NCBI GenBank assembly: GCA_964389675.1
Contig: CAYMEV010000012.1
Coordinates: 1 to 39,328, forward strand
Direction: 5' to 3'
DNA: 39,328 nt
Origin: an uncultured Candidatus Sumerlaeota bacterium
GTDB lineage: Bacteria > CAYMEV01
This document shows positions 1 to 39,328 of the stretch, piece after piece. The position numbers were made by a program, and so were the translations under genes. Under the pieces are notes generated by a model, which was not told the DNA's origin, did no database searches, and saw nothing but the letters and a program-made list of their open reading frames with translations. The stretch's first letter is position 1. Each line of letters starts with the position of its first letter.

Positions 1-525
1 CAAGATAACTTAGGATTCAGGCTAAAAAATTTACAGAAAAATTTTGACATAACCACAGAGACCAATTACCCCCTTCTGGTAAAAGAGGAGGAATACTGCC
101 CAACATCCAGAAAAGAGGCGGTTGATGAGGATCATTATGCCTCATATATGGTGAGGTATTATATAATTGCACTTGCATCGGGATGTGTCGGGAGGGTTTA
201 CTGGTGGCAGACAGCGGCTCATGGATACGGGCTTATTGATAATATATCAGGGGAGTGGAGAAAGAGAAAGGCATACTATGCATTTCTGGCATTAAGGTCA
301 ATCCTGGGAAGCTCCATGGTTATACACAGGGAGATAAATGAAAGATATCTGCTTTTCAGGTTCAGGACAAAGGATAAGAGTATTGTTTCTGCGGCATGGG
401 CAAAGGATAAGGAGACAGAATACAGTCCTGATATCAATGTCAGGGAGATACTTGATATAACAGGGAAAAGGATTGATATGAGCCCTTTAGTGCTCTCACA
501 CAGCCCTTTATACCTTATTCACTGA
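1..525 (+). CDS. C-terminal part of a putative clan GH-A (GH5/GH39-like) glycoside hydrolase; 5'-truncated by the window edge
   Basis: Frame 1 is open from base 1 (QDNLGFRL...ITTETNYPL...VDEDHYASYMVRYYIIALASG..RVYWWQ). The 'TE(T)N' segment and 'RVYWW' resemble the last strands of a GH-A TIM barrel. Confidence 0.5.
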   Translation, partial: QDNLGFRLKNLQKNFDITTETNYPLLVKEEEYCPTSRKEAVDEDHYASYMVRYYIIALASGCVGRVYWWQTAAHGYGLIDNISGEWRKRKAYYAFLALRSILGSSMVIHREINERYLLFRFRTKDKSIVSAAWAKDKETEYSPDINVREILDITGKRIDMSPLVLSHSPLYLIH

Positions 526-2503
526 AATTCCCCAGCTTTTCTTTCAGGTTTCTATCTTTTATGAATCTCTGGAAATCCCTGTCGTTTGGAAACAGATTTT
601 TTAATAGATTCAGGCAGTCAGTAGCCTTTTTTAAGTCCTTCGACTGGATGAAGAGCATGGATGCAGTCATGGCTGCATCTTTGTAATATGAACTATATAG
701 TATTCCGTATTTTATGGCATTATTCATGGCAGTCACTGCATCTGTATGATTTCCAAGCCTGGAATGATAGGCTGACTGAATATAGTATATCTCCGGATCT
801 TCCGGGCTTATTACCTGCATAACATCTATCATATCAGATATAATTCTGAATTCTTCTGATTCATGGGGATAGTTTAAATTATAGGAGGATACAAACTTAA
901 TAGCTTCAAGGTTGTAGATGTCCCTTGAAAGGACCTGCCTGTATTCATCAATAATAACCTGATAGCTTTTAATGGAGCTTTCAATTATTTTCTCGAGATT
1001 TTCTTGCTGTGTAGAACTAATCGTGGGGTCATGAAGGACTGAATAAACATAATACCAAGCGGGTGAGTATAACGGGTCTATCTTAAGTATTTTTTCTGCG
1101 TTATCAGCTATTGTGTCTATATCATTTTCATAAAAAGCCATGATGATATTGTTCAGGTATAGAAATTTCGGTTTTGTATGCTCTTTCCTATAAGTTATCT
1201 CACTGTCCTCATAATTAAGGAAAAGAAATAGGAAAACCAGTATAATGATGATATTTATCATCTTTTCAATGTTTTTTTTGCGAATATATGAGAAAAATCG
1301 GCATAACATATAAGATGCAAAAGGAATAAACATAATTATCATGGGTATGCGCAATCTCTCCGTGATGTAAAATAAAGAGAAGAAAGCCATATAGGAAAAT
1401 AGATATAATATAATATAAACATGGTCTTGGTTTTGCTTCCCCCATAGAATAATTCCAGCAATACCAAATAATGCTATCAGACCGCTAGGAATAAGGAAGA
1501 ATGCTCGCTTAAGATAATAGCCCCGCTTTAGAGAACTTATCACATCATAATCGGCAAAAAAATGTATTGAATACCAGACCCTTTTTAAAGAAAGGGAAAG
1601 ATATTTTTTGAAATTACCTAGAATCTGCTTCTTTGTTTCATGAAGGTAGAAACTATTTATCTCTCTTAAGGTCATTGGCCTGTCATGTAAAGCTTCCGCT
1701 ATATCCTTGAATATTTTCATAGTATCCGGTGTGAATCTTTGATCTTTTGTATACTGAGATTCTAATACATGCAGAACACCGGGTGGACTGTAGCCCAAAC
1801 CAGTGCTTCTGTAATTATTGGAGGAATATAAGACCGCAGCTCCTGAGTCCTCTACAATAACCAGCTCACCGCTTTTAATGTAATTTAGCAGAGTAATGGG
1901 AAGAATACATATTATAATTGCACTGATATAGTACAACAGATGCTTCTTATCTTTTATTACAAGGTAGAATGTCATCAGAATTGCGAATATCAGAATATTG
2001 GGCCTTGTAACAACAGATAATCCGATAAAAAGCCCGCTTAAAAAAATGTACTTCTTTTGGGGATAATCTCTGTGGTAGAGTAAGCATAAGATTGATGAAA
2101 GATTAAACATAATTACGAAGGGAGCAGCGAGCAGATCGCTATTGTAAATAATAAATGGGACAGAAAAAACATAGATAATTGCTGAAGTTATTGCTGCATT
2201 CGCACCAAACAGCCTTTTTGTAATAAGCATCAGTAAAAAAACATTAATACCAGAAATTATGTTTATAATCACAGCAAAGCCTATACAACTGGATTTAAAA
2301 AGAAGGCTTAAAATGGCAAAAAACATGGAATAGAGGGGGCTGTATTCAAAGCTTCTGGAAAATCCTATAAGGCCGTCTTTAATTATATCATTGCCAAGTG
2401 TCACATACTTGGAAAAAAAGCCGATATCCCTGAAAACAGTAAGGGTAAATGCCATATTTATGACCACTGTCAGCAGGGCTAGTATTATTATAAGCTTTTT
2501 CAA
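515..2503 (-). CDS. GT-C fold membrane glycosyltransferase (ArnT/PMT-like, GT83/GT39) with C-terminal TPR-like helical region
   Basis: 662 aa with many TM helices; motifs 'SPLYSMF', 'GLSVVTRPN' and 'ERLRIP'; C-terminal TPR-like segments ('LKIDPLYSPAWY', 'ISPEDPEIYY'); TTG start. Confidence 0.7.
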   Translation of the reverse strand: MKKLIIILALLTVVINMAFTLTVFRDIGFFSKYVTLGNDIIKDGLIGFSRSFEYSPLYSMFFAILSLLFKSSCIGFAVIINIISGINVFLLMLITKRLFGANAAITSAIIYVFSVPFIIYNSDLLAAPFVIMFNLSSILCLLYHRDYPQKKYIFLSGLFIGLSVVTRPNILIFAILMTFYLVIKDKKHLLYYISAIIICILPITLLNYIKSGELVIVEDSGAAVLYSSNNYRSTGLGYSPPGVLHVLESQYTKDQRFTPDTMKIFKDIAEALHDRPMTLREINSFYLHETKKQILGNFKKYLSLSLKRVWYSIHFFADYDVISSLKRGYYLKRAFFLIPSGLIALFGIAGIILWGKQNQDHVYIILYLFSYMAFFSLFYITERLRIPMIIMFIPFASYMLCRFFSYIRKKNIEKMINIIIILVFLFLFLNYEDSEITYRKEHTKPKFLYLNNIIMAFYENDIDTIADNAEKILKIDPLYSPAWYYVYSVLHDPTISSTQQENLEKIIESSIKSYQVIIDEYRQVLSRDIYNLEAIKFVSSYNLNYPHESEEFRIISDMIDVMQVISPEDPEIYYIQSAYHSRLGNHTDAVTAMNNAIKYGILYSSYYKDAAMTASMLFIQSKDLKKATDCLNLLKNLFPNDRDFQRFIKDRNLKEKLGNFSE

Positions 2504-2507
2504 GTAT

Positions 2508-3959
2508 CTATTCTCCTGTTCTTTTTACAAATACTGCTATAAGGCTTAGCGGGGCGATCAGGGGTATTTTGTCAAGAAGCCTTAAAACAGGGACGATCAT
2601 ATTAAGAAAAGTTATCTGTAAAAGGCTGAAATGCTTCCTTTTAAGTATTTTGCCGTTTATGAACCATCCCAGTGTCCCCAGCCTGTTGAACATTATCATC
2701 TTCTCCAGGGCAAGCCCTGCTTTTTCCCCTGCTTCTTTCAGGGTTTTACGGGTATATCTGCGCTTATGACCCAGCACTTTGTCCAGGCTGGAAAAAAGGT
2801 ATGGGCTGTTGGGAACAAGGATAACTGCTTTGCCGTCAGGAGAGAGGATCTCCCTGAGGTTCTCAAGCGCCTGTATGTCACTGTCAATATGCTCAATTAC
2901 ATTGATGCAGATTATAGTGTCAAACTTTTCATCAGGACTGAATTCATCAAGATGCTCAATATCGAGATAGGAAACATCAAGGAAGGGCCTTGTATCTTTC
3001 AGGTTCTGAAGGGTCTGGAGGTAAAGGGGGTTTATGTCTGTTGCATAATAGTGTGCCCTGGGAAGAAGGCTCTTTGTAATATTTCCTGTCCCCGAGCCTA
3101 TCTCAAGTACTGATTCACCTGTGAATGGCCTTATGGTATCTGCCATATATTTATTGAAGCGCTTTGCCCTGGAAAGCCTGCCGAGAATACGGGAACCGTA
3201 TTCATCCTCAATGTATATATCATCAGAGAGCTTGTATTTCATGATGGCAAAAAGGGTCTTTACACCGTCCTTCCAGTTTATCTTCTTGCCCTCCTCATAG
3301 GTCCTTCCCTGATAGCTTATCGGGACTTCAAATATCTTTGCCTCTCTCTTGGAAAGCTTGATGGTCAGTTCAACCTCTATGCAGAAATCCCTGGAATAAA
3401 GGGGTATTGATCTTAACAGTTTTGTCCTTACAGCCTTGTAGCATGTCTCGACATCAGACAGGTTAAGGTCTGTGGCAAGGTCAACAAGCAGTGTTATAAG
3501 CTTATTCCCAAGCTGATGCCTGAAATAAAGCACCCTCTTGTACAGGGATGGCAGGAACCTGGAGCCGTAAACAGCATCGGCGTCTGTGGTGGTAAATACC
3601 CTGACTATCTTTATTATATCAGCGGGGTCATATTCCAGGTCAGCATCGTGTATTACAGTTATATCACCATTAACATGCTGTATGCCTGTCTGTATGGCTT
3701 TTCCCTTGCCTGAGTTCTTCCCGTGCCTGTGGACTTCCCATGAGTACTCTGTGTCCTTGTGGCTGCGGGGCAGTTCCTCAACAAAGCCTTCAAGCTCTCC
3801 TTCTTTTAAGTCCTTTGAGCAGTCATCAACGATCACGACCTGGACACGGCTTACCATGGAGCTATTTGCTATGCGAAGAAGCCTTCGCAGGCTCTCCTGA
3901 TAGAAATACCTCTCATTATACATGGGGAATATTACTGACAGGGATACGGGCTTTTCCAT
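2508..3959 (-). CDS. Bifunctional GT2 (polyprenyl-phosphate sugar synthase/DPM1-like) fused to class I SAM-dependent methyltransferase
   Basis: N-term 'VIFPMYNE', 'VDDCSKD', 'GKGKA', 'HDADLEY' (DxD) and 'DVETCYK'; C-term SAM motif 'VLEIGSGTG' and 'INVIEHI'. Confidence 0.85.
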   Translation of the reverse strand: MEKPVSLSVIFPMYNERYFYQESLRRLLRIANSSMVSRVQVVIVDDCSKDLKEGELEGFVEELPRSHKDTEYSWEVHRHGKNSGKGKAIQTGIQHVNGDITVIHDADLEYDPADIIKIVRVFTTTDADAVYGSRFLPSLYKRVLYFRHQLGNKLITLLVDLATDLNLSDVETCYKAVRTKLLRSIPLYSRDFCIEVELTIKLSKREAKIFEVPISYQGRTYEEGKKINWKDGVKTLFAIMKYKLSDDIYIEDEYGSRILGRLSRAKRFNKYMADTIRPFTGESVLEIGSGTGNITKSLLPRAHYYATDINPLYLQTLQNLKDTRPFLDVSYLDIEHLDEFSPDEKFDTIICINVIEHIDSDIQALENLREILSPDGKAVILVPNSPYLFSSLDKVLGHKRRYTRKTLKEAGEKAGLALEKMIMFNRLGTLGWFINGKILKRKHFSLLQITFLNMIVPVLRLLDKIPLIAPLSLIAVFVKRTGE

Positions 3960-4331
3960 TTAGTTTCTGCTTCTTACAAACTCCCTCTCTATTACAAAAT
4001 GCCTTGTTGATTTCATCATGGGAAGGTTATAGGTATAGCTGTATTTTATTTTAAGTATCTTTTTTATTGCAGAGCTTCCCTGGCTTATTGTAATATTGTT
4101 TTCCTTTAAGTCTATTGTCTTGTACTCTTTGGAGACTGCAATTACCTTTTCCTTTATCTTCTGTTCTGTTGCGAGCTGGACTCTCAGGTCTCTTGGGGTA
4201 AGTTCTTCCTCGAGCTTGCCCTTGAACATGCGGTAGTCCATGTCCACTTTGAAATAGTGCCAGCCGTAGAAGATCCCTATAATAATGGCAATTACAAGAA
4301 TAAAGTTGATAGTTTTGTTTCCTCTCTGCAT
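3960..4331 (-). CDS. Small single-TM pilin-like protein (DUF4845-like)
   Basis: 123 aa; 'MQRG' followed by a hydrophobic helix, resembling a class III leader but lacking Phe1/Glu5; C-terminal beta-rich 'LKIKYSYTYNLP'. Confidence 0.5.
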   Translation of the reverse strand: MQRGNKTINFILVIAIIIGIFYGWHYFKVDMDYRMFKGKLEEELTPRDLRVQLATEQKIKEKVIAVSKEYKTIDLKENNITISQGSSAIKKILKIKYSYTYNLPMMKSTRHFVIEREFVRSRN

Positions 4332-4334
4332 TTT

Positions 4335-5786
4335 CTAATCCTCCTTTAGTATATCATTTAATTCTTCTTTGTATTTATCCGTTTTATACCTCATCTGCCT
4401 GAAAGACAGGGAGAGAAGTTTTGCGGCCTTTGACTTGCTCCCGCCGGCAATCTTAAGGGCCTGCTTTATGGCTGAAAGCTCTATCTGCTGGAGATATTCC
4501 TCAAGGTTAAAAAGGGTTTTGCCGAACTGCTCCTGTATGCCGTAACCCGGGGCTGACATGGAGGGGATGGTGTATTGGCTTTCGCCATTTCCGTATGGCT
4601 TCAGTGTTATTATATTATCAATTTTGAGGGTTGATGAATCCTCAAATGCCACAGCCCTCTCTATGGTATTTTCAAGCTCCCTTACATTGCCCGGCCAGTT
4701 ATAGGACATGATGGGAAAGAGCGCTTCATTCTCTATGCCCTTTATATCCTTGCTGAAACGCTTTTTATACTTATCCAGGAAATGGAAAATCAGCTTCAGT
4801 ATATCCTCTTTTCTCTCCCTTAGAGGCGGAAGCATTATCCTGCCAACATTGAGCCTGTAATAGAGGTCGCTTCGGAATTTCCCCTCCCTTACATAATTTT
4901 CGATCTCCTGGTTGGTGGATGACAGCAAAAGAAGGTCAACAGGAATATCCATATTACCCCCGAGCCTTCTTACCCTCTTATCCTCAATAACCCTCAGGAG
5001 CTTTGCCTGGAGGTTAAAGGGCATGTCTCCTATCTCATCAAGAAGAAGGGTGCCTTTATTTGCCTGCTCGAATATTCCTATCCTGGTTGCATGCGCGTCA
5101 GTGAAAGAGCCCTTCTCATGGCCGAAAAGGACGCTTTCAAGGAGTGTCTCGGGTATGGCTGAGCAGTTGACAGCGACAAATTTCCCCTCTGCCCCTGAAA
5201 GCCTGTGTATTGCCCGGGCTGTAAGCTCCTTTCCGGTTCCGCTCTCACCTGTTATAAGGATCGATGATACCTTCTGCTTCGCAAGCTTCCTTATCTGCTC
5301 CTTTACAAGGTTTATCTGGTCTGAATCTCCCACTATCTCCGGCATATCATCTGTGGACGTAAGCTGTTCCTTTAAGTATATGTTCTCAAGGTAAAGGCTT
5401 CTTTTCTGTATTGCCCTCTTTACCACAAGGGACAGCTCTTCCTTTGAGAAGGTCTTTTCAATGTAGTCATAGGCCCCGAGCCTTAATGCCTCTATTGCAG
5501 TATCCTTCGTGGCATAGGCGGTGATGAGTATGACATCTATGCTGGGGTAATTGGCCTTTGCATACTTTAGTATCTCAATGCCGTTTTTGCCAGGCAGGTT
5601 TATATCTGTAATAATCACGTCAATATTCTGGGCCTTCAGCTTTTCTATTGCCTCATCATAATTATAGGCCCCGAATACCGTATAGTTCTCTTTTTTCAGT
5701 ATTATTTCAACGACAGCAACAACACTCTCCTCATCATCAACAACAAGCACGTTGAAATTCCTGTTTATGAATGCACTCTCTGTCAT
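4335..5786 (-). CDS. pilR: Sigma-54-dependent response regulator (NtrC family), PilR-like
   Basis: Receiver domain (VDDE, D in 'ITDINLP'); AAA+ Walker A 'GESGTGKE', 'GSFTDA', Walker B 'LLDEIG' and 'WPGNVRELEN'; Fis-type HTH; follows pilB-T-C-S. Confidence 0.85.
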   Translation of the reverse strand: MTESAFINRNFNVLVVDDEESVVAVVEIILKKENYTVFGAYNYDEAIEKLKAQNIDVIITDINLPGKNGIEILKYAKANYPSIDVILITAYATKDTAIEALRLGAYDYIEKTFSKEELSLVVKRAIQKRSLYLENIYLKEQLTSTDDMPEIVGDSDQINLVKEQIRKLAKQKVSSILITGESGTGKELTARAIHRLSGAEGKFVAVNCSAIPETLLESVLFGHEKGSFTDAHATRIGIFEQANKGTLLLDEIGDMPFNLQAKLLRVIEDKRVRRLGGNMDIPVDLLLLSSTNQEIENYVREGKFRSDLYYRLNVGRIMLPPLRERKEDILKLIFHFLDKYKKRFSKDIKGIENEALFPIMSYNWPGNVRELENTIERAVAFEDSSTLKIDNIITLKPYGNGESQYTIPSMSAPGYGIQEQFGKTLFNLEEYLQQIELSAIKQALKIAGGSKSKAAKLLSLSFRQMRYKTDKYKEELNDILKED

Positions 5787-7423
5787 TTATCCCTTTCCTC
5801 AGGCAAAAATATTGAAAATGAAGTCCCTGTATTAATCTGAGTATCCACCTCTATCCATCCATCATGCATGTCAATAATGGAATTGACAACCGCAAGCCCT
5901 ATACCGAAACCCTCTTTCTTGCCCGTAAGGAAGGGCTTGAAAATATATGAGAGCCTGTCCTTGTCAATACCCTTTCCATTGTCCTGTACCTTCAGACATA
6001 AATATTTCCTCTCTTCTGAGGATGTGTTTGCAGTATCAGCCGGGACCCTGCTCTCCCTGCTTATGCCTACCCTTATTATACCATCTTTATCAACCGATTC
6101 CAGAGAATTTTTAAGCAGGTTCCACAGGACCTCCTTTATCTGCTCAGCATCCACAGAAATATAGCATTGTTCATCGGTTTTTTCAAATATAAGCTTTGCA
6201 TTGCCTTTTACGGAGTTTTTGAATAAAAAGAGGACCTCGTCCACAAGGGCACTAATGTCCGTTATTTCTTTCTGCGGCTTTTTCAGCCTGGTATATTCAA
6301 GGAACTCGCTAAGCTTCCTGTTGAGCCTGTTGCTCTCCTTAAGCAGTATGTCTATAAGCCTTTTGGAATCCCCCTCAGCCTTTATGTCCTCATTCAGTAT
6401 CTCAATGCTGTTTATAATGGAGGATAATGGGTTCCTTATCTCATGGGCGACCACTGCAGAAAGCTCTCCTATTGTGGCAAGCTTCTGCTTCATCCTGACT
6501 ATGGATTCGAGCCTTTTTATGCCGGTAAGGTCCTGAAGGTTGATAAGCTTGCCTATGGTGTTATGGCTGCTGTCAAAGAGCCTTGTCGTTACTATCCCTA
6601 TATATATGGCATTGCCATCCCTTTCATACTCTATTTCAGTCCTGAAACTATTTCCGTCAATCCGCTCAAAATCATTAAATATATCCCTTATATCCTTTCC
6701 AATAAATTCATCATGTTTTATTCCGAGTATTGCCTCTCCTGCATTATTAATAAGTGTGATCCTGTCATCAAGGTCTGTTGTTATGATCCCTGACCTGAGG
6801 CTCTGGAGTATATACTCATTAAAGAGTATAAGGTCATCTATATTCTTCTGCTTTTTCTCTATCTCCCTGCTGGCTGATTTTAATGCCTCGGAAAGATAGG
6901 ATGATAAAAAGCCTATTATTATAAAGCCTATGCCCTTGTATCCGACGGAAAATAATGCATTTAACAGGCTCACCCCTGCAGGCTTAATTAAAATTATATG
7001 GAGCCCCGATGTAATGGTGAAAAGAAGTATTGAGATTATGCTGAAATAGATCGTGCCCTTCCTCTGGAATATAATACCGGCAACTATTATGGTTATGGAA
7101 TATAGAAATGCAAAGGGGCTGTCATGCCCGCTGGTGAGGAAGACAACCCCGGAGATAATTAATGCATCCCCGAAGAGCTGTATTATTCCGAATGCCTTCT
7201 GTTTTATCCTCCTGTAGAGGACTGTATATATAATGGATAAAAGATATGTAAAGACTATTACTATGTAAAGGGGGCTTAATCCAAGGTGCTGGTCCGTATA
7301 GACCTGGACAAGGATGAATGTCCCGAGGATTATTGTTATTACAATTATCCTGTAGATTATGAAATTCTTAAGTATCTTGTCTTCCCTGGGGCTGTCCTGT
7401 GTCCTGTAGTTATGCTCTTTCAT
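5783..7423 (-). CDS. pilS: Membrane PAS sensor histidine kinase, PilS-like
   Basis: About 6 TM helices ('SPFAFLY'), PAS domain, H-box 'AHEIRNPL', 'DNGKGI' and 'GFGIGL'; ATGA overlap with pilR. Confidence 0.85.
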   Translation of the reverse strand: MKEHNYRTQDSPREDKILKNFIIYRIIVITIILGTFILVQVYTDQHLGLSPLYIVIVFTYLLSIIYTVLYRRIKQKAFGIIQLFGDALIISGVVFLTSGHDSPFAFLYSITIIVAGIIFQRKGTIYFSIISILLFTITSGLHIILIKPAGVSLLNALFSVGYKGIGFIIIGFLSSYLSEALKSASREIEKKQKNIDDLILFNEYILQSLRSGIITTDLDDRITLINNAGEAILGIKHDEFIGKDIRDIFNDFERIDGNSFRTEIEYERDGNAIYIGIVTTRLFDSSHNTIGKLINLQDLTGIKRLESIVRMKQKLATIGELSAVVAHEIRNPLSSIINSIEILNEDIKAEGDSKRLIDILLKESNRLNRKLSEFLEYTRLKKPQKEITDISALVDEVLFLFKNSVKGNAKLIFEKTDEQCYISVDAEQIKEVLWNLLKNSLESVDKDGIIRVGISRESRVPADTANTSSEERKYLCLKVQDNGKGIDKDRLSYIFKPFLTGKKEGFGIGLAVVNSIIDMHDGWIEVDTQINTGTSFSIFLPEERDK

Positions 7424-7427
7424 AAAG

Positions 7428-7448
7428 AGGGGGCTTTTTCAGCCCCCT
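7428..7448 (-). terminator. GC-rich hairpin between pilC and pilS (weak intrinsic terminator or attenuator)
   Basis: Perfect 8-bp stem AGGGGGCT/AGCCCCCT with a 5-nt loop, followed on the minus strand by CTTT and the pilS ATG. Confidence 0.5.
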
Positions 7449-7460
7449 TTATTATTCTTC

Positions 7461-8669
7461 TTATTTGGCTGCCATTTCCCCGATAAGCTTGAACTGAGGC
7501 ATATACATGGCTATGACTATAAAGCCTATTATTGTCCCCAGAACAACTATCATCAGTGGCTCCATCAGGGATGTCAGGTTGGCTACGGCAACATCAACCT
7601 CTTCCTCATAAAAGTCAGCGATCTTCTGAAGCATTGTATCAAGCGCGCCTGTCTGCTCTCCTACCCCTATCATTGATACGACCATAGGCGGAAACTGGTC
7701 TGTCTCCCGCAATGGCTCTGATATGCTCTTTCCTTCTGATATGCTCTCCCTGGTCCTCATGATCGCCTGCTCAATTATGGCATTGCCGGCAGTCCTTGCT
7801 GTGATCTCAAGGGCATCCAGTATGGATACGCCTGAGGATATAAGCGTCCCGAGAGTCCTTGTAAAACGGGATATGACTATCTTTCTTGTAAGTTCGCCTA
7901 TAATTGGTGAATTCAGTATCAGCTTATCTATGAAGAACCTTCCGTTCTTGGTCTGATAGTAGTAATAGATCAGGACACCGATGCCTATAGAAACAGCAAT
8001 TATAATTAGTATATAATCCTTTACAAAGTAGCTCATGTTGATGACAAAAAGGGTCATGCCGGGCAGTTCTGAACCCAGGCCCGTGAATATCAGCGCAAAT
8101 GTCGGTATAACCCAGATCATCAGGATAATAACAACAACAACTGCTATTGAGATAATGACTGCAGGGTATGTCATTGCGCTCTTTACCTGCCTTTTGAGTG
8201 TCACGGACTTCTCAATGTATGTTGAGAGCCTCTGGAGTATGGTGTCCATGATACCTCCTGTCTCACCTGCTTCTATCAGGTTGGTGTAAAGGGCATCAAA
8301 TACCTTGGGGTGCTTCCTTAATGAATCTGCAAATGTCATGCCCTCTTCCACGCTTGCCTTAACCTGGTATAATACCTCCTGGAATCTCTTGTTCGTCTGT
8401 GAATGGGCAAGGATCTCAAGACACTGGACTATTGGAAGGCCTGCGTCTATCATAACGGAAAGCTGTCTTGTAAAGACTCCGAGCTCTTCCTTCTTTACCC
8501 CGCTACCGAGGGTAGGAAGCCTTATCTCCTTTGCCTTCGGTTTGACAGATGTGACTATTACCTTCTGCTTCCTCAGGATCTCAATGACTTCTTCTTTTGT
8601 ATTGGCAGATATGACACCAGACTGGGATTTACCTGCCCTTGTCCTGCCTTTCCATACAAAATTCTTCAT
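7461..8669 (-). CDS. pilC: Type IV pilus inner-membrane platform protein
   Basis: Two T2SSF repeats ('FTRQLSVMIDAGLP', 'AGETGG', 'AMTYP', 'VGEQTGALD', 'LMEPLMIVVLG'). Confidence 0.95.
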   Translation of the reverse strand: MKNFVWKGRTRAGKSQSGVISANTKEEVIEILRKQKVIVTSVKPKAKEIRLPTLGSGVKKEELGVFTRQLSVMIDAGLPIVQCLEILAHSQTNKRFQEVLYQVKASVEEGMTFADSLRKHPKVFDALYTNLIEAGETGGIMDTILQRLSTYIEKSVTLKRQVKSAMTYPAVIISIAVVVVIILMIWVIPTFALIFTGLGSELPGMTLFVINMSYFVKDYILIIIAVSIGIGVLIYYYYQTKNGRFFIDKLILNSPIIGELTRKIVISRFTRTLGTLISSGVSILDALEITARTAGNAIIEQAIMRTRESISEGKSISEPLRETDQFPPMVVSMIGVGEQTGALDTMLQKIADFYEEEVDVAVANLTSLMEPLMIVVLGTIIGFIVIAMYMPQFKLIGEMAAK

Positions 8670-8712
8670 ATTACAGCCCCCTATATATAAGAATTAAATT
8701 AATATCTGCAAA

Positions 8713-9804
8713 TTATGCTTTTCTTACCGGTCTCTCAGAGACCTCCTTTCCGAACATCTGCATAAGCTCATCCTTGTTCATTGTCCTTGAAAGAGCCTCC
8801 TTCTGCGAAATAAGCCTTCTTTTGGCCAGGTCATACAATGACTGGTTCATTGTCTGCATGCCAGAGGTTGTCTGCCCTGACTGCATATTGCCGTAGATCT
8901 GGTGGATCTTGTCCTCCCTGATGAGGTTCCTTATTGCAGCGTTCGGGACCATTATCTCCAGGGCGCATATCCTGCCTTTTCCGCTTGCCCTTGGGATCAG
9001 CTGAAGGGAAAGGACACCCTCAAGTACGAAGGAAAGCTGTGCCCTTACCTGAGACTGCTGGTGGGATGGAAAAACGTCGATTATCCTGTTTATGCTCTCA
9101 ACGCAGGAGTTGGTATGCAGTGTTGCAAATGTAAGGTGGCCTGTCTCTGCTATGGTCATGGCAGCCTCTATTGTCTCAAGGTCCCTCATCTCACCGACCA
9201 GGACGATGTCCGGGTCCTGGCGGAGTATGGACCTCAGCGCCCTCTTGAAGGAGTGTGTGTCCTGGTGGACCTCCCTCTGGTTCACAAGGCAGGATTTGTG
9301 CTTGTGCAGAAACTCTATCGGGTCCTCTATTGTAATTATATGTGAGCGCCTTTCTGCATTTATCTTGTCTATCATTGCGGCAAGAAGGGTTGATTTTCCG
9401 CTTCCTGTAGGGCCTGTAACAAGTATCAGCCCTTTTGGGCGGTCTGCCAGCCTCTCTACTGATTTCGGTATTCCCATCTCGTCAAAGCCCATTATCCTGA
9501 AGGGGATTGTCCTTACTGCCGCTGCCACAGCATTCCTCTGATAGAATACATTGCACCTGAACCTTGAAAGCCCCTTTAATGCGAAGGAAAAGTCAAGCTC
9601 CTTCTCTTCCTCGAACCTGTGTTTCTGTGAATCACTCAAAACACTGTATATAAGCTGTTTTGTCTGCCCTGGGTCAAGCGGCGGAAGGTCCATGGGATGC
9701 ATTATCCCGTCAATTCTCAGCACAGGGGGCGATCCCGTCGTGATATGCAGGTCGCTTCCCCCCTGGTCTATCAGGGTCTTGAGAAGGCTTTTCATATTTA
9801 TCAT
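8713..9804 (-). CDS. pilT: Type IV pilus retraction ATPase
   Basis: Walker A 'GPTGSGKST', 'TIEDPIE', 'LRQDPD', 'GEMRD' and the PilT signature 'AIRNLIRE'. Confidence 0.97.
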   Translation of the reverse strand: MINMKSLLKTLIDQGGSDLHITTGSPPVLRIDGIMHPMDLPPLDPGQTKQLIYSVLSDSQKHRFEEEKELDFSFALKGLSRFRCNVFYQRNAVAAAVRTIPFRIMGFDEMGIPKSVERLADRPKGLILVTGPTGSGKSTLLAAMIDKINAERRSHIITIEDPIEFLHKHKSCLVNQREVHQDTHSFKRALRSILRQDPDIVLVGEMRDLETIEAAMTIAETGHLTFATLHTNSCVESINRIIDVFPSHQQSQVRAQLSFVLEGVLSLQLIPRASGKGRICALEIMVPNAAIRNLIREDKIHQIYGNMQSGQTTSGMQTMNQSLYDLAKRRLISQKEALSRTMNKDELMQMFGKEVSERPVRKA

Positions 9805-9816
9805 TATATTAACTCC

Positions 9817-11508
9817 CTATTTTAGAGTAATCTTCAGTACTTCATCAATGGTAATCATACCCTCTTTGACCTTTTTCAGGCCGCTTTCGCGGAGGGTAAG
9901 CATTCCTTCAGACCTGGCTATCTCCCTTATCTCAAGAGAGCTCTGTCCGGAAAGTATTGCCTCTTTTATGCCGTCTGTTATGGGCATTACCTCATAGCAG
10001 GCTATTCTTCCCTTGTTCCCTGTATTATTGCATGTTGGGCATCCTGTGCCCTTGTAGAACTTGAATGTGCCTATCTCCTCCTTTTCAAATCCGAGCTTCA
10101 GGAGGGACTCTATCGGGGGTGTCGGGATCTCTGTCTTGCAGTCCTTGCATATCTTCCTTGCAAGCCTCTGTGCAAGTATCAGCAGGACCGAGGATGATAC
10201 GAGGAAAGGCTCAACGCCCATGTTAAGCAGCCTGTTGACGGTACTCGGCGCATCGTTCGTGTGAAGAGTGGACAGGACCAGGTGCCCTGTAAGGGCGGCT
10301 TTTACGCCTATCTCTGCAGTTTCAAAGTCCCTTATCTCTCCAACCATTATTATATCAGGGTCCTGGCGCAGAAAGCTTCTTAATGCGCTTGCAAAGTTAA
10401 GGCCTATCTCATCCTTCATCTGTACCTGGTTTATGCCCTTGATATTGAACTCGACCGGGTCTTCAGCGGTCATTATATTGGTCTCCACCTGGTTCAGCTG
10501 GTCGAGGGCTGAGTAAAGGGTGGTCGTCTTTCCGCTACCTGTGGGGCCGGTGACAAGGACCATGCCATAGGGCTTTTTTATTGCTTCCTGAAAGTCATCC
10601 ATGGCCTTTTTCTCAAAACCGAGTTTGGTGAGATCCAGCTGGAGATTGGACTTGTCCAGGATCCTCATTACTATTTTCTCCCCATGTATGCATGGAAGGC
10701 ATGAAACACGAAGGTCAACATCCTTTCTCTGGACCCTGATCTTGATCCTTCCGTCCTGCGGAAGCCTCTTTTCTGCAATATCAAGATTGGCAAGGATCTT
10801 AAGCCTCGATGTAATGGCATCCTTGAGCTTCAATGGCGGTGTCATGTATTCATACATATCACCGTCAAGCCTGTACCTTATCCTGAAATTCTTCTCATAG
10901 GGCTCGACATGGATATCGCTGACACCTCTCTTGACAGCTTCATTCAATACAAGGTTTACAAGCCTTACAACAGGTGCATCTGTGGTGGATGCCTCCAGCG
11001 AAGCAAGGTCAATGTCCTCTTCCGTTTCCTCAACTACCTCGAGCATATCCTCCTCGAGGTCTTCCATTACCTCGGCAAGGACATTGGTTGAACCATAGAA
11101 CTTGTCTATGGCTGTGCGGATGGCTGCCTCTGATGACACTACAGGCTCAACATTATACCCTGTCATAAACTTTATGTCATCAAGGGCAAAGACATTGGAA
11201 GGGTCCGACATGGCTACAGTAAGGATAGCCCCTGTCCTGGTGACCGGTATGACCTGGTATTTTCTGGCTGTTTCCTCGGGGATAAGCCTGATGACGCTTT
11301 CCTCGATGTCAAAGCTTGAAAGGTTGATGGAAGGGACATTATACTGCTTGCTTAAAAAGCCTGTGACATCTTCTTCGTCAATATATCCGAGCTTTACAAG
11401 ATTGTACCCTACCCTGCCGCCGTTCTTCTTCTGTTCATCAAGGGCTTTCTGGAGCTGTTCTTCTGTTATCAGGCCGGCCTTTATTAATTCATCACCTAAT
11501 TTCAGCAA
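9817..11508 (-). CDS. pilB: Type IV pilus assembly ATPase
   Basis: MshEN-like N-term 'KLGDELIKAGLIT', 'PQDGRI', Walker A 'GPTGSGKTTT', 'TAEDPVE' and the tetra-Cys Zn motif (CKDC...CPTC). Confidence 0.97.
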   Translation of the reverse strand: MLKLGDELIKAGLITEEQLQKALDEQKKNGGRVGYNLVKLGYIDEEDVTGFLSKQYNVPSINLSSFDIEESVIRLIPEETARKYQVIPVTRTGAILTVAMSDPSNVFALDDIKFMTGYNVEPVVSSEAAIRTAIDKFYGSTNVLAEVMEDLEEDMLEVVEETEEDIDLASLEASTTDAPVVRLVNLVLNEAVKRGVSDIHVEPYEKNFRIRYRLDGDMYEYMTPPLKLKDAITSRLKILANLDIAEKRLPQDGRIKIRVQRKDVDLRVSCLPCIHGEKIVMRILDKSNLQLDLTKLGFEKKAMDDFQEAIKKPYGMVLVTGPTGSGKTTTLYSALDQLNQVETNIMTAEDPVEFNIKGINQVQMKDEIGLNFASALRSFLRQDPDIIMVGEIRDFETAEIGVKAALTGHLVLSTLHTNDAPSTVNRLLNMGVEPFLVSSSVLLILAQRLARKICKDCKTEIPTPPIESLLKLGFEKEEIGTFKFYKGTGCPTCNNTGNKGRIACYEVMPITDGIKEAILSGQSSLEIREIARSEGMLTLRESGLKKVKEGMITIDEVLKITLK

Positions 11509-11546
11509 TAGTATCTCCTAACAAAAAGGATATATATAATACTAAA

Positions 11547-11575
11547 AATTTACATAGCATAACACTATTTGTCAA
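11547..11575 (-). promoter_or_regulatory. Putative sigma-70 promoter of the pilB operon
   Basis: Minus strand TTGACA (11575-11570), 17-bp spacer, TAAATT (11552-11547), just upstream of the pilB RBS. Confidence 0.55.
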
Positions 11576-11602
11576 TATATTCTTTAATTTAATTGTATTA
11601 TG

Positions 11603-13132
11603 CTATATTTCTAAAAATATTCCCTTTTGATTTACTGCTTTTATAAGGCTCCTTGAATCAATAATGCTGTTAACTGCCTCAAAATCCCTGTAGAAGATTC
11701 TATCCTTCTCATAGGGCGAAATGCTCTGTCTTATGGTCTCTGATACAGCCATTGTACCGGGGCCCGGCATCAGGGGTTCCTGCAGGTATATTGCCTGCAT
11801 TCCTGCAATCAGCTCAATTCCCAGAACTGACTGTATATTGGCTGTTATCTCTGAAAGCTTCAGGGCAGAATTGGTCCCCATTGAAACATGGTCCTCCTGG
11901 CCTGCTGATGTGGATATGGAATCAACGCTGGCAGGATGGCTCAATGTCTTGCAGAAGGATACAAGGGATGCACATGTGACCTGGGGTATCATGAAGCCGG
12001 AATTAAGCCCCCCCTCCCTGGTAAGGAAAGCGGGCAGGCCTGCTTCCTGTGCCCTTGTCAGCACATCGACCCTTCTTTCTGATATACTGCCGAGGTCTGT
12101 AAGGGCAATGGCGATAAAATCCAGCACATGCGAAATGGATGCTCCGTGAAAATTGCCCCCTGAAATGACCTCCCTTTCACTGGCAAAGATAAGCGGGTTG
12201 TCCGTAACTGAGTTAAACTCGTTTTCCACTATCCCTTTTACATAATTGTAAGAATCCTTGACGGAACCATGGACCTGGGGTGCACACCTGAAGCTGTACG
12301 GGTCCTGCACCCTGTTGCAGTGTTTGTGGCTTTCTATTATTTCGCTTTTCGAACAGAGTGCATTTATATTGATTGCAGTGTTTCTCTGTCCTATGCTGTT
12401 CTTTAGCTGGTGTATCTTAGGGTCGAATGCCCTGAGCGAACCCTTGAAGCCCTCCAGGGACATTGCAAGGGCAATATCTGCATGATAAAGCAGGTTCTTT
12501 ATCCTTATAAGCTCTATTCCTGCAATGGCGGTCATTACCGGAGTCCCGTTGATCAGGGCAAGACCTTCCTTAGGGCCAAGGCTTACGGGCTTTATCTTCC
12601 TGCTTTCAAGATAATTTCTGGAAGCCTGCCTTTTTCCGTTTTCATCAATGACCTCACCCTCGCCTATAAGGACAAGCGCAAGATGCGCCAGGGGTGCAAG
12701 GTCTCCGCTTGCCCCCACTGAGCCCTTTCTGGGTATATATGGATATATATTGTTATTGATAAGCAGTTTGAGGGACTCGATAATATCTGTACTTACACCG
12801 GAATTGCCCCTTAAGAGGCAGTTAAGGCGCAGAATCATGACACCCCTTGCCTGATGATAGCTCAGCGGTTCGCCCACACCGCATGAGTGGCTCCTTATAA
12901 GGTTGGCCTGAAGGGTTTCCAGCTCTGGCCTGCTTATTACCTTGTTCTTGAAATTACCGAATCCGGTGTTTATCCCGTAAACTATCCGGCCGCTTTCTAT
13001 GATCTCAAGGACAAAATCCCTTGATTCCCTTACCTTTTTCAGAGCCGGTTCGGCAATCTTGACACCCTTCTGACTGAATACTATATCTTCAAAATCAGAA
13101 AGATTAAGGTTATAGCCGTCTAATGAAATCAT
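11603..13132 (-). CDS. hutH: Histidine ammonia-lyase
   Basis: 'YGINTGFG'; MIO-forming 'GASGDL'; His-specific 'RSH' (not FL/HL); 'QEDHVSMG'. Confidence 0.92.
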   Translation of the reverse strand: MISLDGYNLNLSDFEDIVFSQKGVKIAEPALKKVRESRDFVLEIIESGRIVYGINTGFGNFKNKVISRPELETLQANLIRSHSCGVGEPLSYHQARGVMILRLNCLLRGNSGVSTDIIESLKLLINNNIYPYIPRKGSVGASGDLAPLAHLALVLIGEGEVIDENGKRQASRNYLESRKIKPVSLGPKEGLALINGTPVMTAIAGIELIRIKNLLYHADIALAMSLEGFKGSLRAFDPKIHQLKNSIGQRNTAININALCSKSEIIESHKHCNRVQDPYSFRCAPQVHGSVKDSYNYVKGIVENEFNSVTDNPLIFASEREVISGGNFHGASISHVLDFIAIALTDLGSISERRVDVLTRAQEAGLPAFLTREGGLNSGFMIPQVTCASLVSFCKTLSHPASVDSISTSAGQEDHVSMGTNSALKLSEITANIQSVLGIELIAGMQAIYLQEPLMPGPGTMAVSETIRQSISPYEKDRIFYRDFEAVNSIIDSRSLIKAVNQKGIFLEI

Positions 13133-13146
13133 TACTTCCCCCTTTT

Positions 13147-14307
13147 TTAGTCGAAGCTTCCCCTCTTTATAAGCTCTCCTGCTATAACAAGGCTCTGTAT
13201 CTCGTTTGTGCCCTCAAATATGCGGTTTATCCTTGAATCCCTGTACATCCTTTCAACGGGGTAATCCTGCATATAACCTGCTCCTCCAAATACCTGCATG
13301 GCCATATCAACTATCTCATCAAGGGCTTCCGAACAGAAAAGCTTGCAGATCGCTGCCTGCTTCTTAAACTTCTTTTTGTTGTCAACCAGGTTTGCTGTCC
13401 TGTATACCATGGATTCCATTGCATAGGTCAGCGAAGCCATCCTTGCAATCTTCTCCTGGTTGAGCTGGAATGAGTTAATTGGTTTGTCAAACTGCACCCT
13501 CTCTGATGCAAACTTGAGGGTGAGCTCTATAAGCTCCTTGGCAGCGCCGAGACAGCCCGCGGACAGGCTTATCCTGCCATAGTCAAGGGTTTCCATTGCC
13601 ACCCTGAAGCCTCTGTTTCTCTTTCCCATAAGGTTCTCTACAGGTACCTTTACATCTTCGAAAAAGAGCTCAACAGTATGGCTTGCCCTTATGCCCATCT
13701 TCTTTTCGACCTTTCCGACCTTTACGCCTTCTGTCTTTTTTGGTTCGACTATGATCGCTGATATTCCCCCGGGCTTGATTATCTCAGTATCTGTAAGGGC
13801 AAACAGGACAAGCACATCGCAGATATCGCCGTTGGTTATCCATTGCTTTGAGCCGTTTATTATGTAATTGTCGCCGTCCGGGAGAGCTCTGGTCCTGATC
13901 CCGCCGGCATCGGAGCCTGCTGTTGATTCAGTCAGGCCGAATGCCCCAAGGTATTCACCTGTTGCCATCGGCTTTAAGTATTTTTCCTTCTGTTCAGGAG
14001 AACCGAACAGGCTGATCGACATGGCTGCCAGCCCGAGATGGGCGCCGAGCATGGTAACAAAACTTCCGCATCCCCTTGAAAGCTCTTCTAAAAGGACGCA
14101 ATAGCCTACCTCGCCCATTCCCCCGCCATCATACTCTTCCGGAAGGCTCACGCCGAAAAAGCCGGCTTCCTTTGCTTTCTCAACAAGTACCGGGTCAAGG
14201 GCACTGTTGAGGTCTGCCTCGGCAGCCCTCGGCTTAATTTCCCTGTCAGTAAACTTCTTTGCCATTTCTCTGAGCATATAATGCTCTTCTTTTAAGATAA
14301 ACTCCAT
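13147..14307 (-). CDS. Acyl-CoA dehydrogenase (short-chain/Bcd-like)
   Basis: 'FGLTESTAGSD', 'NGSKQWITNG', 'KMGIRAS', 'RVQFDKPI' and the catalytic Glu in 'IFEGTNEIQ'. Confidence 0.93.
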   Translation of the reverse strand: MEFILKEEHYMLREMAKKFTDREIKPRAAEADLNSALDPVLVEKAKEAGFFGVSLPEEYDGGGMGEVGYCVLLEELSRGCGSFVTMLGAHLGLAAMSISLFGSPEQKEKYLKPMATGEYLGAFGLTESTAGSDAGGIRTRALPDGDNYIINGSKQWITNGDICDVLVLFALTDTEIIKPGGISAIIVEPKKTEGVKVGKVEKKMGIRASHTVELFFEDVKVPVENLMGKRNRGFRVAMETLDYGRISLSAGCLGAAKELIELTLKFASERVQFDKPINSFQLNQEKIARMASLTYAMESMVYRTANLVDNKKKFKKQAAICKLFCSEALDEIVDMAMQVFGGAGYMQDYPVERMYRDSRINRIFEGTNEIQSLVIAGELIKRGSFD

Positions 14308-14334
14308 ATTAATACTCCTGAAAATTTATTATAA

Positions 14335-15198
14335 TTAGTATTTATAAAAGCCCCTGTTTGATTTGAGCCCCAGGTATCCTGCATCAACCATCCTTTTTAG
14401 GAGTATGGAAGGCTTGTACGAAGGCTCTCCAAATTCCTCATAGAATATATTCTGCACTTTAAGTATTACATCAAGCCCCACCATGTCAGCAAGCTTCAAG
14501 GGTCCCTGCGGAAGGCTGGTCGCAAGCACCATTGCATTGTCAATGTCCTCTGCAGATGCAACATTGAGCTCAAGCAGCCTTATTGCTTCCCCTATCATGG
14601 GGACCAGTATCCTGTTCACTATGAACCCTGGTGTATCCTTGGCAGAAACGGGCTCTTTGTCTATTGCCCTTATGAAAGCCATTGATTCTTCCATGGTCCT
14701 GTCATCTGTCAGGTACCCCCTGACCACTTCTACAAGTTTATTATAGAAAGCAGGATAGAAGAAATGAAGCCCTACAAACCTTGATTTTATTTTCAGGCCT
14801 TTTGCAAGCTCCGTTATTGACAGGGATGAGGTATTGCTTGCAATGATGCATTGCTCTGAAATTATATTTTCAAGCTTCTTGAATATCCCGTCCTTTATTG
14901 CCTTTTCCTCAAAAACGGCCTCAATGACCAGCTCCCTGTCTGAGAAATCATCAAGGCTTGCTGAAAGGACAAGGCTTTTTTCAAGCATGGAGGCCCTTTC
15001 AGGGGAAAGCACAGCCCTTTTCAGGGATTTCTGAATATTTTTTATAAGCCTTGAATGTGATGATCTGGCAAGGTCATCATTTATATCAAAGATCTTTATA
15101 TCAAAACCTGCCATCAGGATGGACTGGGCAATCTGGGAGCCCATTGTCCCAAGGCCTATAACACCTATTTTCTTTATTTTTGATTCTTTGTTTTCCAT
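14335..15198 (-). CDS. hbd: 3-hydroxyacyl-CoA (3-hydroxybutyryl-CoA-like) dehydrogenase
   Basis: Rossmann 'GLGTMG', 'VIEAVFE', 'ASNTSSL', catalytic His in 'GLHFFYP', 'PGFIVNR' and 'GPLKLADMVGLD'. Confidence 0.85.
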   Translation of the reverse strand: MENKESKIKKIGVIGLGTMGSQIAQSILMAGFDIKIFDINDDLARSSHSRLIKNIQKSLKRAVLSPERASMLEKSLVLSASLDDFSDRELVIEAVFEEKAIKDGIFKKLENIISEQCIIASNTSSLSITELAKGLKIKSRFVGLHFFYPAFYNKLVEVVRGYLTDDRTMEESMAFIRAIDKEPVSAKDTPGFIVNRILVPMIGEAIRLLELNVASAEDIDNAMVLATSLPQGPLKLADMVGLDVILKVQNIFYEEFGEPSYKPSILLKRMVDAGYLGLKSNRGFYKY

Positions 15199-15213
15199 AT
15201 CCCTGCCTTTCCT

Positions 15214-16461
15214 TTATTCTTCATACCTTTTTATTACGAGAGAACCATTCTGCCCACCGAAACCAAATGAATTCGAAAGCGCATAGTTTATCCTGTAATC
15301 CCTGTATCTGTTCGCAACATAATCAAGGTCGCATTCAGGGTCCTTTTCCTCATTGTTTATTGTAGGATGCAGAAAATTTTCATTTATCTGAAGGACAATG
15401 GCAATGAATTCAAATGCGCCTGCAGCCCCGAGCATATGCCCTACCATGCTTTTCGTAGAGTTTATGGGTATATTGTACGCCCTCTGGCCGAACAGGTTCT
15501 TTATTGCCCTGGTCTCAATGGAATCATTGAATGGTGTGGATGTCCCGTGAGCGTTTATATAGTCAATATCATCAAGGCTTATGCCTGCATCCCCTACAGC
15601 CCATTTCATGCATTTATAGGCGCCCTTGCCCTCAGGGTCGGGAGCTGTTATATGATATGCGTCTGCCGACATGCCATAACCGATTATCTCGGCATATATA
15701 CGGGCATTTCTCCTTTTTGCATGCTCAAGCTCTTCAAGAACCACAGCTGCTGCACCCTCTGCTATTACAAATCCTGTTCTCCTGTTGTCAAACGGCCTTG
15801 ATGCGTATTTCGGGCTTTCATACTTGCTTTCATCGGCAAGTGCATTAATTACATTAAAGCCTGCAAGGGAAAGCGGGTTTATAGCTGATTCGCATGCTCC
15901 GCCCAGTACCATGTCAGCATATCCGTCCCTGATCAGGTGGAATGAATCGCCTATTGCAATTGTACCTGTGGCACATGCGGCAACAGGAGCCTTATTCGGC
16001 CCTTTTGCGCCTATTTTTATGGATATATTGCCTGGTGCTTCATTTGCAACAATTTTTGGTATGTGAAACGGACCTACAGATTGCCAACCTGATTCAAGCA
16101 TCTTTTTATGGTCCTCAAGGAGCGTGTTCACGCCCGCAATACCTGAACCGTATACAACTCCAAGCCTGTCATTGTCATAATCTGTGTCTTTCAGGCCTGA
16201 ATCAGCAAATGCCCTTATACCGTTTATCAGTGACATGGAACAGAAGCGGTCAAGCCTCTTTATCTCCTTTTTTGACAAATGCTCCTCCGGCCTGAAATCC
16301 CTGACCTCTCCCCCTATAGTAACAGGAAGGTCATCATTCTCCTTCGTGAGTGACAGATAGTCAATGCCTGAGACTCCCTGCTTCAGGCTTTCCAGTATTG
16401 TATCCTTATTCGAACCTATAGGGCTGAATGCATCTATCCCGGTTACTACTACTCTTCTCAT
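15214..16461 (-). CDS. fabF: Beta-ketoacyl-ACP synthase II
   Basis: 'MRRVVVTG'; Cys-His-His triad ('AACATG', 'HGTST', 'GHMLG'); 'NSFGFGG'. Confidence 0.93.
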   Translation of the reverse strand: MRRVVVTGIDAFSPIGSNKDTILESLKQGVSGIDYLSLTKENDDLPVTIGGEVRDFRPEEHLSKKEIKRLDRFCSMSLINGIRAFADSGLKDTDYDNDRLGVVYGSGIAGVNTLLEDHKKMLESGWQSVGPFHIPKIVANEAPGNISIKIGAKGPNKAPVAACATGTIAIGDSFHLIRDGYADMVLGGACESAINPLSLAGFNVINALADESKYESPKYASRPFDNRRTGFVIAEGAAAVVLEELEHAKRRNARIYAEIIGYGMSADAYHITAPDPEGKGAYKCMKWAVGDAGISLDDIDYINAHGTSTPFNDSIETRAIKNLFGQRAYNIPINSTKSMVGHMLGAAGAFEFIAIVLQINENFLHPTINNEEKDPECDLDYVANRYRDYRINYALSNSFGFGGQNGSLVIKRYEE

Positions 16462-16480
16462 TTATAACCTCCTGTTTTGT

Positions 16481-17476
16481 TTAGATAATCCATCTAAGCA
16501 ATGCTCCCGCTGCAACAAGGCCTGCTCCGAAAGATGAAAGGCATACAAGCTGTCCCTTCTTCAGCAGGCCCTTCTCATACATTTCTCCGAGGCAAATGGG
16601 GATTGAAGCTGAGCTTGTATTTCCGAACCTGTCAATATTGGTGTAGAATTTGCTGAAATCCACATTCATCCTCTTTGAAGAGCTCTTAATAATTCTTATG
16701 TTTGCCTGATGAGGGACAAACCAGTCAACATCCTCAATATTATAGGGTGACCTGTTTATGCAGTCCATTGACATATCCTCAAGAGCCCCGACAGCAAACT
16801 CAAACACAGGCTGTCCCTGCATATGGAGGTAGACCTCTTTGTTCTTTATGGAATCCTGATTAAAGGGCCTGTATGTACCTCCCCCGATCGCTGTGATCAT
16901 TTCTGTCCCTTCGCCGTCAGCATAAAGTTTGGTTGCCATTATTCCCTCTTTTTCTTCCTCGACAGCATCCACTATTACAGCACCTGCTCCGTCACCGAAG
17001 AGAACGCAGGTATTACGGTCATCCCAGTCTGTGTAATGGGAGAGTATTTCCGTACCGATCACGAGGATTCTCTTGAAATTTCCGCCTCTTATGAAAGCAT
17101 CGGCAATGCTGAGTGCATATAGAAATCCCGGACAGGCGGCGGTAAGGTCAAAACAGGCTGCATTCACCGCGCCGATCTTCTGCTGAAGGTAGCATGCAGT
17201 TGACGGGCACAGCCTGTCAAAAGATATGGTCGCTATCATTATAAGGTCTATGGTTTTGGGGTCTATATTTGCATTTTTGATTGCCATATCTGCTGCATAA
17301 TAAGATATTTCCGATGTTGTCTGTCCTTCTTTTATTATGCGGCGCTCCTTTATTCCAGTTCTTTTTATTATCCATTCATTTGTGGTATCAACCATCTTTT
17401 CAAGGTCAAAATTGGTCAATATCCTTTCAGGTACATAATAACCGACTGACGTGATGCCAGCTCTTATTCCAGACAT
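16481..17476 (-). CDS. fabH: Beta-ketoacyl-ACP synthase III
   Basis: 'RTGIKERR'; Cys-His-Asn triad ('AACPGF', 'HQANIRI', 'GNTSSAS'); 'LFGDGAGA'. Confidence 0.93.
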   Translation of the reverse strand: MSGIRAGITSVGYYVPERILTNFDLEKMVDTTNEWIIKRTGIKERRIIKEGQTTSEISYYAADMAIKNANIDPKTIDLIMIATISFDRLCPSTACYLQQKIGAVNAACFDLTAACPGFLYALSIADAFIRGGNFKRILVIGTEILSHYTDWDDRNTCVLFGDGAGAVIVDAVEEEKEGIMATKLYADGEGTEMITAIGGGTYRPFNQDSIKNKEVYLHMQGQPVFEFAVGALEDMSMDCINRSPYNIEDVDWFVPHQANIRIIKSSSKRMNVDFSKFYTNIDRFGNTSSASIPICLGEMYEKGLLKKGQLVCLSSFGAGLVAAGALLRWII

Positions 17477-17479
17477 ATT

Positions 17480-18235
17480 TTAACTCCCGGCATTTAAGTT
17501 TTTTATTTTTTCGATGGATCTTTCATTCCACAGACTGAGGAATGATTCCTTCTCCAGGCTAAAATAGCCTTCGTCTTTTTTATTGAGATAGCTGTACAGC
17601 TTCTTTATTGCCCTGATATTTTCATTATCCTTATTTATAATATCCCTGCAGAACCCGTTTGTCTTTTCCTCAAACTCAAGGCTGTCGTAAATGGCATTTG
17701 CAATACCTGCATTATATGCAAATTCTGCATCTATAATGCTCCCCTTCATGGTAAGCTCAAAAGACCTGCTTAATCCTATCTTTTTTGCAAGCTTATAGAA
17801 TCCTCCCCATCCAGGAAGAACCCCAATATTGGATTCCACCAGCCCAAGCCTGGCTCTTGTTGAGAGCAGGATAAAATCACATGACAGTGCAAGCTCAAAG
17901 CCTCCGCCAAGAGCATAACCCTGGACCGCTGAAATGCTTATAATGGGAAGATTGCTGATCCTGTCAAATACAGCGTTTCCTTTGTCTATAAACCTTCCGA
18001 TAGTCTCCCTGTCTGAATCTGCATATTCAGATATTGCCGCTCCAAGGGAAAATACCTTTCTGTTTCCCCTTATAACCAGAACGCTTGTTCCTTCATAGTC
18101 TATATTGCTTAATAAAGAATCAATTTCATCTATCAGGTCAATACTTATATAATTCTTATTTGGTGTTTTTGTTTTTATTTCAATATTCAGGATTTTGCCG
18201 TCTTTTGCGACAGCAATGTTTTCATATTGCTTCAT
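17480..18235 (-). CDS. Enoyl-CoA hydratase/isomerase (crotonase family)
   Basis: 'GYALGGGFELALSCD' and 'GLVESNIGVLPGWGG', with both catalytic Glu present. Confidence 0.88.
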   Translation of the reverse strand: MKQYENIAVAKDGKILNIEIKTKTPNKNYISIDLIDEIDSLLSNIDYEGTSVLVIRGNRKVFSLGAAISEYADSDRETIGRFIDKGNAVFDRISNLPIISISAVQGYALGGGFELALSCDFILLSTRARLGLVESNIGVLPGWGGFYKLAKKIGLSRSFELTMKGSIIDAEFAYNAGIANAIYDSLEFEEKTNGFCRDIINKDNENIRAIKKLYSYLNKKDEGYFSLEKESFLSLWNERSIEKIKNLNAGS

Positions 18236-18248
18236 GTTAAGACTCCGG

Positions 18249-18279
18249 ATAAGAAAGGGGGAACAGGCCCCCCTCTTAT
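18249..18279 (-). terminator. Intrinsic terminator-like hairpin after acpP
   Basis: Minus strand ATAAGAGGGGGG-CCTG-TTCCCCCTTTCTTAT: a G/C stem with a U-rich tail, between acpP and the crotonase gene. Confidence 0.55.
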
Positions 18280-18290
18280 TTTTTCAGTTT

Positions 18291-18524
18291 TCAGGATTTT
18301 TTTTCTTGGATATAGTTGACGAAATCTTTTACAGTGACTAATTTATTGAGGTCTTCTCTCTTAATCTCGACATCCCACTTTTCTTTAACATCCATTCCTA
18401 AATCCATGACATCAAGAGAATCAGCGCCTAAATCCTGCAGTGTTGTTGTTTCTGAGATCTCTGATTCATCTTTTTCGAACTGGTCTGCCAATAAAGCAAC
18501 AAATTCGCTGTAAATATCTGCCAT
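18291..18524 (-). CDS. acpP: Acyl carrier protein
   Basis: 77 aa, acidic; phosphopantetheine site 'LGADSLD'; strong AGGAGG RBS. Confidence 0.92.
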   Translation of the reverse strand: MADIYSEFVALLADQFEKDESEISETTTLQDLGADSLDVMDLGMDVKEKWDVEIKREDLNKLVTVKDFVNYIQEKKS

Positions 18525-18572
18525 TTATCTTCCTCCTATTTTATTTTTATTGTGAACATAAATTTTTTACAA

Positions 18573-18600
18573 ATAATAATTTTTTAAGATTTCATGTCAA
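18573..18600 (-). promoter_or_regulatory. Putative sigma-70 promoter of the acpP operon
   Basis: Minus strand TTGACA (18600-18595), 16-bp spacer, TATTAT (18578-18573). Confidence 0.5.
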
Positions 18601-18821
18601 TACTAATATTTTAATTATTAATCAAGATTTTTTTCATTATGTCTTTATATTACATTTTAAATAAAAGCAAAATAATTTTATGGCATCGGGATATAAATAA
18701 GCATCATCAGACTCAATTAAAGCCCCCGGGATTTTGAACCTTTTATAAATACCTGTATTATATGGTGTTTAAGTAAATTTATTACAGGCCTTAGACTGCC
18801 GGAAAAAAAAATTTGCCTCCT

Positions 18822-18875
18822 GGATTTTAAAAAATCCGTAAAAATGCGGTTTTTAAACTTTGAAAATTTTTCAAA
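18822..18875. repeat. Cluster of palindromes upstream of HTH-parA (candidate operator or centromere)
   Basis: GGATTTT-AA-AAAATCC (18822-18837) and TTTGAAAA-T-TTTTCAAA (18859-18875); extra GGATTTT half-sites at 18729 and 18888. Confidence 0.45.
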
Positions 18876-18880
18876 AAAGC

Positions 18881-18909
18881 TTGCTATGGATTTTTTCTTT
18901 TAGTATAGT
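18881..18909 (+). promoter_or_regulatory. Putative sigma-70 promoter for the parA-parB-rep module
   Basis: TTGCTA (18881-18886), 17 bp, TATAGT (18904-18909); a second candidate TTGATG-17-TATTAT lies at 19038-19066. Confidence 0.5.
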
Positions 18910-19125
18910 AAAAGGTGTAATTAATAAAGTGGTCTTATTAAATATTTTTAATTATGCTGTTTATCAATATTACAGGCTTTAGAAATTATAAGTCTATAAT
19001 ATAAAGCTATTTACAAATATAATATTATTATTGTTTTTTGATGACAGCTTTTTTTATTTGTATTATATATATTATTTCTTAACTGAATATTAATAATTTT
19101 AATATACTAAATTTTGGATAGTTCG

Positions 19126-20103
19126 ATGGATGATGACAGGTTTTATACAACCCAGGAGATAGCAGATCTTGTTGGAGTAAGCAAGAGTACTATCCTCAAC
19201 TGGTTAAAAGACGAAAAGATACCGATGCCGCAGAGAAACCTCCAGGGCTGGAGGCTTTTCTCCAAGGCCGACCTTGCAAAAATAAGGGAGATGATGGGAA
19301 TTTTCACCACAAACGGAAAATGCCACGTCATCACTCTCACAAACCAGAAAGGCGGATGCGGCAAAACCACCACAAGCATAAACTTAAGCGCATATTTTGC
19401 AATGGAAAATTATAAGGTCCTGCTTATAGACATGGATGCACAGGCACATGCAACAAAGACATTTGCAGAGGATTTCTTCTCCATAAAGAAGACAATATTC
19501 AATGTGCTCGTCAATCAGGCAAACCTTGAGGATATAATACTAAATACAAATATACCCAATCTGTTTATTGTTCCCTCTAATATAACCCTTGCTACGGTCG
19601 AGCCTCATTTATACACAAATCCTGACGGGTTTTTCAGGCTTAATATTGCTGTTGAAAAGCTTATCAAAAACAGCAGGTATAATTTTGATTTTATACTTAT
19701 AGATACTCCTCCAACCCTTGGAATGGCAACGCATAATGCTCTTATTGCTTCAAAATACGTTCTTATCCCCATTGAATCATCCTATTTTGCCCTGGAGGGG
19801 ACTGAGGACCTGCTTGATACTGTTCAGAGGATAAAAGCCAGGGCAAACCCTGAACTCAAGATACTGGGTGCTGTAATAACACTCCATGACCATCAGACAA
19901 TACTTGCAAATGATGTTAAGAAGAAGCTTCAGATTCGCTTTGGCTCAAGTCTGCTGAATACTTGCATAAGAAAGAATGTCAGGCTTAAGGAAGCTCCTGC
20001 TTCAGGTGAATCAATATTCACATATGCCGAGAAATCATCAGGTTCGAGCGATTATAAATCACTTGCAATTGAAATATTGCAGAGGCTGAAGGAAGAGAAA
20101 TGA
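19126..20103 (+). CDS. parA: ParA-family ATPase with N-terminal MerR/excisionase-like HTH (type Ia, plasmid/chromid-like)
   Basis: HTH 'YTTQEIADLVGVSKSTILNW...RNLQGWRLF'; deviant Walker A 'QKGGCGKTT', 'IDMDAQ' and 'IDTPP'. The ATG at 19126 is preferred over the TTG at 19114. Confidence 0.9.
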   Translation: MDDDRFYTTQEIADLVGVSKSTILNWLKDEKIPMPQRNLQGWRLFSKADLAKIREMMGIFTTNGKCHVITLTNQKGGCGKTTTSINLSAYFAMENYKVLLIDMDAQAHATKTFAEDFFSIKKTIFNVLVNQANLEDIILNTNIPNLFIVPSNITLATVEPHLYTNPDGFFRLNIAVEKLIKNSRYNFDFILIDTPPTLGMATHNALIASKYVLIPIESSYFALEGTEDLLDTVQRIKARANPELKILGAVITLHDHQTILANDVKKKLQIRFGSSLLNTCIRKNVRLKEAPASGESIFTYAEKSSGSSDYKSLAIEILQRLKEEK

Positions 20104-20999
20104 AGAAAAAGGGACTGCCACAGGAATATATCAAAAATACAAGTACCTTTATTGAACACCCTTCAGACCTTATACCCATACAGGACGGATTCTTCACATA
20201 CCTTGATATCAACAGCATAAAAATACCTGTTGAACAGGTAAGAAAGCATTTTGACGAACAGGGGATGGAGGAACTAATTCAGTCAATAAAACAGAACGGG
20301 CTTATTCAGCCTGTAATTGTCAGGGAGGATAATTCAAGCATATACCTGGTATCCGGCGAAAGAAGGCTCAGGGCGTGCAAAAGCCTTAAAATAGAGCAGA
20401 TACCTGCCATATTCACAAATAAGAACCCTGATATCATTTCTCTTATAGAGAACCTGCAGAGGGAAGACCTGACCCCTTTTGAAGAGGCATATGCATACAG
20501 CAGCCTTAAGATGAAGTTTAAGGTAACATTATCAGACCTTTCAAGAATGGTTGGCAAGGATTACAAGTATATTAGCAGAATAATGAGGCTTATTGAGCTT
20601 CCTGACTCTATCAAGAATGAATTCGTGACATCACGAATTTCAAAGGAGCTTCTTATAAGGATATCACAGATAAATGACAAGCAGGAACAGCTCAGGATAT
20701 GGAATATACTAAAGACAGGGGAATTCACTGTAAAAGAGGCAAAAAAGATACTTAAAACAAGGAAAAAAAGGGGCTCAAACCTTTTTAACAGCGCAAAGGT
20801 CCATAGATATATAAATACTATACAAAATGAGATAAGAAAGCTTCCAGAAGAGGACGTTCTGGATAATGCAGAAGAGATGGAATCATTTATAAAAGCGCTT
20901 GAGGACTTCATAGAAGGCCTGAAAAAACGGATAAATAAGAAGGATAAGTACCTGTTATCGGATAATGGGGTAAATAATTCGGATAATGGGTTAAAATAA
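20100..20999 (+). CDS. parB: ParB/RepB/Spo0J-family CTPase partition protein
   Basis: 'GLIQPVIV', CTP-binding 'GERRLRA', 'IENLQREDL' and an HTH; ATGA overlap with parA. Confidence 0.9.
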   Translation: MKKKGLPQEYIKNTSTFIEHPSDLIPIQDGFFTYLDINSIKIPVEQVRKHFDEQGMEELIQSIKQNGLIQPVIVREDNSSIYLVSGERRLRACKSLKIEQIPAIFTNKNPDIISLIENLQREDLTPFEEAYAYSSLKMKFKVTLSDLSRMVGKDYKYISRIMRLIELPDSIKNEFVTSRISKELLIRISQINDKQEQLRIWNILKTGEFTVKEAKKILKTRKKRGSNLFNSAKVHRYINTIQNEIRKLPEEDVLDNAEEMESFIKALEDFIEGLKKRINKKDKYLLSDNGVNNSDNGLK

Positions 21000-21087
21000 A
21001 TCAGATTATGAGATATTTTTATTTGATTTCTGAGATAAATTTAATCGTATTCCGGGGTAAGAAAAATTGGTTTCTGAGATAAATTTT
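20957..21087 (+). repeat. Six degenerate ~17-bp direct repeats with 21-22 bp period (iteron-like origin array)
   Basis: Starts at 20957, 20978, 21000, 21022, 21044 and 21066: atcggataatggggtaa, ttcggataatgggttaa, atcagattatgagatat, tttgatttctgagataa, atcgtattccggggtaa, attggtttctgagataa. T2, T7, G11, G13, T15 and A16 are invariant. Confidence 0.75.
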
Positions 21088-21176
21088 AATATGTTTTATT
21101 CGTATTTTACCGATAAAATGAAATCATGTAATATATATTTAATTATATAAATAACAAATATTAACATATATAAACA
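21088..21176. other. AT-rich tract next to the iteron array (candidate DNA-unwinding element)
   Basis: Nearly all A/T over 21129-21174, with 10-bp-phased ataacaaata/ttaacatata/taaaca units; lies between the repeats and the rep start. Confidence 0.55.
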
Positions 21177-21194
21177 GGGACTGGGAGATCATAT

Positions 21195-22613
21195 TTGCAG
21201 GCTGTTAATAAAAATCAAAAGCATCTGATTTCAAAGGATGAAATGAATCTTGTAGAGTTTCCCTTTGCCCTCCTGTCGAACAGGCACCCGCTCAACAGTT
21301 CAAAGACCCTTATTTTCAGCGATGAGATCAGAGGGCCCATGAATGCTAAAATACTCAGGGAATGGGTAGTAACGGGTTCTGATATTCACGGCCTGCCTCT
21401 CAGCATGGATGAGGAGCTTCTTCTGGGTATCCTCTATCTTGGGCATTTATCGAAATTTGACGGGCCTGAGGTATATTTTATAAAGAAGCAGGTCCTGGAT
21501 GTCCTGAAATGGGGGACAAATAAACAGTACTATAAAAGGCTTGAAATGGGTCTTGCAAGGCTTAAGGGAGTCTCAATATTTGCCAAAAATGCCTTCTGGG
21601 ATAATGCTACAAAAAGCTATACTACCGTGGGTTTCGGAATAATAAGTGATTTTCTCCTTAAGAATGACGGCAAGGGAAGGAAGAGCAATGCCATTGACAA
21701 AGAGGATATGTCCATGGTCACACTTGACAGGTATATTTACAGAAGCATAAAAAGCGGTTATATAAAATCCCTTGATTTTTCCTTCTGGGTTGATCTTGAG
21801 ACCTCCGTATCAAAGAGGCTTTTCAGGTACCTTGATAAGAAATTTTTCAGGGATAACTGCTTTGAGATAAATATTGACAAGCTTTGCCATGAAAAGCTCG
21901 GACTCAGCAGAAATATAGTATACAGGTCAAGCATGATGCAGAAGATAGAGTCTGCAATAAGTGAGCTCGTTAAGAAGGGATATCTTCAGAGATATAATCT
22001 GAAAGGGGATAATATACAGTTCATAAGAAGCGAAAGGTTCAACAGGGGTATAATACAGGCAGGCGCTCAGAGAGATTTTTTTGAGCATTCCTCTATTATC
22101 GGCGAGCTTAAAACACTCGGTTTTGATGATAATTCATGCTTCTACCTTATTAAAAGGGATCCGGACAGGCTAAGGTCAGCTCTTAACATATATTATGCAG
22201 AAAAGAACAAGAGGTTTGAGCATGGCAAGGATCCCATAGCGAACCCTGTGGGCTATATCAGGAGGGTTTTTGATAATATAGGAGAAAATGCTCCTGGAAA
22301 TGGGGATAATCTTCTTAAAAAAGCAGAAACAGAAAAAGAAGGAAATGATATTTCAAGCGGGGATTTTAAGAAAGCTGACTCTATATGGAGAGCAATCCAG
22401 GATATCCTCTATGGCCAGGGCCAGAGCCAGGATGCCGATGACTTATCTGAATGGCTCAATCCCCTTGAAGCAGACAGGTTTTTCAATAATACACTCTACC
22501 TTAAAGTGCCTAATGAGATATACAGGAGATATATTGAGAGCACATACCTTGCATGTATATTTCAGGCATTAAAATCCATTGACAGGGCTTATTCAGTTCA
22601 GCTGGAAATATAA
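21195..22613 (+). CDS. repA: Plasmid-type replication initiator protein A with C-terminal DnaA N-terminal (domain I)-like domain
   Basis: N-term 'KDEMNLVEFPFALLS', 'GLPLSMDEELL' and 'KRLFRYLDKKF' are typical of winged-helix RepA/RPA initiators; 'IANPVGYI' motif; C-term 'IWRAIQDIL...WLNPL...NNTLYLKVPNEIYRRYIESTY' resembles DnaA domain I; TTG start after GGAG. Confidence 0.75.
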   Translation: MQAVNKNQKHLISKDEMNLVEFPFALLSNRHPLNSSKTLIFSDEIRGPMNAKILREWVVTGSDIHGLPLSMDEELLLGILYLGHLSKFDGPEVYFIKKQVLDVLKWGTNKQYYKRLEMGLARLKGVSIFAKNAFWDNATKSYTTVGFGIISDFLLKNDGKGRKSNAIDKEDMSMVTLDRYIYRSIKSGYIKSLDFSFWVDLETSVSKRLFRYLDKKFFRDNCFEINIDKLCHEKLGLSRNIVYRSSMMQKIESAISELVKKGYLQRYNLKGDNIQFIRSERFNRGIIQAGAQRDFFEHSSIIGELKTLGFDDNSCFYLIKRDPDRLRSALNIYYAEKNKRFEHGKDPIANPVGYIRRVFDNIGENAPGNGDNLLKKAETEKEGNDISSGDFKKADSIWRAIQDILYGQGQSQDADDLSEWLNPLEADRFFNNTLYLKVPNEIYRRYIESTYLACIFQALKSIDRAYSVQLEI

Positions 22614-22810
22614 TCAATCAAAAGCAGTATCCCTTCGCAGTCAAAGAAAATATAAAAATAATTCCTTTAATCCGCACTGGTATTTTTATATCTGAAAAAT
22701 GGATCTTCCTGTACCGTTGATTTATCATTCTAAAATACAATTACCTGAAAATGAAAATGGTTATGCCTGTAGTATGCGTGTTCTCTGCTAATCCAGGAAT
22801 GAATGCGTGT

Positions 22811-23635
22811 TTATAGTGAAATATATTGATAATCGCGGAGCAGGCCGTCTGCAAAATTATACAGGAAATATCCGCATTCCGTATTTTTTGCGGTTGAGCC
22901 GGGGTTATACTGAGTAAAGCCGAATTCTGAATCAGAAGAGATATATGCTTTATGAATATGCCCTGAGAATACATGCTTTATATTATTTTTCCTGATAAAA
23001 TCAAAAATATCCCGGTCATTGCGAATCTTGTGGAAATAGCTGTCTTTTGAACCGTCAGGCCTTAATAGTGAATGGTGTATTACCAGTATGACGGGTATAT
23101 TATCCCTGATAGAATCAAGGAATGCCTGCGCCCTGGCTATTTCAGACATGTCAGCATGACCTGAGGCATCAAAGAAAAGAGGGTTGAATCTGGCGGTATT
23201 AATCGATAAAAAGATTATTTCACCTTTAAATATTCGGATTTTGGGGTAAGGAAAGGAAGCAAAATCGTTTTTTGAGGTAAATATGCTGTGAAATAAATCG
23301 TTTTTTGAGGTAAGGTATGTATATTGGTCATGGTTGCCGGGTATAAGATATATCTTATCATCATTTATGGAGTTATATATTATCTCCCTGGCACGAAGGA
23401 ATTCATCCCTGAGGGAAAAGGAGCTTATATCCCCTGAAAATATGGTATAATCTACATTCCTTCCTTTAATATCATTTAATACCCTGTTCAGATTCCTTTC
23501 AGAATAAGATAATTGATATCTCCTTCTTAGATATAGATTTACCATGCCTGTCAATCTTTTTGAGAAAAGTGCGGGAATTAGGCCGGCCCTGAAAGGGGCA
23601 GTAATATGGCTGTCGCTGAAATGAGCTATCTTCAT
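22811..23635 (-). CDS. Calcineurin-like metallophosphoesterase (Icc/CpdA-like)
   Basis: All five motifs present: 'SDSH', 'SGD', 'GNHD', 'IHH' and 'GHIH'. Confidence 0.88.
   Translation of the reverse strand: MKIAHFSDSHITAPFRAGLIPALFSKRLTGMVNLYLRRRYQLSYSERNLNRVLNDIKGRNVDYTIFSGDISSFSLRDEFLRAREIIYNSINDDKIYLIPGNHDQYTYLTSKNDLFHSIFTSKNDFASFPYPKIRIFKGEIIFLSINTARFNPLFFDASGHADMSEIARAQAFLDSIRDNIPVILVIHHSLLRPDGSKDSYFHKIRNDRDIFDFIRKNNIKHVFSGHIHKAYISSDSEFGFTQYNPGSTAKNTECGYFLYNFADGLLRDYQYISL
23233..23313 (+). repeat. Three additional iteron-like 17-mers embedded in the metallophosphoesterase CDS
   Basis: ttcggattttggggtaa (23233) and atcgttttttgaggtaa (23264 and 23297, part of an exact 19-bp repeat); spacing 31 and 33 bp; all six invariant positions of the origin repeats are kept. 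Confidence 0.55.
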
Positions 23636-23651
23636 TATAATTGCGGAGTTA

Positions 23652-24755
23652 TTATTTTATTTTCCTTCTGATCAAGAAGACAGGCACTTCTACTACAGCC
23701 TGCTTTTCATAATCAAGCTCAATGATAATGCTGGCAGTCTGTGCCTGGAGCTTATCCGGGTCCTGAATAGCGATCTCAATTGCATGCCTTGTGAAAAGAT
23801 TTTCAGTGCTGTATTTGAATGAAAGCCCTTTCAGCGATGAATGGACATTCTTAATCCTGAATTTATCATTGCCGGCGGAATTTATATAAAGTTTGCGGAC
23901 AATTGGCTGCCCGGCCTGGTTATTCTCTTCCGGCGGCATTTCAGCGTCCAGGTGAATATTTATGGCATCGGGATAAGTATTGATATAGTGCTTTAATGAC
24001 ATATAAAGGGTTATATCGGTGCTTTTGAAGTCTTCATTGTCAGTTTTTATTGTGAATGTATAGATGGACCTGCGCGAACTTTCAAAATCAGGCCTGACCC
24101 TGTCAAAATCTGTAGAAATATCTATTCTGTATGCAGATTTTAGGCCCTTGAGAATATCCTGTCCTGCGGAGGGCCTTGGCGGTGTCGACCTCTGAGATTC
24201 ATACTGCAGTATCTCTGAGAAGTTTTTTATCTTTTTGGTTTCAATTTCAAATTTGCCTGTTTTATCTTCAACGCCGGTTATCTTTATTTCACTGTCTGCA
24301 TAGGAGATCAGGAAATATGTATCTTTTACCTCTTTGCTGTCAGGGAAAACATTGAGGAACTTCCTCTCATTGGGATATATCATATACTCATGGACAACAT
24401 TTATGGTAACATTAAGCCTTAATTCTCTTGCATGAGGCGAGTTTGTCGTTATAAGAACGCCTCTTGAAACCCTCCTGTCATCCTTTGAGATCTTGATCTT
24501 TAATTCTATTTTCCCAGCCTGACCAGGCTGGATTATCTTGTCGTAACTTGCGACAGAGCATCCTCATGTAGGCTTGGCATTCAGTATCTCAAGGGGCTTA
24601 TCGCCTGTGTTTGTTATTTCAAAGGTATGAACAAGAGCAGGCTGATATTTAAATTCCTCATAGACCGCATTTGTGTTCTCTATATAGGGTTTGGACTGAG
24701 AATATGCTCCCATTGAGGCAAATAAAATAATAATTAGCCATAAAAGCCTTTTCAT
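23652..24755 (-). CDS. Secreted DUF1573/Ig-like domain protein with in-frame UGA (probable selenocysteine, U-G-C motif); 367 aa if read through
   Basis: ORF 24564-24755 and ORF 23652-24383 are in the same frame and separated only by TGA at 24566-24564: ...FEITNTGDKPLEILNAKPT*GCSVASYDKIIQPGQAGKIELKI...ITTNSP...VHEYMIYP.... DUF1573 has 'xCGC' here. N-terminal signal peptide. Confidence 0.75.
24514..24563 (-). promoter_or_regulatory. Candidate bacterial SECIS hairpin(s) 3' of the in-frame UGA
   Basis: +1..+34: GGAU-GC-UCU-GUCG-[CAAGUUA]-CGAC-A-AGA-UA-AUCC; +33..+50: CCAGCCU-[GGUC]-AGGCUGG. Confidence 0.45.
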
Positions 24756-24807
24756 ATATTTAATCCTTTATATTTTCTTGATTAAAACTTAAACTTAAAT
24801 ATATATT

Positions 24808-25512
24808 TTGTCAATGAATAATTCAAGCCAGATATTTTATATTTCCCTTGCCGGGTATAAGAATATGTTTCTTATAACCTATCCTTTCCGCAGGAAGCAT
24901 CTGGCATTCACAGGACTGCAGTCCAGTTCCAGGGTATTTGAGAATCCCTCAGAATACATGCTGGTGATAGAATCGCCAGAGAATGAAACATTCATAAACA
25001 GCTATATAAAAGCAAACAGTGGCGCTCCCTCTATATTTGATGAAATTATCAGTGTTAAAAGAAGGCTTCACAGGTTTGCAGGTTTTGATTATGAGAAAAT
25101 CATCACCGAAGAAGAAAAGAAAGACCATATAATAACGGTCTCCTTAAACAGAAAGAGCATGCAAATATCGCTTTATGCAGACTATATTTCCTATGGCAGG
25201 GTATCAGACCCTTTTATTGTATCCTTCTCAGGTGACGGGGGCTGTTCAGAACCGATGTTCTATTCCCGGGAGGCAGGGCTGTACAGAATACTTGAGATGA
25301 ATTATAATTTCGGGCTTTATAGAACAGGCTACAGGCATCAGTTCCTGATCCTGGAGAAAAACGGCTCTTTAAGGAGCAGTTTCCTGGGCGGAAGGTTTTT
25401 TTGCGAGCTCTATGAAAAGGCATATCTAATGCCGGGAAGGGAAAGATTTATCCGGGATAGTCTATTTTCAGATAAATCAGCCTGTCAAAAGATATTAAGC
25501 CTGAAAGCCTGA
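24808..25512 (+). CDS. Hypothetical protein (true start possibly ATG 24865)
   Basis: 234-aa ORF fills the gap; no motif recognised. Its 5' end overlaps a TTGACA-17-TAAGTT promoter (24814-24786, minus strand) for the divergent gene. Confidence 0.55.
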   Translation: MSMNNSSQIFYISLAGYKNMFLITYPFRRKHLAFTGLQSSSRVFENPSEYMLVIESPENETFINSYIKANSGAPSIFDEIISVKRRLHRFAGFDYEKIITEEEKKDHIITVSLNRKSMQISLYADYISYGRVSDPFIVSFSGDGGCSEPMFYSREAGLYRILEMNYNFGLYRTGYRHQFLILEKNGSLRSSFLGGRFFCELYEKAYLMPGRERFIRDSLFSDKSACQKILSLKA

Positions 25513-25679
25513 ATATCACCTGAAATAAGAGCCTGAACCAAAAACATGTGGAAAAAAAGGGCTTTTTTTAAAAAAAATGCCCAAAATATGCATTTTTCTT
25601 GATTTTTTCTCTTGAAAACGAAAATTATTTGTTCTATTAATATTATCAAAAGTACCAAAAAATACGAAAGGAGTAGAAA

Positions 25680-25955
25680 ATGAACAAAGCAGATCTAGTT
25701 GCAAAGGTTGCATCAAAGTCAGGCCTTACAAAGAAAGACAGCGAAATTGCTGTTAACAGCGTAATGGCATCTCTCAAAGAGGCATTAAAGAATGATGACA
25801 AAATCCAGCTTATTGGATTTGGAACATTCAAGGTTGTTCAGAGAAAAGCAAGAAAAGGCATGAACATTCAGACAAAGAAACCCATCACCATTCCTGCAAA
25901 GAAAGCTGTCAGGTTTGTTCCTGGCAAAACACTCAAAGACATAGTAAACAAATAA
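25680..25955 (+). CDS. hup: DNA-binding protein HU
   Basis: 'MNKADLV', 'IQLIGFGTF', 'RKARKG' and 'IPAKKAVRFVPGKTLKD'; AAGGAG RBS. Confidence 0.95.
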   Translation: MNKADLVAKVASKSGLTKKDSEIAVNSVMASLKEALKNDDKIQLIGFGTFKVVQRKARKGMNIQTKKPITIPAKKAVRFVPGKTLKDIVNK

Positions 25956-25988
25956 GGTTTACCTGTTTTAGATTGGGATAGCTTTATG

Positions 25989-26546
25989 CTATCCCTTTTT
26001 TTTTGCGCTGTTCAGTATCCGTATATAGGGAATAGCGCTGAGCAGGGAAACCAGCGCCAGAATATAGGATATAATATGGATCATATTATAAGCATATGGT
26101 ATATGAACATAGTCCAGTGCAGCCCTTGCGATCAGTATTGCAATAAGGAGTATGGCCTGAAGGACCGTTTTGATCTTTCCGAATATTTTTGCCTGGGGGT
26201 TCAGTGACAGATAGCTTATCATAGGCCTTATTATTATGTTTACGGACAGTTCCCTAATTGTAAGAATGAAAAGTACGAAGGACGGGATCCAGTTCTGAAA
26301 AAAGAGAGCTGAAAAAGCAGTTATGTAAAATGCTACATCCGCGATAGGGTCAAGCAGTTTTCCCGTTATGGTTATCTGATTCCTGGACCTTGCTATATGG
26401 CCATCCATTATGTCGGAATATATTGCTAATGCAACACATGCCATGCAAAGCGATGATGAAAGCAGGGTATTGTCAATAAATACAAATACTGCAAAAAGAG
26501 GCGCAACCAGAAGCCTCATGGTAGTAAGCTTGATTGGAAGGTTCAA
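25989..26546 (-). CDS. CDP-alcohol phosphatidyltransferase (PgsA-like)
   Basis: 'MNLPIKLTTMR' and the signature DxxDGxxAR...GxxxDxxxD ('DIMDGHIAR...GKLLDPIAD'); 'GKIKT'. Confidence 0.85.
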   Translation of the reverse strand: MNLPIKLTTMRLLVAPLFAVFVFIDNTLLSSSLCMACVALAIYSDIMDGHIARSRNQITITGKLLDPIADVAFYITAFSALFFQNWIPSFVLFILTIRELSVNIIIRPMISYLSLNPQAKIFGKIKTVLQAILLIAILIARAALDYVHIPYAYNMIHIISYILALVSLLSAIPYIRILNSAKKKG

Positions 26547-26617
26547 AATGAATCTCCATTCATGATTTAATAATATTTATTGAATAATAATAGACAACCA
26601 TAAATAAATCTATAAAA

Positions 26618-27223
26618 TTGTTAGAAATGAATATACTGAATATAAAGAACAATATACCCAATACTCTTACCCTGATAAGGATAGTGCTTCTGCCGCTTTT
26701 TATTATCCTTCTTGTATATCACTATTTTCACCTTGCCCTTATGACTTTTTTTTTTGCGTCGCTTACAGATATACTGGACGGCTATTTTGCCAGGATCTTG
26801 AACCAGAAGACAGAGCTTGGATCATATCTTGACCCGATTGCCGACAAAATTCTAATTAATTCTTCGCTGATAGTATTCTCGACCATAGAGCTGAATAATA
26901 TGAGGGCTATTGTGCCTCTATGGTATATAATCGTTGTGATAAGCAGGGATTTTATAATCATTTTCGGATACTTTGTACTATTTTTCATCGTTGGCAAGGT
27001 AAAGGTGATACCAAGCAGGGAAGGAAAGGCAACATCCTTCCTTAATGTCCTTCTGATAGCCCTTATCCTTGTTTTCCTGAGCTTCGGGCTGGGGCAGTGG
27101 GCTTTTGATTCTCTCATCTATTTGGTATATTTAGTTGCAGTTCTATCCATTATAAGCGGAATGAAATACATTATCAGGGGAATTAATATTATCAATGCCG
27201 ACCAGGAAAATATATCTGATTAG
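26618..27223 (+). CDS. Second CDP-alcohol phosphatidyltransferase (PgsA/cardiolipin-synthase-like)
   Basis: 'IPNTLTLIR', 'DILDGYFAR...GSYLDPIADK' and 'SRD'; likely start ATG 26627. Confidence 0.85.
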   Translation: MLEMNILNIKNNIPNTLTLIRIVLLPLFIILLVYHYFHLALMTFFFASLTDILDGYFARILNQKTELGSYLDPIADKILINSSLIVFSTIELNNMRAIVPLWYIIVVISRDFIIIFGYFVLFFIVGKVKVIPSREGKATSFLNVLLIALILVFLSFGLGQWAFDSLIYLVYLVAVLSIISGMKYIIRGINIINADQENISD

Positions 27224-28502
27224 CCCGTATCCGGAGAGACAGCTCTGGAAAAAGAAAAAAAGCATATTCAAGCTTCCCCCCTTCACGCTGTTTCTGATAA
27301 AGGCGCTTACACCCTTCAGGTATGATATCACCCTTATCGATGAATCCCAGGAGGATATAGAATTTGACAGGATAAGGGGTTGCATAGTCTGCATCTCTAT
27401 TATGACATCTAATGCAAACAGGGGATATGCCATTGCTGAAATCCTTAAAAAGAACCAGAACATAATAATCTTTGGAGGCATTCATTCCTCCGCTCTCCCC
27501 CAGGAGGTACTGAAGCATGCTGACTCAGTATGTATCGGTGAGATTGAGAACCTTTGGATCGGAATGCTCAATGATATTGAAAAGGGCCGGCTGAAGAGAG
27601 TTTACAGAAGCCAGAACAGGCCTGCCCCCGAGGACATATCAAGCGTATCTTATATCAAGGGATCCTATATAGTAAAAAACCTGATCTCAATTACGAGGGG
27701 GTGCCCGTTTAACTGTGATTTCTGCAGTGTAAGCAGGTTTTTCGGGACCAGATACAGGAAAAGGGCCCTGTCTTCAGCCTTTTATGATTTTGCTCTCAGG
27801 GGTTTTGGAATGTTCATAATCCTGGATGATAACCTTACTATAGACAAAGGCTATTTCCTGCGGCTTTTCAGGCTTGTAGGCATGCTTCGCCTGAGGTGGG
27901 TGGGGCAATCATCAATAGGGTGCCTTAATGATGAGGAGATAATTGATACAATGAAAGCCTCAGGCTGTTCAGCACTTCTTATCGGTTTTGAAAGCGCTTC
28001 AGATGCAGACGGGCAGACATATTCAAAGCATAAGGCCATTAATGATGTCGAGGCTATTATAAAAAAGCTTCATAAGAGGAATATACTTATTCACGGCAGT
28101 TTTATCTTCGGCTTTGACAATGACAATCCCGGGTCTTTTGACAGGACCCTTCTGTTCTGCAATAAAAACAGGATTGCTACTGCAAATTTCTCCATACTGG
28201 TGCCCTATCCGCAGACCAGGGTCTTAAGATGCCTTTCTGAACAGGGCAGGATGTGCAGGTTCTCTGACTGGGACAGCTTTGACAGGCTGGCATTGACCTT
28301 TAAGATGAACGGGCTTGAGTCTGAGTTTCTGAAACACAGCATTATCAGCCTGTATAAAAGATTCTTCAGCCTCAGGAATATTCTTTCTAAACTACCGTTC
28401 AACAGCCTTCATGTATTTCTCCTGTATATCTCATATACTTTCTACTACAGGAAGGGCATAAAAAAATATGAAGAGATATACATGTCCTCTGACAGCCCGT
28501 GA
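27195..28502 (+). CDS. Cobalamin-binding radical SAM protein
   Basis: N-term B12-binding-like 'IIFGGIHSSALP...IGEIE', 'TRGCPFNCDFC', 'DDNL', 'IGFES' and 'FIFGFDND'. Confidence 0.85.
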   Translation: MPTRKIYLISPYPERQLWKKKKSIFKLPPFTLFLIKALTPFRYDITLIDESQEDIEFDRIRGCIVCISIMTSNANRGYAIAEILKKNQNIIIFGGIHSSALPQEVLKHADSVCIGEIENLWIGMLNDIEKGRLKRVYRSQNRPAPEDISSVSYIKGSYIVKNLISITRGCPFNCDFCSVSRFFGTRYRKRALSSAFYDFALRGFGMFIILDDNLTIDKGYFLRLFRLVGMLRLRWVGQSSIGCLNDEEIIDTMKASGCSALLIGFESASDADGQTYSKHKAINDVEAIIKKLHKRNILIHGSFIFGFDNDNPGSFDRTLLFCNKNRIATANFSILVPYPQTRVLRCLSEQGRMCRFSDWDSFDRLALTFKMNGLESEFLKHSIISLYKRFFSLRNILSKLPFNSLHVFLLYISYTFYYRKGIKKYEEIYMSSDSP

Positions 28503-28716
28503 TCCTGCTGTATCTCCGGATATGAAATTTTTAATATTCATACAGTGCAGGCAGGAACAAAACAGACTTTTTATGGTAGTAGATTATAAAATGTTTATGC
28601 TGTCGGTATCAGGATATCTTAAATATTAATAATAATATACCGGAATTAAATTATGTGGATTTATATAAAAAAAGCATTATTATCTTTTACAGGAATCTGA
28701 TAACAGGAGAAATGAC

Positions 28717-29433
28717 ATGAGAAAACTTATGATGCCATGCCTGACTTTGCTTCTGTTGTTCTGCTTCTGCGCATGCACAGCGGAAAGCATACTGAGCATA
28801 GATGAGTATTATGAGCGGGGACAGGCTTATGAAGAGCAGAATGACATAAAAAGGGCAAGAAGGGCTTATGAGAACCTCCTCAAGTATTACCCGAGATCCC
28901 CCTATACCAAGGATGTCCTGCTGAAAACAGCTGATTTTAAGTACCAGGAAGAAGATTATATAGAAGCACTGGCTGATTATCTTATATACCAGAAGTATTA
29001 TGAGAATTACGAGGAATCTGAATATATACTCTACAGGATAGCAAACTGCTACTTCTATGCGAGGCTTCCTTATGACAGGGATCATGAATTCATGAACAAT
29101 GCTCTCTCAGAGTTTAAGAACCTTATATATAACTATCCGGACAGCCAGTACCTCCCTGATGTGATTGAGAAGATCAGGATAATAAACGGGGAAAAAGCAC
29201 AGGCTGAGATGGATATTGCAGTCCAGTACTACAAGCTGAGGTCATTTACTGCATCCAGGGAAAGGCTTCTTTATCTTCTTGAGAACTATCCGGGGCATGG
29301 ATTTGAGGAAGAGGCCTATTACAGGCTTGCCCTGATATTTAAGAGATTTGATAAACAGGAGGAATTTGAAAAGTACTACAACCTTCTGGCAGAGAATTAT
29401 CCTGATTCGGATTATATTGACAGGCTGAAATAG
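28717..29433 (+). CDS. bamD: Outer membrane protein assembly lipoprotein BamD (TPR)
   Basis: Lipoprotein-type signal ('CFCAC'); TPRs with 'YPRSPY', 'YDRDHE', 'NYPDSQY' and 'AQAEMDIAVQYYK'. Confidence 0.85.
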   Translation: MRKLMMPCLTLLLLFCFCACTAESILSIDEYYERGQAYEEQNDIKRARRAYENLLKYYPRSPYTKDVLLKTADFKYQEEDYIEALADYLIYQKYYENYEESEYILYRIANCYFYARLPYDRDHEFMNNALSEFKNLIYNYPDSQYLPDVIEKIRIINGEKAQAEMDIAVQYYKLRSFTASRERLLYLLENYPGHGFEEEAYYRLALIFKRFDKQEEFEKYYNLLAENYPDSDYIDRLK

Positions 29434-29439
29434 GACTTC

Positions 29440-29775
29440 TTATTTTCTCATTGTAAAACGGCCTATGAATGTCCCGTTTTCCTGTATTTCAAAATACTTG
29501 GTGATTATGTCGCCCTTTACAGTCCCTGTATTATGGATCGTTATCTTGTTTTTGCATAATACATCGCCGTTGAGCTCTCCATGAACAAATATATTGTTTG
29601 CCTTGACCAGCCCGTGAACAGAGCCGGACAGGCCTATGATCACATCTCCGTCAGAATGTATGCTTGATTCAAAAAAGCCGTCTATCCGGACGCTTCCTGG
29701 GCAGTATAGCGTCCCTTCCTTAAGGGATGTGTCCTTTGAAAACAGGACAAGAATTGGAAGATTATTGCCGTTCAA
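29440..29775 (-). CDS. Bactofilin (polymer-forming cytoskeletal protein, CcmA family)
   Basis: Beta-helix repeats 'SVRIDG', 'GSVHGLVKANNIFVHGELNGDV' and 'GTVKGDI...IQENGTFIG'; overlaps the parB stop. Confidence 0.85.
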   Translation of the reverse strand: MNGNNLPILVLFSKDTSLKEGTLYCPGSVRIDGFFESSIHSDGDVIIGLSGSVHGLVKANNIFVHGELNGDVLCKNKITIHNTGTVKGDIITKYFEIQENGTFIGRFTMRK

Positions 29776-30622
29776 TGCCTAAAAGCCTTTTATAGATATT
29801 ATCAAAGTCCTCTTTGGAGTAATAGTCAATTTTTATGGAGCCTTTTCCGTCCCTTGTGCTGTTAATCGATACCTTTGTATTCAGAATATTTATGAGCTGT
29901 TCTTCAACCTGCTTGATGTTCGGGTCTTTTCTTCTTTTCTTCCTGGAACTCCTGCTGTTTATTGTCTTTATCAGCATTTCCAGCTGATTTACAGAGAGCT
30001 TATGCTTTATTGTGTGATTGAATACCTCTATCATTTTCGGCTCAGCAGGAATTGCAAGCAAAGCCCTGCAGTGGCCCATTGAAATAATGCCATCGGCAAG
30101 CGCCTGCTTTATGACCTCCGGAAGCTTAAGAAGCCTTATGTGGTTGGTTATATTGCTCCTGTCAATATTGAGCCTTTGAGACAGCTCATTATGAGTAATA
30201 TTGAGCTTCTCAACAATGGATTTGAAGCTGTATGCCTTCTCAAGCGGGGAAAGATCATCCCGCTGAATATTCTCTATAAGGCTGATAATCATGAACTGCT
30301 GTTCATTATAATCCCTTATCAGGGCAGGGATTTTGGAGAGCCCTGCCATCCTGGCGGCAAGGAACCTGCGTTCGCCTGCAATGATATAATAATCATCACC
30401 CTTCTTTGAAACCAGTATGGGCTGAATAACCCCGTTTGCCCTGATGGAGTCCGAAAGTTCTTTCAGGAGCTCGTCATTAAAGATCCTTCTTGGCTGGTAT
30501 GGATTGGACCTTATAACTGAAATATCTACCAGATGAACCTGGCTGCCGTCCTTTTTGCCTTCAGGAAAATCCCCCAGTAGAGATGCCAGCCCCTTTCCCA
30601 GGCCTTTCTTGTTACTTGCCAT
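29762..30622 (-). CDS. parB: Chromosome partition protein ParB/Spo0J
   Basis: ParA-activating N-term 'KKGLGKGLASLL', 'NPYQPRR', 'IAGERRFLA', 'IENIQRDDL', 'RLLKLP' and 'GHCRALL'. Confidence 0.96.
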   Translation of the reverse strand: MASNKKGLGKGLASLLGDFPEGKKDGSQVHLVDISVIRSNPYQPRRIFNDELLKELSDSIRANGVIQPILVSKKGDDYYIIAGERRFLAARMAGLSKIPALIRDYNEQQFMIISLIENIQRDDLSPLEKAYSFKSIVEKLNITHNELSQRLNIDRSNITNHIRLLKLPEVIKQALADGIISMGHCRALLAIPAEPKMIEVFNHTIKHKLSVNQLEMLIKTINSRSSRKKRRKDPNIKQVEEQLINILNTKVSINSTRDGKGSIKIDYYSKEDFDNIYKRLLGIERQ

Positions 30623-31376
30623 TTACAACTATTTCCTCTGCTAATTTTAGGTATTGCTCCGAGCCTACCGACCTTATGTCATAAAGCATTATGGGCTTGC
30701 CATGGCTCGGTGATTCACCCAGGCGCACACTTCTTGATATTGTAGTATTAAATATATATTTCCCAAAGTATTTTTTTGCTTCCTCCAGTACCTGTGTGGA
30801 AAGGTTTGTCCTCCTGTCGTGCATGGTCATAAGTATGCCCTTTATCTTCAGGTCCGGGTTGAAGTTCTTTTTAATTATGTCAATTGTTGTAAGCAGTTGA
30901 GCTACGCCTTCCAGTGAAAAGAACTCGCACTGGACAGGAATTATTACGCTGTGTGCAAAGACCAGAGAATTAAGGGTCAGCAGGCTTAAGGAAGGGGGGC
31001 AGTCAATGAGGCAATAGTCATAATTGCCTGCAAATTCGTTCATATAACTCTTCAGGATATATTCCCTGTTCTCATAATCTGAATATTCTACATCAAAGCC
31101 CGCAAGGTCCATCGTTGCGGGTATTATGTGCAGGCTGTCAAGGTGCTTTTTAATTACAGCTTTCTCTGCAGGTGTCTTCTTTGCTATTACATCGTAAATA
31201 TCATTGTTCAGGGAATTTTTATCAATCCCCAGCCCGCTGGTAGTATTTCCCTGCGGGTCAAAATCAATTATGAGCACGCGCTTCTCAAAACTTGCGAGCG
31301 ATGTCCCAAGGTTTATAGTGGTTGTTGTCTTTCCAACACCGCCTTTTTGATTAGCTACTGCAATTACTTCTACCAT
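30612..31376 (-). CDS. parA: Chromosome partition ATPase ParA/Soj
   Basis: 'ANQKGGVGKTTT', 'DFDPQGN', 'IDCPPSL', 'PVQCEFF' and 'ESPSHGKP'; no N-terminal HTH. Confidence 0.96.
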   Translation of the reverse strand: MVEVIAVANQKGGVGKTTTTINLGTSLASFEKRVLIIDFDPQGNTTSGLGIDKNSLNNDIYDVIAKKTPAEKAVIKKHLDSLHIIPATMDLAGFDVEYSDYENREYILKSYMNEFAGNYDYCLIDCPPSLSLLTLNSLVFAHSVIIPVQCEFFSLEGVAQLLTTIDIIKKNFNPDLKIKGILMTMHDRRTNLSTQVLEEAKKYFGKYIFNTTISRSVRLGESPSHGKPIMLYDIRSVGSEQYLKLAEEIVVNGK

Positions 31377-31395
31377 TTCTATTCCTGTAATTTAA

Positions 31396-31442
31396 CCCGT
31401 TTTATTACTATAAAACGTTTTCCCGTTTTATTACTATAAAAC
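31396..31442. repeat. Exact 21-bp direct repeat (26-bp period), each copy an internal palindrome
   Basis: CCCGTTTTATTACTATAAAAC at 31396-31416 and 31422-31442; core GTTTTAT-TACT-ATAAAAC. Confidence 0.85.
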
Positions 31443-31449
31443 ATTTAAC

Positions 31450-31465
31450 TGTTTCATGTGAAACA
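31450..31465. promoter_or_regulatory. parS centromere site
   Basis: TGTTTCATGTGAAACA matches the widespread consensus TGTTTCACGTGAAACA at 15/16, about 75 bp upstream of soj. Confidence 0.9.
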
Positions 31466-31517
31466 TATATCTATAATAAAAATTTTCAGTTTGCAAGAGA
31501 ATAATCCATAATTTATT

Positions 31518-32513
31518 CTAGTCCGTCTCACCTGAAATGTCATCATAGAAGATCTTTTTTATGGTATCAAGGTGGTTATAATGGCTCAGAATATACTGCA
31601 GTTTGACATATGCTGCTTCAGTTGTAATATTCCTGCCGTTTATTGCACCGTTTTCAACCGCCTTTCTTCCTGTTTCATATGAAACAGGGTTGATACTGCC
31701 ATGGATGCACTGGGATGTCAGGACAGCAGGCACATTCTTTTCTGCAAGCTCTCTGATAAACCGGCTGAACATGTCCTCATAATTTGGCAGGGTACCCGAG
31801 CCAAAAGATTCAATAATGATGCCGTCAGGCTGCATTTTAAGAATATTCTCAAGAAACCTGCCGTCAAAGTTCGGATAAACCTTTATTATGGGTATGTTTG
31901 ATAATCTTATATTATCGATAAAAAGCGGGTCTTTCTGCTTTTTTTGTGCCTTTCTTATAAGGGAAGACCATTCTATGTCAATCCCGATAATTGCCAGGGG
32001 AGGGTAATTTGGCGAGGTAAATGCATCATAGCGGATATTGCTGAGCTTTGTCGCCCTGTTGGCCCTTAGCAGTTCATTGCTAAAGCAGATGGCAATTTCC
32101 CTTATGTCGCAGGCTGCGCACTCGATGCTGTTTATAATATTATTGCGAGCATCATTTCTCCTCTCACTGAGCGGTTTCTGCGAGCCGGTGAATATTATGG
32201 GCTTATTGAGATTTTTGAGTATGAACGAGAGAGCGGTAGATGTATATACCATGGTGTCTGTGCCGTGCATGACCACAAAACCGTCATACCCGGCGTAAAG
32301 TTCATATATCTTATAGGCAATCTGGTTCCATTCATCAATTCCGATCATGCAGCTGTCAGCATTGAGAAGGTTAAACCAGCCTATCTCTGCTATCTGGTTT
32401 ATTTCCGGTATAGCCCGAAGCAGCATCTCGGGATCGCTGCACGGAACATTGGTATCCCCATGCCTGATCATGCCTATGGTTCCGCCGGTAAATATGATGG
32501 CGACCCTTTTCAT
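31518..32513 (-). CDS. ansA: Type I (cytoplasmic) L-asparaginase
   Basis: 'TGGTIGM', 'HGTDTM', 'TGSQKP' and 'FTSPNYPPLA'; no signal peptide. Confidence 0.9.
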   Translation of the reverse strand: MKRVAIIFTGGTIGMIRHGDTNVPCSDPEMLLRAIPEINQIAEIGWFNLLNADSCMIGIDEWNQIAYKIYELYAGYDGFVVMHGTDTMVYTSTALSFILKNLNKPIIFTGSQKPLSERRNDARNNIINSIECAACDIREIAICFSNELLRANRATKLSNIRYDAFTSPNYPPLAIIGIDIEWSSLIRKAQKKQKDPLFIDNIRLSNIPIIKVYPNFDGRFLENILKMQPDGIIIESFGSGTLPNYEDMFSRFIRELAEKNVPAVLTSQCIHGSINPVSYETGRKAVENGAINGRNITTEAAYVKLQYILSHYNHLDTIKKIFYDDISGETD

Positions 32514-32665
32514 ACATCCCTCCTGTCATAAGAAGATTGAATCAGATATTAAACTATTCTATAAATTTATCCCCATATGAAAAGAAAATATTTGTATTTA
32601 TGCAGTATTTGGTATAAAAATATAAACTGGTATAATTATATATCTATTTTTTAAAGAGGTGCTTT

Positions 32666-34186
32666 ATGAGAAGATTGAATATAGTGCTGGTTTTCATTTC
32701 TCTGCTCTTTTGTATTAAAGGCTACAGCCAGAATAATATTGATATTCTGAGGTTTGATATATCCAGGTTTCCGAGTGTTAAGGCTGTTTGCCTCCCTTAC
32801 AGCAAGGAAGCGGAGCCTTCTGCCTATCTGAATGAAGCCAGTTATGAAATAACGGAAAACGGGATGCATAAGCCCTCCGGTATAAATATAGCCCCGTTAA
32901 GCAGCAGGCTGCCATATAATTATATATTTGCAATAGATAATTCAGGAAGCACAAAGAACTTCCACAACATTATCCAAAAGTCAATCAATACCATACTGGA
33001 GTCTATTGATCCATCAGACAGGGTATCCCTGTTTCTCTTTGATTCCAGCACTGAAAAGAAAACAGATCTTGTAACTGACAGGGAGATTATAAGATCAATA
33101 ATATCTGATATAAAGTATGATGGTAATTACACATACATCTATGATGCCATGTTTGAGATATCCAATTTCATAATGTCGAACAGGGCGGATATGAATATTA
33201 TTATATTCTTTACCGACGGTATAGATACCGGCAGTATGGTCCAGCCGAATACAGTAATTGACAAGCTTACGACAGATAATATAAAGTTCATGAACATAGG
33301 TTTCGGGCAGGACAGGAGGCTGAGCAACCTTGAGAGGCTCTCCGGCATCACAGGTTTTGAGTCCTTCAGAATCAAGTCTGCCGGTGAGTCCGATAAACTC
33401 GGAGACTTCCTGAAGGACAGAATGAATAACCAGGTCATGCTGAGCTATAACAGCTCATTGAAGAGCATACCTGACAGGGATTACTTTGCATCAGTAAAAT
33501 TCAGCTCAGATGGTTCAAATGCCGTCAGCTCATTCAGCACAGGAAATATTCTGCCCATTCAGAACTACATACTTTCCCTTGCAGAACCTGAGCCGAAGGA
33601 AATCCCGAAGTCCAAAAGCAGTTCTTCATTTTTTGCGGGTAATAACCTGATCATTGCAGCTCTGATCCTGGCCCTTGGTATGATAGCCTATGCTTTTATA
33701 CGGAGGCAGAGGCAGAAAACTCCTGCAACGGCGGCATATTACGAGCCAAAAGAAGCACAGGAGTCTGTCTATGATGATTATGACGAGCATACCATGGTGC
33801 TTGAGGATATTCCTGACCTTACCGAGGAAGAGCTTGAGGAAGAAGAGTTTGATGACGAGATATTAAGCAATACCATCGTTATGAGCGAGGAGCCTGTGAT
33901 CATAATCAAGCAGGGATCATCGAGAAAGATTACCTATGACCTCGGAGGCAAGGACAATTTCACCATAGGCAGAGCGGAGGGGAATTCAATAGTCCTTGCA
34001 AACAGGAGCGTATCTTCAAAGCATTGTATAATCAGGAAGATCGGGGGAGCTTTTGTTATATACGACCTTAAAAGCACCAACGGGACTTTTGTCAATGGGC
34101 AGAGAATAAAAAAAGCCCTCTTAAAGCCCGGGGATACTATACATATCGGAGAAACCATTCTGGATTTTCAGCTTAGAAGGAAATAA
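32666..34186 (+). CDS. Membrane protein: signal peptide - vWA domain - TM - acidic linker - FHA domain
   Basis: MIDAS 'IDNSGS' and 'FTDG'; TM 'LIIAALILALGMIAYAFI-RRQR'; FHA 'TIGR', 'VSSKH' and 'DLKSTNGTFVNG'. Confidence 0.88.
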   Translation: MRRLNIVLVFISLLFCIKGYSQNNIDILRFDISRFPSVKAVCLPYSKEAEPSAYLNEASYEITENGMHKPSGINIAPLSSRLPYNYIFAIDNSGSTKNFHNIIQKSINTILESIDPSDRVSLFLFDSSTEKKTDLVTDREIIRSIISDIKYDGNYTYIYDAMFEISNFIMSNRADMNIIIFFTDGIDTGSMVQPNTVIDKLTTDNIKFMNIGFGQDRRLSNLERLSGITGFESFRIKSAGESDKLGDFLKDRMNNQVMLSYNSSLKSIPDRDYFASVKFSSDGSNAVSSFSTGNILPIQNYILSLAEPEPKEIPKSKSSSSFFAGNNLIIAALILALGMIAYAFIRRQRQKTPATAAYYEPKEAQESVYDDYDEHTMVLEDIPDLTEEELEEEEFDDEILSNTIVMSEEPVIIIKQGSSRKITYDLGGKDNFTIGRAEGNSIVLANRSVSSKHCIIRKIGGAFVIYDLKSTNGTFVNGQRIKKALLKPGDTIHIGETILDFQLRRK

Positions 34187-34236
34187 AGCCTGTTTAATCT
34201 TAATATAATATCATTTTATAAGGAGCATAGTTATCA

Positions 34237-35559
34237 ATGGAAGATATTGTAGATGTAATTGTGGTTGGAGCTGGCCTTTCAGGTATCGCCTGTGCAATCG
34301 AGCTAAAAAAGGCCGGCCTTGAGGTTATCGTCCTTGAAAGGGGAGAGTTCCCCGGGGCAAAGAACAGCTTCGGAGGCATACTCTTTACAACCCTGCTTAA
34401 AGACCTTATACCTGATTTCAGGAAAGATGCACCGCTGGAGAGGGCCATTGCTTACAAGGACCTCAGCTTCATGAATGACAGTGATGCAGTAAGCCTCCAG
34501 CTTTATTCAAATAAGTGGGCATCCTGGGACTTATCCGACTCCTTTACTGTTTGCAGGGCAAAATTTGACAGGTGGTTTGCAGAAAAGGCATCGGAAATGG
34601 GGGTTGATATCTACGAAGGCATTGTTGTTCAGGACCTTATCAGGGAAAACGGGTCAGTAAAGGGTGTTAAGGTGAGAGGCGAAAAAAGCGGTGAATATGA
34701 TGAATTCAGGGCAAATGCCGTTGTCATTGCAGAAGGCTCAAATTCCCTTCTTACTGAAAGAGCCGGCCTCAGGGCCGGAAAATCGATCATGGCCCCAAAG
34801 AACAGGGTATCTGCTGTAAAAGAGATCATAGAGATAGGCGAGGAAGAGGTCACAAAAAGATTTAACCTTGAAGAGAAGACAGGAAAGGCGGTAAGCTATT
34901 TCGGGTTCCCGAATGCATACATGGTAGGGGTCGGTTTTCTTTATACCAATAAAAGTACTGTCTCTGTCGGCCTGGGTGTGTTGATAGACGACCTTTCCTA
35001 CAGGAAGGAGCCTATATATGACCTTCTCGAGAGGTTTAAGGCCCACCCTGTTATAAGCCCTGCGATAAAGGGAGGCAAAGTCCTTGAATATTCAACCCAC
35101 ATGATTGCAGAGGATTCACAGAAGCATCCTGTCCGCATATTTGATGATGGAGTCCTTGTGGTTGGTGATGCAGCGGGGTTTGTAAACATGTCATTTCATA
35201 TGGAGGCAACGAACCTTGCAATGCTTTCAGGGATTAATGCCGCAAAAGCAATAAAGGCGGCAAAGGATAAAAATGATTATACAAAGAACACTCTTTTTAT
35301 ATATAAAGAACTGCTTGAAAAATCTTTCATGAAGAGTGATCTTGCTGAATCCGACCATTATATGGAGCTTTTCATGTCGGAAAGGAACTTTCTGAAGAAG
35401 TATCCGGAATTTGGATTAAGGTCCATGATAGATTTCTTTACTCCCCAGAATGTATCCAAGAAGGAAATAAAGAAGAGGATATTCAAAAACCTCAGGAAGG
35501 AAATAGGCCTGTTCAATCTGTTAAAGGCTCTATTTAAAGCAAGGAGGATCGTTCTATGA
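34237..35559 (+). CDS. fixC: FixC-family FAD-dependent oxidoreductase (ETF:quinone oxidoreductase-like)
   Basis: 'VVGAGLSG', 'ERGEFPGAKN', 'RAKFDRW', 'GFLYTNK' and 'VGDAAGF'. Confidence 0.85.
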   Translation: MEDIVDVIVVGAGLSGIACAIELKKAGLEVIVLERGEFPGAKNSFGGILFTTLLKDLIPDFRKDAPLERAIAYKDLSFMNDSDAVSLQLYSNKWASWDLSDSFTVCRAKFDRWFAEKASEMGVDIYEGIVVQDLIRENGSVKGVKVRGEKSGEYDEFRANAVVIAEGSNSLLTERAGLRAGKSIMAPKNRVSAVKEIIEIGEEEVTKRFNLEEKTGKAVSYFGFPNAYMVGVGFLYTNKSTVSVGLGVLIDDLSYRKEPIYDLLERFKAHPVISPAIKGGKVLEYSTHMIAEDSQKHPVRIFDDGVLVVGDAAGFVNMSFHMEATNLAMLSGINAAKAIKAAKDKNDYTKNTLFIYKELLEKSFMKSDLAESDHYMELFMSERNFLKKYPEFGLRSMIDFFTPQNVSKKEIKKRIFKNLRKEIGLFNLLKALFKARRIVL

Positions 35560-35828
35560 AACTTGAAGACAAGTTATCCCTCGTAAAAAGAAAGATTGAC
35601 AGAGACAGCCATATAAAGGTCGATCAGGAAAAGTTCAAATCCGATAAAAGTAAGGTTGTGCTTTATATATGCCCTGCAAAGGTATATGAACTCAATGAGG
35701 AAACAGGGGAGTGCATAGTAAACTTTGATAATTGCCTGGAGTGCGGATGCTGTATGGTTTCTGCACGGGATTATGTGGACTGGGACAATCCTAATGGAGG
35801 ATTCGGCATAAGCAACAGTTATGGTTAG
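35556..35828 (+). CDS. fixX: FixX-like ferredoxin
   Basis: 'CPAKVY...CLECGCC...W..P.GGFG'; ATGA overlap with fixC. Confidence 0.85.
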   Translation: MKLEDKLSLVKRKIDRDSHIKVDQEKFKSDKSKVVLYICPAKVYELNEETGECIVNFDNCLECGCCMVSARDYVDWDNPNGGFGISNSYG

Positions 35829-35830
35829 GG

Positions 35831-36298
35831 TCAGGATTGCCTTCGGGGTTTATGCCTGTCTGAGCTGTCCAGTATTATAGTAAAGGGGCCGTCATTGATC
35901 AGGCTGACCTGCATGCTGGCCCGGAAAATTCCGTATTTTGCTGAAGGAAAGGCCTTTTTCATCTCGCTGTAGAACAGCTCAGAGAATTCCCTGCCTTTTT
36001 CAATATCCGCAGCATGGCTGAAAGAGGGCCTGTTCCCTTTCCTTGTTGAGGAGATGAGTGTAAACTGAGGGACAAGCAGTATCTCCCCTTCTGCTTCCAC
36101 TATTGCCAGGTTTGCTTTCTGAGCGCTGTCTTCAAATATTCTAAGGTTTAGTATTTTGTGCACCATATACCTTATGTCCTCATACTCATCATCTTCATGT
36201 ATCCCGAAAAGTACCAGCAAGCCCCTTTTAATTTCAGCAACTGCCCTGCCTTCGACGCAGACATCTGCTTTTATTACTCTTTGGACTACTGCCTTCAC
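35831..36298 (-). CDS. dtd: D-aminoacyl-tRNA deacylase
   Basis: 'MKAVVQRV', 'LRIFED', 'PQFTL', 'GNRPSF' and Gly-cisPro 'NDGPFT'. Confidence 0.95.
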   Translation of the reverse strand: MKAVVQRVIKADVCVEGRAVAEIKRGLLVLFGIHEDDEYEDIRYMVHKILNLRIFEDSAQKANLAIVEAEGEILLVPQFTLISSTRKGNRPSFSHAADIEKGREFSELFYSEMKKAFPSAKYGIFRASMQVSLINDGPFTIILDSSDRHKPRRQS

Positions 36299-36307
36299 TT
36301 CCTTCTG

Positions 36308-37585
36308 CTATTCCTTGGGGAGTGTAAATACAAAGTTTGATCCGTTATGCAGAGGCTCATACCATATCTGCCCGCCATGTTTGTTTATGATCTCTTTTAT
36401 AAAATAAAGGCCTATTCCGGTACCGCTTACATTTTTTGAAGAATCTGTATTTACCCTTGAAAAACGGTGAAAAAGCTTATCTCTGCTTTCTTCCGGGATC
36501 GGTTGCCCGCTGTTGAAAACATTCAGCTGGTAATATTCTCCCTTGTCTTCAAAGCCGTATGCCATTAAGCATCCTTTGTCCCCGTATTTCAGTAGATTAT
36601 GAAACAGGTTCCTGTAAACATTCTGAAGCCAGAGCTTATCAGCGGAGATGACTATTGTCCTGTCCGGTATGCCCCCCATTGATTCATCAATTGTAATATT
36701 ATGGTCTCTGAAGCTTTCTGCAAACTCTTCCAGAACAGGGTCTATTATATCAAGCCTTAAATCCAGGTTCTGTTTGTGTATCTTCAAATTGCCCTGGAAA
36801 ATATTGGTCTTGCACAGATAGTTCTCCATTATGCCCAGAAGCCTCTGGGTCCTCTGGTACAGCTTGTCAACCTCTTTCTGTATAACATGGTCAAGCTGGC
36901 CGTAAATGCCTTTGGAAATTATTTTTATTCCTATGGCTATGCTGTTCAGGGGGCTTCTCAGGTCATGGCTTGCAATTGTGAGCATCTCAAGTATATGCTT
37001 GAGCAGCTGCTGATTGTACTGAATAAGAAGGCCGTGGTGGATCCCTGTCCCGACTCGCCTTGCATATCTCTCAAGGAAGAATACCATGTCAAAGCTTAAC
37101 TGATTATCCTTATCCCTTATAAGCATGGCTGCAATTATATCATTTATGTTCTTGGGAAAATCAAGCTCGCTTTTTATTGATATCTTTCCTTTGCAGGGGA
37201 GGAAAAGGCAGTCTTTTTTCCTTACTATCTCATCCTGGATTATCCGTATTGTTATATCATCATCAAGGATTTTCTCATTCTTCATGGATTCCATATAATA
37301 GCGGTATGTTCCGTTATCTTCGGAATATTCGCTCAGGATATAGATATCGCTGTCCAGGTTAAGGGACTTTTTCAGTATATGGGTAGCTATATAGTGGATT
37401 TCCCAGATTGTATCAGCTTCTCTCATGAGGTCCTGGAGAATATTTAATATATCGCTTTTGGTCAATCCCTCAGTGATCTTGTCCTCGCAGAACTTATAAT
37501 TATTGTAATCGATCCATTTTTTGCCTATCCTGTCATGGATATGTGTCTTTTTTTCTTTATCAAGGGGTGTTTTAAGGATTTTCAT
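36308..37585 (-). CDS. Soluble sensor histidine kinase with GAF-like N-terminus
   Basis: H-box 'ASHDLRSPL', N-box 'NLFHNLLKY', 'FNSGQPI', 'LFHRF' and 'GTGIGL'; no TM segment. Confidence 0.85.
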   Translation of the reverse strand: MKILKTPLDKEKKTHIHDRIGKKWIDYNNYKFCEDKITEGLTKSDILNILQDLMREADTIWEIHYIATHILKKSLNLDSDIYILSEYSEDNGTYRYYMESMKNEKILDDDITIRIIQDEIVRKKDCLFLPCKGKISIKSELDFPKNINDIIAAMLIRDKDNQLSFDMVFFLERYARRVGTGIHHGLLIQYNQQLLKHILEMLTIASHDLRSPLNSIAIGIKIISKGIYGQLDHVIQKEVDKLYQRTQRLLGIMENYLCKTNIFQGNLKIHKQNLDLRLDIIDPVLEEFAESFRDHNITIDESMGGIPDRTIVISADKLWLQNVYRNLFHNLLKYGDKGCLMAYGFEDKGEYYQLNVFNSGQPIPEESRDKLFHRFSRVNTDSSKNVSGTGIGLYFIKEIINKHGGQIWYEPLHNGSNFVFTLPKE

Positions 37586-37786
37586 ACATCATAACACTAC
37601 CACATATCCCCATTGAAATCAAGATAATAAAACCGGATGTCAAAATGAATTAAATATTCTTGACAATGCGAATAAATAAATTATTTTTACTAAAACAAAA
37701 TTTAATATTGAAAATTCAGCTGATCTGGATTAAACTTAGGAAAAAATAGTATCTTTAAGAAAAAAAATAAAAGAAGGAGTTGCCAA

Positions 37787-38833
37787 ATGAAATCAAAATT
37801 GCTATTATCGCTGGCATTACTGCTGGTTATCACAAGCGCAGTCTTTATGTCATGCAAAAAGGGTGAAGGTGAAAAGGCTATCTTTGCAGGCGCAGAGTTC
37901 CTGCCCCAGGATTCAGCCTTCTTTCTGACAGCTGACTGGGAAAGCCTCTCAAAGATCGATGCTTTTAAGAAAGAGATCGATGAGATGAAACAGGAAGTTA
38001 CACAGGAAGTCGGCCTGGATGTCTTTGCCGGGCTTAAATCAATCTCACTTTCCGTCATGGATTTTAATACCAAGGATTTTGAGGAATCTGGGATCGTTGT
38101 ATTGAAAGGAAAATTTGAGAAGGACAAGATACTTGATGCTATTAGGTCTCAGGAGGAGATAAAGGGTATCAACGAGACAGAATACAGCAAAATAATGATC
38201 TATACTCCCCAGGATGAGGAGGAGTCAGATCTTTCCATGGCTTTCGCAGATGAGGACACAGTCATCCTTTCCGGCCTGGAGCTTGTAAAGAAGGCTATTG
38301 ATGTCAAAAACAAGAAAGTTCCTTCTATCAATGACAACCAGAAGCTTGCCGATGCTTTGAAAGGAATAAAGAAAGGCTCCCAGATCTACGGCGCAGGTAT
38401 TATCGATCAGCAGATGAAGGATTCCATTGCAAATGACCCGATGTCTGCATCCTTTGCTACGATTGATGTGTTCACTCTTTCTCTTCTGTTCAATGCAGGC
38501 AGATATGAGATGGATATTGTTGCAAAAACAGCAACAGAAGAAGACGCAAAGCAGATAGTTACAAGCCTGAACGGCTTCTGGGAAGGCATGGCCAAGCCCA
38601 TGCTCATGGGAGAACCGCAGTATCAGGATCTTGCAGATGTCCTTAAAATAGACATGAAAGGGACAGATGCAATACTGAATATATCTATTACCGATGAGCA
38701 GATCGAAAAGATCAAGAATTTTTCACCAGGTTTCGAAGAGACAGAAGAAATCGAGATAGAAGAAGAATTTGAGGAAGAACCTGTTGAAGAGAACACTGAG
38801 GAAATTCCTGAAGAGGGAACACACCTTCAGTAA
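37787..38833 (+). CDS. Lipoprotein of unknown function with Glu-rich C-terminal tail
   Basis: Signal peptide ending 'FMSC-KK'; AAGGAG RBS; acidic low-complexity C-terminus. Confidence 0.75.
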   Translation: MKSKLLLSLALLLVITSAVFMSCKKGEGEKAIFAGAEFLPQDSAFFLTADWESLSKIDAFKKEIDEMKQEVTQEVGLDVFAGLKSISLSVMDFNTKDFEESGIVVLKGKFEKDKILDAIRSQEEIKGINETEYSKIMIYTPQDEEESDLSMAFADEDTVILSGLELVKKAIDVKNKKVPSINDNQKLADALKGIKKGSQIYGAGIIDQQMKDSIANDPMSASFATIDVFTLSLLFNAGRYEMDIVAKTATEEDAKQIVTSLNGFWEGMAKPMLMGEPQYQDLADVLKIDMKGTDAILNISITDEQIEKIKNFSPGFEETEEIEIEEEFEEEPVEENTEEIPEEGTHLQ

Positions 38834-38866
38834 GAAATACTGAACAGAAGGCAGAAGGCAAAAATA

Positions 38867-38900
38867 AATTATGCAGAGGGCTTCCGCCCTCTGCATAATT
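38867..38900. terminator. Perfect 15-bp hairpin after the lipoprotein gene
   Basis: AATTATGCAGAGGGC-TTCC-GCCCTCTGCATAATT, followed by CTTT. Confidence 0.7.
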
Positions 38901-38907
38901 CTTTATC

Positions 38908-39234
38908 ATGGATATTTTAGAGGATTTTGACAAAGACTGGAACGACAGCCCAAACATATTTTCGGAAAGGCTGTTTAAGTATCTATTTTTCCTGCTGATA
39001 ATTATGCTTCTTTTCTTTGTTTTTCATAACCTGTTCTTTATAATACCAGAAAGAATGACCATGTTTTCAATAGATATGGAAATACCTGTTATACCTGCTG
39101 ACCCTGGGGAACTGAAGACCTATGACAGCAGGATAAAGGCCTTTGAGAATGAACAGCTCCTGAAATCATTTAATAAGGAAGGGATCTTTACCAGAGAGCA
39201 GCGCCGGAAGGGAATGGTAACACCTGCCGAATAA
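38908..39234 (+). CDS. Hypothetical single-TM protein
   Basis: 108-aa ORF with one hydrophobic helix; no recognised motif. Confidence 0.5.
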   Translation: MDILEDFDKDWNDSPNIFSERLFKYLFFLLIIMLLFFVFHNLFFIIPERMTMFSIDMEIPVIPADPGELKTYDSRIKAFENEQLLKSFNKEGIFTREQRRKGMVTPAE

Positions 39235-39265
39235 AAAAAGCAGGAGACGGTTTCCCGCCCCCTGC
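39233..39265 (-). terminator. Intrinsic terminator for a minus-strand gene entering from the right edge
   Basis: Minus strand GCAGGGGGCGG-GAAA-CCGTCTCCTGC-TTTTTTT. Confidence 0.75.
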
Positions 39266-39284
39266 ATGTCAGAATGCTTTTCTT

Positions 39285-39328
39285 TTAGTATAATTCGTTT
39301 ATGCCGGTGTTCATCAGTGTTGTTAATT
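39285..39328 (-). CDS. Probable 3' end of a gene truncated by the window (…LTTLMNTGINELY*)
   Basis: Open frame ending in TAA about 20 nt before the minus-strand terminator; too short to identify. Confidence 0.35.
   Translation of the reverse strand, partial: LTTLMNTGINELY

Follow-up and report, generated by a model that had tools for sequence, protein, structure and literature searches.

What is the function of an operon that sets an acyl carrier protein (ACP) and two fatty-acid ketosynthases among enzymes of the beta-oxidation and butyrate families? Here, we tentatively propose, with confidence a little short of even, that such an operon in the window (the whole 39,328-nt stretch of DNA that was analysed) is a thiolase-free reductive C2-elongation module, whose butyryl or longer thioesters would end as butyrate (an electron sink) or in lipids. 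The operon and its thiolase-free genomes thus suggest an undescribed, putative way to build short acyl chains. We draw a distinction between this proposal and the initial annotation, which saw one complete elongation cycle with CoA-type enzymes replacing those of type II fatty-acid synthesis (FAS II). One enzyme per step, from CoA-type families, is indeed encoded, but canonical FabG/FabI-type genes occur elsewhere in the genome.

Layout and conservation of the operon

The block acpP-crotonase-fabH-fabF-hbd-ACAD occupies positions 18524-13147 of the window (Table 1), and the ORF coordinates together with Pfam/NCBIfam confirmation of every gene bear out the order first described. The recomputed gaps are identical to those given earlier (55, 3, 19, 15 and 27 bp), positions and alignments confirm intact catalytic residues in all six proteins, and a Pfam scan agrees that fabD, fabG, fabZ, fabI, a thiolase and a CoA ligase are all missing inside the operon. 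Two points were absent from that description: all of its genes are encoded on the minus strand, and there is a seventh gene, for a histidine ammonia-lyase. The operon also adjoins a probable replication origin.

Table 1. Features of the operon in window coordinates, in the direction of transcription
Feature	Position (strand)	Length	Description
Promoter-like site	18573..18600 (-)		TTGACA-16-TATTAT, ~49 bp upstream of the ACP start codon
ACP	18291..18524 (-)	77 aa	Acyl carrier protein
Hairpin	18258..18273 (-)		G+C-rich, then T-rich tail; within the 55-bp gap after ACP; terminator-like match
ECH	17480..18235 (-)	251 aa	Crotonase-fold enoyl-CoA hydratase homologue
FabH	16481..17476 (-)	331 aa	Beta-ketoacyl-ACP synthase III
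FabF	15214..16461 (-)	415 aa	Beta-ketoacyl-ACP synthase II
Hbd	14335..15198 (-)	287 aa	Hbd-type 3-hydroxyacyl-CoA dehydrogenase homologue
ACAD	13147..14307 (-)	386 aa	Bcd-type acyl-CoA dehydrogenase homologue
Lyase	11603..13132 (-)	509 aa	Histidine ammonia-lyase, 14 bp after the ACAD gene

The promoter-like site, which scored best in the scan with 11 of 12 consensus positions, is putative, and the hairpin is possibly a partial terminator. The tight gaps, this site upstream of ACP and the conserved gene order suggest that the seven genes are co-transcribed as one unit.

The arrangement is neither chance nor an assembly artefact, since every gene junction is bridged by contigs of two other sequencing runs (with 0 or 1-3 differences) and the sister species, the phylum's only other species, retains the operon with the same gene order despite saturated synonymous sites (dS 1.1-2.4). 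With dN/dS of 0.03-0.11 for all seven genes in this comparison, the operon is under purifying selection. Its carriers are two uncultured marine-sediment bacteria of one very small phylum, and conservation in two species only is shallow evidence. A search for the cluster across genomes, as the initial annotation had suggested, showed narrow conservation: it is kept in one sister species and found in 0 of 158 loci from other lineages, fab genes being absent from the surroundings of the closest Hbd relatives (0 of 80 loci) and from generic ECH loci (0 of 78).

These comparisons bear on an alternative that we consider improbable, namely that two separate modules share one promoter, a housekeeping acp-fabH-fabF for ordinary FAS II and a crotonase/Hbd/Bcd set that works at the CoA level, with crotonyl- or 3-hydroxybutyryl-CoA of other origin as substrate, their interleaving being a historical accident. 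The genes are interleaved beyond mere adjacency, their order has outlasted the saturation of dS, and the lack of fab genes near the 80 and 78 loci likewise speaks against such an accident.

Carrier protein, condensing enzymes and their butyrate-type partners

The ACP carries Ser36 in a GADSLD motif, is 93-94% identical to its sister-species counterpart, and scores 44.9 bits on PF00550, 68.1 bits on NF002150 (cut-off 66, passed) and 57.8 bits on TIGR00517 (cut-off 70.45, below). FabH passes TIGR00747 (378.7 bits vs a cut-off of 292.1), has catalytic Cys115, His256 and Asn286, and has 2ebd as its top PDB match (293 bits). Its Arg261 aligns with what we take to be Arg249 of Escherichia coli FabH, an ACP-docking residue; with the equivalog model passed and Arg at this position, FabH is by sequence a canonical ACP-type KAS III. 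It is also the genome's only one, as tblastn found no second fabH there. FabF passes TIGR03150 (545.6 bits vs 493.75), has catalytic Cys163, His305 and His342, and shares 47% identity with the fabF in a fabG-acp-fabF cluster on contig C1. The two-module alternative draws support from the proteins of the operon, each of which resembles an ordinary family member with normal catalytic residues, and from FabH, which as the only KAS III must also serve normal lipid synthesis.

ECH is the most diverged gene of the operon. The protein keeps Glu114 and Glu134 and scores 120.4 bits on PF00378, where three classical crotonases scanned reach 234-259 bits. Its subfamily has FSLGAAI in place of the FSAGA(D/N)I usual in classical crotonases, the top PDB match of the protein is 5zai (110 bits), and among the matches listed from 5.8 billion proteins there were 5 relatives besides itself (42-65% identity). 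It appears, by these motifs and scores, to be a divergent crotonase subfamily. Hbd (PF02737, 175.3 bits; PF00725, 109.9 bits) has Ser124, His145, Glu157 and Asn195 in invariant alignment columns and has a long branch in a rapidly built tree, its placement there being flagged as unsure by the tool. ACAD has three ACAD Pfam domains and Glu365 in an IFEGTNE motif, and in the PDB it scores highest with 5ol2_C (345 bits), a butyryl-CoA dehydrogenase structure, followed by 4l1f_A (315 bits), with CarC 6fah_C also matched; we take all three to be Etf-coupled reductases of anaerobes. Its scores are lower with prolyl-ACP dehydrogenase 4irn (179 bits) and on the PigA and RedW (228-231 bits) and MbtN (70 bits) models. 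By these scores the nearest kin of ACAD are butyryl-CoA dehydrogenases that depend on Etf, and the known ACP-dependent relatives are distant, which makes acyl-ACP a less likely substrate. No paralogues of ECH, Hbd, ACAD or FabH were found in the genome by tblastn (ACAD being its only ACAD), so the trio stands without other beta-oxidation context.

Hence a carrier mismatch: Hbd and ACAD look like CoA enzymes, FabH and FabF would make ACP thioesters, and no ACP-to-CoA transacylase was identified. One option is the full hybrid fatty-acid synthase of the initial annotation, in which the three CoA-type enzymes act on acyl-ACP in every cycle, up to long chains, and replace FabG, FabZ and FabI for bulk synthesis, the fabG-acp-fabF cluster mainly supplying (R)-3-hydroxyacyl-ACP for lipid A. 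The operon does have its own ACP, an initiating and an elongating ketosynthase and one enzyme per reductive step. FabH is confined to it, it adjoins the probable origin and is preceded by a strong promoter-like site, the altered ECH motif could reflect a change of carrier, and the ACAD and crotonase families include members with ACP-bound substrates, such as 4irn. We nevertheless regard a full hybrid synthase as unlikely. Beyond the affinities of ACAD, whole-protein pI values do not move consistently in the direction expected of an ACP-binding surface: Hbd has a pI of 6.78, its 71 homologues a median of 5.46, and the values of ACAD and ECH are unshifted, with only 11 and 2 homologues compared.

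Genome inventory and the proposed cycle

The genome inventory bears further on the hybrid synthase. A search of this genome for canonical FAS II, again as suggested earlier, found fabD, a fabG-acp-fabF-rnc cluster and a FabI-like gene, and with two FabG-like genes most of the canonical reductive steps have genes outside the operon, against that reading. In its favour, neither genome has a canonical FabZ, FabA or MaoC dehydratase; the sole FabZ relative (114-116 aa, 116 aa here) has a GHFP motif and Ser at the position of the FabZ catalytic Glu. This protein may nonetheless be active, as its His motif is conserved in all three known members. Both genomes lack PlsX, the enzyme that passes acyl-ACP on to PlsY, a further point against the hybrid synthase; PlsY is present. 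The canonical yceD...fabG-acp-fabF-rnc cluster has lost plsX, fabH and fabD, a sign of fab gene shuffling in this lineage that speaks for the two-module alternative.

At the CoA level, Thiolase_N exceeds its cut-off in 0 of 2 genomes and Thiolase_C has matches in 0 of 2. The thiolase of locus L056 found nothing as a tblastn query, with EtfA and EtfB of the same locus both matching contig C9. Given genome completeness of 93.8% and 91%, such absences are probable, short of proof. The single EtfAB pair, revealed by the etfAB search that had also been recommended, lies there unlinked to the operon, adjoins NuoEF-like genes and is 29-30% identical to a classical Bcd-partner Etf, so that its link with the operon is weak. 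Other CoA-level short-chain enzymes are a Ptb-like protein (334 bits), butyrate kinase (Buk; 498 bits vs a cut-off of 289), an MmdA-like decarboxylase and three FadD-like ligases, to the credit of the two-module alternative. Under that alternative, however, Hbd and ECH without a thiolase lack the classical way in or out at acetoacetyl-CoA, and searches for a 2-hydroxyglutaryl-CoA dehydratase or a family I CoA-transferase as a source of crotonyl-CoA found neither.

With no thiolase and no paralogues of the trio or FabH, this genome needs a non-thiolase condensation step. In the thiolase-free module that we favour, the unlinked FabD would load malonyl-ACP (the genome also encodes a carboxylase-like fusion of 1523 aa), FabH would condense it with acetyl-CoA and FabF would act in later rounds, decarboxylative condensation standing in for the missing thiolase. 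The Hbd-type enzyme would then reduce the 3-keto group with NADH, ECH would dehydrate the (S)-3-hydroxy intermediate, and ACAD with EtfAB would reduce the enoyl thioester, a direction made plausible by the nearest structures of ACAD and the one EtfAB pair. We infer these reactions, their direction, the partnership with Etf and the product, and the three reducing enzymes may act on either ACP or CoA thioesters.

What might become of the resulting butyryl or somewhat longer thioester? Most probably it would leave the cell as butyrate, by way of the Ptb-like enzyme and butyrate kinase, and so provide an electron sink while amino acids are fermented, a role that would account for the histidine ammonia-lyase gene in the same putative transcript; it may instead, or in addition, prime lipid synthesis. 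The lack of a thiolase, together with EtfAB, the Ptb-like protein and butyrate kinase, gives a short-chain or butyrate product no lower a probability than a fatty-acid synthase. Its ATP cost would make a malonyl-dependent butyrate route a poor fermentation unless it is mainly an electron sink, and Ptb and Buk could instead serve branched-chain acyl-CoAs from amino acids.

Known systems and the histidine ammonia-lyase

The Hbd, crotonase and Bcd families are (S)-specific, NADH-dependent and flavin/Etf-dependent, and FabG and FabI belong to the SDR enzymes, FabZ to the hot-dog enzymes. The operon shares with bacterial FAS II a regular ACP, FabH and FabF and the logic of condensing, reducing, dehydrating and reducing, and differs in drawing its reductive enzymes from beta-oxidation/butyrate families, in a genome with an atypical FabZ relative. 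With the clostridial-type crt-hbd-(thl)-bcd-etfB-etfA operon it shares three enzyme families and their catalytic residues, and Ptb-like, Buk and EtfAB genes are likewise found in this genome. The genes of the three nearest-relative loci scanned run ECH-Hbd-(thiolase)-ACAD-EtfB-EtfA (thiolase inside the operon in 1 of 3), and here fabH-fabF is placed within this same frame. Unlike the clostridial type, both genomes lack a thiolase, etfAB is unlinked and ACP, FabH and FabF are built in; moreover, ECH and Hbd fall below the cut-offs of the curated Crt (121.8 vs 394 bits) and Hbd (NF004474, 306.4 vs 408 bits) models.

ACAD-, HAD- and crotonase-fold enzymes can use carrier-protein thioesters, as do prolyl-ACP dehydrogenases, MbtN, FkbI, FkbK and FabM, the last three being members of these families that act on ACP-bound substrates; the operon ACAD is distant from the ACP-dependent offshoots of its own family. 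The fkbGHIJK genes make methoxymalonyl-ACP, according to an excerpt of PMC6022917, and a Pfam scan found no FkbH-type loader in the operon.

The engineered malonyl-CoA-driven butanol pathway of cyanobacteria, as outlined in an excerpt of PMC4700068 (citing Lan and Liao 2012), joins NphT7 to Hbd/Crt or PhaB/PhaJ and Ter, a KAS III-family decarboxylative condensation replacing the thermodynamically unfavourable thiolase step. The principle, decarboxylative condensation feeding Hbd/Crt-type enzymes, would be the same here. That pathway, so far as the excerpt describes it, is synthetic and runs on CoA esters throughout, with NphT7 on malonyl-CoA and Ter as enoyl reductase, whereas the operon has a canonical FabH beside ACP and FabF genes and a Bcd-type enoyl reductase. 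Archaeal ACP-independent fatty-acid synthesis likewise builds acyl chains with beta-oxidation-related enzymes (a ketothiolase/DUF35, ketoacyl-CoA reductase, hydroxyacyl-CoA dehydratase and enoyl-CoA reductase, in excerpted text of bioRxiv 10.1101/2024.07.05.601840). As portrayed there, it has a thiolase and no ACP; the operon has an ACP and decarboxylating ketosynthases and no thiolase.

Could the lyase point instead to a specialised metabolite or lipid pathway, its product (urocanate or an aryl acrylate) being activated, processed by ECH, Hbd and ACAD and used by FabH as a starter, much like the cinnamate-derived starters of some polyketide pathways? The lyase gene is co-oriented with the ACAD gene, only 14 bp away and syntenic in the sister species, and FabH has an insertion of 13-15 residues relative to its top structural match. 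We consider such a pathway very improbable, as the operon has no CoA ligase or adenylating enzyme and the lyase, with Ala141-Ser142-Gly143, passes the histidine ammonia-lyase equivalog TIGR01225 (630 bits vs a cut-off of 539.15). Its best 8 PDB matches are all histidine ammonia-lyases (361-395 bits), against 225-258 bits for tyrosine aminomutase or TAL-type entries. Urocanate hydratase (hutU) is present in both genomes, away from the operon, and together with the lyase fits ordinary histidine catabolism.

The operon and its enzymes

Here, we tentatively propose that this operon could be a thiolase-free elongation module, a reading that we consider quite possible, if short of probable. This is based on the pairing of a 3-hydroxyacyl-CoA dehydrogenase-type enzyme (Hbd) with a crotonase-fold hydratase (ECH), which only makes sense with a source or sink of acetoacetyl thioester, and on thiolase being absent from a genome whose condensing enzymes are FabH and FabF-type ketosynthases only, two of them encoded inside the operon. 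FabH, and FabF in later rounds, would condense malonyl-ACP, and Hbd, ECH and the Bcd-type acyl-CoA dehydrogenase (ACAD), together with EtfAB, would then reduce the condensation product.

Genes of the operon, with their positions in the window
Gene	Window position	Strand	Basis or remark
ACP	18524-18291	minus	ORF coordinates, Pfam/NCBIfam
ECH	18235-17480	minus	ORF coordinates, Pfam/NCBIfam
FabH	17476-16481	minus	ORF coordinates, Pfam/NCBIfam
FabF	16461-15214	minus	ORF coordinates, Pfam/NCBIfam
Hbd-type	15198-14335	minus	ORF coordinates, Pfam/NCBIfam
ACAD	14307-13147	minus	ORF coordinates, Pfam/NCBIfam
Histidine ammonia-lyase	13132-11603	minus	14 bp past the ACAD gene

In the ORF coordinates, the gene order from ACP to ACAD and the gaps between the genes (55, 3, 19, 15 and 27 bp) are as the initial annotation had described them, Pfam and NCBIfam agree on the families, and the catalytic residues that it called intact are in place in all six proteins; its six-gene extent had, however, overlooked the seventh gene, for histidine ammonia-lyase. 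Co-transcription is predicted from gene spacing. The region's best promoter-like site (TTGACA-16-TATTAT) is just upstream of the ACP gene, a G+C-rich hairpin lies 3' of that gene, and a further promoter-like site belongs to pilB, which follows the lyase gene after 94 bp, all three elements being consensus matches only.

By structure and model scores, the condensing enzymes appear to be ACP-type and the reducing enzymes CoA-type. FabH passed the cut-offs of both TIGR00747 (378.7 bits, cut-off 292.1) and NF006829 (405.2 bits, cut-off 249). Its best structure match is 2ebd (293 bits), which we take to be Aquifex FabH and with which its triad of Cys115, His256 and Asn286 aligns, and Arg261, in HQANIRII, presumably occupies the position of Arg249 of E. 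coli FabH. The PDB matches of FabH at E up to 1e-50 (n=32) carry the names 3-oxoacyl-ACP synthase III, 3-oxopimeloyl-ACP synthase and PQS biosynthetic enzyme; acetoacetyl-CoA synthases of the NphT7 type take malonyl-CoA instead of malonyl-ACP. FabF, with the triad Cys163, His305 and His342, passed TIGR03150 (545.6 bits, cut-off 493.75). The ACP has its phosphopantetheine serine, Ser36, in GADSLD and scores 44.9 bits on PF00550; it is below the cut-off of TIGR00517 (57.8 bits against 70.45), on which an ACP encoded on contig C1 scores lower still (50.5 bits), and above that of the subfamily model NF002150 (68.1 bits against 66). Relative to 2ebd, FabH has a 13-15-residue insertion at residues ~199-213 (window 16838-16882), just before YLHMQG, which is apparently kept in the sister species (G001) since a tblastn alignment there covers residues 1-331 in 331 columns without a gap.

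Among the reducing enzymes, ECH has Glu114 and Glu134, invariant in both of its alignments (A1 and A2), and scores 121.8 bits on the Crt model NF004475, under the cut-off of 394, and 120 bits on Pfam, against 234-259 for three classical crotonases. Its best structure match is a 3-hydroxypropionyl-CoA dehydratase. Among the matches listed from 5.8 billion proteins, five relatives besides itself share 42-65% identity, and the others are generic crotonases at 39% or less; the three relatives at 56-59% have Logan contigs as their sole source, the ESM Atlas gave generic ECH clusters only, and a cluster look-up yielded no protein names. Hbd has its catalytic Ser124, His145, Glu157 and Asn195 in place and scores below the cut-off of NF004474 (306.4 bits against 408); in a quick tree the branch leading to the window pair is long and its placement is flagged as unsure. 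ACAD, with its catalytic Glu365 in place, has as its closest structures 5ol2_C and 4l1f_A, which we take to be butyryl-CoA dehydrogenases (Etf-coupled) from Clostridioides difficile and Acidaminococcus fermentans, respectively, and CarC (6fah_C) was also matched. By score it is far from ACP-dependent relatives, falling below the cut-offs of MbtN (69.7 bits against 700), RedW (231.4 against 650) and PigA (227.8 against 500) and matching the prolyl-ACP dehydrogenase 4irn at 179 bits, against 345 for 5ol2_C. Whole-protein pI, taken as a proxy for a surface that binds ACP, gave no consistent signal: Hbd has 6.78 against a median of 5.46 in 71 homologues, and no shift was seen for ACAD and ECH (11 and 2 homologues, respectively). 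As to the probable carrier of the reducing enzymes, similarity favours CoA and operon context favours ACP.

Thiolase, EtfAB and the possible product of the operon

What might these enzymes do together? Thiolase was over the PF00108 cut-off in neither the genome carrying the window (G000) nor that of G001, PF02803 had no match in either, and tblastn of G000 with the thiolase of locus L056 gave no matches; the completeness of the two genomes (93.8% and 91%, respectively) bounds every gene absence reported here. The three classical loci annotated are ordered ECH-Hbd-ACAD-EtfB-EtfA (two loci) and ECH-Hbd-thiolase-ACAD-EtfB-EtfA (one locus), and fabH and fabF occupy the operon position where one classical relative has thiolase. 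Under the null reading, two independent modules share one promoter, and the finding would amount only to a gene order that is unusual, in a phylum with little sampling; no source of substrate would then be left for Hbd and ECH, and we consider this reading unlikely.

The operon has in common with the clostridial-type butyryl-CoA pathway the two catalytic Glu of crotonase, but differs from it in being without thiolase and without linked EtfAB, and in missing the Crt and Hbd cut-offs. The single EtfAB pair in G000 is encoded outside the operon, on contig C9, and shares 29-30% identity with the Etf of a classical operon. It is directly downstream of genes for NuoE-like and NuoF-like proteins and a 1138-aa GltD/NuoG-like iron-sulfur flavoprotein (L029:8154-15620), and the make-up of this cluster suggests an electron-bifurcating complex. 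Acetate kinase is encoded too, as is a bona fide butyrate kinase, and the genome's only PTA_PTB-family gene, for a 302-aa Ptb-like protein, does not adjoin the butyrate kinase gene. For the proposed thiolase-free module, the Ptb-like, Buk and EtfAB genes and the putatively co-transcribed histidase point to butyrate as the electron sink of an amino-acid fermenter, and the operon's FabF and dedicated ACP suggest repeated elongation or lipid priming.

An MmdA-like sodium-pumping decarboxylase and three FadD-like ligases are encoded as well, and a 1523-aa fused acyl-CoA carboxylase-like polypeptide, with AccA-like carboxyltransferase and biotin carboxylase domains, is encoded near hutU (L044:9578-14149, contig C3). 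G000 yielded neither 2-hydroxyglutaryl-CoA dehydratase nor a family I CoA-transferase; a glutamate/hydroxyglutarate route to crotonyl-CoA was considered and rejected for this genome, which gave no match to HGD-D or CoA_trans.

Could the lyase instead supply a starter unit? It passed the hutH equivalog TIGR01225 (630 bits, cut-off 539.15), has the triad A141-S142-G143 and has histidases as its nearest solved structures, and hutU (urocanase) is over cut-off in both genomes. Since the lyase is thus a histidase of the ordinary kind and the genomes also encode urocanase, a lyase-derived starter pathway is scarcely credible.

Fatty-acid synthesis elsewhere in the genome

The initial annotation had read the operon as a full hybrid fatty-acid synthase in which CoA-type enzymes replace FabG, FabZ and FabI. 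The operon does hold one enzyme per step of the cycle, but a canonical FAS II is mostly present outside it in G000, with fabD on contig C11, a yceD...fabG-acp-fabF-rnc cluster on C1 (kept in G001 too) and, on C4, a FabI-like protein whose best matches are all FabI models (~240 bits, below their cut-offs). FabK was rejected as the enoyl reductase, its best match scoring 30 bits against a cut-off of 453. The interpretation in the initial annotation thus has partial support. Canonical FabZ, FabA or MaoC dehydratases were found in neither genome, and G000 has no paralogues of the operon FabH, ECH, Hbd or ACAD. Set against an atypical FabZ, a sole FabH and a self-contained operon, which speak for a full hybrid synthase, are the FabI-like and FabG genes elsewhere, the CoA-like ACAD and the absence of PlsX, and on balance we find that reading improbable. 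A third ketosynthase locus, a trio of genes for FabG-like, KS and CLF-like KS proteins, is located directly upstream of ispG (L013:6085-9244, contig C6) and has 67-73% identity in G001.

The sole FabZ relative is a 116-aa FabZ/ApeI-like hot-dog protein encoded between lpxD and lpxA (L014:8389-8739, contig C5). In it, GHFP...PGIMLISLGI is invariant, the usual N-terminal part is missing, and a Ser occupies what we take to be the place of the catalytic Glu in FabZ; its relatives among 5.8 billion proteins number just two (114 and 115 aa). PlsX was found in neither genome, and PlsY-GpsA is present. The Ptb-like and PlsY-GpsA loci of G000 are on contigs C7 (L230:7636-8544) and C17 (L231:6742-7332), and the Ptb-like protein might provide PlsY with acyl-phosphate.

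A more far-reaching reading, which we hold to be distinctly unlikely, is that the phylum's bulk fatty-acid synthesis proceeds without FabZ, the operon being the main fatty-acid synthase, with PlsX replaced and FabG serving lipid A. FabH and FabF would then condense on ACP, and reduction would be carried out by an NADH-dependent, (S)-specific Hbd, the crotonase and an Etf-coupled flavoprotein, with energy possibly saved by flavin-based electron bifurcation. The canonical dehydratase would have decayed to the Glu-less 116-aa relic beside lpxD/lpxA, PlsX would have been lost and PlsY fed by the Ptb-like enzyme, and FabG would have been retained mainly for the (R)-3-hydroxyacyl-ACP of lipid A. That the explanation lies outside all of the readings proposed here seems to us very unlikely.

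Conservation, known systems and flanking genes

The contig that begins with the 39-kb window is 110.9 kb long and belongs to a 3.57 Mb genome (58 contigs, 93.8% complete), and the phylum is represented in the genome set by two species of the same genus. G001 keeps the full operon arrangement, divided between two contigs, and a G001-like metagenome contig has ECH-FabH-FabF-Hbd-ACAD unbroken. Amino-acid identity between G000 and G001 is 94% for ACP, 65% for ECH, 87% for FabH, 84% for FabF, 76% for Hbd, 89% for ACAD and 75% for the lyase, with ECH, Hbd and the lyase being the fastest-evolving; dN/dS values of 0.03-0.11 (with dS of 1.1-2.4, which is saturated) indicate that all seven genes are under purifying selection. 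Every operon junction is bridged by low-depth contigs from two other sediment runs with 0-3 differences, and an assembly chimera is an unlikely source of the operon.

The conservation that the initial annotation had named as a check extends to G001 but, among the loci examined, to no carriers beyond G001-like ones. For Hbd, ~185,000 species genomes were scanned and the nearest 80 of 408 relatives kept (38-49% identity); none of these 80 loci has ACP, FabH or FabF in its flanks, and the neighbours include ECH in 44 and ACAD in 17 (count of rows). A metagenome scan with an ECH profile (80 of 565 relatives kept) found the operon in two of the 80, both G001-like. So far, the operon is confined to a single genus in a phylum of two species, and searching the full text of open-access papers and of bioRxiv brought up no precedent for a natural operon of the same kind.

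Judged by its sequence, the operon is a variant of known pathways that was not previously known, and its enzymes are few, soluble and ordinary-looking. An engineered NphT7-driven butanol pathway uses the same principle as proposed for the operon (PMC4700068), and an archaeal thiolase-based, ACP-free synthase is the mirror image of the proposed module (bioRxiv 10.1101/2024.07.05.601840). Should the operon function as a unit, nature would have arrived at a design hitherto seen only in metabolic engineering, where a decarboxylating ketosynthase, instead of thiolase, drives butyryl-chain formation, and condensation of the ACP type would be coupled in the operon to Etf-linked reduction of the beta-oxidation type. 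The operon supplies a set of enzymes (Hbd, crotonase and Bcd) for which ACP thioesters may be acceptable substrates, and it would bear on the interchangeability of the ACP and CoA worlds in acyl-chain chemistry, on electron disposal by anaerobes of energy-poor sediments, and on whether FabZ is dispensable in bacteria.

On its upstream side, the operon is set apart by an AT-rich spacer of 589 bp from divergent genes for parA, parB and a 472-aa protein, which combines Pfam RPA (replication initiator A) with a C-terminal DnaA_N domain; G001 keeps the synteny of these three genes (74-91% identity). The GC skew changes sign at window 18525-22613, a possible DnaA-less replication origin. No DnaA was over cut-off in G000, and the Bac_DnaA matches in G000 and G001 are only ~250-aa ORFs, the G000 one scanned being DnaC/DnaI-like. 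Directly downstream of the operon is a type IV pilus cluster, pilB-pilT-pilC-pilS-pilR (window 4335-11508), with 81-96% identity in G001.
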